Positions 1 to 64,000 of a stretch of DNA of 64,000 bases are shown one piece after another. The notes below the pieces were generated by a model, which ran no database searches, was not told the DNA's origin, and worked only from the letters and a program-made list of their open reading frames with translations. Source of the DNA: an uncultured Alphaproteobacteria bacterium (lineage in GTDB: Bacteria > Pseudomonadota > Alphaproteobacteria > Rhizobiales > Xanthobacteraceae). Position 1 is the first letter of the stretch. Each line of letters opens with the position of its first letter. The translations under genes and the position numbers were made by a program. The stretch is from the NCBI GenBank assembly GCA_963797775.1, contig CAWCQV010000029.1:75964-139963 (forward strand), read 5' to 3'.

Positions 1-242
1 CCGCGCGCCGCGATCATTTCCGGCGGCAGCCGCGTCACCGGCGTGCCGAACACTTCGACGCTGCCGGCGCGCGGCGGCAGGAGCCCGACGCTGACATTCA
101 TGCAGGTCGACTTGCCGGCGCCGTTTCGGCCAAGGAGGCCGAGCAACCTGCCCTCGCCGAGCGCAAACGACACTTGCTGCAGCACGTGGCTGTCGCCGTA
201 GAAGGCATCGATGCCGGTAAGCTTGAGCGCGCTATTCGCCAA
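1..242 (-). CDS. livF: HAAT-family (branched-chain amino acid type) ABC transporter ATP-binding protein, LivF-like; C-terminus outside window
   Basis: The reverse strand of 1-242 translates to (M)ANSALKLTGIDAFYGDSHVLQQVSFALGEGRLLGLLGRNGAGKSTCMNV..., with Walker A GRNGAGKS. A candidate TTG start at 242 overlaps the livG stop. It is the last gene of the livH-M-G-F order. Confidence 0.8.
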   Translation of the reverse strand, partial: MANSALKLTGIDAFYGDSHVLQQVSFALGEGRLLGLLGRNGAGKSTCMNVSVGLLPPRAGSVEVFGTPVTRLPPEMIAAR

Positions 243-969
243 GATAGACCTCCCGCGTGCGCGGATCGGCCACCACTTCAGCCCGGGTGCCCTCGACGAT
301 CACCTCGCCGAAATGCAAAAGCGTGATGCGGTCGGCAAGATCGAGCGCCGTGTCCATGTCGTGTTCGATCATCACGATGGTGACGTCGCGCGGAATGGCG
401 GCGAGAAGCTTGCGCACGTCCTGCCGCTCGTCGATCGAAAGGCCGGCGAACGGCTCGTCGAGCAGCAGCACTTTCGGATTCTGCGCCAGCGCCATGGCGA
501 TCTCAACCCGCCGCCGTTCGCCGTACGACGTCTGCGCCAGTGACCGCGCGGCGAGATGGTCGAGGCCGACGCGCTTGAGCGCCTCGCGGCCTTGCGCGGC
601 CAGATGATACTGGCGGTCGAGCGCGACCAGCGGATTCCAGCGCAGCGGCGACAGGCCGAGCAAAGCCAGCGTCACATTGCGTTCTATGGTGTCGCGCGCA
701 AACAGCGTGATGATCTGATAGGTCCGCGCCATCCCGAGATGCGTGCGCTTGCGGCTCGGCATCCGAGTGATGTCGCGGCCGAATAGCGCCACCGATCCGC
801 CGTCGGGCGCAATCTCGCCGGTGATGAGGTTGAACAAAGTGGTCTTGCCGGCGCCGTTCGGGCCGATAATCAACCGGCGTTCACCCGCCTCGACATTGAG
901 GTTGACGTTGGTGGTGACGCGCAGTCCGCCGAACGATTTGTTGAGGTCGGTGACGACAAGCGCGGTCAT
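232..969 (-). CDS. livG: HAAT-family ABC transporter ATP-binding protein, LivG-like
   Basis: Walker A GPNGAGKTT, signature LSYGERRRVEIAMAL and Walker B LLLDEP are present. The ATG at 969 forms an ATGA overlap with the stop of the upstream permease. The track ORF start at 1023 looks over-extended. Confidence 0.9.
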   Translation of the reverse strand: MTALVVTDLNKSFGGLRVTTNVNLNVEAGERRLIIGPNGAGKTTLFNLITGEIAPDGGSVALFGRDITRMPSRKRTHLGMARTYQIITLFARDTIERNVTLALLGLSPLRWNPLVALDRQYHLAAQGREALKRVGLDHLAARSLAQTSYGERRRVEIAMALAQNPKVLLLDEPFAGLSIDERQDVRKLLAAIPRDVTIVMIEHDMDTALDLADRITLLHFGEVIVEGTRAEVVADPRTREVYLGE

Positions 970-1994
970 TGCTGCGGCCCCGCGGTCACGGCTGCGGCTT
1001 TCTGCCGGTTCGCCGCGCGCCACGCCGAGCGGGTAAGCCGCACCGCGCCGGGCACCAGGCCTTCCGGCATGAACACGACGATGGCGACGAAGATGGCGCC
1101 GAGCATGAAATTCCAGCGCGTGATATAGGCGCTCACCACATTCTTCACGATGACGACCAGCGCCGCGCCGACGACCGGTCCGAGGAGCGTTCCGGCGCCG
1201 CCCGAGATCACCATCAGCAGGGCCTCCGCCGAGGCGGTCAGCGCCAGCGCCTGCGGGCTGATGAACTCGGTGTAATAGACGAACAGAATGCCGGCGACGG
1301 CGGTCAGCAGGCCGGAGAACATGAAGGCCCAGAACCGGATCATCCAGACGTGAAAGCCGAGCGCATTCATGCGGCGCGGCTGGTCGCGGGTGCCGGCAAG
1401 CGCGGCGCCGAACGGCGAGCGTACGAAGACCGCCACCGCGGCGAGCGCAAACAAAAACACCACCAGCGTGGCGTTGTAGAAGGCGCTTGGCGAATTGAGC
1501 GACAGCCCGAACGGCGCCGGCCGTGTCGACACGCTGATGCCGTTGTCGCCTCCGGTAATGCTGATCCAGCGATAAGCGAGCCCCCAGATGATCTCGCCGA
1601 GCGCGAGCGTGATCATGATGAAGCTGATGCCGGTCGCGCGTAGCGCCAGCGCGGCAAAGCCGGCCGTAGCCGCAAGCGTCGCAACGAGCGCGGCGACGAT
1701 CGCAACCGCGTGGCCGTGCCCGGCGGCCAGCAGATAGGCATCGACATAGGCCGCGACGCCGAACAATCCGGCATGGCCGAGCGACACCAATCCGGCATAG
1801 CCGACGAGCACATTGAGACCCAGCGCGAACACGGCGTAGAGCAGGATCTGGCTGGCAATATTGACGTAATAGACCTGCGTGATGACGTAAGGCACCGCGA
1901 TCAGCGCCAGGATGGCGATGGCGACGGCAGCGCGCCGCGCGATCAAGGCGCCCGTCACGGGTTTATCCTTTGCAACTGCCGCCGGACTGTTCAC
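966..1994 (-). CDS. livM: Branched-chain amino acid type ABC transporter permease, LivM-like
   Basis: 342-aa polytopic hydrophobic protein lying between the LivH-like permease and the LivG-like ATPase. It has 4-nt overlaps with both neighbours. Confidence 0.85.
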   Translation of the reverse strand: MNSPAAVAKDKPVTGALIARRAAVAIAILALIAVPYVITQVYYVNIASQILLYAVFALGLNVLVGYAGLVSLGHAGLFGVAAYVDAYLLAAGHGHAVAIVAALVATLAATAGFAALALRATGISFIMITLALGEIIWGLAYRWISITGGDNGISVSTRPAPFGLSLNSPSAFYNATLVVFLFALAAVAVFVRSPFGAALAGTRDQPRRMNALGFHVWMIRFWAFMFSGLLTAVAGILFVYYTEFISPQALALTASAEALLMVISGGAGTLLGPVVGAALVVIVKNVVSAYITRWNFMLGAIFVAIVVFMPEGLVPGAVRLTRSAWRAANRQKAAAVTAGPQQ

Positions 1995-2863
1995 AGGATC
2001 TGGCCTCCGAACAGACCCTGCGGGCGGAGCACCAGCACGAGCACCATCGGCAGGAACAAAACGAAATAGGCGAGTTCGGGCAACAGCGCCTGTCCAAAAT
2101 TGTAGATGAAGCCGATGATGATGCTGCCGACGAAAGAGCCAAGCAGGCTTCCGGTGCCGCCGAGGATTACGACCACCAGCGCAAGCGGCAGCATGTCTTG
2201 GTCGAGACCGGGGTAGACCGACAGGATCGGGCCTCCGATCATCCCGGCGAAGCCCGCCAAGCCGGCGCCGAGCGCAAACACCACGGTGAAGAGCTGCGAG
2301 ACGCGGATGCCGACGACGCGCGCCATCTGCGGGTCATCGACGCCGGCGCGGATCATGGCGCCGAGCCGCGTACGTTCGAGCATGAGCCACAGCGCGATCG
2401 CGAACACCACCGCGATGCCGATGACCGCCATCCGGTACAGCGGAAACACCGCTCCGGCAAAGCGGATGAAGCCGGCTAGACCGGGCGGCGTCGCCACTGA
2501 AATCGGATCGCCGCCCCACGCCATCAGGCAGAGATCGGCGGCCATGAAGGAAACGCCCAGCGTCACCAGCACTTGCGCCAATTGCTGACCAGCAAGCCGG
2601 CGCAGTAAAAGGCGCTCCATCAATGCGCCCAGGACTGCAACCTCAAGCGCACCGATGACCGCGGCCAACCAGAAATTCAACGTAAATCCCAGCGCCCCGG
2701 ACAGGTACGTCGTGCCCAGATAGGCGCCGGCCATGAACATCGAGCCATGCGTCAGATTGGGGATGCGCATCAGCCCGAAGATCAATGAAAATCCGGCCGA
2801 CAATAAAAACAACAGGCCGCCGAACGTCACGCTGTTGACGGTAAGCAGCAGCCAAAATGTCAT
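1991..2863 (-). CDS. livH: Branched-chain amino acid type ABC transporter permease, LivH-like
   Basis: 290-aa polytopic membrane protein, first permease gene of the operon. Typical LivH size and position. Confidence 0.85.
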   Translation of the reverse strand: MTFWLLLTVNSVTFGGLLFLLSAGFSLIFGLMRIPNLTHGSMFMAGAYLGTTYLSGALGFTLNFWLAAVIGALEVAVLGALMERLLLRRLAGQQLAQVLVTLGVSFMAADLCLMAWGGDPISVATPPGLAGFIRFAGAVFPLYRMAVIGIAVVFAIALWLMLERTRLGAMIRAGVDDPQMARVVGIRVSQLFTVVFALGAGLAGFAGMIGGPILSVYPGLDQDMLPLALVVVILGGTGSLLGSFVGSIIIGFIYNFGQALLPELAYFVLFLPMVLVLVLRPQGLFGGQIL

Positions 2864-2957
2864 ACCCGCTGCCCCTCCGCGTCCCAGCTACGCTGGATTG
2901 ATTTTGTAACCTGGATTGCGCAAAGTGCAATCCAGGCGGCGCTCAGATGACGCGATT

Positions 2958-4214
2958 TCAACACTTAGTCAGCGGCGGATAGTCGCGCGAATAGACCGGG
3001 TGGACGAGGAATTCCTGTTCCGGCCAGGTCCAGAACTGGCTGACGTTCTCGTAGGTGTGGATGGTCTTATTCCAGAGTTTGAGCCCGTATTTGGCGCCCT
3101 CTTTGACGACGCGCCGGATGTAGATGTTGCCGATCACGTTGTTGAGGTGGTCGAACTTGATCGGACCGCGCGGCGTATCCGTGAGGCTTACAGATTTGAG
3201 CACGGCCATGAACTTTTCTTTGTCGCTTGAGTCGCCGCCGGCCGCCGTCAGGCCGGCGTCCAACACCTGGCAATTGCCGTAGAGCAACGCCGCATATTGG
3301 CCCGGAATGGCGTCGTAATTCTTCAGCATGCCGTCGACGAAGCGCTGGTTGGCGTCGCTTTCGAGATCGAGCGTGTAGGGAGCGGCACTGACCAGTCCGA
3401 GCGCCTCGTCGCCGAAGCTCTTGAGCAGGAAATCGTCGGCGCCAGCTTCTCCGGCGACGACCGGGTATTTCAGCCCGGCGCTGGCATATTGCTTCATAAA
3501 GCGCAGCGGGTTCGAACCGGCAAAGCCCTGGCAGACGCCGTCGCAATCGTTGATCTGGGCGAGATAGGGCGTGTAGTCGGGCGTCACCAACGGCGGCCAC
3601 AATTTATTGACGACGCAGCCGCCATTCTTCGCAAACGATGCCTGAAACCCGCCCATCTGCTCGTAGCCGAAGGCGAAGTCCTCGGTGATGGTAACGACGC
3701 GTTTGAGCTTCAGTTCGGTCGCCGCATAGTGACCGAGAGGCTGGGTCGCCTGCGATGACGTTGCCGATGCGCGCAACAGGTAGGGATTCGGCGTGCGTTG
3801 GGTCAAATTATCGGCCGCCGCGAGGCTGAGCGTCGGCATCTTTCTCTCGATAACATATGCGCTGATGGCATAGAGTTCAAAGGCGGCGAGTGGACCGAGG
3901 ATTACATCGACCCCGTCGCGCTCGACCAGTTCTTGCGCTTTGGTCTTGGCTCCGGCCGGATTTCCGCCGGTGTCGGCCGATATGAAGTCGACCTTGCGGC
4001 CGCCCAACGTGTGGTTCTTCTCCTTCAGGTAAGTGAGCACGCCCTGCTCCATCAGGATGCCGCCCGCAGCGAGCGGGCCGGTCTTGACGCAAAGCAGTCC
4101 GAGTTTGAACGGCGCAGCCTGGGCGAGAGCGGGCGCCGGGAAACGGGTCAATGCGGCGGCGCCGGCCACCGCGGTGCCGGCGAGTAGCGTGCGGCGGCTC
4201 ATTCTGCAAGACAT
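2958..4214 (-). CDS. ABC transporter substrate-binding protein (LivK/Peripla_BP_6-like), Tat signal, paralog 1
   Basis: 418 aa. N-terminus MSCRMSRRTLLAGTAVAGAAALTRFPAPALAQA has a twin-arginine motif and an AxA cleavage site. GGAGG lies 8 nt upstream of the ATG. It sits next to livHMGF. Confidence 0.9.
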   Translation of the reverse strand: MSCRMSRRTLLAGTAVAGAAALTRFPAPALAQAAPFKLGLLCVKTGPLAAGGILMEQGVLTYLKEKNHTLGGRKVDFISADTGGNPAGAKTKAQELVERDGVDVILGPLAAFELYAISAYVIERKMPTLSLAAADNLTQRTPNPYLLRASATSSQATQPLGHYAATELKLKRVVTITEDFAFGYEQMGGFQASFAKNGGCVVNKLWPPLVTPDYTPYLAQINDCDGVCQGFAGSNPLRFMKQYASAGLKYPVVAGEAGADDFLLKSFGDEALGLVSAAPYTLDLESDANQRFVDGMLKNYDAIPGQYAALLYGNCQVLDAGLTAAGGDSSDKEKFMAVLKSVSLTDTPRGPIKFDHLNNVIGNIYIRRVVKEGAKYGLKLWNKTIHTYENVSQFWTWPEQEFLVHPVYSRDYPPLTKC

Positions 4215-4341
4215 GGCATTTTCCTCCCATCAACGGTCATGCTGCGCGGAGGTGGAGCATCCAGCATTCACCGCGGTCCGTCCATGACGGCTCTGCCGGC
4301 GCATAATGGATCATCCGCATGCGCGGATGACGACAAGAACC

Positions 4342-5628
4342 TCAGCACTTGGTCAGCGGCGGATAATCGCGCGAATAGACCGGATGGGAGAGGTATTCCT
4401 GTTCGGGCCAGATCCAGAATTGACTTACGTTCTCGTAAGTCTTGATGGTCTTGTTCCAAAGCTTGAGTCCGTATTTGGCGCCCTCCGTGCCGAGACGGCG
4501 GACATAAACGTTGCCGACCACGTTGTTGAGGTGATCGAACTTGACCGGTCCGCGTGGAGAATCGGGCAGGCTCACCCCTTTCAACGCCATCATGAATTTT
4601 TCTTTGTCGCTGGCATCGCCGCCAGCCGCTTTGAGACCCGCATCGACCACCATGCAATTGACGTAGAGACCGGCGGCGTAGAAACCGGGAATGACGTCGT
4701 AGTCCTTCCTGATCTCGTCGACGAATTTCTGGTTGGCTGCGCTCTCGTTGTCGAGCGTATAGGGGCAGCAAGAAACCAAGCCGAGCGCCTCATCGCCGAA
4801 GCTCTTGAGCAAAGCATCGTCGGCGCCGGTCTCGCCCGTCACCACCGGATACTTCAATCCGGCGCTGGCATAGGCCTTCATGAAGCGCAGCGGGTTCGAT
4901 CCGGCAAAGCCCTGGCAGACGCCGTCGCAATCGCTGATCTGGGCGATGTAGGGTGTATAGTCCGGCGTGACGATCGGCGGCCAAAGCTTATTGACGACGC
5001 AGCCGCCGTCCTTCTGGAACGCGGCCTGGAAGCCGCCCATCTGCTCGTAGCCGAACGCGAAGTCTTCGACGATGGTGAAGACGCGCTTGAGCTTCAATTC
5101 GGTCGCGGCGTAGTGCCCCATGGGATGCATCGCCTGCGACGAAGTCGCCGACGCACGCAACAGGAATGGATTCTGTTTGCGTTGCGTGAGGTCGTCCGCC
5201 GCCGCCAGGCTGAGCGTCGGCATCTTTTGCTCGCGGATATAATCGTTGACGGCATAGAGCTCGAAGGCCGCCAGCGGGCCGAGGATGACATCGACCCTGT
5301 CGCGCTCGACCAGTTCCTGCGCCTTAGTCTTGGCGCCGGCCGGATTGCCGCCGGTATCGGCGGAGACGAAGTCGACCTTGCGGCCACCCATCGTGTAGTT
5401 GGTTTCCTTGAGATAGGTCAGGACGCCCTGTTCCATCTGAATGCCGCCCTGGGCGAGCGGCCCGGTCTTCACGGCAAGAAGGCCGACCTTGAACGGCGCC
5501 GCCTGCGCCACAGCGGGAGCCGGGAAGCGGGAGAGCGCGGCGGCGGCTCCGGCCGCGGTGCCGGCCAATAGCGCGCGGCGCGAAACCTTGTGTGCGCCGT
5601 CCTTCCGAGACATAAGCTTGCGAGACAT
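4342..5628 (-). CDS. ABC transporter substrate-binding protein, Tat signal, paralog 2
   Basis: 428 aa, collinear and highly similar to 2958-4214. Same SRRALLAG Tat motif and same C-terminal YSRDYPPLTKC. A GGGAGGA RBS is present. Confidence 0.9.
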   Translation of the reverse strand: MSRKLMSRKDGAHKVSRRALLAGTAAGAAAALSRFPAPAVAQAAPFKVGLLAVKTGPLAQGGIQMEQGVLTYLKETNYTMGGRKVDFVSADTGGNPAGAKTKAQELVERDRVDVILGPLAAFELYAVNDYIREQKMPTLSLAAADDLTQRKQNPFLLRASATSSQAMHPMGHYAATELKLKRVFTIVEDFAFGYEQMGGFQAAFQKDGGCVVNKLWPPIVTPDYTPYIAQISDCDGVCQGFAGSNPLRFMKAYASAGLKYPVVTGETGADDALLKSFGDEALGLVSCCPYTLDNESAANQKFVDEIRKDYDVIPGFYAAGLYVNCMVVDAGLKAAGGDASDKEKFMMALKGVSLPDSPRGPVKFDHLNNVVGNVYVRRLGTEGAKYGLKLWNKTIKTYENVSQFWIWPEQEYLSHPVYSRDYPPLTKC

Positions 5629-5781
5629 TTCGTATCCTCCCTTGAGCGCCTGGGCTTCGACGCCGTATCTGCAATGCCGATGCGCTCCCAGCGCAACAAC
5701 CTTTCAACTTTCAGATTATCATTTCGGCAGTCTCGGGCGAAGCCCTCCCTCCCCTGCAAAGTCCGCTATTGTCGCGATTTT

Positions 5782-7040
5782 TCAACACTTCCGCAGCGGC
5801 GGATAGTCGCGCGAGTAGACTGGATGCGCGAGAAACTCGGCTTCCGGCCAAGTCCAGAACTGACTGACGTTTTCATAGGTCTTAACGATCTTATTCCAAA
5901 GCTTTAGGCCGTATTTGGCGCCCTCGGTGCCGCAGCGCCTGATGCAGAACGTGCCGATGACATTGCCCAACTGGTCGAACTTGATCGGACCGCGCGGCGT
6001 GTCGGACAGCTCGACCGCCCGCAGCGCCGCGATGAACTTATCCTTGTCGCCGACGTCGCCGCCGGTCGCTTTGAGACCCGCTTCGATCACCTGGCAATTG
6101 ACGTAGATGCCGGCGGCATAGAAGCCGGGAACGGCGTTGAAATTCTTCAACATCGCGTCGAGAAGCGGTTGTTGCTGGCGCTCTCGAGATCAAGCGAATA
6201 GGGGCAACACGAGACGAGGCCGAGCGCTTCGTTGCCGAAGCTCTTGAGCAAGGCGTCGTCGCCGCCGACCTCTCCTGTGACGACGGGATATTTCAATCCG
6301 GCGTCGGCATAAGCCTTCATGAATCGCAGCGGACTGGAGCCGGCAAAGCCCTGACAGATTCCGTCGCAATCGGTGATTTGCGCAAGATACGGCGTGTAGT
6401 CGGGCGTCACCAAAGGTGGCCACAATTTGCTGACGAGACACCCGCCATCCTTCTCGAAAGCCGCCTGGAAGCCACCGATCTCCTCGTAGCCGAACGACAG
6501 ATCGTCCGCCAGCGTAACGACGCGCGTGAGCTTCATCTCGGTCGCCGCATAGTGACCCAGCGGTTGCATCGCTTGCGAAGACGTCGCCGACGCCCGTATC
6601 AGATACGGATTCGGCGTTCGTTGCGTCAGATTGTCCGCCGCAGCGAGACTGAGCGTCGGCATCTTTTGCTTTTGGACATATTCACTGATCGCATAGAGCT
6701 CGAAGGCGGCCAGCGGTCCGATGATGACGTCGACCTTGTCACGTTCGACCAATTCCTGGATTTTGGTCTTGGCGCCGGCCGGGGCGCCGCCGGTATCGGC
6801 CGATACGAAATCGACCCTGCGGCCGGCCATGGTAAAATTCGTCTCCTTCAAGAAGGTGAGCGCGCCCTGTTCCATCTGGATGCCGCCTTGGGCAAGCGGT
6901 CCAGTCTTGACCGTGAGCAGGCCTATTTTGATCGGGGCGGCCTGTGCAATAGCGGGTGCGGGAAAACTCATCATTGCTGCCGCCGCTCCCGAGGCACTGC
7001 CTGCCAAGAGCGTCCGGCGATTGAACTTGCGCGACATCAA
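5782..7040 (-). pseudogene. ABC transporter substrate-binding protein paralog 3, split by a 1-nt deletion near 6160
   Basis: ORF 6147-7040 matches the N-terminal 290 aa of the paralogs and ends ...NNRFSTRC*. ORF 5782-6153 (MLKNFNAVPGFYAAG...) continues the paralog alignment in another frame. Inserting one base after TTC at about 6160-6161 restores NNRF-xD-AMLKNF. Confidence 0.75.
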
Positions 7041-7122
7041 ATTCTCCTTTGGTCTCGTATTGAACGAGGCCTGTTCTTCTTATCGTAGGTAGCTGTGATT
7101 CAGATGCGGCGCCGTTATACGA

Positions 7123-8958
7123 TCATTTTTTCTTCGGCGGAATGACGGGCAACAGAAGATAAGGTCGCATGCTGCCGCCGAAATGCAGACCGGTGACGCC
7201 CGCAAAAATCTCCGGCGGCCGGTCGCGCGGATCGTCGTGGAGAAACGGTCCACAACCGGTGAGCTCGTTCTTGAAATTGGACAACCGTCCGCCGCTCGGC
7301 CCCGCATAGACGTAGTCCTTGCCGCGGACGGTGAGCGCGATGCGGTAGCCGGCCGGCACAACGATCGACGTCGGCCAGATTTCGACATCGAGCGCGACGA
7401 TCTCGCCATGCTTGAGCGGCGCCCTGTTGATGTGCTTGTGATAGGGCCGGTACGGCCTTGACAGTTTCGTATCAAGCTCACGATGCGAGGCGCGCAGCCA
7501 GCCCTGGCCGACCGGCGTGTGCGGATCGATGGCGCCCTGGAACACCGCCTCCTTGAGGTCGGGCGAGAACACGCGCAACACAACAAAAATATCAGCATCG
7601 CTGGTCGAGGACGAAATAAACAGCTTGACCGCGCAAGGCCCGGTGATTTCCGTCTCGCGCGCAAGCGGCGGGGTGACAAACGTGACGCCGTCGCCCATCG
7701 CGGCAAAACGGATCGCGGCTTTCTTCTCGACCCAGCCCTTCCCTCCCCCGTATGCACGGGACGGTTGGGAGGGGGTGAGCGTCCCGGCGGACGGATCGAG
7801 ATAAAACTTGGTCCATTTGGTGCGCTTGAGCGGCCATTCCCGCTCGGCGCGCGCGACGAAGCGATCGATGTGGCGGACCTGAAGCTGTACCGGCGGTTGC
7901 TTATCCCAGTCGTTTTTCTTGCCATGCAAGAAGCGGTCGAAAAAGCGCAGTTGCAGGTTGCGGCCGTAATCGGTGTAAAAGTGCGTCCAGTGCTCGATGC
8001 CGTGCACTTCGAGCCACTTTTGCTTCGACGCCGCGCGCACATATCCTTCGAAATTGCCGCGCGGATGCAGCGGCTGACCGCCCCAATTGGCCGCCGACAG
8101 AAACGGCACCTTGACCTTCGGCCACACCGGAGAGCGGGCGCGGTGATAGTCGTCGTCGAGCGGATGCGCGGCGATGTCGGCGCCGAAATTGCTGCGGCTT
8201 CTCGCCAGCTCCGCCTCGGACAGAATTTCTGGGCCACAGACGAGTTCGCCGTGTACGCGGCTCCTTTTGCCGCGCTCGCCGGCGCCGTACTGCACGGTCT
8301 TGACCTGCATGTCGTACCAATTTTCCCAGAACGTGCAGAGGATGCCGCCATGATGCGTCATGTCGCGATACCAGTCGGCGGCGCCTTCCCAGATGCACAT
8401 GGCGGCGAGATGCGGCGGCTCGAGGGAGGCAACCTGCCACTGGTTGATGCCGTAATAGGAAATGCCGTTGAGTCCGACCTTGCCGTTCGACCAGGGCTGC
8501 ACGCCGGCCCATTCGATGCAGTCGTAGAAATCCTTGGTCTCGCGTGGCGAGAAATGATCGATAAATCCGGGCGAGCAACCGGCGCCGCGCGAATCGACGC
8601 GCACGCAGGCGTAATCGTGCGGCACCCACTTTTCCGGGTCGACGACTTCCCAGCTTTGATAGAGATTGCTGGAGCCTCTGGTGACGTCGGGATGCTTTTC
8701 CGCCATGCGCGCCCAGGCGCTCGGATAGCCGTCCTGAAAGGCAAGCCCCTTGGCATAGGGGCCGTAGCTCAAAATAGCCGGATAGCGGCCTTCGGCGACG
8801 GGCCGGAACACATCGGCGCGGAGGATCAGCCCGTCGTCCATCGCGATCGGCACATCCCAGTCGATACGCATGCCGTCGCGGATTTCGCTACGCTGCTTGA
8901 GCGTCCTGTGGTCGCCGGCGGCTGCCGCCATCCGCACTTCGCCTTCAAGCGATGACAT
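7123..8958 (-). CDS. CocE/NonD family hydrolase (S15 X-Pro dipeptidyl-peptidase-like acyl esterase)
   Basis: The protein reads ...RIDWDVPIAMDDGLILRADVFRPVAEGRYPAILSYGPYAKG...VRVDSRGAGCSPG... The start is set at MSSLEG (ATG 8958) with GGAGGAAAA upstream. The longer track ORF to 9108 runs into an intergenic repeat. Confidence 0.8.
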   Translation of the reverse strand: MSSLEGEVRMAAAAGDHRTLKQRSEIRDGMRIDWDVPIAMDDGLILRADVFRPVAEGRYPAILSYGPYAKGLAFQDGYPSAWARMAEKHPDVTRGSSNLYQSWEVVDPEKWVPHDYACVRVDSRGAGCSPGFIDHFSPRETKDFYDCIEWAGVQPWSNGKVGLNGISYYGINQWQVASLEPPHLAAMCIWEGAADWYRDMTHHGGILCTFWENWYDMQVKTVQYGAGERGKRSRVHGELVCGPEILSEAELARSRSNFGADIAAHPLDDDYHRARSPVWPKVKVPFLSAANWGGQPLHPRGNFEGYVRAASKQKWLEVHGIEHWTHFYTDYGRNLQLRFFDRFLHGKKNDWDKQPPVQLQVRHIDRFVARAEREWPLKRTKWTKFYLDPSAGTLTPSQPSRAYGGGKGWVEKKAAIRFAAMGDGVTFVTPPLARETEITGPCAVKLFISSSTSDADIFVVLRVFSPDLKEAVFQGAIDPHTPVGQGWLRASHRELDTKLSRPYRPYHKHINRAPLKHGEIVALDVEIWPTSIVVPAGYRIALTVRGKDYVYAGPSGGRLSNFKNELTGCGPFLHDDPRDRPPEIFAGVTGLHFGGSMRPYLLLPVIPPKKK

Positions 8959-8984
8959 TTGCTTTTCCTCCGACTTTCGCGTCG

Positions 8985-9075
8985 TGGCCGGACTCGTCCC
9001 GGCCATCCACGTCTTTTGAAAGGGGATGAGATTAAAGACGTGGATGCCCGGCACAAGGCCGGGCATGACGAATTC
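8985..9075. repeat. REP-like nested-hairpin intergenic repeat
   Basis: A 13-bp stem pairs catccacgtcttt (9004-9016) with aaagacgtggatg (9034-9046). A second stem pairs gcccggc (9046-9052) with gccgggc (9058-9064). It translates to the KDVDARHKAGHDE / PGLVPGIHVF pseudo-peptides typical of this repeat class. Confidence 0.7.
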
Positions 9076-9283
9076 ATGGAGTGGCGCTTTAGTTGCCGGG
9101 GATGGCATCGCGTCTGGGCAAGCTCCTCGGCAACGGGCCCGATCTTTGGATCAATTTTGCAGCGCGCTTATGAACTTGCCATCGCTGAACGCAATCTTGC
9201 GGGCAAGCTCAAAAAAATTCCGACGCTGACGGCGGTGTAGACTTTTTTCTAGCTCTCCCCTTGCATGGGGAGAGGGGAAATTG

Positions 9284-10204
9284 TTATTGGCGCGCTTTAG
9301 TTTTCCTCGCCTTGTCCCGTTTCACGCCGGCCATCTTTTCCAGAACGGCGCAAACGGCGGCAGTGTCCTGCGCGCCACGGCCGCTTGCCAGCGCCTTGTT
9401 GTAGACGGCCTTGCTGGCGTCGAACATCGGCGTCGGCACGCGAATTTTTCGCGCGTAGCTGCCGATGATGTCCATATCCTTCTGCCATACCGAGATTTTC
9501 ATGGTGGCGTCGGCGTAGTCGTTTTTCACCATCATCGGCGCGCGCAGCTCGAAAATGCGCGAATTGCCGGCGCCGGTCTTGATGAGATCGAAGATCAGCT
9601 GCGGCGGCAGTCCGGCCTTGATGCCCAGCACCATCGCTTCCGCGGTCGCCACGTTATGGATGGCGACGAGAAGATTGGCGACGTATTTCATGCGGCTGCC
9701 GTTGCCAAATGCGCCGACGTCATGCACCGCGCGGGTAAAGTCGGCAAATAGTGGGCGCAATTTCTTGATTTCGGCGGCGCCGCCCGAGGCGTAGACCACG
9801 AGATCTTTCATTTTGGCCTGCGCTCCGGTGCCACTCACGGGGCAATCGAGCAGCACGTGGCCGGCCTTGCGCAGCACCGCCTGAGCTTTGGCCTTGTCTT
9901 CGATCTTGAAGGTGGAGGCCTCGACCACCACGCGACGTGGCGCTTTGGCTTTGGTGACCGCCGCGGCCGTCGTCGCGAGCGCAGCGGAATTGGGCAAGCT
10001 CGTGATGATGGTCTTCGCCTTGCGCGCCACATCGGCGGAATCGGCGGCGATTTCGACGCCCGCCTGCGCCAGCGCGCGCCGGCGCGCCGGCGCAATGTCA
10101 TAGCCGATGACGCGCCAGCCGGCAGCGACGAGATTTTCCGCAAATGCGCCGCCCATGATGCCGAGGCCGACGATGCCGACGACACCTTTCTTTCCCGCAG
10201 CCAT
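9284..10204 (-). CDS. NAD(P)-dependent oxidoreductase, 3-hydroxyisobutyrate/beta-hydroxyacid dehydrogenase family
   Basis: 306 aa. N-terminal Rossmann motif VGIVGLGIMGGAFAENL. Length and C-terminal helical domain are typical of the family. Confidence 0.85.
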   Translation of the reverse strand: MAAGKKGVVGIVGLGIMGGAFAENLVAAGWRVIGYDIAPARRRALAQAGVEIAADSADVARKAKTIITSLPNSAALATTAAAVTKAKAPRRVVVEASTFKIEDKAKAQAVLRKAGHVLLDCPVSGTGAQAKMKDLVVYASGGAAEIKKLRPLFADFTRAVHDVGAFGNGSRMKYVANLLVAIHNVATAEAMVLGIKAGLPPQLIFDLIKTGAGNSRIFELRAPMMVKNDYADATMKISVWQKDMDIIGSYARKIRVPTPMFDASKAVYNKALASGRGAQDTAAVCAVLEKMAGVKRDKARKTKARQ

Positions 10205-10334
10205 ACTGCGCCCACTCCCCGTTTTGCTTTAGGACGCGACGCTATGGCATTCGGTCGCTAGGCGCGCAAGCGGCTTTCTCACGCTGCGTCGATCGCATAT
10301 CGTCTGCGCCGGGAGAAGTCTCAGGAGACCACGG

Positions 10335-11216
10335 ATGCGGATCGGAGTCGCCGGGATCGGAAAAATGGGCGCGGCCATCGCGGCGCGGTTGATCGAGGTC
10401 GGACACGACGTCGCGGTATGGAATCGCACGCCCGACAAGGCCAAGGCGGTCACCGGCGCAACGATGGCCGCGACGCCGGCGGAGTTGGCGCAAGGCGCGG
10501 AAGTCGTGATCACCAGCCTCACCGACGCGACGGCGCTCGATGCGGTCTATAACGGACCGTCGGGCCTTCTCAGCGGCGATGTTGCCGGCAAACTGTTCGT
10601 CGACATGAGCACGGTTTTGCCAAGCACCGAAATCGCGCTGGCCGAAGCGGCACGCGGCAAGGGCGCAGCCTTCGTCGAATGCCCGGTCGGCGGTTCGACC
10701 GGGCCGGCGCGGCAGGGCAAGCTCATCGGACTCTTGGGCGCCAGCGACGCGGATGCGGCGCGCGCCCGGCCGATACTCGATCAGCTCTGCCGCCGCGTCG
10801 AACATGCCGGGCCGGTCGGTTCGGGCGCGGTGCTGAAATTCGCGGTCAATCTGCCGCTCATGGTCTATTGGCAGGCCTTGGGCGAGGCGTTGGCGCTGGC
10901 GCATGCGCTGCCGGTCGATCCGAACCGCCTCCTCGATTTGCTCAGCGACACCTCCGGCGCCGCCACGATCGCCAAAGCGCGCGCACCCGGCATCGCGGCA
11001 ATGCTGAAAGGCGGCGATCCCGGTCCGGTGACATTCGATGTCGACGGCGGCATCAAGGACATGCGGGCCATGCTGGCCGAAGCCAAATTGCGCGGCATCG
11101 AGCTGCCGCTCGTCGACAAGACCGTTGCGTGTTACGAAGAAACCAAGCGCCACCGCTCGGGTGCCGCTGAAATCTCGACAGTCTCCGCCTATTGGGCGAA
11201 CCGCGCCGAGCGATGA
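10335..11216 (+). CDS. NAD(P)-dependent oxidoreductase, 3-hydroxyisobutyrate/beta-hydroxyacid dehydrogenase family
   Basis: 293 aa. N-terminus MRIGVAGIGKMGAAIAARL. Divergent from the paralogous 9284-10204. Confidence 0.85.
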   Translation: MRIGVAGIGKMGAAIAARLIEVGHDVAVWNRTPDKAKAVTGATMAATPAELAQGAEVVITSLTDATALDAVYNGPSGLLSGDVAGKLFVDMSTVLPSTEIALAEAARGKGAAFVECPVGGSTGPARQGKLIGLLGASDADAARARPILDQLCRRVEHAGPVGSGAVLKFAVNLPLMVYWQALGEALALAHALPVDPNRLLDLLSDTSGAATIAKARAPGIAAMLKGGDPGPVTFDVDGGIKDMRAMLAEAKLRGIELPLVDKTVACYEETKRHRSGAAEISTVSAYWANRAER

Positions 11217-11246
11217 AAATATTTACTGACAACAACCGGAGCCAAC

Positions 11247-11684
11247 ATGTCTGTCATTACGCTTGCGCAAGCTTCCATCATCGTCGACGCCGCGCTGCAG
11301 AAGGCGCGCACGACCAATCTCGCGCCGCTCAGCGTTGCCGTGCTCGATGCCGGCGGCCACCTGGTCGCATTCAAACGCGAGGACAAATCCGGCATTTTGC
11401 GTTTTGACATCGCCTTCGGCAAAGCCTGGGGCGCGCTCGGCATGGGTTTCGGCTCACGCACGCTGGCCGCCCGCGCCGCCAAGACCCCGCAATTTTTCAC
11501 CATGCTGGCGGCGGCAAGCGGCGGCCGCATCGTGACCAATCCCGCCGGCGTGCTCATCCGCGACGGGGCTGGGAATATCATCGGCGCCTGCGGTGTTTCC
11601 GGCGATACCTCGGACAAGGACGAAATGTGCGCAGTCGCCGGCATCGAGGCGGCGCGGCTTAAGGCCGATCCGGGCGCCGACTAG
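11247..11684 (+). CDS. GlcG/HbpS-like (DUF336) heme-binding protein
   Basis: 145 aa. Contains ...LSVAVLDAGGHLVAFKREDKSGILRFDIAFGKAWGALGMG...GGRIVTNPAGVLIRDGAGNIIGACGVSGDTSDKDE, the characteristic GlcG pattern. Confidence 0.8.
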   Translation: MSVITLAQASIIVDAALQKARTTNLAPLSVAVLDAGGHLVAFKREDKSGILRFDIAFGKAWGALGMGFGSRTLAARAAKTPQFFTMLAAASGGRIVTNPAGVLIRDGAGNIIGACGVSGDTSDKDEMCAVAGIEAARLKADPGAD

Positions 11685-11693
11685 GAGACTTTC

Positions 11694-12341
11694 ATGAAAC
11701 TCTTTTCATTCTGGCGTTCGCTCGCGACCTATCGCGTGCGCATCGCGCTCAACCTCAAGGGCATTACTCCCGACGAGGTGATCCAGATCAATCTCATGAA
11801 GGGCGAGCAGCGCGACGCGGCTTACCGCGCGGTCAATCCGATGATGGCGATCCCGGCGCTGATCGACGGCGACGGACCGGCGCTGTTCGAGTCGCTCGCC
11901 ATCATCGAATATCTCGACGAGACCGATCCCAATCCGCCGCTGTTGCCGCGCGACCCGCGCGGCCGCGCTCGCGTGCGCGGAATAAGCCAGATCGTCGCCT
12001 GCGATTCCCATCCCTTGATCGTGCCGCGGGTGCGCGAATATCTGGAGCACGAATTCAAGTTCGACGCGACGGCGGTCAACACCTGGTGCCGGCATTGGCA
12101 CACCGCGGCGCTCACCGGGCTCGAAGCCCACTTGCAGGACAAGTCGACTGGCCGCTACTGCCACGGCGATACGATCACCATGGCCGATATCTGCCTCGCC
12201 AGCCAGGCGGCCGGCGCGAAGTATTTTGCCGTCGACACCGCGCCGTTTCCAAATTTCACCCGTATCGTCGATGCGTTGTCGCAGATCGACGCCTTCGCCC
12301 GCGCGCATCCCGCGAAACAACCCGGCGCGCCGGCTAGTTAA
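11694..12341 (+). CDS. maiA: Maleylacetoacetate (or maleylpyruvate) isomerase, zeta-class glutathione S-transferase
   Basis: 215 aa. N-terminus MKLFSFWRSLATYRVRIALNLKGI matches the zeta-GST SxxSxRVRIALNLKG signature. Confidence 0.8.
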   Translation: MKLFSFWRSLATYRVRIALNLKGITPDEVIQINLMKGEQRDAAYRAVNPMMAIPALIDGDGPALFESLAIIEYLDETDPNPPLLPRDPRGRARVRGISQIVACDSHPLIVPRVREYLEHEFKFDATAVNTWCRHWHTAALTGLEAHLQDKSTGRYCHGDTITMADICLASQAAGAKYFAVDTAPFPNFTRIVDALSQIDAFARAHPAKQPGAPAS

Positions 12342-12344
12342 TTC

Positions 12345-12410
12345 ATTCGCTCATTCCCGCGAAAGCGGGAAATCCAGCGCTGGGTCCCCACTTTCGCGGG
12401 GACGAGCGGC
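12345..12410. repeat. Intergenic hairpin repeat (ttcccgc-gaaa-gcgggaa + gtcccc..ggggac), same family as 30395-30475
   Basis: Hairpin at 12354-12371 followed by TCCAGC, then a second hairpin at 12384-12403. A near-identical core, tccccgcgaaagcggggatccagc, occurs at 30401-30424. Confidence 0.7.
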
Positions 12411-12424
12411 AATATGCTCTTTCC

Positions 12425-13222
12425 TCACCACCACTTGAAAAAGTGATGCACCGGCCCGCGCCCGGAGCCGACTTCGAGCCGGTCCGCCGCCGCGATGGCG
12501 GCGCTGACATAGGTCTTCGCCTCGCCCACCGCCTCGCCGAGCAAAAAGCCCTTGGCGAGGCCGGCGGCAATCGCCGAGGACAGCGTGCAGCCGGTGCCGT
12601 GGCTGTTCTGCGTTGCAACGCGCGGCGCGGTAAAGCGCGTGTAGCCTGCGGCTTCGACCAAAAGATCCACGCTGTCCGGCCCGCCGCTGTGGCCGCCTTT
12701 GATCAGCACAGCATCGGCACCAAGCTCCAACAGTTTCTGCGCCTGCGCCAGCATTTCGCTTTCTTCGCGCGCGACCGGCACGCCGAGCAGCGCCGCCGCT
12801 TCGGGAAGGTTCGGCGTCACCACGTTCGCGCGCGCGACGAGCTTGCGCAACGCGCCGAGCGCGTCTGCATGCAAAAGGGATTCGCCCGAGGTCGCCACCA
12901 TGACCGGATCGAGCACGATATTGCGCGCGCGATGGCGTTCGAGGCCGGCGGCGACGGCGGCGATCGCGTTCTCATTGCCCAGCATGCCGATTTTCACCGC
13001 GCCAACGTCGAGGTCGGAGAACACCGCGTCGATCTGCGCCGCGATGAAATCCGCCGGCACTTCGTGAATGGCGAACACGCCTTTGCTGTTCTGTGCCGTG
13101 AGCGCGGTGATGACGGAAGCGCCATAAACGCCAAGCGCCGAGAATGCTTTCAGATCGGCCTGAATGCCCGCCCCGCCGCCCGAATCCGACCCGGCGATGG
13201 TCACTGCGATGGAAAGGCGCAT
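12425..13222 (-). CDS. thiD: Hydroxymethylpyrimidine/phosphomethylpyrimidine kinase
   Basis: The protein reads MRLSIAVTIAGSDSGGGAGIQADLKAFSALGVYGASVITALTAQNS... The ATG at 13222 shares 1 nt with the thiE stop (TAATG). The 493-aa track ORF is an over-extension through thiE in another frame. Confidence 0.9.
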   Translation of the reverse strand: MRLSIAVTIAGSDSGGGAGIQADLKAFSALGVYGASVITALTAQNSKGVFAIHEVPADFIAAQIDAVFSDLDVGAVKIGMLGNENAIAAVAAGLERHRARNIVLDPVMVATSGESLLHADALGALRKLVARANVVTPNLPEAAALLGVPVAREESEMLAQAQKLLELGADAVLIKGGHSGGPDSVDLLVEAAGYTRFTAPRVATQNSHGTGCTLSSAIAAGLAKGFLLGEAVGEAKTYVSAAIAAADRLEVGSGRGPVHHFFKWW

Positions 13223-13881
13223 TACGTGCCCCGCTTCGCCAGCATTGCATCGACGATTTCGCGCAAGGTGCGCGCCGCCGTGGCCGGATCGGGCGACAGC
13301 GACAGCGCCGAAATCACGGCGACGCCGTCGGCACCGGCGCCGATGACCTCGGCGGCGTTGCCGGCATCGATGCCGGCGATACCAACGACCGGCAGTCGCG
13401 GTGCGCGGCGGCGCAGTGCGTCGATGATGCGTGCCAGGCCTCCGGGGCCGATCGGCGCGTTCTTCTGCTCTTTCGACAACGTGACATAGACGCCGCCGGA
13501 GCCGACATAGTCGATCAGCCCGACTGGCGCGGCCTCGGCCTCGGGCACCGATTTGACCGACAGCCCGATGATCGCGCCGCGGCCAAGGATCGCGCGGGCG
13601 TCTTCGATTGCTATGTCGTCGGGTCCGAGATGCACGCCGTCGGCCTTGGCGGCCAGCGCCACGTCGATACGGTCGTTGACCACGAATGGCACCGCGAACG
13701 GCGCCAGCGCTTTTTTGATTGCGCGGGCCTCCTCGACCATGGCCCGCGTCTCGCTCACCTTGTCGCGCAGTTGAACAAGCGTGGCACCCCCTTCGGCGCA
13801 CAGCCGCGCCAAGTCGGCGAGAGCGCGGCCGCCCGCGCGCTCGGGATCGACGATGGCATTGAGGCGAACATCGACCGGCAT
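13222..13881 (-). CDS. thiE: Thiamine-phosphate synthase
   Basis: 219 aa. Contains ...ATLVQLRDK...VNDRIDVALAAKADGVHLG...IGLSV...YVGSGGVY... Lies immediately upstream of thiD. Confidence 0.85.
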   Translation of the reverse strand: MPVDVRLNAIVDPERAGGRALADLARLCAEGGATLVQLRDKVSETRAMVEEARAIKKALAPFAVPFVVNDRIDVALAAKADGVHLGPDDIAIEDARAILGRGAIIGLSVKSVPEAEAAPVGLIDYVGSGGVYVTLSKEQKNAPIGPGGLARIIDALRRRAPRLPVVGIAGIDAGNAAEVIGAGADGVAVISALSLSPDPATAARTLREIVDAMLAKRGT

Positions 13882-13980
13882 CAGGAAACCCCTGTCCTTT
13901 TGTCAACGTTACACCGCCCGGCTGGGCTCGTGCAGTCCGTGGGGTTTAGTATAAGCTCGCAGTCAAGTCCGGAGGCGCGC

Positions 13981-14226
13981 ATGGTCCCCTTTTTCGTGCA
14001 GATCAAATGTCAGCTCGGCAGGTCCTACGAGGTCGCCAACAAGCTCGCCGACGCGGAGATTGCCTCGGAAATCTATTCGACCGCAGGCGATTTCGATCTG
14101 TTGGTGAAATTCTATATCGATCCGTCGACTGATATCGGCCATTTCATCGCCGAGAAGGTGCAGTCGATCCCAGGCATCGCCGACACCCGCACCATCATCA
14201 CGTTCAAGGCGTTTGGAGGCTCGTAG
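13981..14226 (+). CDS. Stand-alone Lrp/AsnC ligand-binding (RAM) domain protein
   Basis: 81 aa: MVPFFVQIKCQLGRSYEVANKLADAEIASEIYSTAGDFDLLVKFYID...IPGIADTRTIITFKAF, a typical RAM-domain pattern. The remainder of track ORF 13144-14226 is antisense to thiE. Confidence 0.75.
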   Translation: MVPFFVQIKCQLGRSYEVANKLADAEIASEIYSTAGDFDLLVKFYIDPSTDIGHFIAEKVQSIPGIADTRTIITFKAFGGS

Positions 14227-15142
14227 TCGTTCCTTCGACCGCCCTCCTGCGCGCCAAAGCGAGTTGCCGCTCGCGCCAGATCACGAACAGGCCGGCTGCC
14301 GCTATCACGAATGAGCCGAGCACGATGATGACCGTCGGCTTTTCGCTGAACATCACGTAGCCGAGCACCAGCGCCCAGATCATCGAGGTGTAGTCGAACG
14401 GCGCGACCATAGAGGCGGAAGCGTGGCGATAGCTCTCGGTGAGAAGAATATGGCCGGTGCCGCCAAGAAAGCCGATCGCGATCAGCATGATGAATTCACT
14501 GCCGGTCGGCGCGATCCAGCCGAACGGCATGGTCACCAGACCGGATAGCGCGCAGATCAGCGAGAAGTAGAATACGATGGACGATGTCGTCTCGCTCTTG
14601 GCCAGATGACGGGTCTGGATCATCGTGCCGGCATTGGTGACGGAGCCGGCAAGCGCATAGATCACGCCGGTGAGGCTGGTCGCGCTTGCCATCGCGATGG
14701 TCAATTCGTCGCCGGAAAAATGCGGCGCCAGTACCACCAGCACGCCGACAAATCCGATCGTCACCGCCGACCAGCGATAGATGCGCACCCGCTCCTTGAG
14801 CACCAGAGCAGCAAGCGCGACGCTGATCAGCGGCGAGGTGAACGAGATCGCGTTCGCCTCGATCAAGGGCAGGCGCGCCAACGCGCCGAAATTGCAGAAC
14901 ATGCCGACAATGCTCAACGCGCCGCGGCTGGCTTGCCCAAGCGGGCTCTCGGTGCGCACGGTCGCGGCCAGCTCGCCGCGGAGGGCGTAAACGGTGAGCA
15001 CCGGCAACAGCGCGAACGCCGAGCGGTAGAACACCACCTCGCCGATCGGATAGCGCGCGCCGAGATAGCGGATCAGCGCCGACATCACGGCGAACAGCAC
15101 TGCCGAGATCAGCTTGAACACGATGCCTTTGCCGGTGTTCAT
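14204..15142 (-). CDS. DMT superfamily (EamA-like) transporter
   Basis: About 312 aa and about 10 TM segments, reading MNTGKGIVFKLISAVLFAVMSALIRYL... It has the two-EamA-repeat appearance. The start is set at ATG 15142. Confidence 0.8.
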   Translation of the reverse strand: MNTGKGIVFKLISAVLFAVMSALIRYLGARYPIGEVVFYRSAFALLPVLTVYALRGELAATVRTESPLGQASRGALSIVGMFCNFGALARLPLIEANAISFTSPLISVALAALVLKERVRIYRWSAVTIGFVGVLVVLAPHFSGDELTIAMASATSLTGVIYALAGSVTNAGTMIQTRHLAKSETTSSIVFYFSLICALSGLVTMPFGWIAPTGSEFIMLIAIGFLGGTGHILLTESYRHASASMVAPFDYTSMIWALVLGYVMFSEKPTVIIVLGSFVIAAAGLFVIWRERQLALARRRAVEGTTTSLQTP

Positions 15143-15161
15143 TGCCGCGCCGCGAGCCGTC

Positions 15162-16133
15162 TCAATTTTTCTTCTTCGGCGGCGGGCTCGGCCCTTGCAC
15201 CGGCGGCAGCATGTAAATGTAATCGGCAATCGCCGCGCGATCGTCGGCGCTAAGCGAGGACGTATTGCGAATGACCTCAGCCATCGTGCTGCCGGCGAAA
15301 TCGCCCGACGGCATCATGCCGTCGTCAAGAAAGCTCGCGATGTCTTTTTTGGACCACTTGTTGTCGTCATGCTGCAGACCGACCGGCGTGATATTCGGCA
15401 CCCAGCCGCTGCCGTCGGGCGCCGGCCCGCCGGCAAAGCGTTCGCTGTCGATGATGCCGCCGAGCATGTTGCGCGGCGAATGGCACTCGGCGCAGTGCCC
15501 CGGCCCGTTCACCAGATAGGCGCCGCGGTTCCATTGCGCCGAGCGCGACGGATCGGACACGAACGGTCCGCCGCGCATGAACAGGAGCTTCCAGCCGCCA
15601 ATGAGCCGGCGCTCGTTGAACGGAAACTTCAGGTCGTGCCGGCGCACTTTTCCCGGCACCGGCGGCAGGGTTTTGAGGTAAGCAAACAAGTCGCGCACAT
15701 CGTTAAGCTGCATGTGCTGATAGGAGGTGTAGGGAAACGCCGGATAGAGATTGGCGCCATGCTCCGAAGTCCCCTTCCATAATGCGGTGACGAAAGCCGC
15801 TTCGTTCCATCTGCCGATGCCGTCCTTGGGGTCTGGCGAGATGTTCGGCACGAAAAAGGTGCCGAACGGCGAATGGAGCGCCAATCCGCCGCCAAGCCGC
15901 GTCCGGTCGACTTTGTCGGGATCCTTATTAGGAACCGCATGGCAGGACGCGCAACCGCCGATATCGAACATGATGCGGCCGTTGGCGAGGTCGGGTGCGT
16001 GCGGCGGCAGCACGGAGGCGGGAACGACGGCCGGCAGCGTCAGGATCCAGAAGGCGGCAACGCCGACGGCACCGGCCAGTGCCAGGACGACGACATTGCG
16101 CAGCGTCAACCACTTGTTTCCCTGCCGTGCCAT
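15162..16133 (-). CDS. Membrane-anchored diheme c-type cytochrome
   Basis: Two CxxCH motifs (CASCHAV, CAECHSP) and an N-terminal TM anchor LTLRNVVVLALAGAVGVAAFWIL. The start is set at MARQGNKW (16133). Confidence 0.8.
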   Translation of the reverse strand: MARQGNKWLTLRNVVVLALAGAVGVAAFWILTLPAVVPASVLPPHAPDLANGRIMFDIGGCASCHAVPNKDPDKVDRTRLGGGLALHSPFGTFFVPNISPDPKDGIGRWNEAAFVTALWKGTSEHGANLYPAFPYTSYQHMQLNDVRDLFAYLKTLPPVPGKVRRHDLKFPFNERRLIGGWKLLFMRGGPFVSDPSRSAQWNRGAYLVNGPGHCAECHSPRNMLGGIIDSERFAGGPAPDGSGWVPNITPVGLQHDDNKWSKKDIASFLDDGMMPSGDFAGSTMAEVIRNTSSLSADDRAAIADYIYMLPPVQGPSPPPKKKN

Positions 16134-16210
16134 CTCGCGTCCTGCAACTCGAAGCCAATCAACTCTAAAGCATGATTGCCGCGCAAACACATCAACTACC
16201 GCAATCGAGC

Positions 16211-16251
16211 AAAACAAAGGGCGGCGCGCCCCTGCGGGTGGCCGCCCTTTG
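16211..16251 (-). terminator. Intrinsic terminator after the class II cytochrome c gene
   Basis: A 10-bp GC-rich stem pairs aaagggcggc (16216-16225) with gccgcccttt (16241-16250). On the minus strand it is followed by GTTTTGC. It lies 18 nt after the stop at 16269. Confidence 0.75.
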
Positions 16252-16268
16252 CCGGAAACGAAGATTTA

Positions 16269-16715
16269 TCAGCTCGGTCTTACCCGGAAAGTCTGATGGC
16301 AGGAGCCGCAATCCTTGCCGATGGTTTGGAAATTGGTCTTCAGACTATCAAGGTCCTTGGTTGTGTCCTGCGCCGTTTTGATGTCCGCGGCAAACTTGGC
16401 GATGGCTGCCTTGAAGTCCGCCGACTTGTCCCAAATCGCCGGCGCGGCCGTTGTGTGATTGCCGGTTTTCGAGCAATCGGGGAATAACGTCGGCATTGCG
16501 CCGGCGTCAGTAGCGAACGTCGCATAGATCTCCTTGGTCTTGGCAAGATCAAAGGGGATTTCGCCTTTGACCATCGAAGAGCCGATCTTCGCCTCAGCGG
16601 CGCTGTGCTTCATCAACGTCTGGCGCTTGTCGATGACGTCTTGGCAGCTTTGTGCCGAGGCGGCGGCGACGCCGAATACCAGAATTGCAAGTGCTAGAAG
16701 CAGTTTCTGAATCAT
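16269..16715 (-). CDS. Class II cytochrome c (cytochrome c-prime / c-556 family)
   Basis: 148 aa. Signal peptide MIQKLLLALAILVFGVAAASA. A single CxxCH (CGSCHQ) lies about 10 aa from the C-terminus, as in four-helix-bundle class II cytochromes. The 344-aa track ORF is over-extended. Confidence 0.8.
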   Translation of the reverse strand: MIQKLLLALAILVFGVAAASAQSCQDVIDKRQTLMKHSAAEAKIGSSMVKGEIPFDLAKTKEIYATFATDAGAMPTLFPDCSKTGNHTTAAPAIWDKSADFKAAIAKFAADIKTAQDTTKDLDSLKTNFQTIGKDCGSCHQTFRVRPS

Positions 16716-16870
16716 CCATATGACTCCCTGCGGCGGTTCTACATTGCCCCCGAGGTCACGCAACCTATCGTAATGGTACCTCAGCCGCATCGCAACGAAC
16801 ACCGCGATTTCGCCCTTATTCCCGCGACGATGCTCAATGGTGGTTGGGCTTGGCGCGTATAAGCGGCCGC

Positions 16871-19800
16871 TTATTCCGCCGGCTGCGGCGAGCTTTGGCT
16901 TTCCTTGCTGCGCCGCGGTCCGAACTGGGCGATGTAACGGGCGATGACATAGAACACCGGCGTGAAGATCAGCCCGAACGACGTGACCCCGATCATGCCG
17001 AAAAACACCGCAGTGCCGAGCGCTTGACGCAATTCCGCGCCGGCGCCGATCGCCCAGACCAGCGGGGTCACGCCGAGGATGAAGGCAAACGATGTCATCA
17101 GGATCGGCCGCAACCGCAGCCGCGTCGCCTCGACGGCGGCCTCCCAGCGATTGCGCCCCTGATCCTCCAATTGACGGGCGAACTCGACGATCAGGATGGC
17201 GTTCTTCGCAGCAAGGCCGATCAACACCACGAAGCCGACCTGGGTGAGGATGTTGTTGTCGAGACCGCGCAGGATGACGCCGGTAATGGCGGCGACGAGG
17301 CACATCGGCACAATCATGATCACGGCGAGCGGCAAGGTGAGGCTCTCATATTGCGCGGCCAGCACCAGGAAGACGAAGACCACCGCCAGAACGAACGCGA
17401 ACATCGCCGTACTGCCGGCCCTGATTTGCTGAAAGGCGAGCGTAGTCCACTCGGTGGCAAATCCCTGCGGCAGGGTGTCGGCGGCGAGCTTGTCCATTAT
17501 CGCGATCGCTTGGCCCTGCGAATAGCTGGGCGCGGCGACGCCGTCGATCTCGGCTGTGGGATAGAGGTTGTAGCGCGGCACGCGATAGGGACCGGCGATG
17601 TTGTCCACCGTGGTGAACGAGCCGAGCGGAACTGTATCGCCGTTGGAATTGCGCACCCTGATTTTCAGGACATCGCTCACATGCTGGCGATCCTGGTCGC
17701 GCGCCTGCGCCATGACGCGGAAAGTACGGCCGAACAAATTGAAGTCGTTGACGTAAGACGAGCCGATATAAACCTGCAGCGCGTTGAATACGTCCTGTAC
17801 GTTGACGCCGAGAAGCTGCGCCTTGACGCGATCGATATTCAAATAGACCTGCGGCGTCGAGGTCTCGAACAGCGAGAATGCCTGGGCAATGCCGGGCGTC
17901 TGCACCGCGCGCAGTACCAGTCCTTCGGTAGCCTCCCGCAATGCCTCCGACCCTTGTCCGCCGCGGTCCTCGACCATCATGCGGAAGCCGCCCGCGGTGC
18001 CGATGCCCAAAACCGGCGGCGGCAGCACCGCGATGATGAAAGCATCCTGGATAACCGACAGCCGGCGATTGAGCTCGGCCTGGATGGCGGCTGCGGATTC
18101 GCGCGGGTCGTGACCGCGCTTGGTATAGTCGTCGAGCACCAGAAACAGCGCGCCGGAATTGGGCGCGTTGGTGAAGGTCGCGCCGGAAAAGCCGACGATA
18201 TTCACCGCGTGCACCACCCCGGGCACGCCCAATGCGATATTGAGCGCCCGCTGCTGGACCGTGTCGGTGCGATCGAGCGAGGCACCCGGCGGCAGCTGAA
18301 CGACGACGATGATGTAGCCCCGGTCGACCTGCGGGATGAACCCGACCGGCGTGGTGCGAAAAGCGTTCAAGCCGAACGCGACGACGACGAGATAAATGCC
18401 GGCCATCATGACGACACGCCTAACCGTGCGTGTTGCCAGCCAGGAAATTCCGGATCCGACCTTGTCGAAGCTGCGATTGAAATAGCCGAAGAGTCGGTGG
18501 ATCGGTCGCAGCCACCAAGCGTCGCGGTGGTCATTCTCGTGCGGCTTGAGCAACAGCGCGCACATCGCCGGCGACAGCGTCAGCGAAACGATCAACGAAA
18601 TGACCGTGGCGCCGGTAATGGTCAGCGCAAATTGCCGATAGAATTGGCCGGATATGCCGGTGATGAAGATCGACGGCACGAACACCGCGCACAGCACCAG
18701 CGCGATCGCGATCAGCGCCGAACCGACCTCGTCCATGCTCTTGCGCGCGGCATCGCGCGGCGCCAGGCCGGAAGCGATATTGCGTTCGAAGTTCTCGACG
18801 ACGACGATGGCGTCGTCGACCACAATGCCGATGGCCAGGACGAGGCCGAACAGCGACAGATTGTTGAGCGTGAAGCCGAACGCCGCCATGAAAAAAAAGC
18901 TGCCGATGAGCGAGACGGGAATTGCCACAAGTGGAATAATGGCGGCACGCCAGGTTTGCAGGAACAAAATCACCACCAGCACGACGAGCACGATGGCCTC
19001 GCCGATGGTGTCGATCACCGCATCGACCGATTGCTGAATGAATTGCGTCGGGTTGTAGACTATGGCGTATTTGACGCCGGGGGGAAACCGTTTCGCCAAC
19101 ACCGCCATCAGATCGGTGACGCCTCTGGCAGTGGCGAGCGCATTAGAGCCCGGCCGCTGGAAAATGGCGAGCGCGACCGCGGGATCATGATCGAGGTACG
19201 AATTCGACGAATAATCGAGCGCGGCGAGCTGGATGTCGGCAACGTCGCGCAGCCGCACCACGGCGCCGGGCGTCTCTTTTATCACGATAGCGCCGAACTC
19301 CGCGGGCATGTCGAGTCGACCGAGCGTCTGCACCGCGACCTGGAATGCGCCGGGATGCGCCACCGGCGGCTGATCGAGCACGCCGGACGCGACCTGGATG
19401 TTCTGCGCCTGCAGGGCATTGGTGACGTCGGTTGCGGTCAAGCCGAGCGATTGCAAGCGATCGGGATCAAGCCAGATGCGCATCGAATAATCGCGGCTGC
19501 CGAAAACGGTGATCGAGCCGACGCCGTCGACGCGGGTGAGCGGATCGGTCACTTCGAGCGTGGCATAATTTGATATGAACAGAGCGTCACGCGATTTGTC
19601 CGGCGAATAAAGGTGTACGACCATCATCAGGTCGGGAGAGGATTTGGTGACGGTCACGCCGATATTGCGCACGTCGGCCGGCAGCCGCGGCTGCGCGATG
19701 GCGACGCGGTTCTGCACCTGCACCTGAGCGATGTCGAGATTGGTGCCGAGATCGAAGGTGACCTGGATCGAGAAGCGCCCATCCGCCGTCGAGTTTGACG

Positions 19801-20041
19801 ACATGTAGAGCATGTTCTCGACGCCGTTGATCTGCTCCTCCATCGGCGTGACCACCGTGGAGGCGACGACTTGGGCGCTGGCGCCGGGATACTGTCCGGT
19901 AACATTGATGATCGGCGGCGCGATCTCGGGATATTGCGCGATCGGCAGACGCGAGAACGCCACGCCGCCGAGAATGACGAAGACGATCGAGACCACGGCG
20001 GCGAAAATCGGCCGATCGATGAAGAAGTGCGAGAGGCGCAT
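16871..20041 (-). CDS. RND (HAE1, AcrB/MexB-like) efflux permease
   Basis: About 1056 aa, starting MRLSHFFIDRPIFAAVVSIVFVILGG... with a 12-TM architecture and large periplasmic loops. It lies downstream of an MFP gene. Confidence 0.95.
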   Translation of the reverse strand: MRLSHFFIDRPIFAAVVSIVFVILGGVAFSRLPIAQYPEIAPPIINVTGQYPGASAQVVASTVVTPMEEQINGVENMLYMSSNSTADGRFSIQVTFDLGTNLDIAQVQVQNRVAIAQPRLPADVRNIGVTVTKSSPDLMMVVHLYSPDKSRDALFISNYATLEVTDPLTRVDGVGSITVFGSRDYSMRIWLDPDRLQSLGLTATDVTNALQAQNIQVASGVLDQPPVAHPGAFQVAVQTLGRLDMPAEFGAIVIKETPGAVVRLRDVADIQLAALDYSSNSYLDHDPAVALAIFQRPGSNALATARGVTDLMAVLAKRFPPGVKYAIVYNPTQFIQQSVDAVIDTIGEAIVLVVLVVILFLQTWRAAIIPLVAIPVSLIGSFFFMAAFGFTLNNLSLFGLVLAIGIVVDDAIVVVENFERNIASGLAPRDAARKSMDEVGSALIAIALVLCAVFVPSIFITGISGQFYRQFALTITGATVISLIVSLTLSPAMCALLLKPHENDHRDAWWLRPIHRLFGYFNRSFDKVGSGISWLATRTVRRVVMMAGIYLVVVAFGLNAFRTTPVGFIPQVDRGYIIVVVQLPPGASLDRTDTVQQRALNIALGVPGVVHAVNIVGFSGATFTNAPNSGALFLVLDDYTKRGHDPRESAAAIQAELNRRLSVIQDAFIIAVLPPPVLGIGTAGGFRMMVEDRGGQGSEALREATEGLVLRAVQTPGIAQAFSLFETSTPQVYLNIDRVKAQLLGVNVQDVFNALQVYIGSSYVNDFNLFGRTFRVMAQARDQDRQHVSDVLKIRVRNSNGDTVPLGSFTTVDNIAGPYRVPRYNLYPTAEIDGVAAPSYSQGQAIAIMDKLAADTLPQGFATEWTTLAFQQIRAGSTAMFAFVLAVVFVFLVLAAQYESLTLPLAVIMIVPMCLVAAITGVILRGLDNNILTQVGFVVLIGLAAKNAILIVEFARQLEDQGRNRWEAAVEATRLRLRPILMTSFAFILGVTPLVWAIGAGAELRQALGTAVFFGMIGVTSFGLIFTPVFYVIARYIAQFGPRRSKESQSSPQPAE

Positions 20042-20044
20042 TTT

Positions 20045-20232
20045 ACGGTCCTGCTCCCTTCCCCCACCCGGGCCGCGCTTGCGCGCGCCCGAGTGCAAGC
20101 TTGTCAGGGAAGGGTCGGGAGGTGGGTCGTAAGGCGACGCGTCGACCTTGCGGTGTTAGCTTTCCACCCCCGCCCCTAGCCCCTCCCCACAAGGCGGAGG
20201 GGAAGAGCACGCCGCGGCGCATCGAAGTCATT
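20045..20232. repeat. C-rich/G-rich hairpin repeat cluster filling the MFP-RND spacer
   Basis: Contains cccttcccccaccc...gggaagggtcgggaggtggg and cccctcc-ccacaaggc-ggagggg. The hairpin ctctcccc-ttgcat-ggggagag at 9252-9273 is the same style of element. Confidence 0.6.
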
Positions 20233-20235
20233 ATT

Positions 20236-21564
20236 TCATTCCACCTTGGCCTGGCCGCCGGCCTTAGCCGGCGCGGCGGGATTGCTCTGTTCCTCCGCCT
20301 TCACCTTGATCCCCGGCCGTGCGTGCATCAGCCCATTGACGATCACGCGATCGGTCGCAAGCAATCCGTCCTTGATGACCCGCAAGCCATCGTCGAGTTG
20401 GCCGGACGTCACGTATTTCTGCCGCACGGCGCCGGTGTCGTCGACGGCCAGCACGTACTTTCGCGCTTGTTCGGAACCGATCGCCGCGTCGGGAATGAGC
20501 AGCGCAGTATAGGGCGGCGAACCGGGAACGCGGATGCGGCCGAACATACCGGGGGTGAACAGGCCGTTGGGATTGCCGAATATCGCGCGGCCGCGGATCG
20601 TGCCCGACGCTGTGCTGATGACATTATCGACGAAATCGATCTTGCCGGCATGGTCGAAATTCTTCTCGTCGATCAATTCGAGGAACACCGGAACGCCGGT
20701 GTCGACGCCGCCTTGGCTCTGGTCCGCACCTGGTGGATCGGCTTTTTGATCGGGTTGTTGACCGGATTTCTGATCGGCTTGCTTGTTGATTTGCTTCTCC
20801 GCCTGTGGATCGGTTTGGCTAGATTGCCGATCGGCCGATTGATCGGATTTTCGAGTTCTCGCAAACCGCTCGTAGCGGAGATATGACTGCTCGTCGAAAG
20901 TAAATTCGAAGCGGATCGGATCGACCGAAACGATGGTGGCCAGCAGCGTGGTATTGCCGCCGGTGCCGCCGGTGACGAGATTGCCGACCGAGACGCGGCG
21001 GTCGCCGATGCGCCCATCGATCGGCGCGCGCAGCTCGCTATATTGGTCGAGATCGAGCTCGGCGGAATGCACCATCGCCTCCTGCGCGGCCACGGAAGCT
21101 TCCGCCACGTTCTTGGCTTGGGTGCGCTGGTCGTAGGTCTGTTCGGTGATAGTCTTGTTTTGCAACAGCGCCTGGCCGCGTTGCAGGTCGGCCTGGGCGA
21201 AGGAGAGATTGGCGCGCGCCTGAGCGAGGTTGGCGCGCATTTGTTCCAGCACGATCTCGAACGGCCGGCGATCGACGGTGAAAAGAAGATCGCCCTTCTT
21301 CACCATTTGCCCGTCAGTGAAATGGATCGCCGAAAGATAACCGGACAGCCGCGAGCGGATCTCGACGGAATCCAGCGCGACGAAGCGGCCGACATATTCG
21401 TCGTAATCGACGACCGTGCGTTGCACCGGTTTGGACACGGTGACGGTCGGCGGCGGAAAGGACGCGCTTTGCTGTTGACCGCGGCTGCAGCCGGCCAATG
21501 TAAGCATGAGTGCAGCCGTCGCCGGCAACAGGACGCCAAGACGTGCCGCAATTACGAAATTCAT
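20236..21564 (-). CDS. RND efflux periplasmic adaptor (membrane fusion protein) with a lipoprotein signal
   Basis: 442 aa. Lipobox LTLAGC. Typical MFP hairpin and lipoyl segments (VTVSKPV...VEIRSRLSGYL...GDLLFTVD). Carries a Q/D/K-rich insert at aa 236-286. Confidence 0.9.
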   Translation of the reverse strand: MNFVIAARLGVLLPATAALMLTLAGCSRGQQQSASFPPPTVTVSKPVQRTVVDYDEYVGRFVALDSVEIRSRLSGYLSAIHFTDGQMVKKGDLLFTVDRRPFEIVLEQMRANLAQARANLSFAQADLQRGQALLQNKTITEQTYDQRTQAKNVAEASVAAQEAMVHSAELDLDQYSELRAPIDGRIGDRRVSVGNLVTGGTGGNTTLLATIVSVDPIRFEFTFDEQSYLRYERFARTRKSDQSADRQSSQTDPQAEKQINKQADQKSGQQPDQKADPPGADQSQGGVDTGVPVFLELIDEKNFDHAGKIDFVDNVISTASGTIRGRAIFGNPNGLFTPGMFGRIRVPGSPPYTALLIPDAAIGSEQARKYVLAVDDTGAVRQKYVTSGQLDDGLRVIKDGLLATDRVIVNGLMHARPGIKVKAEEQSNPAAPAKAGGQAKVE

Positions 21565-21735
21565 GGGTCTTTCCTCAACCGTCTCGGCATCATAGGCCTC
21601 GGTCGCTGTCGATTACACGAGACGCATGGCGCGAGAGTGCCGGTTCTTCCTTAATCCCGGCGGGCTCCCCATATCTGCGCCCATCCCAACATTCACCAAG
21701 ACCGGCCTAATGCCGGGCTCATAGCCTGATTTCCC

Positions 21736-22812
21736 ATGACAATCATCCCCTTAGCCGATGCCGCCCGGGGCTTCCCGAGCGCCACCGCCCCAGTATCCGT
21801 TCCGGCCGACGATCAGGCGCTCCTTGATGCCTATTCGCGGGCCGTCATCGACGTGGTCGACCGGGTCGGCCCCGCCGTCGTGCGCCTTGCCGTCCATGCC
21901 GAGCAATCCCGCGGCGGCACCGGTTCGGGCGTCATTGTGGCGCCGGACGGTCTCATCCTGACCAACAGCCACGTCGCGGGTCATAGCCCCACTGGCAGCG
22001 CCGCGCGCATCGAGGTGACGACCGCCGACGGCCAGGATTTGCATGCACGCCTGGTCGGCGATGACGCCGACACCGATCTCGCGCTGATCCGCGTCGACGA
22101 GCCCGTCACACTGCCGGCCGCGCCGCTCGGCAACTCCAAGCGCCTCAAACGTGGCCAACTCGTGATCGCCATCGGCAATCCGCTCGGCTTCGAATCGACG
22201 GTGACGCCGGGCGTGGTTTCGGCGCTCGGCCGTAGCTTGCGGTCGCGCAGCGGCCGCCTGATCGACGACGTGATCCAAACCGACGCCGCGCTCAATCCCG
22301 GCAATTCCGGCGGCCCTTTGGTGTCGTCGCGCGGCGAAGTCGTCGGCATCAACACCGCTGTGATCGTGGGCGCGCAGGGCATCTGCTTTGCGGTCGCGGA
22401 CAATACGGCAAGCTTCGTGCTTGGTGAATTGGTCCGCCATGGCCGAGTGCGCCGCGCCTTCATTGGCATCGCCGCGCAGCAGACTGCGATCCCGGCCCGC
22501 CGTCGCCGCGCCGCGGGTCTCACGCAAGACGGCGCGGTCATGATCGGCACGGTCGAGCTGGACAGCGCCGCAGCGCGCGCTGGCCTCAAACCCGGTGACA
22601 TTATTCTCGGCCTCGACAGCGAGACGATCGCCGGCGCCGACGATCTGGTGCGCGCGCTTACCGGCGAAAAAATCGGCCGTAGCGTCGCGCTCGATGTGCT
22701 GCGCGGGATGGAACGGTTGACGCTCGCGGTGGTGCCGCAGAGCGGCGGCGCCGCTAGCGGATCAATTCCGCGGCGACGGCGGCGATGGCAAGTCCGAGCC
22801 ACGCGGCGATGA
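21736..22812 (+). CDS. S1C (HtrA/DegP-like) trypsin-type serine protease with a C-terminal PDZ domain
   Basis: Contains GSGVIVAPDGLILTNSHV, DLALIRV and TDAALNPGNSGGPLV (the catalytic Ser motif), plus a PDZ-like GLKPGDIILGLD. The last ~20 codons overlap the convergent DUF423 gene. Confidence 0.85.
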   Translation: MTIIPLADAARGFPSATAPVSVPADDQALLDAYSRAVIDVVDRVGPAVVRLAVHAEQSRGGTGSGVIVAPDGLILTNSHVAGHSPTGSAARIEVTTADGQDLHARLVGDDADTDLALIRVDEPVTLPAAPLGNSKRLKRGQLVIAIGNPLGFESTVTPGVVSALGRSLRSRSGRLIDDVIQTDAALNPGNSGGPLVSSRGEVVGINTAVIVGAQGICFAVADNTASFVLGELVRHGRVRRAFIGIAAQQTAIPARRRRAAGLTQDGAVMIGTVELDSAAARAGLKPGDIILGLDSETIAGADDLVRALTGEKIGRSVALDVLRGMERLTLAVVPQSGGAASGSIPRRRRRWQVRATRR

Positions 22813-23122
22813 GGATGAGCCCGCCGAACGGCGCGGCAAACGGGAATAGCCGGTGGCCGATGAACCCGCGGAGCGCGATGTCGCCGGAAAACAAAGCGGC
22901 ACCTACTACCCATGCGGCGAGCACGACGAGCGCCAACGGCCGCCACAACACGCCCTGCTGCAGGAGTGCCGCGCCGCCAAGTACGGAGGCGGCGTGGAAC
23001 AGCAGCATATAAGCGGCGCCGTCGAGCCCGGCTCCCGGTGCGACGTGTGCACCGGCAGCCGCCAGCACAATTCCCCCCGCGCCCATCAGGCCGGCGAGCG
23101 CAATCAAGATTGTCAGAGCCAT
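22754..23122 (-). CDS. DUF423 (YgdD/TMEM256-like) small membrane protein
   Basis: 122 aa with four TM segments: MALTILIALAGLMGAGGIVLAAAGAH...LLFHAA...GDIALR... The start is set at ATG 23122. Confidence 0.7.
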   Translation of the reverse strand: MALTILIALAGLMGAGGIVLAAAGAHVAPGAGLDGAAYMLLFHAASVLGGAALLQQGVLWRPLALVVLAAWVVGAALFSGDIALRGFIGHRLFPFAAPFGGLILIAAWLGLAIAAVAAELIR

Positions 23123-23145
23123 CGATCGGCGTCCTTGCGTGCCGA

Positions 23146-23985
23146 TCACGCCGGCACTTCGCCCTTGAGCATCAGGCGGTAGAGAAAGCGGCGCTCGTTC
23201 ATGTCGTAGTCGGGGTTGGCTTGGTGCATGACGCTGCGATTGTCCCACAGCACCCAGTCGCCGTGCCGCCATTGGTGGCGATATTCGTATTTCTTCTGCG
23301 TCGCGTGCGCCATCAGTTCGTCGATCAGCTTGAGCGCATCGTCGTCGGCCATGCCGACAATGGATTCCATGCGCACCGGATTGAGGTAGAGGGCCTTGCG
23401 CCCGTTCTCCGGATGCGTGCGCACCAAGGGATGCACGCCGGGCGGCGGCAATTGTGCTCGGCTTTCCTCATTGAGGCCGGAGAGCGCGCGGGGGCTGTAT
23501 TTGCTCTGATAGACGTGCACCGCCTTGAGCCCATCGATGCGCCGCTTGGTGTCGGCGGGCAGATCGTCATAGGCGTCGTGCATATTGACGTATTGGGTGT
23601 CGCCGCCGCGCGACGGCAGATCGACTGCGAACAATGTCGTCGCCTTGGGCGGGGCCGGATGATTGGAATGGTCGGTGTGGAAGGTCTCGCCCGGGATCAT
23701 GCGCTTGCCGTTCACGATCACGTCGTTGGAGACGTAGTAAACGTCGGGGTGGCCGGAGACGTGCTGCTCTTTCTTGTCGTGGATTTGCAGCTCGCCGAAC
23801 AATTGCGCGGCGGCCTTGAACTCGAGCGGGTCGAAGTGCTGGTCGCGCATGACCAGCACGTGATGCTCGAGGAAGGCCCGGTTCAGCGCGGCGCGGGCTT
23901 CCGCATCGACCGGCTCGGTGAAATCGAGTCCGACGACTTCGGCGCCAGTGTGACCCGTCAGCGGCGTAATGGTGAAGGATGTCAT
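23146..23985 (-). CDS. TauD/TfdA family Fe(II)/2-oxoglutarate-dependent dioxygenase
   Basis: 279 aa. Contains ...FHTDHSNHPAPPKATTLFAVDLPSRGGDTQYVNMHDAYDDLP...WDNRSVMHQA, i.e. the HxD...H facial triad and the TauD pattern. Confidence 0.85.
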   Translation of the reverse strand: MTSFTITPLTGHTGAEVVGLDFTEPVDAEARAALNRAFLEHHVLVMRDQHFDPLEFKAAAQLFGELQIHDKKEQHVSGHPDVYYVSNDVIVNGKRMIPGETFHTDHSNHPAPPKATTLFAVDLPSRGGDTQYVNMHDAYDDLPADTKRRIDGLKAVHVYQSKYSPRALSGLNEESRAQLPPPGVHPLVRTHPENGRKALYLNPVRMESIVGMADDDALKLIDELMAHATQKKYEYRHQWRHGDWVLWDNRSVMHQANPDYDMNERRFLYRLMLKGEVPA

Positions 23986-24145
23986 GTCCGTTTCCTCCGC
24001 ACTGCTGTTTTACCGAAACGCTATCGCCGGCCGCAGGCCGGATCAAGCAGCGGATTCGTTGACTGCCCACCCGCGAAAGCAGACCGCGATGGAGCTGGAC
24101 CGCGCTTTTGCGGAGTTTATCTAAGCGGCAGCACGATGGCGAACA

Positions 24146-24334
24146 ATGGCCGCCAGCGTCCCGCTTCCGAAGTTCGCATTGCGGACGGCAATAGTCGCCG
24201 TGTTATCGGCATGCGGACAACAAACAACAACCAAACAACCGCCGTATTTGCCGACCGACAACGCGGCGAGAATTTGGCGCGTTGTCCAGCGAACAAATAC
24301 TAGCCATGCAAAATCGGGCATCACGATAGCCTGA
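24146..24334 (+). CDS. Candidate small lipoprotein (62 aa); hypothetical
   Basis: MAASVPLPKFALRTAIVAVLSAC-GQQTT... has a basic n-region, a hydrophobic core and an L-S-A-C lipobox. There is no clear SD, and the codon usage is atypical for this genome (ATA, TTA, ACA, CAA). It may be non-coding. Confidence 0.3.
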   Translation: MAASVPLPKFALRTAIVAVLSACGQQTTTKQPPYLPTDNAARIWRVVQRTNTSHAKSGITIA

Positions 24335-24394
24335 AGCGATGCTATGACGCCGCGCGTGCGTCGTGCTGATAACGAGGCACGGCCGTCCGCTCAG

Positions 24395-24428
24395 CCTCGC
24401 CAAGCTTTCTGTTTGGCGGGGCTTTTTT
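24395..24428 (+). terminator. Intrinsic terminator (or attenuator) 46 nt upstream of the CHAP gene start
   Basis: A 9-bp stem pairs cctcgccaa (24395-24403) with ttggcgggg (24413-24421). It is followed by CTTTTTTG (24422-24429). Confidence 0.7.
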
Positions 24429-24474
24429 GCGGACGGCGACAACAAGCGTGTGTGTAACGAGTAGGAGTCATCGC

Positions 24475-24999
24475 ATGAAGAAGACGACCTTGGCGGTCGC
24501 CGTTGCGGCCATCGTAACGTTTGCGCAATCCGCACAGGCTCGCGAACATCATGACCGGCACATTCATCACCATGTCGTGAGCCGCGGCGTGGTGGCGCAG
24601 CCGCATCGGGAATGGGCGCGGGGCGATCAATTGGCGTGGCAACCGCAGCCGTACGCGCCCGGCGCTTTCGGCCTTTCGGCGCCCGGCTTCGACAGCTATC
24701 TGCAACCCAACGCCTATCGCGGCCGTGACCGCGGCCGGCCGGCGGCGTGGTGCGGGTGGGAAATGCGACGGCTCGTTTCCAGCGATCCTGGTCCGTCCTT
24801 CAATCTCGCACGCAATTGGGAGCATTGGGGCCGGCCCGGCCCGGCCGGAATCGGCGCGGTCGTTGTCTGGCCGCATCACGTTGGCAAGATTGTCGGCCAG
24901 GAGAACGGTCAGTGGGTGATTGAATCCGGCAATGACGGGCACGGGCTGCGGACCCGCGCGCGTTCGATCGGGGGCGCCATCGCGATTAGATGGGGTTAA
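24475..24999 (+). CDS. Secreted CHAP/NlpC-P60-like putative peptidoglycan amidase with a His-rich N-terminal region
   Basis: AGGAG lies 8 nt upstream. Sec signal MKKTTLAVAVAAIVTFAQSAQA, then REHHDRHIHHHVV. Candidate catalytic Cys in PAAWCGWEM and His in VVWPHHVGKIV, followed by ESGNDG. Confidence 0.65.
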   Translation: MKKTTLAVAVAAIVTFAQSAQAREHHDRHIHHHVVSRGVVAQPHREWARGDQLAWQPQPYAPGAFGLSAPGFDSYLQPNAYRGRDRGRPAAWCGWEMRRLVSSDPGPSFNLARNWEHWGRPGPAGIGAVVVWPHHVGKIVGQENGQWVIESGNDGHGLRTRARSIGGAIAIRWG

Positions 25000-25026
25000 G
25001 CGCGACCGCGCTCCTAAAATACTGCG

Positions 25027-25058
25027 ACGAAAAGGGTCGCCCGGTCACCGGGCGGCCC
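25027..25058 (-). terminator. Intrinsic terminator after the Mo-hydroxylase gene (the hairpin also lies downstream of the convergent CHAP gene)
   Basis: An 11-bp stem pairs gggtcgcccgg (25034-25044) with ccgggcggccc (25048-25058). On the minus strand it is followed by TTTTCG. Confidence 0.6.
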
Positions 25059-25083
25059 GATTCTTCGGCGGTCAAGTCTGCGG

Positions 25084-27465
25084 TCAATCAGGAAGATGTG
25101 TGGCACCCGCGCGATGCGATCGAACGGCCGCGACGATCTGGTGCGGATCGATCGGCGTTCGATCAAAGGCGGCGTTGAACGGGCGGAGCGCGTCGGCGAC
25201 GGCGTTGGCAATGGCGGCCGGCGGCGCAATCGGGCCGCCTTCGCCGACACCCTTGACACCGAACGGATTGAGCAGCGAAGGCGAATGCTGGTGGATCAGC
25301 GCGATGCGTGGAATGTCGGCGACCGACGGTACGAGATAATCCATCAGCGAAGCGGTCAGCGGCTGTCCCGCAGAATCGAAATGAATGGCCTCTAACAGCG
25401 CGCCGCCAATCCCTTGCGCGGCGCCGCCGACGATCTGGCCCTCAACCAGCATCGGATTGACCAGGACGCCGCAATCGTGCGCGATGGCGTAGTTCTCGAT
25501 CTTCACCCGCCCGACCTCGATGTCGACCGCCACGGTCAGCGCATGGACCGCATAGGACCAGGTGACGGTGGGAGGCTCGAAATAGTAGGTCTCCTCAAGC
25601 CCGGCATCGACGCCGGCGGGACGCCCGTGATCCCAGCCCGGGCGCGCCGCTTGCGCCACCTTCGCAAGCGACAGTTCGGCGCCCGGCACGCCGACAATGC
25701 CGACCGTGCCGCGGCGCAATTCAAGATCGGACGGCGCGCATTCCAGCATATTGGCGGCGATCGAGAATACTTTTGCCCGCAGCCGTTCGGTCGCGCCGTG
25801 AATCGCCGCCGACACCGTCACGGTGCTGCGGCTCGCGATGGTGCCGAAGCCGACGGCAATCGCCGCAGTATCGGCAAGCGAAATAACGACGTCATCGGGA
25901 TTGACCTGCCAGGCGTCGGCCACGACCTGCGAAAAGATCGTCTCCATACCCTGACCTTGCGGGCAGGCGCCGGACGTAACAAAAATCTTGCCGGTTGGCT
26001 CGATACGCACCAACGCGCTCTCGAACGGGCCGACGCCGGTGCCTTCCACATAACAGCCGATACCGAGGCCGAGGTAGCGCCCCTCTTGCCGCGCCGCGCG
26101 CTGGCGCTCGCGAAACGCCTTGAGCCCGCCGATCGCGGCCAGCGCCTTCTGCAGCGCCGCGGGATAGTCGCCGCCGTCATAGACGATCGGCTGGCCGTCG
26201 CGATAGGGCAGACCTGCCGCATAAGGCATATCGTCGCCGCGAACCATGTTGCGCAAGCGCACCTCGGCAGCCTCCAGCCCGAGCTCGGCGGCAACAAGGT
26301 CGATGGTACGCTCCATCGCGAAGGCCGCTTCCGGACGGCCAGCGCCGCGATACGGCGCATTGGGAACCTTGTTGGTGGCGGCGATGCTCCCGGAGATCGA
26401 CAGCGCATCGATCTTATAGGGCCCGGACAGATGCGCGGCGGTATTGTAGGCGATGCCGGCGCCGATCGGATTCCACGCCCCGCAATCGACGATGAAATTG
26501 TCGCGCAGCGCCAGGATGCGGCCGGTGTCGTCGAAACCAACCTCGACGTCATGGATCTGGTCGCGCGAATGACAGGCCGCGATCAGATGCTCGCGGCGGT
26601 CTTCGAGCCATTGTACCGGCCGGCTGAGATGACGCGCCAGGAAAGGAATCAGCAGGTCTTCCGGATAGACGTGCCCCTTGACTCCGAAACCGCCGCCAAC
26701 GTCGAGCGCGACGCAACGTACGCGCGCCTCGGGAAGTTTGAGCACCGCTGAAGCCTCGCGCCGCAGCCAATGCACGACCTGGGTGGACGACCAGATCGTC
26801 GTGGAGTTCGTGCGCGCATCGTGCATGCCGACCACGCCCCGGCATTCCATCGGCATCGCCGCGTAGCGATGATGATAAAAGCGCCGCTTGAACTTGCGCG
26901 GGGCGCGCGCCAGCGCGCCGTCGGCATCGCCCTTGCCGATGGTAAAGCGGCCGATCAGGTTCGTTGCAAATCGATCGTGAACGACCGGCGCGCCGGCGCC
27001 AAGCGACGCTTCCGGGTCGAGCACGGCCGGCAGCGATTCGAGATCGAGATCGACCAGCTCCGCCGCGTCTTCGGCCGCATAGCGATCCGCTGCGACGATG
27101 ACGGCCAAGGCCTCGCCGACATGGCGCACTTTGTCGTGAGCGAGCAGCGGCTGCTGCGGATTGATGAACTTGTGCTGCACCAATGTCGCCCACTTGCTCG
27201 GCAGCGCCAGCTGCGTGTCCGGGACGGGCGGCACGACTTTCACGAGTTCGGGACCGCTCAGAGCGTAGACGATGCCGCGGGCGGCGACGGCCCGCGACAA
27301 ATCGATCGACTTTATGCGCGCGTGCGCCAGCGGGCTTCTGACAAAGACCGCGTGCAGCATATGCGGCAGTTCGAGATCGGCGATGAATTGGCCGCGGCCG
27401 GTGAGGAGGCGGCGGTCTTCGCGCCGGGTGATCGAACGGCCAATAAAAGTGGTACGATCGTTCAT
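25084..27465 (-). CDS. Xanthine dehydrogenase/aldehyde oxidase/CoxL family molybdopterin-binding large subunit
   Basis: 793 aa. N-terminus MNDRTTFIGRSITRREDRRLLTGRGQFIADL is the typical family start. It also has ...APYRGAGRPEAAF... and ...GVKGVGEGGPIAPPAAIANAV... The start is set at ATG 27465. Confidence 0.9.
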   Translation of the reverse strand: MNDRTTFIGRSITRREDRRLLTGRGQFIADLELPHMLHAVFVRSPLAHARIKSIDLSRAVAARGIVYALSGPELVKVVPPVPDTQLALPSKWATLVQHKFINPQQPLLAHDKVRHVGEALAVIVAADRYAAEDAAELVDLDLESLPAVLDPEASLGAGAPVVHDRFATNLIGRFTIGKGDADGALARAPRKFKRRFYHHRYAAMPMECRGVVGMHDARTNSTTIWSSTQVVHWLRREASAVLKLPEARVRCVALDVGGGFGVKGHVYPEDLLIPFLARHLSRPVQWLEDRREHLIAACHSRDQIHDVEVGFDDTGRILALRDNFIVDCGAWNPIGAGIAYNTAAHLSGPYKIDALSISGSIAATNKVPNAPYRGAGRPEAAFAMERTIDLVAAELGLEAAEVRLRNMVRGDDMPYAAGLPYRDGQPIVYDGGDYPAALQKALAAIGGLKAFRERQRAARQEGRYLGLGIGCYVEGTGVGPFESALVRIEPTGKIFVTSGACPQGQGMETIFSQVVADAWQVNPDDVVISLADTAAIAVGFGTIASRSTVTVSAAIHGATERLRAKVFSIAANMLECAPSDLELRRGTVGIVGVPGAELSLAKVAQAARPGWDHGRPAGVDAGLEETYYFEPPTVTWSYAVHALTVAVDIEVGRVKIENYAIAHDCGVLVNPMLVEGQIVGGAAQGIGGALLEAIHFDSAGQPLTASLMDYLVPSVADIPRIALIHQHSPSLLNPFGVKGVGEGGPIAPPAAIANAVADALRPFNAAFDRTPIDPHQIVAAVRSHRAGATHLPD

Positions 27466-27485
27466 GTCAGTCGCGGTCAGTGTCG

Positions 27486-28796
27486 CTACTCTACCCCGGC
27501 CCGGCCGACCGCAACATAGCGGAACGCGGCGCGCTTCATTTCGTCGGCGCGATAGATATTGCGTAGATCGACGATCACCGCATGCCTCATGACGCGCTTG
27601 AGGCGAGCCAGATCGAGCGCGCGGAATTGCTCCCATTCGGTGGCGATAACCACGGCGTCAGCGCCATCGGCGGCGCTATAGGCGCTGTTGCAATATTGCA
27701 CGGCAGGCAGCAGCGGCTTGGCTTGCTCCATGCCGGCCGGATCATAACCGCGCACCGCGGCGCCGAGATCGTGCAGCGCGGTGATGAGCGCGATCGCCGG
27801 CGAATTGCGGGTGTCGTCGGTGTTGGGCTTGAAGGTCAGACCGAGGACGGCGATGGTTTTGCCGCGGAGCGATCCGCCGATCGCCGCGACGACCTTACGC
27901 GCCATGGCACGCTTGCGCTGCTCGTTGACAGCAGCCACAGTCTCGACGATGCGTAACGCCACGCCATAGTCCTGTGCGGTCTTTAGGAGTGCGCTGGTGT
28001 CTTTGGGAAAACACGAGCCGCCGAATCCGGGGCCGGGGTGCAAAAATTTCCCGCCGATGCGGTTGTCGAGACCCATGCCGCGCGCCACTTCCTGCACGTC
28101 GGCGCCGACCTTCTCGCAGAGGTCGGCGATTTCGTTGATAAAAGTGATCTTGGTGGCGAGGAAAGCGTTCGACGCGTATTTGATCAGCTCCGCCGTGCGC
28201 CGGCTGACATAGATGATCGGCGGCGCGTTCAGAAAAAGCGGCCGGTAGATTTCCGCAAGCACGGTACCGGCGCGCGTATCGTCGGTGCCGACCACGATTC
28301 GATCGGGATGCTTGAAATCCTGTATCGCGGCGCCCTCGCGCAGAAATTCGGGATTGGAAACCACCTGGATTTCGGCGTCGGGGCGCTTTTGGCGAAGGAT
28401 ATGCTCGATCTCGTCGCCGGTGCCGACTGGCACGGTGGATTTTGTGACGACGATTGCGGTGGCGGCGATCAGCGGCGCAATCTCGCGCACTGCGTCATAG
28501 ACGAAGGTCAAGTCGGCGTGGCCGTCGCCGCGGCGCGACGGCGTGCCGACCGCGATGAACACCGCTTCGGCCTCGCCGATGCGCGAAGTGTCGGCAGCGA
28601 ATTCGAGTCGACCCTGGCGCATATTGGCTTCGACCAAATCGGCGAGGCCGGGTTCGAAGATCGGAATCTCACCGCGATTGAGCGCGGCGATTTTGCCGGC
28701 ATCCTTGTCGATGCAGGCCACCTGATGACCGAAATCGGCAAAGCAGGCGCCGGACACAAGCCCGACATATCCGGCGCCAATCATGGTCACGCGCAT
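27486..28796 (-). CDS. ugd: UDP-glucose 6-dehydrogenase
   Basis: 436 aa. Contains MRVTMIGAGYVGLVSGACFADFGHQV...GGSCFPKD, with the catalytic Cys motif. Confidence 0.92.
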   Translation of the reverse strand: MRVTMIGAGYVGLVSGACFADFGHQVACIDKDAGKIAALNRGEIPIFEPGLADLVEANMRQGRLEFAADTSRIGEAEAVFIAVGTPSRRGDGHADLTFVYDAVREIAPLIAATAIVVTKSTVPVGTGDEIEHILRQKRPDAEIQVVSNPEFLREGAAIQDFKHPDRIVVGTDDTRAGTVLAEIYRPLFLNAPPIIYVSRRTAELIKYASNAFLATKITFINEIADLCEKVGADVQEVARGMGLDNRIGGKFLHPGPGFGGSCFPKDTSALLKTAQDYGVALRIVETVAAVNEQRKRAMARKVVAAIGGSLRGKTIAVLGLTFKPNTDDTRNSPAIALITALHDLGAAVRGYDPAGMEQAKPLLPAVQYCNSAYSAADGADAVVIATEWEQFRALDLARLKRVMRHAVIVDLRNIYRADEMKRAAFRYVAVGRAGVE

Positions 28797-28806
28797 GACG
28801 ATGGTC

Positions 28807-30390
28807 CTAGCTCAGCTGCGATTCCGCGGCCGGTGCAACATCCGCATTCCGCCGCAACAACGAAACCCAACGCCGTCCGAACAGGACGAGCACAAGCCCC
28901 CCATAGATCAAACCGCTGATCAACGCCAATAGCGCCAGTTCCAACTCGTTGCGGAACCTGGACCACGACGATAACAGCCGCGTGACGATGGGATCGGCGA
29001 CCAACAGAACAACCGCCAGCGCCGCGCCGGCGACGGCGAGCTTGGTCAGCGAAGCTTTCAGCTCCGCGTCGGGCGCGATGACGCGCGCGCGACGGGCGAA
29101 AAACAGCACCAGAATGAAATTGATCCAAGCGCCGATCGAGGTGGCGAGCGCCAGTCCAACCTGCGCCAGCGGCACCATCAGCACGACCTTGAATACGATG
29201 TTGATCGCGGTGCCGATCAATGCCGCCTTGACCGGCGTCGCGGTGTCACCGCGCGCCAGAAACGGCGCCACCACGCTGCGGATGAGGACGAAGGGGACAA
29301 GCCCGATCGTATAGGCCATCAGCGTTATCGCCGCGGCATGCGCGTCGGCGGCGTTGAACGCGCCTCGCATGAACAAGGCCCGCATGATCAGTCCGGGCAC
29401 CGCAAGAAAGGCGACGACGCACGGAAGCGCGAGCAACAGCGCAAATTCAATGGCGCGGTTTTGCGCCGAGTGCGCGCCCGCCTCGTCGCCGGCGGCGAGC
29501 CGATGCGTCATTTCCGGCACCAGCACGGTGCCGACGGCAATGCCGATCACGCCGATTGGAAGTTGGTCGATGCGGTCGGCGTAATACAGCGCCGAGATCG
29601 CGCCTGCCGACAAAAAGCTGGCGATGATGGTATCGGCGAACAGCGCAAGCTGCGTGCCAGCCGAGCCGATGGTCGCCGGCAGCAGCGCCTTGAAGAAGCG
29701 CCGAACGTCCGCATCCAAGCGCAGCGCGCGAAAAAACGTCATGACGCCGGCATAGAAGGTATCGCCGCCGACCAGCACGGCTTGCAGGAAGCCCGATATC
29801 AGCACGCCCCACGCCGCGGCATAGCCGGCACCGGGAAAAAAGGCGGTGCCGGCGAGCGTCGCCATCATCATCAGGTTGAGCAGGATCGGCGCCGCGGCGG
29901 GCGTTGCGAAGCGGTGCAGCGCGTTGAGGATGCCGCCCCACAGCGTCACCAGCGTGATGAGGAGAAGGTATGGAAATGTGATCCGCGTCAGCGAAACCGC
30001 GAGCGCGAATTGGTGCGGCTCGCGCGAAAAGCCGGGCGCCAGCACTTCGATCACTTGCGGGGTGAAGATCAGCGCCAACGCCAGGAGCGCCACTTGCGAC
30101 GCGACAAGCAGCGTGAAGATGCGATCGCCGAACTCGCTCGCCGCCTCCTCGCCGCCCTGGGTGCGAATGCGGGCATAGGCAGGAATGAAGGCGGCGTTGA
30201 AAGCGCCTTCGGCAAAGATGGCGCGAAAATGGTTCGGCAGCCGGAAGGCGACGAAGAAGGCGTCGGCGGCCGGCCCGGCGCCGAGAATGGCGGCGAGCAT
30301 GATGTCGCGCATAAAGCCGGTCACACGCGACAGAAGTGTATAGCCGCCGACGGTGAGAATCTTTTTGATCATTGCCGGTTTAGTTACCAT
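28807..30390 (-). CDS. murJ: Lipid II flippase MurJ (MviN)
   Basis: 527 aa. Contains ...LSRVTGFMRDIMLAAILGAGPAADAFFVAFRLPNHFRAIFAEGAFNAAFIP and is polytopic. The start could instead be MIKKIL at 30372. Confidence 0.88.
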   Translation of the reverse strand: MVTKPAMIKKILTVGGYTLLSRVTGFMRDIMLAAILGAGPAADAFFVAFRLPNHFRAIFAEGAFNAAFIPAYARIRTQGGEEAASEFGDRIFTLLVASQVALLALALIFTPQVIEVLAPGFSREPHQFALAVSLTRITFPYLLLITLVTLWGGILNALHRFATPAAAPILLNLMMMATLAGTAFFPGAGYAAAWGVLISGFLQAVLVGGDTFYAGVMTFFRALRLDADVRRFFKALLPATIGSAGTQLALFADTIIASFLSAGAISALYYADRIDQLPIGVIGIAVGTVLVPEMTHRLAAGDEAGAHSAQNRAIEFALLLALPCVVAFLAVPGLIMRALFMRGAFNAADAHAAAITLMAYTIGLVPFVLIRSVVAPFLARGDTATPVKAALIGTAINIVFKVVLMVPLAQVGLALATSIGAWINFILVLFFARRARVIAPDAELKASLTKLAVAGAALAVVLLVADPIVTRLLSSWSRFRNELELALLALISGLIYGGLVLVLFGRRWVSLLRRNADVAPAAESQLS

Positions 30391-30394
30391 GATC

Positions 30395-30475
30395 CGCTTG
30401 TCCCCGCGAAAGCGGGGATCCAGCAGAAACCAAAACGCGGTGCATGTGGATTCCCACTCACGCGGGAGGGAGCGG
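30395..30475. repeat. Intergenic hairpin repeat, same family as 12345-12410
   Basis: Hairpin tccccgc-gaaa-gcgggga (30401-30418) followed by TCCAGC, then an imperfect second hairpin ttcccactcacgcgggag. Confidence 0.7.
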
Positions 30476-30483
30476 AAGAAGCA

Positions 30484-31638
30484 TCACCCCGCGAGCGCCC
30501 GCCGCACCGCCGCGATGATGCGGTCTTGCACCGGCCGCTCGAGATAAGCGTGCATCGGCAGACTGATTACTTCCTCCGCCAGTTGCTCGCTCGCCGGCAA
30601 GCCGCCGTCGACAATCGGGAAGTCGCGATAGGCCGCCTGGCGGTGCAGCGGCTTGGCATAGTAGATCGCTGTCGGAATGCCCTGGGTCTTGAGCGCGGCG
30701 GCGAGCGGATCGCGCCGGCCCGGCTGAAGCCGGAGCGTGTACTGCGCCCACACCGAGGTCGACTGGTTACCTGTCCGCGGCACGATTGCGACGTCAGCCA
30801 GCGCCGACGCATAACGCGCCGCCACCGCCTCGCGCCTCGCGATTTCCTCCGGAAAGATTTTCAGCTTTTCAAGCAGGATTGCCGCCTGGATGGTGTCGAG
30901 CCGGCCGGTGATGCCGATCCGCACCGTGTCATATTTGTCGATGCCTTCGCCGTGCACACGCAAGCTTTTGACGCTCGCCGCGAGATCGTCGTCGTCGGTA
31001 AAGATGGCGCCGCCGTCGCCATAGCAGCCAAGCGGTTTGGCCGGGAAAAAACTCGTCGCCGCCGCCGTCGTCAGCGCGCCGAGTCTCCTGCCCTGATAGG
31101 TCGCGCCGAAGGCCTGCGCGGCGTCGTCGAGCACCAGGAGGCCGCGCGCGGCGGCGAGTGCGTTGATGGCGTCATGATCGGCAGGCAGGCCGAACAGGTC
31201 GACCGGAATGACCGCGCGCGGTTTTAATCCCAACTTCTTCGCCGTGGCGACCGCGCGCTCGCAACTCGCCGGGTCGAGATTGAACGTCTCCGGCAGCACG
31301 TCGGCCATCACCGGCGTGGCGCCAAGCAGCGCCACCACCTCGGCGGTGGCGCAGAACGTGAACGCCGGGCAGATCACGGCGTCACCCGGTCCGATCTGCC
31401 ACGCCATCAGCACAAGCAGCAGCGCATCGGTGCCGCTCGAACAGGCAATGACATGCCGGACCCCGGCGAACGCGGCAAGTTCGGCTTCGAGCGCGCGGAC
31501 TTCGGGGCCCTGAATGAACTGACAATGCGCAATCACGCGCGCCACTGCGTCGTCGACCGCGCGGCCGAGACGGCGACGCTGGGCCGCGACGTCGATGAAG
31601 GGGATAGGCTTCTCGTCCACGCGCGTGTGTTGATTCAT
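30484..31638 (-). CDS. DegT/DnrJ/EryC1/StrS family PLP-dependent sugar aminotransferase (WbpE-like)
   Basis: Contains ...IPFIDVAAQRRRLGRAVDDAVARVIAHCQFIQGPEVRALEAELAAFAGVRHVIACSSGTDALLL... The start is set at MNQHTR (31638). Confidence 0.88.
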   Translation of the reverse strand: MNQHTRVDEKPIPFIDVAAQRRRLGRAVDDAVARVIAHCQFIQGPEVRALEAELAAFAGVRHVIACSSGTDALLLVLMAWQIGPGDAVICPAFTFCATAEVVALLGATPVMADVLPETFNLDPASCERAVATAKKLGLKPRAVIPVDLFGLPADHDAINALAAARGLLVLDDAAQAFGATYQGRRLGALTTAAATSFFPAKPLGCYGDGGAIFTDDDDLAASVKSLRVHGEGIDKYDTVRIGITGRLDTIQAAILLEKLKIFPEEIARREAVAARYASALADVAIVPRTGNQSTSVWAQYTLRLQPGRRDPLAAALKTQGIPTAIYYAKPLHRQAAYRDFPIVDGGLPASEQLAEEVISLPMHAYLERPVQDRIIAAVRRALAG

Positions 31639-31684
31639 GATCGGTTTTGCGTTGCCTTTATGCTGATCCCGGCAAAGTCGAATA

Positions 31685-32683
31685 TTAGCCGGCGACGCGC
31701 CGCGCAACTTTGCGCTGCGGCGCAGCCGATTGCGCCGACCGCGCGTCAAGGCAGCGGATGGCGATTTCCAGGCTGGCGACGGCCTCGTCGCCGGTGACCG
31801 CGGCAGACTGGCCGCTGCGGATAGCCTTGACGAAAGCGACAAGCTCCGAACGCAACGGCTCGGCGTAGCCGACCGACAAATGCCGCATCGAATAGCTGCC
31901 GTCCGGCTGAAAGCCGAAACATTCGGTGACTTGCAGCGTGAGCAGGTCGCCGATGAGATATTTGTCGCGCGTGGCGATGTGGATGGTGCGCGCCTTAAAC
32001 GGCGTCAACCAGTTGGTGTTGATGTGCGCGAGCACGCCGGACGCGGTGCGGAACTGCAGCAGCGCGATGTCCTCGCGCTCGGCGACGGCGCTCGATGTTT
32101 GCGGCTGGATCTCGACGATTTCCGATTCGGTGAACCAGCGGATGAGATCGATGTCGTGCACGGCAAGATCGATGACGACACCGACATTGGACATGCGCGG
32201 CGGGAACGGCCCGACCCGCGTAATGGCAATCGACAGGATGTCCTGATCCTTGATCGCTCGCTTGATCGATTCGACCGCGGGATTGAAGCGCTCGACGTGG
32301 CCGACCATCAGCGTGACGCCCGCGCGCCTGGCCGCCGCCACGATGGCGCGCCCTTCTTCGACCGTCGATGCGATCGGCTTCTCGACCATCACATGCAGGC
32401 CGCGCGCGGCGGCTTCGGTGGCGATGTCGCGGTGCAGGTGCGTGGGCGCCGCAATGGTGACGGCGTCGACGCCGTTGCGCATCAGCGCGTCGGCATCGTC
32501 AAATGCCGCGCAACCCAGATTACGGGCGACGGTTTCGCGGCGGTTGCGATCGGGGTCCGCGACGCCGGCCAGTCTCACGCCCGGCAATTCGGACAGCACG
32601 CGGGCATGATTGCTGCCCATGACCCCCACGCCGATGACGCCGATACGCAGTGCATCCGCGCCAACTTTCTCGGCATCACTCAT
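31685..32683 (-). CDS. Gfo/Idh/MocA family oxidoreductase (WbpB-like sugar-nucleotide dehydrogenase)
   Basis: 332 aa. Rossmann motif LRIGVIGVGVMGSNHARVL. It is paired with the DegT aminotransferase, as in UDP-sugar 3-oxidation/transamination modules. Confidence 0.8.
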   Translation of the reverse strand: MSDAEKVGADALRIGVIGVGVMGSNHARVLSELPGVRLAGVADPDRNRRETVARNLGCAAFDDADALMRNGVDAVTIAAPTHLHRDIATEAAARGLHVMVEKPIASTVEEGRAIVAAARRAGVTLMVGHVERFNPAVESIKRAIKDQDILSIAITRVGPFPPRMSNVGVVIDLAVHDIDLIRWFTESEIVEIQPQTSSAVAEREDIALLQFRTASGVLAHINTNWLTPFKARTIHIATRDKYLIGDLLTLQVTECFGFQPDGSYSMRHLSVGYAEPLRSELVAFVKAIRSGQSAAVTGDEAVASLEIAIRCLDARSAQSAAPQRKVARRVAG

Positions 32684-32912
32684 GACGCAAAGAGCCCCCT
32701 TCTACCCCGGAGCCGACCCCACGGTTTTCCCGTAGCACGCTCTGCGCCAACTGGCGACCGGGGATAAGGGGAAATTCGTACACGAATTGATTCAGAGACT
32801 TACGCCCCGATACCCTGCAACATGGCGTGGCTCCAATACAATAACATTTTCAAATATTTAATTGGAGAAATAAAGATAAAACCGGCGTGTCAAGGGCAAA
32901 TCGAGTGGCGAC

Positions 32913-34367
32913 TTAAGACCGGCGATAATCGTCCTCGATGCGGACGATGTCGTCCTCGCCGAGATAGCTGCCGGTCTGCACTTCGATCAATTCGAGATCG
33001 ATCTTGCCGGGATTTTCCAGGCGATGCTTGGCGCCGCTCGGAATATAGGTCGATTCATTTTCATGCAGGATCTTGGTCTCGTCGCCGATCGTCACCCGCG
33101 CGGTGCCGCGCACCACGACCCAGTGCTCGGCGCGATGGTGGTGCAGCTGCAGGGAGAGCCGCCCGCCCTGCTTCACCACGATGCGCTTGACTTGAAAGCG
33201 CGGACCTTGATCGATCGACTGATAAGAGCCCCAGGGCCGGTGCACTTTCAAATGTTCCACTGTCACCGCTGGCGCCACTTCTTTGAGCTTTTGCACCAGA
33301 CGCCGCAAGCCGTCGCCATCCTCACGCTTTGCCACCAGTACGGCATCGTCGGTCGTGACCACGACCAGATTTTCGACGCCGAACAGCGCCACAAGCTGCT
33401 TGTCGCTCGTGACATAGGAGCCGCGTGAATCGACGAAGACGACGGAGCCCGAACCGGAACCATGCCCGCTGTTGCCGAGCGCGTCGCGTTCGGACAGTTC
33501 CCACACTGCCTGCCACGAGCCGACATCCGACCAGCCGTAGGAGACCGGCATCACGGCGGCGCGGGTGGTGCGCTCCATGACCGCATAGTCGATCGATTTC
33601 GCCGCGGCGCGCGCGAACGATTGCTCATCGAGCGTGACGAAGCCGAGATCGTTACCGGCATTTTGCAGCGAAGAGATCACCGCAGCGGCGCTGTCCGGCT
33701 CGAAGCTGTTATACTCGTCGAGCAGCAGGCCGGCGCGGAACATGAAGTTGCCGGAGTTCCACAAATAACCCTCTTTGACGTAGCGCTCGGCGGTCTTGGC
33801 GTCGGGCTTCTCGACGAACTTGTCGATGGCAAAAATATCGGGTCCGATCGAGGCGCCGGCGCGAATATAACCGTATTCGACCGCCGGCCGCGTCGGCCGC
33901 ACGCCGAATGTCACGATGCGGTCGGCAGCGGCGGCATCCGCCGCAAGGCCGCAGACATTGGCGAAGGCAGCGGGATCGGTGACGACGTGATCGGCAGCCA
34001 AGGCCACGATGACGGGATCGCCGTCCCGCTTGACCGCAAAACCCGCGCCCACCGCGATCGCCGGGCCGGAATCGCGCCGCGTCGGCTCCAGTATGATATC
34101 GGCTTGCGCGCCGATCGCAGCGAGCTGCTCGCTGACCAGAAACCGATATTGATTGTTGGTAACGACGATCGGCCGGCCAAACAGGGCCGGATCGGAGACC
34201 CGGCGAATGGTCTCCTGGAAGGTCGAATGCGGTCCGAACAGCGGCAAGAACTGCTTAGGCCGGCCCTCGCGCGATGCCGGCCACAGCCGCGTGCCGGCGC
34301 CGCCGCACATGATCAAAGGGACGATCGATTGAGCCAAGTTGTACCCGCGATTGATTGCGGCTGACAC
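32913..34367 (-). CDS. manC: Bifunctional mannose-1-phosphate guanylyltransferase / mannose-6-phosphate isomerase (type II PMI)
   Basis: 484 aa. N-terminal motif LIMCGGAGTRLWPASRE. C-terminal cupin RPWGSYQSID...LSLQLHHHRAEHWVVVRGTA. Confidence 0.9.
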   Translation of the reverse strand: MSAAINRGYNLAQSIVPLIMCGGAGTRLWPASREGRPKQFLPLFGPHSTFQETIRRVSDPALFGRPIVVTNNQYRFLVSEQLAAIGAQADIILEPTRRDSGPAIAVGAGFAVKRDGDPVIVALAADHVVTDPAAFANVCGLAADAAAADRIVTFGVRPTRPAVEYGYIRAGASIGPDIFAIDKFVEKPDAKTAERYVKEGYLWNSGNFMFRAGLLLDEYNSFEPDSAAAVISSLQNAGNDLGFVTLDEQSFARAAAKSIDYAVMERTTRAAVMPVSYGWSDVGSWQAVWELSERDALGNSGHGSGSGSVVFVDSRGSYVTSDKQLVALFGVENLVVVTTDDAVLVAKREDGDGLRRLVQKLKEVAPAVTVEHLKVHRPWGSYQSIDQGPRFQVKRIVVKQGGRLSLQLHHHRAEHWVVVRGTARVTIGDETKILHENESTYIPSGAKHRLENPGKIDLELIEVQTGSYLGEDDIVRIEDDYRRS

Positions 34368-34478
34368 TGCCCCGTCAGAGGGCCGCGAGTGTGCCGCATT
34401 TCAGTTAAGAAACTTTACGCGATTCCCTCCCGGCCCATAGTCGAAAACATTCAAAGACCGGGCATCGCGCTTGTGGCT

Positions 34479-35357
34479 TTATTTTTTGCGCAGCACGCGG
34501 CCAGCAACCGCGTCGAGCTTCTTGAGAAGCTTCGGATCGCGTGCATTCGGCGCGGTAATGAGCGCATTGTCGAGCGCGCGATCGGAGCCGATCGGGCACG
34601 GTTCGTGCTGGCGCGGAAAATCCCTGGCGAGCCGCGCCACCAGCCGAGCGGCCTTCTCGGCGTTGGCTATCAAGACCTTGACGATGTCCTGCACGGTGAC
34701 GGCATCGTGGTCGGGATGCCAGCAATCGAAATCCGTCACCATGGCGACGGTCGCGTAGCAAATTTCCGCCTCGCGCGCGAGCTTGGCTTCCGGCATGTTG
34801 GTCATACCGATCACGGAATAGCCGAGGTTCTTGTAGGTGAGGCTTTCGGCGAGGGTCGAAAATTGCGGACCCTCGATGCAGACGTAGGTGCCGTCGCGCA
34901 CCACGTCGAGGTCTTCGGCCATCGCAGCTTCCCCAAGGTGGATGCGCAATCGCGGCGATACCGGATGCGCCATCGAAACGTGGGCGACACAGCCCTTGCC
35001 GAAAAACGAACTCTCGCGCTTGAAGGTGCGGTCGACGAACTGATCGATTAGCACGAAGGTTCCGGGCGGCAGGCTCTCCTTGAACGAACCGCAGGCCGAC
35101 AGCGAGACGAGATCGGTGACGCCGGCGCGTTTCAGCGTATCGATATTGGCGCGGTAGTTGATGTCGGACGGCGAAAGGCGATGGCCCGGGCTATGCCGGG
35201 ACAGGAAAACGACCGGAAAGCCGGCGATTTCTCCGACGCGCAGCGGTCCCGACGGCGCCCCCCATGGGCTCTTGAAGGTCTTCGAGCGCACCTTTTCCAG
35301 GCCGGGAAGATCGTACATACCCGAGCCGCCGATGATGCCCAGCACCGCCTTGGTCAT
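34479..35357 (-). CDS. mtaP: S-methyl-5-thioadenosine phosphorylase
   Basis: 292 aa. Contains LGIIGGSGMYDLPGLE...VVFLSRHSPGHRLSPSDINYRANIDTLKRAGVTDLVSLSACGS. Confidence 0.88.
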   Translation of the reverse strand: MTKAVLGIIGGSGMYDLPGLEKVRSKTFKSPWGAPSGPLRVGEIAGFPVVFLSRHSPGHRLSPSDINYRANIDTLKRAGVTDLVSLSACGSFKESLPPGTFVLIDQFVDRTFKRESSFFGKGCVAHVSMAHPVSPRLRIHLGEAAMAEDLDVVRDGTYVCIEGPQFSTLAESLTYKNLGYSVIGMTNMPEAKLAREAEICYATVAMVTDFDCWHPDHDAVTVQDIVKVLIANAEKAARLVARLARDFPRQHEPCPIGSDRALDNALITAPNARDPKLLKKLDAVAGRVLRKK

Positions 35358-35426
35358 AACAAATCATTCTCTTCGAATGGCAATTAGAGGCCGTGCTGTC
35401 AGGTTTGCCCGGGTGGATCGTAAATA

Positions 35427-36701
35427 TCAATGATGCAGCAGCACCATCGAGATGGCCGGAATATAGGTGATGATCAACAGCGCCGCAAAATTCAGCACCA
35501 GAAACGGCAGGACGCCAAGATAAATCCGGCTTAGCGGCGCATTGAAAATCGCTTGCGAGGAGAACAGGTTTAGACCGAATGGCGGCGTGTACATGCCAAG
35601 GCTGAGATTGACCGCCACGATAATCCCGAAATGAATGGGATTGACACCGACGCCGCGCACGATCGGCAAGAGAAGCGGGGTGAGGATCAGGATCGCCGCG
35701 GGCGGCTCGAGGAAACTTCCCGCTATCAACAGCCCGATATTGAGGATGAGGAGCAGCTCCCATTTCGGCATTTGCAACGCGTCGATCGAGGCGACAATCT
35801 GCTGCGGAATGCCGCTCGTCGTCAACAGCCAGGAGTAGATGCCGGCCGAAGTGACGATGAGCAGGATTTGCGAAATGAGAAACGAGGCGCTCAACAGGAT
35901 CTGCCAGCAGCGGCGAATGTCGACTTCGCGGTAGATGACCATGGTCACGAATAGCGAATAGACCACCGCGACACCGGCGGCTTCGGTCGGCGTGAACACC
36001 CCGCCGTAGATGCCGCCGAAGATCACGGCGAGCGAGCCGATCGACCAGCTGGCATCTTTGCTCGTCTTCCATATTGTTTCCCAGTGCGCCTTGGCGCCGA
36101 GCGGAACGCCTCTCAGTCTCGCATACGTCATCACAAAGGCGGCATCGATGACGCCGATGAGAATGCTCGGCAGGATGCCGGCGGTAAACAGCTGAACTGC
36201 GGACTGCTCCGCCGACACGGCGTAAAGGATCATTGCAATCGACGGCGGGATGACGACGGCAATCGCGCCGGATGAGGCGATTAGGCCGACGGCAAAGCGG
36301 TCGTTGTAGCCGCCGTCCCTCAGCGACGGATAAATCATCCGCCCCATGGCGACGACGGTGCCGACCGCGGTGTGTGACATGGCGCCGAACAATTCGGAGG
36401 CCGCGACCGTGGTCACTGCGAGCGAGCCGCGTATGCCGCCGACAATCGCCATCACCATATTGATGATGCGCCGCGCGATGCCGCCCTGCGCCATGATCTC
36501 GCCGGCCAGCACAAAGAACGGAACGGCGAGCAACGGAAAATTATCCAGGCTGCCGAACATGTAAGTTTGGATGGCGTCGGTCGGAATGTCGCGAGAGACG
36601 GTCAGCACCGCGACGATCGAGGTGACCAGCAGGATGAGAAAGATCGGGAAGCCCAGGACGAGCCCGACGATCGGCAGGCCAAAAAATACGAGATAGCCCA
36701 T
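35427..36701 (-). CDS. dctM: TRAP transporter large permease subunit
   Basis: 424-aa polytopic protein, immediately downstream of the small subunit and the DctP-type binding proteins. Confidence 0.9.
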   Translation of the reverse strand: MGYLVFFGLPIVGLVLGFPIFLILLVTSIVAVLTVSRDIPTDAIQTYMFGSLDNFPLLAVPFFVLAGEIMAQGGIARRIINMVMAIVGGIRGSLAVTTVAASELFGAMSHTAVGTVVAMGRMIYPSLRDGGYNDRFAVGLIASSGAIAVVIPPSIAMILYAVSAEQSAVQLFTAGILPSILIGVIDAAFVMTYARLRGVPLGAKAHWETIWKTSKDASWSIGSLAVIFGGIYGGVFTPTEAAGVAVVYSLFVTMVIYREVDIRRCWQILLSASFLISQILLIVTSAGIYSWLLTTSGIPQQIVASIDALQMPKWELLLILNIGLLIAGSFLEPPAAILILTPLLLPIVRGVGVNPIHFGIIVAVNLSLGMYTPPFGLNLFSSQAIFNAPLSRIYLGVLPFLVLNFAALLIITYIPAISMVLLHH

Positions 36702-36713
36702 CGTCGCTGCCTC

Positions 36714-37220
36714 TTAATGCGAAGTATCGGTGCCACCGGCGCCGCGCCGCCAGCGCACAATCAGCCGAACCGCGACCAGCAGCCCCATCAAGCCGTAGCC
36801 GACCGGCACCATCGACTGCGGAATGACCAGGGGGAAATTCGCTGCCTGGCTGCGCTCATCGAAGGCCGCAAGCTCGCTGACGACGGGCCAGGCGAACACC
36901 GTCACCGCAATCGCGGTCGCGATCATCACCAGCTCGGACAGCAGATTGGCGAGATCGCGGAGCTTCGGCGGCAAACTGTTGATGACGACGTCCATGCGGA
37001 TTTGTCGCCCCTCCCAGGCCACCGCGCAGCATCCGGTGAACACGCAGCCGACCATGAGAAACAGCATGATCTCTTCGGCCCATGGGATCGACACGCTGAA
37101 AAAGTAGCGGCCGATGATGTTGGCAAAATTGATCGCCACGCTCGAAATCAGGCAAATCGCCGCCACCGCGCGAGTGATCGCAAGAAGCCCACCAATGCCT
37201 TTGACGACAGCCTCGATCAC
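36714..37220 (-). CDS. dctQ: TRAP transporter small permease subunit
   Basis: 168 aa with 4 TM segments, lying between the dctP paralogs and dctM. Confidence 0.85.
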   Translation of the reverse strand: MIEAVVKGIGGLLAITRAVAAICLISSVAINFANIIGRYFFSVSIPWAEEIMLFLMVGCVFTGCCAVAWEGRQIRMDVVINSLPPKLRDLANLLSELVMIATAIAVTVFAWPVVSELAAFDERSQAANFPLVIPQSMVPVGYGLMGLLVAVRLIVRWRRGAGGTDTSH

Positions 37221-37268
37221 GGCCGGACCTTTCGTCTCACTCGCGCGCGGGGCTACTTCCAGACCGGA

Positions 37269-38315
37269 TCACTGACTCGGAGCCTGCCGCGTCCGCTTCG
37301 CCGCATCGGCCACGATCTCGTAGGCGTCGCGGAGTGCCGGCTTCGACTGGGATACGTCTTCGCCGACGCTGGCGAGCGTTTTCATTAGGTCGGCCTGTTC
37401 GCCGGGCGGCAGTCTGATCAGTTCGCCGCCCTGCGCCACCCAGGCCTGGCGCTGGTCTTGATACATTTTCAGCGCGACCGGATTGATGTCCTTCGACACT
37501 TTAGCGCCGTCCTGGTCAACGATCTGCTGCAAGTCCTTGGGCAGCGAGTCATACCATTTCTGGCTGACTTCAAGGATGATGAAGATGGCGGGCTGGTTGG
37601 TCTCGGTAACGTATTTTGCCGCATCGGCGAAGTGGAGGTGGACAAACGGTCCGATGCCAGCGACCGAACCGTCGATGGCGCCTTGCTGGAGCGCCGGCAA
37701 AACATCGCCGAGAGTCATCGCCACCGGTGTCGCGCCAAGCCGGTCGAATGCGACCGACTGAAATTGCGAGGCGAAGATCCTGATCTTCTTGCCTTTAAAG
37801 TCGGCGAGATGGCGGATGGCGAACTTTGAGATAACGCAGGACGGCTGAGCGATTATGAGGCCAACGCCGTGCAATCCCTTGTTGGCGCCCAATCCGAGCA
37901 TCAGTTTCAAGACCGCCGGATCGGCAGCAACGCGTTGGCCGTGCTCGATGGTGTCGACGAGACCGGGCGCCGCCATGACTTCGAAGCGCTCGTCCACACC
38001 GACAAAAAACTCCGGTGGAACCGCGGCCGCCTGGATAGAGCCGAACTGCGTACCTTCGATTTGACGTGGAATCGAGCCCAACTGGCTCGCCGGATAGACC
38101 TCGCCTTTGATGCGACCGCCCGAATCCTTCTCGACCGCTGCAGCGAAGTCCTTGGCGAATTGGTGCGGCGCATCGTTGATGGTCGGAAGGGTCACCTTCA
38201 TCACGTAAGTCTTGTCTTCGGCCCGTGCGGCGCCGCTCGTCAGAGCCAACGATAAGGCCAGCGCGCCAACGGCCGACACCGCCCGCGCTATAGCTTTAAT
38301 GCCGATGAAAATCAC
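37269..38315 (-). CDS. dctP: TRAP transporter substrate-binding protein (DctP family), paralog 1
   Basis: Contains ...ARAEDKTYVMKVTLPTINDAPHQFAKDFAAAVEKDSGGRIKGEVYPASQLGS... The start is set at GTG 38315, which lies 6 nt after AGGGAG. The track ORF start at 38432 is probably over-extended. Confidence 0.85.
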   Translation of the reverse strand: MIFIGIKAIARAVSAVGALALSLALTSGAARAEDKTYVMKVTLPTINDAPHQFAKDFAAAVEKDSGGRIKGEVYPASQLGSIPRQIEGTQFGSIQAAAVPPEFFVGVDERFEVMAAPGLVDTIEHGQRVAADPAVLKLMLGLGANKGLHGVGLIIAQPSCVISKFAIRHLADFKGKKIRIFASQFQSVAFDRLGATPVAMTLGDVLPALQQGAIDGSVAGIGPFVHLHFADAAKYVTETNQPAIFIILEVSQKWYDSLPKDLQQIVDQDGAKVSKDINPVALKMYQDQRQAWVAQGGELIRLPPGEQADLMKTLASVGEDVSQSKPALRDAYEIVADAAKRTRQAPSQ

Positions 38316-38576
38316 GTCGATCTCCCTCTGATGCGCATCAGTTCCAAGTGGAAACTTCAAGGCACCGTATGTGCCGGCGCGAGCGCCGGAGACGGTTATC
38401 GAGGCTTCCATGGCCTTCGCTTTTTTTGACATTTTTATTTAACGGACAGGCGCATCCGATAAACACCGGTCCCCATTGCGAAAGTCCGCCGCTCACGTTA
38501 GATGACCGACGCCTGTCGGACAATGGAATTTTCGTCCGGCCGGCGCCACGCGGCATCAAGTCGCCGAGCGGTAAAG

Positions 38577-39578
38577 TCATCGCGCCCTTTGCGCCGCCGT
38601 GGCGATTATTTGATAGGCAGCGTTGAGCTGCGGTTTGCCTTTGGAGACGTCTTCGCCGACGCTGGCGAGTTCGTTCAGCATCGCCGCCTGGTCGTCGGCC
38701 GGCAGGCTTATCAACTCGCCGCCGTTGTCAATCCAGGTTTTGCGCGCCTTGGCATTGAAATCGGCCGCCCACGGCGCGATCGCGCCGGACACCGCGGCGG
38801 CGTCCTTATCGACAATCTGCTGCAAGCCCACCGGCAACGAACCGTACCATTTCTTGCTGATCTCGGCGATCCCGAAGACCATGGGTTGGTCGGTTTCAGT
38901 GACGTATTTGGCGGCCTCCCAATATTGCATCGTCGTGATAGCCGTGATGCTGGAGACGGCGCCGTCGATCGCATTGTCCTGCAGCGCCGGCAGCACTTCG
39001 CCTAACGTCATCGGTTTCGGCGTCGCACCGAGCCGCTGGATCGCCACGGTCTGGAACTCCGAGGCGAAAACCCGGATCTTCTTGCCCTTGAAGTCGGCAA
39101 GGCGGCGGATAGGCTTTGTGGCGACGACCGAAGACGGCGCCACCATGAATAGCGCGACGCCGTGCAGCCCCTTGTCGGCTCCGAGGCCGAGCATCAGCTT
39201 GCGTACCGCCGGATCGGCGGCCAGGCGCTGTCCCTCGGCTATCGACTTGACGAGGCCGGGGGCCGCCAGAACTTCGAACCGTTCATCGATACCGACCAGA
39301 AATTCCGGCGGCGCCACCAGACACTCGATCTCGCCAAACTGCACGCCTTCGGCCTGGCGCTGCGTCGAGCCCAATTGGCTGGCAGGATAGATCTCGGCCT
39401 TGATGCGGCCGCCCGAATCCTTCTCGACGGCGGCCGCATAATTCCTCGCGAATTCGTGCAACTGATCGTTCACCGTCGCCAGCGTGATCTTCATCACATA
39501 GGGTTTGTCATCCGCCGCCGCCGCCGCGGATGACGTGATGATGCACAAGACGAAGGCTGCGGCGCGGACGCGCCGCAT
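38577..39578 (-). CDS. TRAP transporter substrate-binding protein (DctP family), paralog 2
   Basis: Collinear with paralog 1 (DDKPYVMKITLATVNDQLHEF...YPASQLGSTQRQAEG). Start is MRRVRAAAFVL (39578) or 39602. Confidence 0.85.
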   Translation of the reverse strand: MRRVRAAAFVLCIITSSAAAAADDKPYVMKITLATVNDQLHEFARNYAAAVEKDSGGRIKAEIYPASQLGSTQRQAEGVQFGEIECLVAPPEFLVGIDERFEVLAAPGLVKSIAEGQRLAADPAVRKLMLGLGADKGLHGVALFMVAPSSVVATKPIRRLADFKGKKIRVFASEFQTVAIQRLGATPKPMTLGEVLPALQDNAIDGAVSSITAITTMQYWEAAKYVTETDQPMVFGIAEISKKWYGSLPVGLQQIVDKDAAAVSGAIAPWAADFNAKARKTWIDNGGELISLPADDQAAMLNELASVGEDVSKGKPQLNAAYQIIATAAQRAR

Positions 39579-39658
39579 GATTTCACGTCCCGCAATGACC
39601 ATAGGTGCCTCCGGTCGCTACTGGCACGAATGAGGCGCGCCCCATACCGGGGGCGCAA

Positions 39659-40705
39659 TTACTGGTTCGCGGTCGGCGCCGTCCGTGCAGCCGCGTCGGT
39701 CACTATTTTGTAGGCCGCGGCAAGCTGTGGATCCGATTTCGACACGTCCGTGCCGACGCTGGAAAGCGTTTTCATCATCGCGGCCTGCTCGTCCGGGGGC
39801 AGATTGATCTGTTCGCCGCCAGCGGCAACCCATGCGGCTTCTGATTTCTTTCGAAGATCGGTTGCAACGGATTGAATAGCAATCGATTGCGCGGCGGCGT
39901 CTTTGTCGATGATCTGCTGCAAATCGGGTGGCAACGAGTCGTACCACTTCTTGCTAACTTCGGCGACGAGGAAGATCGCCGGCTGATTGACCATGGTTAT
40001 GTATTTGGACGCATCAATGAAGTGCAAATGGACGAACGGTCCGACGCCGGCGACGGCGCCGTCGATAGCGCCCTGCTGCAGCGCCGGCAGCACGTCGCCA
40101 AGCGTCATAGCGACCGGCGTCACGCCAAGACGGTTCCATGCCTCGCTTTGGAATTTCGAAGAAAAAGTCCGAAGTTTCTTGCCCTTGAAATCAGCCAGGT
40201 GGCGGATGGGGTTTTTTGAAATCACGTCGGATGGTTCGGCCATCATCAGTGCGACGCCGTGCAGACCCTTATCGGCGCCAAGCGACAGCATCAACTTGAC
40301 CACTGCGGGATCCGCCGCGACCTTCTGACCGTGTCCCACCAACTCGACGAGCCCCGGAGCGGCCATTACCTCGAAGCGCTCATCGACGCCGACAAAGAAT
40401 TCCGGCGGGATAACCGAACATTGAATGGAGCCGAATTGCGTTCCTTCGATCTGCCGCGGGATGGCGCCGAGCTGGCTGGCCGGATAAACCTCGACCTTGA
40501 TACGCCCGCCGGAATCCTTTTCGACCGCAGCTCCGTACATGTTGGCAAACGTGTCCGGCACATCGTGAATGGTCGGGGTCGAAATTTTCATTACGTAAGT
40601 TTTGTCTTGCGCTTGTGCGCCGCCGAGCGACAGGGCCAAGGCCCCGGCTAACACGCCCGTTGCAAGCACCGAACGAGCGATCGGCGCCGGTTTAATGGAT
40701 TTCAT
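39659..40705 (-). CDS. TRAP transporter substrate-binding protein (DctP family), paralog 3
   Basis: MKSIKPAPIARSVLATGVLAGALALSLGGAQAQDKTYVMKISTPTIHDVPD... A GGGAGGA RBS lies upstream of ATG 40705. Confidence 0.88.
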   Translation of the reverse strand: MKSIKPAPIARSVLATGVLAGALALSLGGAQAQDKTYVMKISTPTIHDVPDTFANMYGAAVEKDSGGRIKVEVYPASQLGAIPRQIEGTQFGSIQCSVIPPEFFVGVDERFEVMAAPGLVELVGHGQKVAADPAVVKLMLSLGADKGLHGVALMMAEPSDVISKNPIRHLADFKGKKLRTFSSKFQSEAWNRLGVTPVAMTLGDVLPALQQGAIDGAVAGVGPFVHLHFIDASKYITMVNQPAIFLVAEVSKKWYDSLPPDLQQIIDKDAAAQSIAIQSVATDLRKKSEAAWVAAGGEQINLPPDEQAAMMKTLSSVGTDVSKSDPQLAAAYKIVTDAAARTAPTANQ

Positions 40706-40832
40706 GAATTCCTCCCTGTTCGGCTGGACCAGCATCGGACATGCCCTCGCCTCGGCCATTAGGATACAGCAAACCTGCAACGGGAGCTGGCGGAATTCCG
40801 ATCTACGGGAGCACGCCGCGCGTTGCTGCCGA

Positions 40833-41872
40833 TCACTGGCTCGCGGTTTGCGCGGCCCGCGCCGCCGCGTCGGTCACGATCTTATAGGCTGCGGCAAGCT
40901 GCGGATTCGACTTCGATACATCCGCGCCGACGCTTGAAAGCGTCTTCATCAGAGTTGCCTGCTCATCAGGCGGCAGCTTTATCTCCTCGCCACCACTAGC
41001 TGTATAATTTGCCTCGGATTTGGCGCGGAATTGGGCGGCAGTGGGAGCAATAGCGATAAACTCCGCCGCTCCACCCCACTCAACAATTTCCTGCAGACCT
41101 TGGGTAAGGAATCGTACCATTTCCTGTTGACTACAACGATGAGAAAAATCGACGGTTGATTGGTCATCGTCACGTATTTCGCCGCATCGACAAAGTGCAT
41201 ATGGGTAATGGGGCCCATTCCCGTGACAGCGCCATCGATGGCGCCTTGCTGGATGGCCGGCAGGACGTCGCCAAGCGACATGGCCACGGGCGTCACGCCA
41301 AGTCGCTCAAATGCCACGCTTTGGAACTGCGAAGCGAAAATACGGATCTTCTTGCCCTTGAAGTCCGCGAGCGTGCGGATCGGGTTCTTGGTCACGATGT
41401 CAGAGGGTTCGGCCATAAACAAGCCGACACCGTGTAGGCCTTTATCGACGCCGAGCGAGAACATCAGCTTGCGGACCTCGGGATCGGCAGCGACCTTCTG
41501 ACCCTGCGCGAGCGACGCGACTAGCCCCGGCGCGGCCATGACCCCAAAACGCTCGTCGAGACCAACCATAAACTCCGGCGGAACGACTTCGCACTGAATC
41601 GCGCCGAACTGCGTGCCTTCGATCTGGCGCGGGATCGAGCCGAGCTGGCTCGCGGGATAAACCTGGACCTTGATGCGGCCGCCGGAATCCTTTTCCAGCG
41701 CCGCGCCGTAGTTTCTGGCCCAGGTGTCGGGAACGTCGTTGATGGTCGGGGTCGAAATCTTCATCTCGTAGGTCTGGCTTTGCGCCCGCGCCGCGCCGAG
41801 CGGCAGCGCCAAGGCGAAGGCAGTCGCGGCAACGATTGAACGCGCCACGCGGCTGCGTTGCATGCTGTTCAT
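40833..41872 (-). pseudogene. TRAP substrate-binding protein paralog 4, split by a 1-nt deletion near 41098
   Basis: ORF 40979-41965 follows the paralogs up to ...KWYDSLPK and then reads out of frame. ORF 40833-41120 (..GLQEIVEWGGAAEF...GGEEIKLPPDEQATLMKTLSSVG...) resumes the alignment. Changing CCCAAGGTCTG to CCCAAGGGTCTG would restore the frame. Confidence 0.75.
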
Positions 41873-42044
41873 ATTGCCCTCCCTGTCGGCAACGCTTGCG
41901 GCACCGCGCCAGGGCGATGGCGAGCTCCCCCATGCCGAGACGGTAAAGATACAGTAATTTTGCAACCGTGGCGCGTAGAAATCTCGGTCTGTGACGGACT
42001 GCCGCGCCCGCTTTAGCGGTCACGCGCGGCACGGCGAAACGTGG

Positions 42045-43094
42045 TCACCGCCGGTGATAATCGCGATACCAGGCCACGAATTTATGCACGCCTTGTTCGA
42101 TCGGCGTCGACGGGCGGAAACCGACGTTGCGCATCAGGTCGTCGACATCGGCGCAGGTTTCCGGGACATCGCCGGGCTGCATCGGCACAAGCTCGGTCTT
42201 AGCCTTACGGCCGAATTCCTGCTCCAGCAATTCGACGACGCGCAGCACCTCGACTGTGCGGTTGTTGCCGATATTGTAGATTCGCCATGGCGCGGCGCTG
42301 CTGGCCGGATCGGGTTCGCCGCCCGGCGGCGGGCCGGTTCTCGCCGGCACGCGGGAGATAACCCGTTCGACCGCCTCGATGGCGTCATCGACATACGTGA
42401 AATCCCGCCGCATGCGGCCGTAATTGAACAATCTTATCGGCCGGTTCTCGGCGATAGCCTTGGCGAACATGAACATCGCCATATCCGGTCGGCCCCACGG
42501 ACCGTAGACGGTGAAGAACCGCAATCCGGTCGTGGGCAGATCGTAGAGATAACTGTAGGCGTGGGCCATCAGCTCGTTTGCCTTTTTGGTCGCGGCGTAG
42601 AGACTGATCGGATGATCGACATTGTCATGTACGGAAAACGGTAACCGCGTATTGGCGCCATAGACCGAACTCGATGACGCGAACACGAGATGCTCGGTGC
42701 GGCGATGACGGCAGCCTTCCAAAACGTTGAGGAAGCCCGCGAGATTGGCGTCGAGATAGGCGTGAGGGTTTTGCAGCGAGTAGCGCACGCCGGCCTGTGC
42801 AGCGAGATGCACCACCGGACCGAAATCGCCGTCGTGAAATAACGCATCGCTGCTTTTGCGATCGGCGAGATCGAGCTTGCGGAAAAAGAAGTTGTTAAAT
42901 TGCCGCAAAACCGCGAGCCGCGCCTCTTTGAGCGCGGGATCGTAATAATCGTTGACGCTATCGACGCCGACAACGGCGCGACCGCCCTCCAGAAGCCGGC
43001 GCGCCAGGGCAAAGCCGATAAAACCAGCCGCGCCGGTGATCAGGACGGGATGTTGCGACGTTGTCAGGTCTGCGCGCTTATCGTTCGGCGTCAC
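42045..43094 (-). CDS. NAD-dependent epimerase/dehydratase (UDP-glucuronate 4-epimerase-like)
   Basis: 349 aa. Contains VLITGAAGFIGFALARRLLEGG...VNDYYDPALKEARL... and YAATKKANE (the YxxxK motif). It has a 4-nt overlap with the cysNC stop. Confidence 0.85.
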   Translation of the reverse strand: MTPNDKRADLTTSQHPVLITGAAGFIGFALARRLLEGGRAVVGVDSVNDYYDPALKEARLAVLRQFNNFFFRKLDLADRKSSDALFHDGDFGPVVHLAAQAGVRYSLQNPHAYLDANLAGFLNVLEGCRHRRTEHLVFASSSSVYGANTRLPFSVHDNVDHPISLYAATKKANELMAHAYSYLYDLPTTGLRFFTVYGPWGRPDMAMFMFAKAIAENRPIRLFNYGRMRRDFTYVDDAIEAVERVISRVPARTGPPPGGEPDPASSAAPWRIYNIGNNRTVEVLRVVELLEQEFGRKAKTELVPMQPGDVPETCADVDDLMRNVGFRPSTPIEQGVHKFVAWYRDYHRR

Positions 43095-44995
43095 AAAAGC
43101 ATGCCGCGCCGCTGCATGAAATCGATGATGCGATCGGCGAGGTCGCCGGCGCTTTCGTTGAGCGCGTCGAGGATCAATTCGGGATTGACGGGCGGCTCGT
43201 AGGCCGAATCGATTCCAGTGAAATTCTGTAACTCACCCCGTCGCGCCTTCTTATACAGGCCCTTGGGATCGCGCCGTTCGCAAGTTTCGAATGGCGTGTT
43301 GACGAAAATTTCGACGAATTCGCCCGGCCCGACGAGTTCGCGCGCCATCTCGCGCTCCGCCCGGAACGGCGAGATGAAGGAAACCAGCGTAATCAGGCCC
43401 GCCTCGACGAACAATTTCGCCACTTCGGCGACGCGGCGGATATTCTCGACGCGGTCGGCTTCGGTAAAACCGAGATCGCGATTGAGCCCGTGGCGGACAT
43501 TGTCGCCGTCAAGCACGAATGTATGCTTGCCGAGCGCGTGAAGCTTCTTTTCCAACTGATCGGCAATGGTCGATTTGCCGGCGCCGGACAGGCCGGTGAA
43601 CCACAGCAGCGCCGGCTGTTGTGCATTCAGTCCCGCGCGCGCCGCCTTCGTGACTTCGAAGGCTTGAAAATAGGTATTGGCGGAGCGGCGTAGACCAAAG
43701 CGGATCAGGCCCGCACCCACCGTGGCGTTGCTATGGCGGTCAATTAGAATAAACCCGCCGGTCTCGCGGCTGTCGTCGTAGGGGTCGAAGCTGATGGGCT
43801 CCGCGGTGGCGACATTGACGAACGCGATTTCGTTGAGATGCAGTTCCTTGGCGGCGAGATGCTCGAAATTTTCGATATCGATGCGATATTTAAGTTCCGT
43901 CACAGTGGCGCTGACGCTCTGTGCCCCGGCTTTGAGCAGATAGGTCCGGCCGGGCAAGAGCGGGATTTCCGACATCCAAATGAGATGCGCAGCCACAGCA
44001 TCGGCCCGCTGCGGCGGTTCCTCGACGGAGCTGATAATATCGCCGCGCGATACGTCGATGGCGTCCGCCAGCACAACGGTCACGGCATCGGAGGCCGATG
44101 CGGCGTCGAGATCGCCGTCCATGGACACGATGCGCGCGATGCGCGATTGCACCCCGGTGCGCGGAACGACGATTTCCATACCTTGCCGCAACACGCCAGA
44201 CGTAACCGTTCCGGCATAACCGCGGAAATTCGCATCCGGCCGATTGACATATTGCACCGGCAGCCGAAGCGGCGCCGCTCCTGGCCGCTCGCCCACCGCG
44301 ATGGTCTCCAGATATTCAAGCAACGGGACGCCGCGGTACCACGGCATCCGCGGGCTGTTCTGCACCACGTTGTCGCCGTAGAGCGCGGACGTTGGAATGG
44401 CGACAAAGCGGCAACCGTCAAATCGGCCGGCGAATTGCGCAAAGCCTTCGGCAATGGCCAGAAACCGGTGCTCGTCGAAGCCGATCAAGTCCATCTTGTT
44501 CACGACGAGGATCAAATCGCGAATGCCTAGCAGCGAGCACAGGTAGGCATGCCGCCGCGTCTGTTCGAGAAGGCCTTTCGCCGCGTCGACCAATAGGATC
44601 GCGAGATCCGAAGTCGACGCCCCGGTGACCATGTTGCGCGTGTAGTCCTTGTGGCCCGGCGTGTCGGCCACGATGAAGCGCCGCCGCGGCGTACCGAAAT
44701 AGCGATAGGCGACGTCGATCGTGATGCCCTGCTCGCGTTCAGCCTCGAGCCCATCCACCAGCAATGCGGGATCGACGTCGCCCGCGACCGTGCCATGCGT
44801 CTTGGAATCGCGTGTCAGCGCCGCAACGTGATCGTCGAAAACGAGCGATGCATCGAGGAGAAGCCGGCCGATCAGCGTCGACTTACCGTCGTCGACGGAG
44901 CCGCAAGTGAGAACGCAGAGCTGGTCGCGGTCGGCGGCGAATGGACCCGATGCAACGGCGGCGATGGCGATGCCTGGATCAGAAATAGCCTTCAC
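43091..44995 (-). CDS. cysNC: Bifunctional sulfate adenylyltransferase subunit 1 / adenylylsulfate kinase (CysNC, NodQ-like)
   Basis: 634 aa. The GTPase domain has [16 protein letters not shown] and DTPGH. The C-terminal APS kinase domain has [14 protein letters not shown]. Confidence 0.92.
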
Positions 44996-45920
44996 GTTTC
45001 TTCTTCTCCATGGAATCGCCCTCGTCGTGACCGATCAAACGACCGGCGCGTTCGGAGGTCGCAGCAGCTTGCATTTCTTCGACGATGTCGGCGACCGTGG
45101 CGGCGCCGGACTCGATGGCGCCGGTGAGCGGATAGCAGCCGAGTGTGCGAAACCGCACCGTGCGGATAACCGGCCCCTCCTCGGGCTCTAGCGGCAGCCG
45201 TTCGTCGTCGACGACAATAAGGCCGCCGCTTCTTTGCACGACTCGGCGCGGCGCCGCGAAGTAAAGCGGCACCACCGGGATTTTCTGGTGCTCGATATAG
45301 CGCCAGACGTCGAGCTCAGTCCAATTGGACAGCGGGAAAACTCTGATCGATTCGCCCGCGGCGACACGGCAATTGTAGAGGTGCCACAGTTCGGGCCGCT
45401 GGTTCTTCGGATCCCAGACATGAGCGGCGGAGCGGAACGAGAACACGCGCTCCTTGGCCCGGCTTTTCTCTTCGTCGCGGCGCGCGCCGCCGAATGCGGC
45501 ATCGAAGCCATATTGGCTCAGCGCCTGTTTCAGCGCCTCGGTTTTCATGACGTGGGTGTAGTACGACGAGCCGTGGGTGAACGGATTGACGCCTTGAGCC
45601 ACACCGTCGCGATTGATGTGCACGATCAAATCGAGCCCAAGCCCCGCGGCTGTCTCGTCGCGGAATCGGATCATTTCGCGGAATTTCCACGTGGTATCGA
45701 TATGCAGAAGTGGAAATGGCAAGGCTGAAGGAAAGAATGCCTTGCGCGCAAGATGCAGCAGGACCGAGGAGTCCTTGCCGATCGAATAGAGCAGAACCGG
45801 CTTCTTAAATTCAGCCGCCACCTCGCGGAATATGTGGATTGCTTCCGCTTCGAGGCGGCGCAGGTCGGGTGGCGGCAATCGGTCGGTCAAGTTGCGATCT
45901 CGAGTTCGATGATTCAACAC
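44979..45920 (-). CDS. cysD: Sulfate adenylyltransferase subunit 2 (CysD, NodP-like)
   Basis: 313 aa. Contains [19 protein letters not shown] and [20 protein letters not shown] (PP-loop). It has a 17-nt overlap with the cysNC start. Confidence 0.92.
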
Positions 45921-46007
45921 GGCAGTGGCGCTCGACTAATGAGCGGCCATCGGATGCAAGTCGGCAATCGCGTTCCCATTTTCCGCCGAAGCATCAGCCG
46001 AATTATC

Positions 46008-46019
46008 CACGCTACCGCA
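46008..46019 (-). promoter_or_regulatory. ops-like element TGCGGTAGCGTG (11/12 match to enterobacterial GGCGGTAGCGTG) in the cysD leader
   Basis: Read directly: the reverse complement of cacgctaccgca (46008-46019) is TGCGGTAGCGTG. It is on the coding (non-template) strand of the minus-strand operon, 51 nt after the NusG-paralog stop. A 7-bp hairpin (46024-46042) precedes it. Confidence 0.5.
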
Positions 46020-46069
46020 ATCCGGGTGAGGGAATCTCACCCGAACGCGCACAGACGACCAGTCCGCGG

Positions 46070-46585
46070 CTAGGCCGCGGCGACCAAATCCGCATCCAGC
46101 ACCACGCGAACCTTGCGGCCCAATAGATCGAGCAAAATCGCGATGCGTTCCCGTTCCGCCATGCCTTCAAACAAGCCGAGGCAGGACGTGAATGCGCCGT
46201 CGAGCACGCGTATCTTGTCGCCGGCGCGAAACGGCGGCCGGCAATCGAGCTTGATGAAGCCATTGGCATCCTGACGACTCTTCAGCGCCTCGATAATGCC
46301 GTCCGGCACCGCGGTGGGATCGTCGCCATTGCAAACCAGCCGCGTGACGCCGACGGTCGAGTAGATCGAGCGCCAGCGCTGCGCCGCCAGGTCGACCGCG
46401 ACGAACAGGTAGCGGGGAAACAGCGGCGCCGCGACGGTTTCGATGCGGCGGGCATGCCGGCGCCGCTTTAAATAGCGCGGGAAGTAGATTTCAAAACCCT
46501 GGCGATTGAGATGCGCCGTCGCTTTGGCTTCGGCATGCGGATGGGTGTGGGCGACGAACCAGCGCGGATGCAGTCCGGTTGTCAT
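46070..46585 (-). CDS. Specialised NusG paralog (RfaH-like transcription antiterminator; NGN + KOW)
   Basis: 171 aa. The NGN-like N-terminus reads WFVAHTHPHAEAKATAHLNRQGFEIYFPRY...PLFPRYLFV. The KOW-like segment reads GDKIRVLDGAFTSCLGLFEGM. Confidence 0.75.
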   Translation of the reverse strand: MTTGLHPRWFVAHTHPHAEAKATAHLNRQGFEIYFPRYLKRRRHARRIETVAAPLFPRYLFVAVDLAAQRWRSIYSTVGVTRLVCNGDDPTAVPDGIIEALKSRQDANGFIKLDCRPPFRAGDKIRVLDGAFTSCLGLFEGMAERERIAILLDLLGRKVRVVLDADLVAAA

Positions 46586-47226
46586 GCGACGATCTCCGTT
46601 GTCCGATCAATCCGTATTCCCAGTAACGCGGGCACTAAGACGCGATCCGCATCGAGTTGGTCAGCCACGGCCTTCACCGATTCGCGCGTCGCTTCGAGAT
46701 CGGTCACGAGGAGCGCGTCAAATCCTCCCGGTACTGCCGCAATCGCCTTGACGATGGGAGTGCCGACGAAGCGGGAGTTTTCGGATTTGGCGTCGACCAC
46801 TGCCACAATCGTAATGCCCTGTTCGAGCGCGCAGATAATGGCGATTTCGGCAAGATCGGAGACGCCGATCAGCGCAATCCGGTTCCAACCGTGCGCATGT
46901 GCCGCCATAAGTACGGACGAGCAATCCTCGCGGGCGTGGCGGAAGAACGAGAACGATCTGGAAAGGTATTCGACCGTGAGCCGCGACTTCTCGGCAAACC
47001 CGTGCGGCGTCAGGTAATAGGCATAGCGACGCGGCGGGACTTGGCCGATTTTCAGGAGGCCCTTTTTTACACAGCGCTTGAGGTAGGCGTTCACCAAGCC
47101 GAGCGCGATGCCGAGGTCGGAGGCAAGCTTGCGCTGGGACTGGGCGCCATCGCGCTCAACCGACTCAAGCAGGCCGAGCACGATCCGGCTGTTGTCCGTT
47201 TCCTCGTTGCGCGCCGCATGAGGCAT
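46582..47226 (-). CDS. Winged-helix transcriptional regulator with a Rossmann-like C-terminal domain (Rex-like architecture)
   Basis: The wHTH reads RKLASDLGIALGLVNAYLKRCVKKGLLKI..YAYYLTPHG. The C-domain reads WNRIALIGVSDLAEIAIICALEQGITIVAVVD. The start is set at MPHAARN (47226), with GGGAGG 7 nt upstream. The stop overlaps the NusG-paralog start as ATGA. Confidence 0.65.
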   Translation of the reverse strand: MPHAARNEETDNSRIVLGLLESVERDGAQSQRKLASDLGIALGLVNAYLKRCVKKGLLKIGQVPPRRYAYYLTPHGFAEKSRLTVEYLSRSFSFFRHAREDCSSVLMAAHAHGWNRIALIGVSDLAEIAIICALEQGITIVAVVDAKSENSRFVGTPIVKAIAAVPGGFDALLVTDLEATRESVKAVADQLDADRVLVPALLGIRIDRTTEIVA

Positions 47227-47259
47227 CGCATCGCCTCCCATCCGGCGCCAGAAGTACAT

Positions 47260-47303
47260 TGTTCACGGTGTGAACGTCAAGCCGAATGTTCAATTGGTGA
47301 ACA
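47260..47303. promoter_or_regulatory. Two operator-like palindromes TGTTCA-N5-TGAAC(G/A), centres 27 bp apart
   Basis: TGTTCAcggtgTGAACg occupies 47260-47276 and TGTTCAattggTGAACA occupies 47287-47303. Both are in the lower-GC spacer 34-77 nt upstream of the regulator start. Confidence 0.5.
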
Positions 47304-47331
47304 TAGCAACATATTGAGAAACAAAGGATAT

Positions 47332-47973
47332 TTATTTAGAACCTGCTCCGCTTCCGAACAGACTGCGCTCCACCAGGCCGCAAATTGCGTGCGCCGCGAC
47401 AATGTGGATTTGCTGGATCAGCGGGGTCTCGGCCGACGGCGCGGCCAGACAGTGATCGCACAACGGCTGCATCGTGCCGTTGGCAGCGGTTCCGGTGAAG
47501 CCGACGGTGGTCAGTCCTACTTCGCGCGCAGCTTGCAGCGCCGCGACGACGTTCGGCGAGCGCCCAGAAGTGGAGATCGCGATAAACACGTCGCCCTTTT
47601 GGCCCAGGCCGCGAACCTGGCGCTCGAACGCATGATCGAAACCGTAATCGTTGCCGATTGCGGTGAGAACCGACGAGTCGGTGGTCAGCGCGATTGCCGG
47701 TAGCGGATTGCGGTCAAAATTCAAGCGCGACAAAAACTCGCCGGCGATGTGCTGGGCGTCGGCGGCGCTGCCGCCGTTGCCGGCGATCAGGAGCTTATGG
47801 CCGGCGCGAAACGCAGCCGCGATCGCATCGGCAATTGCATGGATAGCGGCGCGCAATTTCGCATCTTCCGCCGCGCGAGACAGCGTCTCGCACGAGCGAC
47901 GAAAGTGCTCGGCCACCATATCGTTCTGTGAGGTCATGGCTTTGCCGTTTTCAGGTGGCTGTGGACCTAACAT
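47332..47973 (-). CDS. gmhA: D-sedoheptulose 7-phosphate isomerase (SIS domain)
   Basis: Contains [20 protein letters not shown]...[16 protein letters not shown]...[16 protein letters not shown]. The start may be MTSQND at 47937. Confidence 0.85.
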
Positions 47974-47987
47974 AATTTCCTTGTGCT

Positions 47988-48674
47988 ATGAAAGGCTATC
48001 GGCACGCGATGCAAAGAAAGATCCGACCGATGCCGCTTGCAGACTATCCGCTAAATGCCGAGGGCGTGTGGTGCGAGGTGTTAACGACGCCCCAGCCTGG
48101 CCGTCCGGCGCTGTTTTTGGATCGCGACGGCGCCGTCGTCGAGGACACCGAATATTTATGCCGCGTCGAAGACGTCGCGATGATTCCCGGGGCCGCGGCA
48201 GTGATTGCCGCCGCCAATGAACGCGGGATGCCGGTTGTGCTGGTGACCAATCAAGCAGGCATCGGCCGCGGATACTATGGATGGAGCGAATTCAAGCGCG
48301 TTCAAGAGGCGATTGTCGCGGCCTTGGCGGCCGAAGGCGCGCGCCTGGACGCTGTCTATGCCTGTGCGCATCATCCCGAGGGCCGCGATGGGTTCGCCCA
48401 TCCGGACCATCCGGCGCGCAAGCCAAATCCAGGCATGCTGTTGCAGGCGGCGTCCGATCTCGCGATCGAGCGCAAGATGTCGTGGCTTGTCGGCGACAGG
48501 GCAAGCGACGTTGAGGCGGCGAAGCGCGCTGGCCTCGCCGGCGCCATGCAGGTCGCCACTGGCTATGGCCTGACCGAGCGTGCGCGCGTCGCCGGGCTCG
48601 CTACACCGACATTCAAAGTCCGTTTCGGCCGCTCGATTGCCGACGCGATGACGTTGCCCATCCTTCGGTCATGA
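47988..48674 (+). CDS. gmhB: D-glycero-D-manno-heptose 1,7-bisphosphate phosphatase (HAD-IIIA)
   Basis: Contains ALFLDRDGAVV, VLVTNQAGIGRGYY, RKPNPGML and VGDRASDVEAAKRAG. The start may be downstream (48009 or 48030). Confidence 0.8.
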   Translation: MKGYRHAMQRKIRPMPLADYPLNAEGVWCEVLTTPQPGRPALFLDRDGAVVEDTEYLCRVEDVAMIPGAAAVIAAANERGMPVVLVTNQAGIGRGYYGWSEFKRVQEAIVAALAAEGARLDAVYACAHHPEGRDGFAHPDHPARKPNPGMLLQAASDLAIERKMSWLVGDRASDVEAAKRAGLAGAMQVATGYGLTERARVAGLATPTFKVRFGRSIADAMTLPILRS

Positions 48675-48878
48675 GAATCGTTTGTTTGACCGCGACACTG
48701 ACGAGCCAACGGCGGCGGATCATCGTGCGAACCAGATCGCTGACATCAAGCGAGCGGCGGTGGCGACGGCTTTGCCGGGGACGCGACAGGCTTTCGCAGG
48801 ACCATGCCGCCCAGCACCCCGACATCGAAAACGTAAAGCCAGCCATTATTGAAATCGAGCAGGTGCGCAAATGTAATT

Positions 48879-50045
48879 TCACTCTGCCGCGGCCGGCGGC
48901 CGCCTGCGCTGGTCAAAACGGCGGTCGAACACGTGCTCGGCGATGCGGTTCTTCAATATTTCGATCGAGCCGCCAGCGATCATCCAGCCGCGCGTGCGCC
49001 GCATGCAATATTCGACCAGGGTCTCGCGGCTGTAACCCAGCGCGCCCATGATCTGCACCGCTTCGCTTGCGACTTCGAAGCCTGTCTGATTGCAGGCCGC
49101 TTTCGCGACCGCGGTTTCATAGGCCGACGGCAGACCGCGGTCGGCATTGGCGGCGGCGCGGTAGAGCAGTAATTGCGCGCTGTCGAGCTTGATCGCCATG
49201 TCGGCAAACTTCCATTGCAGGCCCTGGAACTCGCACAGCGGCCGGCCGAATTGCTCGCGGGTTGCCGCGTAGTCCCGTGCTGCGTTGAAGGCGTAGCGGC
49301 CACAGGCAAGCGAGCGCGCCGTGTTGCCGAGGCGCTCAACATTGAAGCCGGCCATTTGTTTCTTAAAACCGCCGGGCCCGAGCAGCATGTTCTCGGCCGG
49401 AACGCGGCAGTCGTTAAAATGAAGTTCGCACCATTCCTCGCCACTCATGAATATCGACGGCGCGCCGATAGAAAATCCGGGCGTGCCGCGCTCGATGATT
49501 ACGGAGCCGATACCGGAGAGACCGGTCCCGAAACGGACATAAATTAGAAAAATCTGCGCGTCGGGACTGAATGTCGAAAATACCTTACCGCCGTTGACGA
49601 TGTAGGACGAGCCGTCCGCTCGCGCGCTGGTCTTCAGATCCGTCAGCGCCGAGCCGGCGTCAGGCTCGGTCATGCCGAGCGACATCACCATGCGGCCGGC
49701 AAGAAGCTCGCCGAGCCAGCGCCCTTTCTGCGCCGGCGTGCCGTATTCGGCGAAGGTGCGGATCGGGCCGAAATTGCCGAACTGCACCACGTCGGCGCTG
49801 CGCGGGCAAACGGCGGCGACCTGTTCGATGGCGATTACGGCATCCATCAGGCTGCCGCCCTGCCCGCCGTCGCTCTCCGGCAGCGCTATTCCCATCAGGC
49901 CTTGTTCGGCCATGAGCCGCGCGACGTCGAAAGGAAAGCGCGGATCGTGCGCGCGCTCGAGCGCACCCGCCGCGAGATGCGCGCGCGCGAAACGGCGCAC
50001 CGTATCGGCGAACTGCGTCTGCTCCGGCGTGAATTCGAAGTACAT
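48879..50045 (-). CDS. Acyl-CoA dehydrogenase
   Basis: 388 aa. Contains MYFEFTPEQTQFADTVRRFA...GMTEPDAGSA...FGRPLCEFQGLQWKFADM...QIMGALGYSRE. Confidence 0.88.
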   Translation of the reverse strand: MYFEFTPEQTQFADTVRRFARAHLAAGALERAHDPRFPFDVARLMAEQGLMGIALPESDGGQGGSLMDAVIAIEQVAAVCPRSADVVQFGNFGPIRTFAEYGTPAQKGRWLGELLAGRMVMSLGMTEPDAGSALTDLKTSARADGSSYIVNGGKVFSTFSPDAQIFLIYVRFGTGLSGIGSVIIERGTPGFSIGAPSIFMSGEEWCELHFNDCRVPAENMLLGPGGFKKQMAGFNVERLGNTARSLACGRYAFNAARDYAATREQFGRPLCEFQGLQWKFADMAIKLDSAQLLLYRAAANADRGLPSAYETAVAKAACNQTGFEVASEAVQIMGALGYSRETLVEYCMRRTRGWMIAGGSIEILKNRIAEHVFDRRFDQRRRPPAAAE

Positions 50046-50063
50046 CGCGCGTGTCTTGCTCCC

Positions 50064-51044
50064 TCACTTCGGCTCTATACCGGCGGCGCGAATAACTGCC
50101 GCCCACTTGGTTTCCTCGTGGTCGATGACGGCGGCTTGCTGCTCCGGGGTGCCTGGCTCCGGCTCGGCGCCTTCGTTGATGATGCGCTTGCGCACGGCGT
50201 CGTCGGCCAGCGCTGTATTCAGCGCCTCGTTCAGCCGTTGCACAATCGGTGCCGGCGTGCCGGCCGGCGCGAGGAGCCCGTAGGACAGCGTGGCATCGAA
50301 ACCCGGCAGGCCGGATTGGGCAAGCGTCGGCAGGGTCGGCATCAGCGTCGAATGCCTGGCAGAGGTCACCGCCAGCGCGCGGATATAGCCGCCGTCGAGC
50401 CCGGCCCGCGACACCGGGATGGGATTGAAGCCGACCTTGACGAAGCCGCCCATCATATCGGTGATCAGCGGCTGGGAGCCTTTCTCGATGATTTGTTCGA
50501 CCTTCACGCCGGCCTGCTCGGCGAACAACACCGAAGCAAGGTAGTTGACAGTACCGGCGCCCGGCGTCGCGACCTGATAGGGCTCTTTTGAGCTCTTCAT
50601 CAGCGCGATCAGTTCGTCGACATTGTGCACCGGCAGGTCCTTGTAAACCAGGAGCAGCGCCGGCGCCGACGCGATCAGCCCGATCGGCGCGAAATCTTTG
50701 CGCGGATCGTAACCGACATTCTTATAAATATGCGGGCCGGTGGCGAGCGTCGATGTATAGCCGAGAATAATCGTGTAACCGTCGGGTGCGGCGTGCGCGA
50801 CTTCCCGGGTGCCGACCGTGCCGCTGCCTCCGGCATTGCGATCTTCGACCACGACTCGCTGGCCGAGCACGGCGCTCATCTTGTCGGACACCGCGCGCGC
50901 CATGATGTCGTTGGTGCCGCCGGGCGGCAGCGGAATGACAAGGACGATCGGCCGGTTCGGGTAATCATCCGCGACACTCACGCGGGAGGCTCCAAAGGCG
51001 ACGATCGTAACGAACGCTGCAATCAGGGCCATCAGCTTGGTCAA
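50064..51044 (-). CDS. Bug/TctC family tripartite tricarboxylate transporter substrate-binding protein
   Basis: 326 aa. Contains DYPNRPIVLVIPLPPGGTNDIMARAV...VVEDRNAGGSGTVG. A TTG start lies 5 nt after GGGAGG. Confidence 0.85.
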   Translation of the reverse strand: MTKLMALIAAFVTIVAFGASRVSVADDYPNRPIVLVIPLPPGGTNDIMARAVSDKMSAVLGQRVVVEDRNAGGSGTVGTREVAHAAPDGYTIILGYTSTLATGPHIYKNVGYDPRKDFAPIGLIASAPALLLVYKDLPVHNVDELIALMKSSKEPYQVATPGAGTVNYLASVLFAEQAGVKVEQIIEKGSQPLITDMMGGFVKVGFNPIPVSRAGLDGGYIRALAVTSARHSTLMPTLPTLAQSGLPGFDATLSYGLLAPAGTPAPIVQRLNEALNTALADDAVRKRIINEGAEPEPGTPEQQAAVIDHEETKWAAVIRAAGIEPK

Positions 51045-51320
51045 GATTTCCTCCCGTACAGAGCTGCACTTTTTTTTTGTTGCGGCGGCGCCCGCTGCCG
51101 GCCGATAGTCCTTAAGCCTACCCGTTGACCCAGTCCGTTGTCATTAACGCCGCGGATAACAGTATCTACCAAATCACCGGCACGACGAAACCCGGCAGAA
51201 ACCAAACGCCGCGCGATCCGGCGCTCATTCGCACGCTTCATGAAAGGGGCTCGGCGCCGGCCGCAGCGGCGCGCCGGAGGCGTAATTCTCCATCGCCGGC
51301 CGCTGGACTGGCGAGCTGGC

Positions 51321-52316
51321 CTACTCGATCTGCGCGATATGGGCGTTGACGATGATGTCGTGATATTTTTCGATCTCGTCGGAGATGAATTTCGCCGCTT
51401 GGTCGGGTGGTAGATACATCGTCTCCGCGCCTTGGCGCTGGAAGCTGGCGCGGACTTGCGGATCGGCGACCGCCTCTTTGAGCGCGCCGTTCAGCTTGGC
51501 CACGATCGGCGCCGGCGTGCCTTTCGGCGCAAGCAGCGCAAACCAGCCGGACACCTGATATTGCGGCAGCCCGGCTTCTTTCGTCGTCGGAGTGTCGGGC
51601 AAAATATCCAGCCGGTTAGCGCCGGCGACGGCGAGCGCCTTGGCGCCCTTGGCCTGCAGCGGCGCGGCGACGTTCGGGTACCACTGAAAGCCGAGCGGCA
51701 CCTGGCCCGACATCAGATCCGGCGCGTATTGCCCGATATTTCGGTAAGGCACGTGGGTGAGCTTCACGCCGGTTAGCTCGCTGAAATATTCGCCGGCCAG
51801 ATGCTGCGAGCTGCCGATGCCGACCGATCCGAAATTAAGTCCGGGGTGCGCCTTGCCGTAGCTGATCAGCTCTTGCAAGCTGTTGACCGGCAGCTTGGTG
51901 CTGGCGACCACAACGATCGTGAAAGACGCGAACGGCGAGACCGTCTCGAAATCTTTTTGCGGATCGTAATCGAGGTGTTTGTACAGCGTCACGTTGGCCG
52001 CGACCGGACCTGAGCCGCCGCCGAGGATGGTGTAGCCGTCCGGCGCGGCGCGGGCGACATCGGCGGTGCCGATATTGCCGCCGGCGCCCGGCTTGTTCTC
52101 GACGACAATGGGTTGCCCCAGGAGCTTCGACATTTTGTCGAACAGGATGCGGCTGACGACGTCGCTGGCGCTGCCGCCGGCAAACGGAATGATGGCGGTG
52201 ATCGGCCGCGTCGGATAACTCTGCGCAGCGACCTGCGCGTAGGCCGCGGTGCCGATGACGCTGAGCGCCAGAGCGAGACATGCGCCGGGCAAAAGCCTAA
52301 TACCGTATTTCTTCAC
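51321..52316 (-). CDS. Bug/TctC family substrate-binding protein
   Basis: Reads (V)KKYGIRLLPGACLALALSVIGTAAYAQ..YPTRPITAIIPFAGGSASDVVSRIL..VVENKPGAGGNIGT. The start is set at GTG 52316. The 407-aa track ORF is over-extended. Confidence 0.82.
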   Translation of the reverse strand: MKKYGIRLLPGACLALALSVIGTAAYAQVAAQSYPTRPITAIIPFAGGSASDVVSRILFDKMSKLLGQPIVVENKPGAGGNIGTADVARAAPDGYTILGGGSGPVAANVTLYKHLDYDPQKDFETVSPFASFTIVVVASTKLPVNSLQELISYGKAHPGLNFGSVGIGSSQHLAGEYFSELTGVKLTHVPYRNIGQYAPDLMSGQVPLGFQWYPNVAAPLQAKGAKALAVAGANRLDILPDTPTTKEAGLPQYQVSGWFALLAPKGTPAPIVAKLNGALKEAVADPQVRASFQRQGAETMYLPPDQAAKFISDEIEKYHDIIVNAHIAQIE

Positions 52317-52356
52317 TGCTGAGCCCTTTGGATTGTGAGTGCAGCAACCGGAGTCG

Positions 52357-53700
52357 TTACCTACCCGTAAAATTCTTCTCCAGTCCCTGCCAGCCTTCGA
52401 AGTAGTCGTGCTGCAGCTCCGATGACTCGATCGCATAGCGGGTGAGCCGCATGGCATAGCGGCTCTCGAACATGAACGCCATCGTGTCTTCCAGCTTGTG
52501 CGGCTTGAGTTCGGCGCGCGTTGCGCGCAGCCAGGTCTCGGCATCCGGGCCGTGCGCCGTCATGCAATTGTGCAGGCTAGCGCCGCCGGGCAGGAAGCCT
52601 TCGGCTTTGGCGTCGTAGGCGCCGTGGAGCAGCCCCATGAACTCGGTCATGACGTTGCGGTGATACCATGGTGGCCGGAACGTATCCTCGCCGACCAGCC
52701 AGCGCGGCGGAAAGATGACGAAGTCGATATTGGCGGTGCCGGGCACGTCCGACGGCGCGGTCAATACGCTGTAGATCGATGGATCGGGATGGTCGAAGCT
52801 CACCGTGCCGATGACCATGAAGCGCGCCAGCTCATATTTGTAGGGGGCGAAATTGCCGTGCCAGGCGACGACGTTGAGCGGCGAATGATCCATCTCCGCC
52901 GCCCACAGATTGCCTTGGAATTTCGCCGCCATGACGCAGGGCGCCGCGGTGTCTTCGTAGGCGGCGACCGGACTTAAAAAGTCGCGCACATTGGCAAGCC
53001 CGTTGGAGCCGAGCGGGCCGAGCTCCGGCAGTCGCAGCGGCTGTCCGTAATTCTCGCAGATATAGCCGCGCGACGGTCCGTCGGGCAGTTCGACGCGAAA
53101 GCGCAAGCCGCGCGGAATGACGACGATCTCGCCCGGCGCCGTCTCGATCACGCCCAGCTCGGTGACGAAGCAGGCGCGGCCCTGCTGCGGCACGATCAGC
53201 ATTTCGCCGTCGGCATTGTAGAAGCAGCGGTCGATCATCGCGCGGTTGGCGGCATAAATGTGGATTGCCATACCGACTTGCGTCGCCACGTCGCCGTTGC
53301 CGCCGAGCGTAACGATGCCTTCGACGAAGTCCGTCGGTTGTTGCGGAATCGGAATCGGGCTCCAGCGCAATTGCGTCGGCGTGGCGTCGACGTCGGCAAA
53401 CGGCGCGCTGCGGATGAGCCCATTGTCGAGGCGCCCATAGGGCCGATGCACGACCGACGGTTGGATGCGGTAGGTCCAGGTGCGGCGATTTTCGCCGCGC
53501 GGCGTCGTGAACGAGGTGCCGGATATGAGCTCGGCATAGAGCCCATGCGGCGGGCGTTGCGGCGAATTGCGTCCAACCGGCAAGGCGCCGGGCGAAGCCT
53601 CAGAGACAAAATGATTGCCAAAGCCCGATAGGTACTGAAGCGTTGAGTCCGTGGGCGCGGCTTTGGTCCCTGCGTCGCGGAGCTTGGTTTCTTGATTCAT
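52357..53700 (-). CDS. hmgA: Homogentisate 1,2-dioxygenase
   Basis: Contains [43 protein letters not shown]...[13 protein letters not shown]. The start is set at MNQETK (53700). Confidence 0.92.
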
Positions 53701-54036
53701 CGTCAACCTCCAAATGCCCTGCCGGCATGGCGCGAACAATCAGGAATTCGCGTCACGGACCGGTTTGCTTCGCAACGCTCGGAACGGCGCATGCAAAATT
53801 AGTCTCGCCCGCAACAAATATCCGCTTTCCGTGACGACGGCGCAAGAAGGCGGGGGCCGCGGAGTTCCGACGCGGGTAGCGCCGCCGCAATTGGCCTTGA
53901 ATGGCTCACAATCCGTCCCAAAAGCCGCCCGCTTGAGCCGGCATGAGCCACGCCAGAGTGAGGGAGAAAGCCTTCATTAATCAATCTGGAACGGCGGGTC
54001 GCGCGCCGTGACGAGACGTTCTGCGGGGCAACGGGC

Positions 54037-55083
54037 ATGCGGTCGATCCTTGCATTCGCGATTGTGTTGCTCTCACTCTCCAGCGCCGCGCCGGAACCGG
54101 ACTATTCGTCTTACATCAAAGATTATCTCCACGCCGCAGGCGCTGACTGGCGTTCGTCGCTGATCGAAATCGAATCGTCGACCGGTAGAACCGACCGGCT
54201 CGCTGTCGCGTCTTTGCAGCCGCACGCAACGGCCGTCGAAATCATCAGGCGGGCAAACTCCCTTGCAAGCAGGGAGACTGGCGCCAATGGCGCCGACGGC
54301 ATGGAGGAAAATACCACACTCGGTCACGGCGACGACCTGTCGCTCAACGACCTCTGTAATGCGCTTTATACCTCGGCCGAGGACAACGACCTACCCATTC
54401 CGTTCTTTGCCAATCTGATTTGGCAAGAGAGCCGATTGCGCGTCGACGATATAAGCAGGAAAGGCGCACTGGGCATTGCGCAATTCATGCCGGAGACTGC
54501 CGCTGAAACCGGACTCGACAATCCATTCGACCCGATGCAAGCGATCCCGGCTTCGGCGCGCTTGTTGCGCGAACTGCGTCTGGAATTCGGCAATCTGGGC
54601 TTTGTCGCCGCCGCCTACAATGCCGGCGCGCACCGTGTCGCCGAATGGCTCCAACATCGCAATAACCTGCCGCGCGAGACACGCGGTTACGTCATCAGCG
54701 TCACCGGTCTTTCGGTCGACGATTGGCGGAAGATGGCGGTGAATGACGACGCGCTCGCCTTCGCGCGGCCGTTACCGTGCCGCGCTCTGCCGGCCTTCGC
54801 CAGCGTGGAACAGGCGCAATCCGAACAAGTGCAATTGCAGCAAGCCAAGCTTGAGCAGGTCAAGCTGGAACAGGCCAAGGCGGACGAGGCCAAGCTCGAA
54901 AAGGAGGCGGCCGATGCTCCGGCCAAGCCGCACCGCGGCCATCATCGCGCCGCCGAGCGCAAAGACGGTCGCGGCAGGCATGAGCGTCACGAAGCGCAAC
55001 GCGCTACCCGTGGGCGCCACGCGGGCAAGCACGAGGTCGCGCGTCATGCCCCCGAAAGCGGCGAAAAGCGCACCCGCGCATAA
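54037..55083 (+). CDS. Lytic transglycosylase (SLT domain) with a signal peptide and a low-complexity basic C-terminal tail
   Basis: The SLT core reads LIWQESRLRVDDISRKGALGIAQFMPETA...AAYNAGAHRV. The tail reads QSEQVQLQQAKLEQVKLEQAKADEAKLEKE...HRGHHRAAERKDGRGRHERHE. Confidence 0.85.
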   Translation: MRSILAFAIVLLSLSSAAPEPDYSSYIKDYLHAAGADWRSSLIEIESSTGRTDRLAVASLQPHATAVEIIRRANSLASRETGANGADGMEENTTLGHGDDLSLNDLCNALYTSAEDNDLPIPFFANLIWQESRLRVDDISRKGALGIAQFMPETAAETGLDNPFDPMQAIPASARLLRELRLEFGNLGFVAAAYNAGAHRVAEWLQHRNNLPRETRGYVISVTGLSVDDWRKMAVNDDALAFARPLPCRALPAFASVEQAQSEQVQLQQAKLEQVKLEQAKADEAKLEKEAADAPAKPHRGHHRAAERKDGRGRHERHEAQRATRGRHAGKHEVARHAPESGEKRTRA

Positions 55084-55110
55084 CAGATGGCCAAGTCCGC
55101 AATCGCTGCT

Positions 55111-56142
55111 TCACTCCACGGCGGCGGACGCCGAGCCGCGTCTTATTCCCAGCGTCACAATGCGCTGCAGCAAATCTGGATATTCGATACCGACGTGCTT
55201 TGCCGCCGTGGCGAATTCCTGGCTCTCGGCGATCTCGGGATTGGGATTGGCTTCCAGGAAATACGGCGTACCGTCGGCGGCGAGGCGGAAATCGATGCGC
55301 GCGTAGCCGTCAAGCTCCAGCGTACGGTAAATTCGTTTCGCCATGCGCTGAATGCGCGCATTCAGTTCCGGCGTAAGATCTTTGGCCGGCCCGTGACGGA
55401 TGCCGCGCCGTTCCTGATAGTCGGGATCGTGCTTGACCTTCTCGGTGGCGATGTGCCAGTCGCCTTCCGCCATATTCTGAAACGTCAGTTCCCAAACCGG
55501 TAAGACTTGCAGCCGCTCATTGCCGAAAATGCCGACATAGATTTCGCGCCCCTCGATATATTGCTCGGCGATGGCGCCGGTGCCGATCCGCTCATGGATG
55601 AAGGTGACGCGTTCGACGAGTTTTTCGTCTAAATCGACGACGGAAGCCTGCGAAATGCCGTATGACGCGTCTTCGTTGACGCTCTTGACGATGAGCGGCA
55701 AAGCAAGCCGCGGCGGGCGCTTGATCTTGCGGCCTTTCGGAAACACGGCAAAGGCCGGCACCGGAATGCGGTGATAATGCACAAGCGTCTTGGACAGGTC
55801 TTTGCCGCGCGCCAGCATCAAGCCGCGCGGATTGCAACCGGTGTAGGGCACGTGCATCAGTTCGAGATAGCTCACGACATTTTGGTCGTATATCGCCTCG
55901 CCCCGAAACTGCTCGAGCAGCGTGAACACCACGTCGGGCTTCCAAGCGTCGATGTCGTCGCGGATCGGCTTTAGTTCGTCATGGACGCCAAGCGGGCGCA
56001 CCTCGTGGCCGGCGGCGCGCAGCGTGGTCACCACATCGTATTCGGTTTTCCAAACGTTGATTTCCTGCTCGCTATAGCCCTTGCTCAACTCCGGAGGGAT
56101 CAGGTCCGGGTGAACAAGCAGCAGGACGCGCAGCGGTTTCAT
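55111..56142 (-). CDS. ATP-grasp protein, D-alanine--D-alanine ligase-like
   Basis: 343 aa. Contains MKPLRVLLLVHPDLIPP..., ...RGKDLSKTLVHYHRIPVP..., ...PLIVKSVNEDASYGI..., ...EQYIEGREIYVG... and ...YARIDFRLAADGTPYFLEANPNP. The ATG at 56142 overlaps the upstream stop as ATGA. Confidence 0.8.
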   Translation of the reverse strand: MKPLRVLLLVHPDLIPPELSKGYSEQEINVWKTEYDVVTTLRAAGHEVRPLGVHDELKPIRDDIDAWKPDVVFTLLEQFRGEAIYDQNVVSYLELMHVPYTGCNPRGLMLARGKDLSKTLVHYHRIPVPAFAVFPKGRKIKRPPRLALPLIVKSVNEDASYGISQASVVDLDEKLVERVTFIHERIGTGAIAEQYIEGREIYVGIFGNERLQVLPVWELTFQNMAEGDWHIATEKVKHDPDYQERRGIRHGPAKDLTPELNARIQRMAKRIYRTLELDGYARIDFRLAADGTPYFLEANPNPEIAESQEFATAAKHVGIEYPDLLQRIVTLGIRRGSASAAVE

Positions 56143-57161
56143 AGCGCGATCCACCTTCGCCGCGACGGACCGAACAGCGCGTGCATGGTCTTGGCGGTCA
56201 ACAGCACCGTGAATTCCATGAGCAGCTTGCGCTCGCGGCCGACGGCGCGCAGATCGAGTTCGCGGCAGCGCTGGATCATGTCGTCAAGCACGGCGTCGAA
56301 GGTAAGCTGGTATTCGCCGGTCCACTTGGCGACCAGTTCGCGCACTTTGGCGCGGTTGCGGCGGATGAAAGACGAGGCCGCTTCGCCGCGCCCTGGATCG
56401 ACGGAGAACAGCTGTCGCAGATCGCGATCGTAGGTTTTCGGCGTGTCGACGACATAAATCGCGCGCTTTTTCTTGTAATAGTCGCCGAGCGTCTGACTGA
56501 GCTTGCTGAGCGGATCGACCTTCTCACGATGCGTCAGCGTCGGACGCACGCCGGCGATTTCGGTCATCAGCTCGTCGACATATTCGAGCTTCTTGAGCGC
56601 CGGCCATCCGGCATAGCGCGTCCGCCAATGCGAGCGCGGCCGCAGCCACACCGCAAATGTCTCGGCGAAATCTTCGTCCGGATGGCTTTGCGCGTACCAC
56701 AACCGCAAATGCTGGACATGATTGCGGCTCGCCGGATTGGGCCGATAGTAACGCGGATAGCGCTTCGAGGATGGGCCGAACAGCTGCTGCCAGCGCCGGC
56801 GGCGATAGAGCTGGTAGGCATGCGTCACCACGTGCCCACATTCATGGCGAAGAATTCGCATGCATTCGGACGTGGTGCCACCCTCGACGTCCAGGATCAT
56901 TTTCTTCTCGAGCCGCATCAGCCGCGGATGCGCCAAATAGAACGGAATGGCGATGCCGGGGGTATTTTCGGGCGAAAACCACTCGCTCGAAATCCAGGCA
57001 TGCGGCCGCACCCGAATGCCGTGCTCGTCGAGCTCCTGATAAAGCGTGTGCAGGCATTTCGCGAGCCAAGTGCCTTCAACCGTCACCTTGAGGTCCTTGA
57101 GCCGAACCTCCAGCAGCTCATCGTCGGGCAGCTTGGCCCACGGAAACTTTCGACGCGGCAT
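56139..57161 (-). CDS. Putative zinc metallopeptidase (HExxH), uncharacterised family
   Basis: 340 aa. It has a single HExxH at ILRHECGHVVTH, with conserved-looking flanks (PGIAIPFYLAHPRL; YAQSHPDEDFAETFAVWL). No signal peptide is seen. Confidence 0.65.
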   Translation of the reverse strand: MPRRKFPWAKLPDDELLEVRLKDLKVTVEGTWLAKCLHTLYQELDEHGIRVRPHAWISSEWFSPENTPGIAIPFYLAHPRLMRLEKKMILDVEGGTTSECMRILRHECGHVVTHAYQLYRRRRWQQLFGPSSKRYPRYYRPNPASRNHVQHLRLWYAQSHPDEDFAETFAVWLRPRSHWRTRYAGWPALKKLEYVDELMTEIAGVRPTLTHREKVDPLSKLSQTLGDYYKKKRAIYVVDTPKTYDRDLRQLFSVDPGRGEAASSFIRRNRAKVRELVAKWTGEYQLTFDAVLDDMIQRCRELDLRAVGRERKLLMEFTVLLTAKTMHALFGPSRRRWIAL

Positions 57162-57309
57162 GGTGCTTTAAGACCCGGAACAACGCCCGACCAAATGGTG
57201 TCACGGCAGGTTCTTGGCGACAACTGCAAATGCTGTAGGATGTGTCGAGCAGCAGCGAAGCCCATCGTCTCGCGGCGGGCTTCGCCGTTGCTCGACCTAA
57301 CCCTACGCA

Positions 57310-58317
57310 GTGCCGAGGAACCCGATGCAGGCCCCATCCCGAGAAGAACTCGCCCGTTCCGGCTCGCTTGAAGAGCTTTACGGCAAGCTAAACCAGGTCG
57401 GCATCGCGCCGGGCTGGAACAAGAAGGTGGCCTCGCTGTGGCCCGCGCCGCAGAAGAATTTCGCGCCGGCGCACTGGACCTACGAGCAGGCGCGCGGCGC
57501 GCTCGATGCCGCTGGTCGGCTGATCAATACCGAGCTTGCCGAACGGCGCAATCTCATCCTGTTCAATCCGGCCTCCGGCGACAGCTACGGCACGGTCCGC
57601 ACCCTGGTCACCGCATACCAAATGATCCTGCCGGGCGAATGGGCGCGCGCACACCGGCACACGCCGAACGCGCTGCGGCTTATTATCGACGCCGAGCCCG
57701 GCGTCTATACCGACGTCAATGGTATCAAGCTCGCCATGGAGCCGGGCGACGTGCTGCTGACTCCGAACTGGTCGAGCCACGGCCATGGCAATGACAGCCG
57801 CGCCAGCGCCTATTGGCTGGATTTCCTCGATGTGCCGCTGGTGCAATTGCTCGAGCCGATGTTCTTCGAGCCAGCGGAAGAGGCAACAAATGGCGCATCG
57901 GACAGTGCAGCGCCGACCAAGGACTCGCCCTTTGTCTTTCCGCTGAGCGAGACGCTTAAACGCCTCGACGCCGCACCTCCCGATCCGGCCGGCCCATTCG
58001 CCACCCATGTCGAGCTTGGCAATCCGGCGATGGATACGATCGGGCTGTCGATGATGCGCCTTTCGCCGCATGTCGTAACGGCGCCGTACCGGACCACCGC
58101 GAACAATATTTACGCAGTTGTGAAAGGCTCAGGTGCGACGACAGTCGACGGCGAGCGCTTCGCATGGCAGCGTGGCGACGTGATCGCAGCACCCGCCTGG
58201 CGGCCTCATTGCCATGAGGCCGACGAGGATGCGCTGTTGTTGCGCGTCACCGACGAGCCGGTGATGCAGCGGCTTGGGTTTCACCGTGTCGAAGATGCGA
58301 TGCAAGCGACGCACTAG
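57310..58317 (+). CDS. Bicupin dioxygenase, gentisate 1,2-dioxygenase family
   Basis: 335 aa. Contains ...GWNKKVASLWPAPQKNF..., ...LILFNP..., ...QMILPGEWARAHRHTPNALRLIIDAE...GDVLLTPNWSSHGH..., plus a second cupin ...GDVIAAPAWRPH. Confidence 0.75.
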   Translation: MPRNPMQAPSREELARSGSLEELYGKLNQVGIAPGWNKKVASLWPAPQKNFAPAHWTYEQARGALDAAGRLINTELAERRNLILFNPASGDSYGTVRTLVTAYQMILPGEWARAHRHTPNALRLIIDAEPGVYTDVNGIKLAMEPGDVLLTPNWSSHGHGNDSRASAYWLDFLDVPLVQLLEPMFFEPAEEATNGASDSAAPTKDSPFVFPLSETLKRLDAAPPDPAGPFATHVELGNPAMDTIGLSMMRLSPHVVTAPYRTTANNIYAVVKGSGATTVDGERFAWQRGDVIAAPAWRPHCHEADEDALLLRVTDEPVMQRLGFHRVEDAMQATH

Positions 58318-58417
58318 AGCATGATCCGGAAAAGTGGACACCGGTTTTCCGAAAAGATCATGCTCCAACAAAATATTAGAGCGTCAATCGGCTCAGCTTG
58401 AAACGATTGCGCTCTAA
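58318..58417. repeat. About 100-nt double-hairpin intergenic repeat
   Basis: gagcatgatc+cggaaaa (58318-58334) pairs with ttttccg..gatcatgctc (58345-58365). ttagagcg (58376-58383) pairs with cgctctaa (58410-58417). It translates to the KPVSTFPDHAL pseudo-peptide typical of this repeat class. Confidence 0.7.
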
Positions 58418-59358
58418 CGCGCGCGGTGCGCCTTCTCCAGCATCACGTGGATGCCTTTGGCGCCGTTCACCACCTGGGTCACGCGCAAATCTGCAGCGAG
58501 GCTGCACAGCGTATAGGCGTCCTCGCGCGATAGACCGGTGCGCGCGCAAATGAGCTTGATCATGTCGCGCAACGCGATCACCACCGCGTCGTCGAGATCG
58601 GGATCGAACGCCATGGTCATGACGTGCGTCGGCGTCTCGGCAAGCGGCCATTCAAGCGCCATGTCGTTGCGCACATGCAATTCGAAAGTGCCGACGAGGC
58701 CGGTCTCGATCGCGGTAATGCAGACTTCGCCGTCGCCCTGCACGCCGTGGCCGTCGCCCACCGAGAACAGCGCGCCGTCGACATGAATCGGCAGATAGAG
58801 CGTGGTGCCGGCGACCAGTTCCTTGTTGTCCATATTGCCGCCGTTGCGCCGCGGCGGCGGCGAGGCGACCGGTCCCCAGGTGCGCGGCGGCGCCACCACC
58901 ATGACGCCGAAAAATGGCTTGAGCGCCAGTTCCAGGCCCCACGGCAGCCGACCGACCATGCGCTTGCGGTCGAGCGGAATGTGAATGAGACGCATTTCCT
59001 CGAAATCGTCCGGCAGCGCACCGGCAAGCGGCCGGATGGCGTTATAGCCCCAGTCGTAGTTGAGATCGATCGCCTTGATGCGGACCTCAAGCACCTGCCC
59101 GGCCTTGGCGCCGCGTACCGCAACCGGGCCGGTCATGATGTGCGGTCCAAGTCGCTGCGGCACCTTGGCGTGGATCGCGGTGAGCGCCGCGGGCACGACC
59201 AATCCCGTATCCGGTGGCGGGAGCGTCGACGGCGCACCCGACACCGTTGAGATTACGACTTCATCGCCCGGATCGACGGTCACAAGCGGCGCGAGCGTCG
59301 CGTCAAAAAAACCCCAGTGCACCGTATCGGGAGCAGCGTCCAAATGATGTGTCGCCAT
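58414..59358 (-). CDS. Acetamidase/formamidase family protein
   Basis: 314 aa: MATHHLDAAPDTVHWGFFDATLAPLVTVDPGDEV...GGNMDNKEL..GTTLYLPIHVDGALFSVGDGHGVQGDGEV. Confidence 0.85.
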   Translation of the reverse strand: MATHHLDAAPDTVHWGFFDATLAPLVTVDPGDEVVISTVSGAPSTLPPPDTGLVVPAALTAIHAKVPQRLGPHIMTGPVAVRGAKAGQVLEVRIKAIDLNYDWGYNAIRPLAGALPDDFEEMRLIHIPLDRKRMVGRLPWGLELALKPFFGVMVVAPPRTWGPVASPPPRRNGGNMDNKELVAGTTLYLPIHVDGALFSVGDGHGVQGDGEVCITAIETGLVGTFELHVRNDMALEWPLAETPTHVMTMAFDPDLDDAVVIALRDMIKLICARTGLSREDAYTLCSLAADLRVTQVVNGAKGIHVMLEKAHRAR

Positions 59359-59473
59359 TCGCCCACCAATTCCCCGTTCAAGGTCCTCGATCGATCCGCG
59401 ACGCCGCGTCATAAGCGGCGACTAGCCCCATCCTCTCGGCTGTGAGATCATTGCCGCCCGTCATCAGTCAATC

Positions 59474-62400
59474 GTGAACCCAACATCAATGCAAGCTGGC
59501 ATCGGAGATACCGTACGCCGCAAGGAGGACTTGCGCCTCATCACCGGCCGCGGCTGCTACAGCGACGATTTTAATTTCCCTGATCAGGTCTATGGCGCGG
59601 TGGTGCGCTCGCCGCATGCGCATGCCTTGATTCGCGCGATCGACGTTAAAGCGGCCCGCGCCATGCCCGGCGTGCTTGCGGTGCTCACAGGCGCGGACGC
59701 ACTCGCCGACGGGCTGACGCGAATTCCGCATCTCACCGCTGCCGGCACGCCGCCCGACATCGTACTCACCAATCGCGACGGCTCGCCGGTGTCGGCCGCG
59801 CCGCATTACGTGCTGCCGACCGATCGGGTCCGCCACGTCGGCACCGCGGTCGCCTTCGTGATCGCCGAAACGGTCGCGCAGGCCAAGGATGCAGCTGAAA
59901 AAGTCGTAGTCGAATACCAGCCGCTGCCGGCCGTGACCGACGCCAAGGTTGCCGTCGAACAAAATGCGCCGCGCCTGTATGACGATCTCCCAAACATCAT
60001 GATCGACGCCGAGGTGGGCGATGCCGCGGCGACGGCGGATGTCTTCGCGCGCGCCGCCCATGTCACGCGGCTCGACACCTGGATTAATCGGGTCACCGGC
60101 GTGCCGATGGAGCCGCGCGCGGCGACCGGCATCTACGATGCGACGAGCGGACGCTACACGCTTTATGCCGGCTCGGGCGGCATCGTGCGCCAGAAAAAGG
60201 AAATCGCGGCGATCCTCGGCGTGCCGTTCGACAACGTGCGGGTCATCGCCCGCGAGATCGGCGGTAATTTCGGCACGCGTAACAGCTTCTTTCCCGAATT
60301 CGCGCTGGTGGTTTGGGGCGCGCGCCGCGTCGGCCGTCCGGTCAAATGGACGGCCGACCGCCACGAGGCCTTCGTCAGCGATTATATGGGCCGCGATCTC
60401 ACCGTGTCCGCCGAACTTGCGCTCGACGCACAGGGGCGTTTCCTCGCGCTACGCTCGTCGAACCTCAGCAATGTCGGCGCGCATTCCGGTTCCTACGTGC
60501 CGCTGGTCAAGGGCGTGGGATTGGCGACGTCCGGCTACCGTATTCCGGTCTCGCACGTGCACGCGCGCGCCGTGCTGTCGACGACGATGTGCACGACGCC
60601 CTATCGCAGCGCCGGCCGCCCGGAAGTGATTTACGTGATCGAGCGGCTGATCGACAAAGCTGCGCTTGAGCACGGCTTCGATCGCGTGAGCTTGCGGCGG
60701 CGCAATCTCATTCCGCCCTCGGCATTCCCGTACAAAAATCCGCAAGGCATCACCTACGACAACGGCACCTATCGCGCGGTGATGGACCGCGCCATGGTGC
60801 TCGGCGACTGGCGCGGCTTCAAGAAGCGTCGCGCCGAGGCGCGCAAGCGCAAGCGGCGGCGCGGCATCGGGCTGTGCTGTTATCTCGAAACCACCGGCGG
60901 CTATCCGCGCGAGCGCGCCGACATCACGGTGCAGCCGCACGGCCGTGTCGACGTCGTGGTCGGCACGCTGTCGAGCGGCCAGAGCCACGAGACGACCTTT
61001 GCCCAATGCGTCGCCGAATGGCTCGGCGTGCCGTTCGATAATGTCGACGTCAACGAGAGCGACACCGACATCGTCAAGGAAGGCGGCGGCTCGCATTCCG
61101 CCCGCTCGATGCGGCTCGCCGGCATCGTCATGGGCAAGGCTGCCGACCTCGTCATCGAGAAGGGCAAGAAGATCGCCGCGCATATGCTGGAAACCGCCGA
61201 GGACGATATCGTCTTCGCCGCCGGCCGCTTCACCGTCAAGGGCACCGATCGCTCGGTCGGCATAGTCGAGGCTGCTGCGGCGGCCGCCGCCGACGGCAAA
61301 AGCCTGCCGGAAGATTTGCGCGGGCCGCTTGCCGCGACCGCCGACGAGACGATCAAGCAGCTCGGCTTTCCCTATGGCGCCCATGTCTGCGAAGTCGAGA
61401 TCGACCCGCAAATCGGCGCGCTTGATCTCGTGCGCTACACCGCGGTCGACGATGTCGGCCGCGCCATCAATCCGATGGTGGTGCATGGCCAAACCCACGG
61501 CGGCGCCGCGCAAGGCATCGGCCAGGCGTTATGGGAGCTTTGCGCCTACGACGCCGATGGCCAATTGCTCTCCGCCTCGTTCATGGACTATGCCATGCCG
61601 CGCGCCGATCTGTTGCCGCCGTTCACCACCGATATCTCGGAAGTGCTCACGCCGACCAATCGGCTCGGCGTGCGCGGCGCCGGCGAAGGCGGCACCACCG
61701 GCGCGCTTGGCGCCGTGGTCAATGCCGTGGTCGATGCACTCGCCGAATTCGGCGTCACCCATATCGACATGCCGGTGACGCCGGAGAAGATCTGGAGGGC
61801 GATTTCAGACGGCGAAAAAGGGAGCCTAAAGCTTTCCCGCGAACGCATCGGCGATGAACTGATGCGTCATCGCGTAGGTGTAACGAGTTGCCGGCTCATC
61901 CCAGCCGGCGACGCCGGGAACGTCGGAGCCCTGGTCGGTATAGGCGTGCAAGACGCCGGAGAAGATCAGCATCTGCCATCTGGCGCCAGCGGCATCCATT
62001 TCGGCTTCGAACACGTCGCGATCGGCCTTCGGCGCCACCGGGTCGGGTGCGCCGTGCGCCACCAGGAGTTTTGCTTTCACCGCGCCCTTCTTCGCCGCTT
62101 GCGCGGTTTTCAGATCGCCGTGGATCGATACCGCCGCGGCGATATCGGCGCCGTCGCGCGCCAGCTCCAACACATTGCCGCCGCCGAAGCAGAAACCGAC
62201 CGCGGCGCGGCGGCCATCGATCAGGTTGCGCTTCCCGGCCTCCGCGATCATCGCGTCATGGGCGGCGCGGATGCGCTTTCTTTGCTCGACCGCATTCTCG
62301 CGCAGCGGATTGGCGAGCTTCGCCGCCTCGCCGAAATCGACCGGGCGCGTTCCTTGCCCGTACATATCGGCAACGAACACGACATAACGATCGCCGGCCA

Positions 62401-62605
62401 CGAGCTTGCCGCGCTCGATCGCCTGTTCGGTCATGCCCATCCAGTTCGGCGCCATCAGCACCGCCGGGCGCTTGCCGGAGACCTTTTCGTCGTAGATCAG
62501 CGCGCCCTCCGCGGTCAGCGCGCCCATGGGATATTTGATCTTTTCGGCAATCATGTGCTTCCTCCAGATTTGCAGGCAATTATAGTCTGGTATGCCGGAG
62601 CATGA
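59474..62605 (+). CDS. Xanthine dehydrogenase/CoxL family molybdopterin-binding large subunit; 3' end doubtful (homology seems to end near 61810-61830)
   Basis: The N-terminus reads ..IGDTVRRKEDLRLITGRGCYSDDF. The family core runs through ...GVRGAGEGGTTGALGAVVNAVVDALAEFGVTHIDMPVTPEKIWRAI. No in-frame stop occurs until 62605, so the last ~260 codons are antisense to the dienelactone hydrolase gene. Start is GTG 59474 or ATG 59489. Confidence 0.8.
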   Translation: MNPTSMQAGIGDTVRRKEDLRLITGRGCYSDDFNFPDQVYGAVVRSPHAHALIRAIDVKAARAMPGVLAVLTGADALADGLTRIPHLTAAGTPPDIVLTNRDGSPVSAAPHYVLPTDRVRHVGTAVAFVIAETVAQAKDAAEKVVVEYQPLPAVTDAKVAVEQNAPRLYDDLPNIMIDAEVGDAAATADVFARAAHVTRLDTWINRVTGVPMEPRAATGIYDATSGRYTLYAGSGGIVRQKKEIAAILGVPFDNVRVIAREIGGNFGTRNSFFPEFALVVWGARRVGRPVKWTADRHEAFVSDYMGRDLTVSAELALDAQGRFLALRSSNLSNVGAHSGSYVPLVKGVGLATSGYRIPVSHVHARAVLSTTMCTTPYRSAGRPEVIYVIERLIDKAALEHGFDRVSLRRRNLIPPSAFPYKNPQGITYDNGTYRAVMDRAMVLGDWRGFKKRRAEARKRKRRRGIGLCCYLETTGGYPRERADITVQPHGRVDVVVGTLSSGQSHETTFAQCVAEWLGVPFDNVDVNESDTDIVKEGGGSHSARSMRLAGIVMGKAADLVIEKGKKIAAHMLETAEDDIVFAAGRFTVKGTDRSVGIVEAAAAAAADGKSLPEDLRGPLAATADETIKQLGFPYGAHVCEVEIDPQIGALDLVRYTAVDDVGRAINPMVVHGQTHGGAAQGIGQALWELCAYDADGQLLSASFMDYAMPRADLLPPFTTDISEVLTPTNRLGVRGAGEGGTTGALGAVVNAVVDALAEFGVTHIDMPVTPEKIWRAISDGEKGSLKLSRERIGDELMRHRVGVTSCRLIPAGDAGNVGALVGIGVQDAGEDQHLPSGASGIHFGFEHVAIGLRRHRVGCAVRHQEFCFHRALLRRLRGFQIAVDRYRRGDIGAVARQLQHIAAAEAETDRGAAAIDQVALPGLRDHRVMGGADALSLLDRILAQRIGELRRLAEIDRARSLPVHIGNEHDITIAGHELAALDRLFGHAHPVRRHQHRRALAGDLFVVDQRALRGQRAHGIFDLFGNHVLPPDLQAIIVWYAGA
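61826..62554 (-). CDS. Dienelactone hydrolase family protein
   Basis: 242 aa: MIAEKIKYP... It has the nucleophile motif VGFCFGGG and a GGAGGA RBS upstream of ATG 62554. The track ORF start at 62650 is over-extended. Confidence 0.85.
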   Translation of the reverse strand: MIAEKIKYPMGALTAEGALIYDEKVSGKRPAVLMAPNWMGMTEQAIERGKLVAGDRYVVFVADMYGQGTRPVDFGEAAKLANPLRENAVEQRKRIRAAHDAMIAEAGKRNLIDGRRAAVGFCFGGGNVLELARDGADIAAAVSIHGDLKTAQAAKKGAVKAKLLVAHGAPDPVAPKADRDVFEAEMDAAGARWQMLIFSGVLHAYTDQGSDVPGVAGWDEPATRYTYAMTHQFIADAFAGKL

Positions 62606-63651
62606 ACAAGACCATGTCCAAAGCCGCAAAAAAATCAAAAGCCAAGGCAAAGACGGAGGCCAAGCCCAAATCCAAGCCCAAGGCTGCAGTTCCGGCCGAT
62701 ACTCCGATCTATCTGACCGAGAAAGACGTCCGCCGGCTGGTCACCGTCAAAGATGCCATCGCAACGCTGGAAGAATTGTTCGCGACTTGGTCCGACCCCG
62801 CAACCGTCAACCTGCCGCGGCAGCGCGCGAACGCCGCCGGTGGCGCGTTCAATCTGATGGGCGCGGCCTGGGGCGCCAAATCGCTGTTCGGGCTAAAGGC
62901 CTATTATGCCGGCGGTCACGGCGCGCGCTTTCACGTGCTGCTCTATTCGGCGACCGACGGCAAGCTCAAAGCGATGATCGAGTCCGATCATCTCGGCCGA
63001 ATGCGCACCGGCGCGGCGAGCGGGCTCGCGACGAAACTCCTGGCCAAGCCCGACGCTCGCACGCTCGGCGTCATCGGCACCGGCCATCAGGCGTTGACGC
63101 AAGTTGCCGCGGTCTGCGCGGTGCGGAGCATCGCCGATGTCCATGTGTTCAGTCCCACGGTCGAACATCGCGAAGATTTTGCGCGCCGGATCGAGCGCGA
63201 GCTTGGCGTCGCCGCGCAACCGGCGGCGTCGGCAGAGGCCGCCGTCGCCGCCGCCGACGTTGTCATTACGATCACCAAATCGGCGGAGCCGGTGCTGCGC
63301 GCGAACTGGCTCAAATCCGGCGTACACGTCAATGCCGCCGGCGCCAATGCGGCGGCGCGGCGCGAAGTCGACAGCGAGACGGTGCTGCGCTCGACGGTGC
63401 GGGCGACCGATCAGATCGAGCAGGCGCGACTAGAAGCCGGCGAATACCGCGACCTCATCGCCGCCGGCCGGCTGACTTGGCAGGACATCGTTGAGCTCGG
63501 CGATATCGTGACCGGAAAGGCTATCGGGCGCCGCGGGCCGGCCGACATCACGCTGTTCAAGTCGCTCGGCATCGCGCTCGAAGATATCGCTTTCGCCGAT
63601 CAGATCTGCCGCCGCGCGGCGGAGCGCGGGATCGGCCAGCCGATGCCATAA
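62602..63651 (+). CDS. Ornithine cyclodeaminase/mu-crystallin family protein with a Lys/Ala/Pro-rich N-terminal extension
   Basis: The core reads IYLTEKDVRRLVTVKDAIATLEELF...LGVIGTGHQALTQV... It is preceded by MNKTMSKAAKKSKAKAKTEAKPKSKPKAAVPADTP. I found no alternative canonical start before the core. Confidence 0.8.
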   Translation: MNKTMSKAAKKSKAKAKTEAKPKSKPKAAVPADTPIYLTEKDVRRLVTVKDAIATLEELFATWSDPATVNLPRQRANAAGGAFNLMGAAWGAKSLFGLKAYYAGGHGARFHVLLYSATDGKLKAMIESDHLGRMRTGAASGLATKLLAKPDARTLGVIGTGHQALTQVAAVCAVRSIADVHVFSPTVEHREDFARRIERELGVAAQPAASAEAAVAAADVVITITKSAEPVLRANWLKSGVHVNAAGANAAARREVDSETVLRSTVRATDQIEQARLEAGEYRDLIAAGRLTWQDIVELGDIVTGKAIGRRGPADITLFKSLGIALEDIAFADQICRRAAERGIGQPMP

Positions 63652-63662
63652 TGGAGCCAGTC

Positions 63663-64000
63663 TTACGCCGCCAGCATCTTTTGCACTTCGTTGACCAGTT
63701 CGCGCAGATGGATCGGCTTCGACAGCACCTTGGCATGCTTTGGCGCGCTCGAATCGGAGTTGAGCGCCACCGCGGCGAAGCCGGTGATGAACATGATCTT
63801 GATGTCCGGATCGAGCTCGGCCGCGCGGCGCGCCAATTCTATCCCGTCCATCTCCGGCATGACGATATCGGTGAGCAGGAGTTCGAACGGCTCCTCGCGC
63901 AGCCGCTGGTATGCGGATAGGCCGTTGTCGTAGGAAATCACCTCGAAGCCGGCATTTTGCAGCGCCTTGACCAGGAAACGCCGCATGTCGATGTCGTCTT
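63663..64000 (-). CDS. cpdR: Single-domain response regulator receiver (CpdR-like); N-terminus outside window
   Basis: Reads ..DDIDMRRFLVKALQNAGFEVISYDNGLSAYQRLREEPFELLLTDIVMPEMDGIELARRAAELDPDIKIMFITGFAAVAL...KVLSKPIHLRELVNEVQKMLAA. The reading frame continues past position 64000. Confidence 0.7.
   Translation of the reverse strand, partial: DDIDMRRFLVKALQNAGFEVISYDNGLSAYQRLREEPFELLLTDIVMPEMDGIELARRAAELDPDIKIMFITGFAAVALNSDSSAPKHAKVLSKPIHLRELVNEVQKMLAA

Follow-up and report, generated by a model that had tools for sequence, protein, structure and literature searches.

A hairpin-linked ops-like element downstream of a MarR-associated, RfaH-like NusG paralog: a candidate loading site in Alphaproteobacteria

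The combination of a hairpin with an ops-type sequence is already known, from JUMPstart in gammaproteobacteria and from opsX in Bacteroides. RfaH/ops is the standard example of a transcription factor recruited through non-template DNA, and how it is recruited has been established in enterobacteria only. For E. coli ops, G5 and T6 are read base-specifically, C3:G8 closes a small DNA hairpin, and H20, R23, Q24 and R73 of RfaH form the pocket for T6; pausing does not require the central bases G4-G8, whereas RfaH cannot bind without them (Zuber 2018; PMC5995543). The Bacteroides UpxY sites are multipartite and about 40 bp long, with a NusA-enhanced pause hairpin that buys time, and the UpxY NGN domain reads a non-template GCG..AGC hairpin together with upstream duplex DNA (PMC11685472). 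In a survey of rfaH genes, 18% were alphaproteobacterial, cluster CL4 was associated with an HTH regulator, and neighbours were enriched in envelope and polysaccharide genes; only E. coli RfaH had a known recruitment mode, and no site was described (Wang 2020; PMC7593976). A 2026 preprint documents cis-encoded, predicted-beta RfaH homologues that lack some ops-binding residues and are ops-independent in an E. coli reporter (PMC13015549).

In the literature that we searched, which included few subscription-journal papers, no paper describes where alphaproteobacterial RfaH-like proteins are loaded, including those that mention RfaH and Alphaproteobacteria together. Among the best 30 of 2,269 matches listed, motif strings were found in gammaproteobacterial or unrelated papers only, and RfaH combined with genus names gave no relevant match. 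A sequence-only reading of the locus had likewise known of no cognate site for an alphaproteobacterial NusG paralog, and our search agrees with it: we found no description of the alphaproteobacterial MarR-linked extended ops site reported here, which is apparently new to the literature searched. Judging from its conservation and gene linkage, we think it likely that this element is where RNA polymerase pauses and the RfaH-like NusG paralog, whose gene lies immediately upstream, is loaded, which would make it an alphaproteobacterial counterpart of JUMPstart/ops.

The features of the locus are collected in Table 1; "the window" refers to the whole 64-kb stretch of DNA that was analysed. The stop of the MarR-like gene overlaps the start of the paralog gene, and a MarR-like gene lies directly upstream of the paralog in nearly all loci. 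The MarR-like protein carries an extra C-terminal Rossmann-like segment. In the window, cysD is the first gene downstream of the element, and the gene for the SDR epimerase is the last co-directional one in the presumed unit.

Table 1. Positions of genes and sequence features at the locus, in window coordinates
Feature	Position	Strand	Basis or detail
MarR-like winged-helix regulator, 225 aa	46582..47259	-	HTH_24; TIGR04176 MarR_EPS 58.5 bits, below cut-off
RfaH-like NusG paralog, 171 aa, NGN + KOW	46070..46585	-	PF02357
Composite element (hairpin, 3-nt linker, ops-like motif, conserved G at +13)	46006..46046	-	covariance model
Hairpin	46021..46045	-	5´ arm TTCGGGTGAG 46036-46045; loop ATTCC 46031-46035; 3´ arm CTCACCCGGA 46021-46030
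ops-like 12-mer TGCGGTAGCGTG	46008..46019	-	T1 G2 C3 G4 G5 T6 A7 G8 C9 G10 T11 G12
cysD, sulfate adenylyltransferase small subunit	44979..45920	-	TIGR02039, 506 bits
cysN-cysC fusion (sulfate adenylyltransferase large subunit + APS kinase; makes PAPS)	43091..44995	-	NF004035, 935 bits
NAD-dependent sugar-nucleotide epimerase/dehydratase (SDR)	42045..43094	-	PF01370; no equivalog reached

The 12-mer stands on the minus strand in the context ...GCGCGTTCGGGTGAGATTCCCTCACCCGGAT-TGCGGTAGCGTG-GATAATTCGG... and matches GGCGGTAGCGTG at 11 of 12 positions, with GCGGTAGnnTG fully matched. Its core, GCGGTAGC, is identical at 8/8 positions to the non-template hairpin sequence of E. coli ops. The ops consensus GGCGGTAGnnTG is present on the coding strand of the operon leader, with TG at positions 11-12, and T11-G12 form the putative pause dinucleotide. 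The motif begins 51 nt past the paralog stop (46070-46072), with 50 nt lying between, and ends 88 nt before the cysD GTG at 45920, with 87 nt lying between. The 11/12 match, the orientation appropriate for a minus-strand operon and both distances were already given correctly in the sequence-only reading, which had also considered a chance match very unlikely. This last judgement is borne out by shuffling and by conservation in relatives: GCGGTAGNNTG occurs once within the 64-kb window where shuffles expect 0.31 (both strands); scaled down to the 149-nt spacer and its correct strand, the expectation is about 4e-4. It is the conservation of the motif across relatives that settles the question, and the shuffle counts, this conservation and the sharp bounds of the conserved island together rule out a chance match. 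No sigma-70-like promoter was found between 45700 and 47500. An intrinsic terminator or attenuator is not supported either, there being no terminator-like site in the same interval and the hairpin being followed by GGAUUGCGGUAGCGUGG, with no U tract.

The hairpin directly 5´ of the motif has 10 pairs and a 5-nt loop (RNA fold -22.6 kcal/mol, z = -3.0), and its conserved core stem is CGGGTGA/TCACCCG. A 7-bp hairpin at 46024-46042 had been noted before; it is real, but forms the GC-rich core of the longer, 10-bp stem. Hairpin and motif together make a composite element of about 40 nt, composed of the stem CGGGTGA/TCACCCG, a fixed 3-nt linker and [T/G]GCGGTAGC-N1-2-TGG. A MAFFT alignment of the diverse set (A2) was unusable as the basis of a covariance model, since differing loop lengths put the 5´ arms out of register, and the model was built from 23 equal-length sequences comprising hairpin and motif. 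On the window it recovers the composite element at 58.9 bits (E 7.5e-15), with the next best match at 9.4 bits. Each paralog locus holds a single significant match to it, in all cases just downstream of the paralog, and the rest of the 416 kb scanned has none.

From the core stem to position 1 of the motif the linker is always 3 nt, also in loci retrieved by protein similarity alone; formation of the outer U-G and U-A pairs would shrink the spacer to 1 nt. We compared 77 distinct instances: 61 have A-U as the innermost stem pair and 13 have G-U, 33 have U-G as the outer pair, 15 U-A and 8 C-G, and [T/G]GCGGTAGC is found in 75. In close relatives 94.8% of stem cells are paired and only one pair changes on both sides, so that covariation is weak because the stem hardly varies; in L047, the stem is maintained through compensatory changes. 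Among the distant members, L042, L045 and L035 are mismatched at one position of the stem, and here the two arms differ: the 3´ arm is clearly more constrained than the 5´ arm, and is invariant where the 5´ arm is mismatched. With a pause at T11, the E. coli position, the end of the core stem would fall at register -15 (-13 when the outer pairs are counted), and the hairpin end would lie 12-15 nt behind the RNA 3´ end at T11/G12, which is the range of pause hairpins. The hairpin is probably a nascent-RNA pause hairpin and, on the comparative data, is an integral, equally conserved part of the predicted signal with fixed spacing to ops.

Despite this architecture, the element is not a member of the Rfam JUMPstart family RF01707. 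The E. coli rfb leader, our positive control, scores 60 bits on RF01707 and has a 5-bp stem, a 9-nt loop and 1 unpaired base before GGCGGUAGCGUG. In contrast, window positions 45800-46200 give no match to RF01707 at E<=10 (gathering threshold 35 bits), nor does any Rfam family match at the element at E<=10, and membership was rejected for lack of a covariance-model match. The family model fails on the window element because the stem sequences are unrelated. What the element shares with JUMPstart is a stem-loop, 1-3 unpaired nt and ops, in the leaders of long polysaccharide operons; it differs in a stem of 7-10 bp rather than 5, and from E. coli ops in position 1, which is T in most copies.

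The sequence-only reading had asked whether GCGGTAGnnTG is conserved in orthologous leaders, and we found that it is. A scan with one genome per species gave 37 loci, mostly from soil Xanthobacteraceae-like MAGs, from which we set aside one with a housekeeping NusG followed by rplK (L036) and one containing only the 3´ end of the paralog (L033). In 31/35 relatives GCGGTAG lies 52-130 nt after the paralog stop. The other four include three single-base variants of the motif (L006, L017 and L031) and a Devosia locus with the paralog but without the element (L026). A gammaproteobacterial MAG (L034) is among the 31; there the order is paralog, MarR, then exact GGCGGTAGCGTG. Exact GGCGGTAGCGTG is also carried by L033, L038 and L048. 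A second GCGGTAGCGTGG in L007, at 5238, was rejected because it lies inside a CapD-like coding motif (GSRGSV).

Information content, computed for 34 relatives anchored on the motif, reaches 1.6-2.0 bits at -10 to -4 (TCACCCG) and at +1 to +9, and the 5´ arm and positions +10 to +13 carry 1-1.6 bits; the flanks fall to 0.02-0.3 bit beyond -42 upstream and from about +20 downstream. The conserved island spans -25 to +13 and is sharply bounded. G4-G8 of the ops-like motif are invariant among relatives. Conservation is moderate in a G/U-rich tract at -42 to -26, and 3´ of the element the loci have unrelated sequences.

The element is also kept in relatives at 36-51% protein identity, in both AT-rich and GC-rich genomes. 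Representatives of this group were fetched via their encoding contigs, and in each of them an HTH_24 gene and then the paralog precede the element, with polysaccharide genes after it. Their elements read GGGTGG-N6-TCACCCGAAC-GGCGGTAGCGTG, TTCGGGTGA-N4-TTCACCCGAAG-TGCGGTAGCATTGG, TCTGGTGGC-GAAA-GTCACCTGGAC-TGCGGTAGCAGTG, CCTGGTG-N5-TCACCCGGAG-TGCGGTAGCATGG and, in an AT-rich genome, CTTTGGG-N7-CCCAAAG-TGCGTGAGCATGG, whose stem is preserved by compensatory changes. Homologues on plasmids or chromids of cultured strains, at 36-42% identity, have no MarR neighbour. Near such homologues an ops-like 12-mer was found in Ensifer and Agrobacterium, and was absent in Bradyrhizobium ISRA443 and Sulfitobacter. 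This inconsistency suggests that the composite element is tied to the MarR-linked clade.

In every paralog locus with called genes, the downstream genes share their coding strand with the element, and these genes vary by locus: cysD, ABC exporter, NeuB, Polysacc_synt_2, NTP_transferase and GFO_IDH are all found. Even in the closest relative, whose paralog is 98% identical, a 619-aa ABC exporter lies between the element and cysD, and cysD is downstream in three loci only (relatives from genome assemblies). The proposal that the target is a PAPS-synthesis/uronate-epimerase operon therefore holds for the gene order in the window, where cysD, cysNC and the epimerase gene do follow, but the element is not specific to this cargo.

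No neighbour of the element is more constant than the MarR-like gene, and one might ask whether the co-encoded MarR-like dimer binds the inverted repeat TTCGGGTGA...TCACCCGGA as a double-stranded DNA operator, for repression or roadblock, with the ops resemblance incidental or secondary. Like a MarR operator, the repeat forms a near-perfect palindrome, and its 3´ arm is conserved beyond the need of pairing alone. However, the distance from CGGGTG to CACCCG ranges from 4 to 13 nt over the 77 distinct instances, which a rigid dimer cannot accommodate, and G-T (G-U) positions leave the half-sites asymmetric in many copies. Variable arm spacing and tolerated G-U wobbles point to a stem-loop in a single strand rather than a dimer operator of fixed geometry. 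The most conserved block, GCGGTAGC, is moreover non-palindromic and equals the sequence read by RfaH, and hairpin-bearing copies exist without an adjacent MarR gene. We consider the operator explanation unlikely.

Among profiles, the paralog scores first with TIGR01955 RfaH (112.8 bits, short of the equivalog cut-off of 144.5), followed by UpxY NF033644 (70.6; cut-off 100), NusG (56.6) and LoaP NF033641 (42.7; cut-off 125), and its best PDB match is E. coli RfaH (E 1e-11; NusG 1e-7). H25, R28 and Q29 correspond to H20, R23 and Q24 of RfaH, such that the H-L-x-R-Q pocket is kept. Housekeeping NusG has no RfaH-type H-L-x-R-Q pocket, and E. coli NusG reads S-L-R-E-H at these positions. Across a family of 45 members, the Q24 position is Q in 44/45, the H20 position is H or N in 41/45 and the R23 position is R in 31/45; equivalents of T72, G74 and V75 are kept in at least 42/45 (>=93%). 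Two of the four RfaH side chains that touch ops directly, K10 and R73, have unconserved equivalents, being H15 and V78 in the paralog, and in the family H/Q/R/K and mostly I/V/F, respectively. E. coli NusG has F at the K10 position (Wang 2020; PMC7593976). Taken with the conserved element, the RfaH-closest protein and its retained pocket support the ops-like loading-site interpretation that was first put forward from the letters of the window.

In E. coli RfaH, E48 is the autoinhibition residue, and its loss makes the protein ops-independent. The equivalent is A53 in the paralog, and is never Glu in the 45 family members. I93, F130 and R138 of RfaH are kept, and the autoinhibition set (E48, I93, F130 and the E48-R138 salt bridge) is incomplete through the missing E48. 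An AlphaFold2 prediction from 45 sequences (mean pLDDT 84.5) gave five beta strands for KOW residues 124-170 (pLDDT 74-83), and no helical hairpin in the KOW domain. On this model, the paralog appears to lack an autoinhibitory fold switch, although a metamorphic domain could give the same prediction.

We infer roles in pausing, binding and antitermination, and the respective parts of RNA hairpin and upstream duplex, from sequence, conservation, geometry and linkage. RNA polymerase would read in from the marR-like and paralog genes, or start at a promoter dedicated to the element at other loci. It would transcribe the hairpin and pause at T11/G12 of TGCGGTAGCGTG, at which point 12-15 nt would separate the end of the nascent RNA hairpin from the RNA 3´ end, the distance at which pause hairpins act. 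The non-template strand would then expose GCGGTAGC, the E. coli version of which folds as a small C3:G8 hairpin presenting G5 and T6, and the invariant TCACCCGGA would be duplex DNA directly behind the bubble. The NGN domain of the paralog could bind the paused complex via its H25/R28/Q29 pocket and stay on polymerase, excluding NusG/Rho and suppressing pausing. Polysaccharide-related downstream genes would in this way be fully transcribed, which in the window would be cysD, cysNC (PAPS for sulfation) and the epimerase gene.

It could be argued that the nascent RNA hairpin is itself the primary ligand of the paralog, as for LoaP, and that the ops-like sequence provides the pause only. LoaP of the Firmicutes is similar in that a locus-linked NusG paralog is found together with a conserved leader hairpin; we know of no ops-type DNA motif for it. 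The hairpin described here is conserved as much as ops and is rigidly spaced from it, the paralog is a predicted beta-KOW protein without R73 and K10, and LoaP is reported, as cited in another study (PMC11685472), to use a leader RNA hairpin. Yet mismatches are tolerated in the 5´ arm and none in the 3´ arm, an asymmetry that speaks against helix read-out and better suits read-out of DNA or of one strand, and the analogous Bacteroides region is read as duplex DNA, not RNA (PMC11685472). The paralog is also far below the LoaP model, so that we did not assign it to LoaP, and we regard an RNA ligand as very improbable.

The asymmetry between the arms is explained by the upstream-duplex read-out described for UpxY, and the tighter constraint on the promoter-distal (3´) arm suits such a read-out. 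The likeness to the Bacteroides system extends to a site of about 40 bp combining pause hairpin, upstream duplex and non-template GCG..AGC hairpin, and to a locus-linked NusG paralog heading variable operons for capsule or polysaccharide. In B. fragilis, the PSE site ttggctgagaaaaagagtctcacccaaCTGCGAAGCATA (..tctcacccaaCTGCGAAGCATA) is visibly similar to the present element (PMC11685472). Several differences stand against membership of UpxY/opsX, which we rejected on the profile score below cut-off, the MarR-like neighbour and the GCG-GT-AGC motif: opsX has GCG-N-AGC (YGCGNAGCR), with one loop base fewer; it lies upstream of upxY, where the partner is the anti-factor UpxZ rather than a MarR-like protein; and opsX sites are locus-specific, whereas the present site is nearly identical everywhere. 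Among the paralog families and solved structures compared, E. coli RfaH comes closest to the paralog, with the same GCGGTAGC core plus TG and equivalents of H20, R23 and Q24 kept, but the paralog is without E48 and R73, its KOW domain is a predicted beta barrel, and it scores below the RfaH equivalog cut-off. By description, the HTH-linked RfaH proteins of CL4 resemble the window paralog. To judge by these comparisons, the element is best described as a MarR-linked alphaproteobacterial variant of RfaH/ops (JUMPstart), with an extended, opsX-like site.

A broader reading, which we offer tentatively as possible rather than likely, is that of a portable cassette across Alphaproteobacteria. It would head hypervariable polysaccharide loci and consist of an extended ops of ~40 nt, a MarR/Rossmann regulator that senses a ligand and an RfaH-like factor that is non-metamorphic, with a beta-KOW domain and no E48. 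The factor would be recruited by reading both the non-template GCGGTAGC hairpin and the invariant upstream duplex TCACCCGGA, with help from the pause RNA hairpin. If this is true, the cassette would be an evolutionary intermediate between E. coli RfaH/ops and Bacteroides UpxY/opsX, and dependence on ops would predate the fold switch and not require one. The most interesting aspect, in our view, is the tension with the ops-independence proposed for cis-encoded beta-type homologues, a tension that draws on structure prediction and comparative data. The extreme conservation of an ops-type site beside such a predicted beta-KOW paralog argues for a role of the site in its native host, in this clade at least. 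Our data also provide a concrete candidate for the site at which the RfaH-like proteins of the large alphaproteobacterial branch are loaded, and suggest that read-out of GCGGTAGC may be conserved across proteobacterial classes and coexist with a paralog apparently without a fold switch.

An exact-pattern scan of metagenome contigs with CACCCGRANKGCGGTAGC (17-18 nt) gave at least 120 loci, which we classed by hairpin pairing. The covariance-model score did not discriminate cleanly, since the 18-nt search pattern is built into every match and inflates the scores; a match in coding sequence (L055) still reached 27 bits. Among the matches listed, 71/120 have the paralog no more than 260 nt upstream, and 16/120 have too little upstream sequence to judge. 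Another 14 of those listed are without the hairpin and look like chance or coding matches, as expected for a 17-base pattern in a collection of such size. About 15-19 of the matches listed, a few of them doubtful, have the hairpin and no paralog in at least 650 nt upstream.

These copies without an adjacent paralog bear on whether any protein reads GCGGTAGC at all, since the element could be a hairpin-stabilised consensus pause that serves transcription-translation coupling, or the stability or processing of the mRNA 5´ end. The ops sequence does fit the general elemental pause consensus (PMC5995543), and the hairpin is at pause-hairpin distance from T11. That consensus leaves the central bases free, though, and G4-G8 are invariant here, which indicates base-specific read-out. 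Among the informative matches listed, 71/104 are linked directly to the paralog gene, and the paralog keeps its RfaH-type pocket. A pause independent of the paralog is, on this evidence, improbable.

For the pause-and-load reading, the paralog-less copies are of interest through their contexts. All 11 that were examined lie among polysaccharide genes, and 10/11 are co-directional with a neighbouring one; the exception (L060) lies between two opposite-strand genes. Copies are found before CpsB/CapC, before a FkbM methyltransferase gene, between methyltransferase and NTP_transferase genes, before Wzy_C (in L106 a Wzz/GNVR tyrosine kinase gene is next), between Wzy_C and Bac_transf, and after Bac_transf. 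A trans-acting RfaH-like regulon would look like this. The covariance model could be used to annotate the starts of polysaccharide, capsule and LPS-modification operons in soil Alphaproteobacteria, and to define such a regulon. At one locus that does have the paralog (L067), a convergent acyltransferase gene lies between paralog and element, and the element there must be served by its own promoter.

Two metagenome-assembled genomes (MAGs) contain several modules in which a MarR-like partner gene, the RfaH-like NusG paralog gene and the hairpin-plus-ops-like element occur together, with different genes after each: L011 and L020 in CAWFLM01, and L019, L022 and L027 in CAWEMR01. L022 and L027, which are nearly identical to each other, could be variants from different strains or duplicates created by assembly. 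If the multiple modules per MAG are real, one nearly identical site is common to several polysaccharide loci, which would differ from Bacteroides, where the sites are locus-specific. At the sequence level, the alphaproteobacterial element (TTCGGGTGAG..CTCACCCGGAT TGCGGTAGCGTG) is similar to the hairpin-ops site of B. fragilis PSE, ttggctgagaaaaagagtctcacccaaCTGCGAAGCATA (PMC11685472, Methods): in both, a 3´ arm with CACCC is joined to TGCG..AGC by a linker rich in purines. This likeness could reflect either deep homology or convergence.

Features discussed, with coordinates (window positions unless a locus is named)
Feature	Position	Strand	Remarks
Three DctP-type genes (TRAP transporter solute-binding) in a row	38577-41965	-	directly downstream of the epimerase gene
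Element, window	46006-46046	-
Element, L047	4541-4581
G/U-rich tract	~46045-46061; -42 to -26 in relatives	-	5´ of the hairpin
MarR-like partner gene	46582-47259	-	winged-helix domain, residues ~26-107; ~110-aa C-terminal Rossmann-like segment (RIALIGVSDLAEIAIICALEQGITIVAVVD...)
SIS-domain (GmhA-like) gene	47332-47973	-	upstream of the MarR-like gene
HAD (GmhB-like) gene	47988-48674	+	divergent from the SIS-domain gene, upstream of the MarR-like gene
Second ops-like match	14414-14425	+
ABC exporter gene, L001	4595-6454
Corresponding window segment without the exporter gene	45921-46007
L026 paralog locus	2346-2855
L034 locus	4001-4976
L060 element	2417-2452
L048/L049 modules	1-3081
L172 homologue region	3550-3600
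L173 homologue region	5700-5740
L174 homologue region
L175 homologue region

Within the window, the architecture of the MarR-like partner recalls that of Rex-type nucleotide-sensing repressors, a resemblance that makes a nucleotide or nucleotide sugar a candidate signal for this protein; searches of its C-terminal segment for Pfam and PDB matches found none. The synteny of the GmhA-like and GmhB-like genes is kept in many close relatives, so that a heptose-type sugar pathway travels with the MarR-like/paralog pair.

L001, the closest relative (paralog 98% identical to that of the window), has a gene for a 619-aa ABC exporter between the element and cysD, which is absent from the window. Identity between the two runs to 15 nt past the motif (GATAATTCGGCTGAT) and is followed by divergence, so that an indel or recombination breakpoint lies immediately behind the element. 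Just 5´ of the hairpin lies a G/U-rich, C-poor tract (consensus GTGTTGCGTTTGTGTGTT) that is moderately conserved in close relatives (0.4-0.75 bit), the version in the window (TGGTCGTCTGTGCGCGTT) being more diverged than theirs. A second ops match in the window, GGCGGAAGCGTG, has one mismatch (T6A), no hairpin beside it and a score of 8.3 bits on the covariance model, and is probably a chance match.

Homologues of the paralog on plasmids or chromids of cultured strains (L172-L175) are 36-42% identical to it and have no MarR neighbor. Ensifer adhaerens has ..CTCACCTTCGG-TGCGGTAGCCTG 141 nt past the paralog, and in Agrobacterium sp. MA01 TGCGGTAGCTTG lies between genes of that strain's polysaccharide cluster; no ops-like motif was found near the homologue in Bradyrhizobium sp. 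ISRA443 or Sulfitobacter faviae. A Devosia MAG (L026) encodes a paralog of 63% identity with the MarR-like gene upstream, but no recognizable element was found at this locus, where a glycosyltransferase-like ORF begins almost directly past the paralog stop codon.

In a gammaproteobacterial MAG (L034, paralog 38% identical), the MarR-like gene follows the paralog, and after it comes a perfect copy of the canonical GGCGGTAGCGTG; the hairpin in front of this motif is a different one, without a CACCC arm. The hairpin-bearing element of L060 lies between two opposite-strand genes, Glycos_transf_4 and Asn_synthase, and is the only copy not co-directional with a neighboring gene among those examined from the matches listed. 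Finally, in one metagenome (L048/L049), the module, with an exact GGCGGTAGCGTGG, adjoins TrwC-type relaxase genes, suggesting that a conjugative or integrative element carries it.
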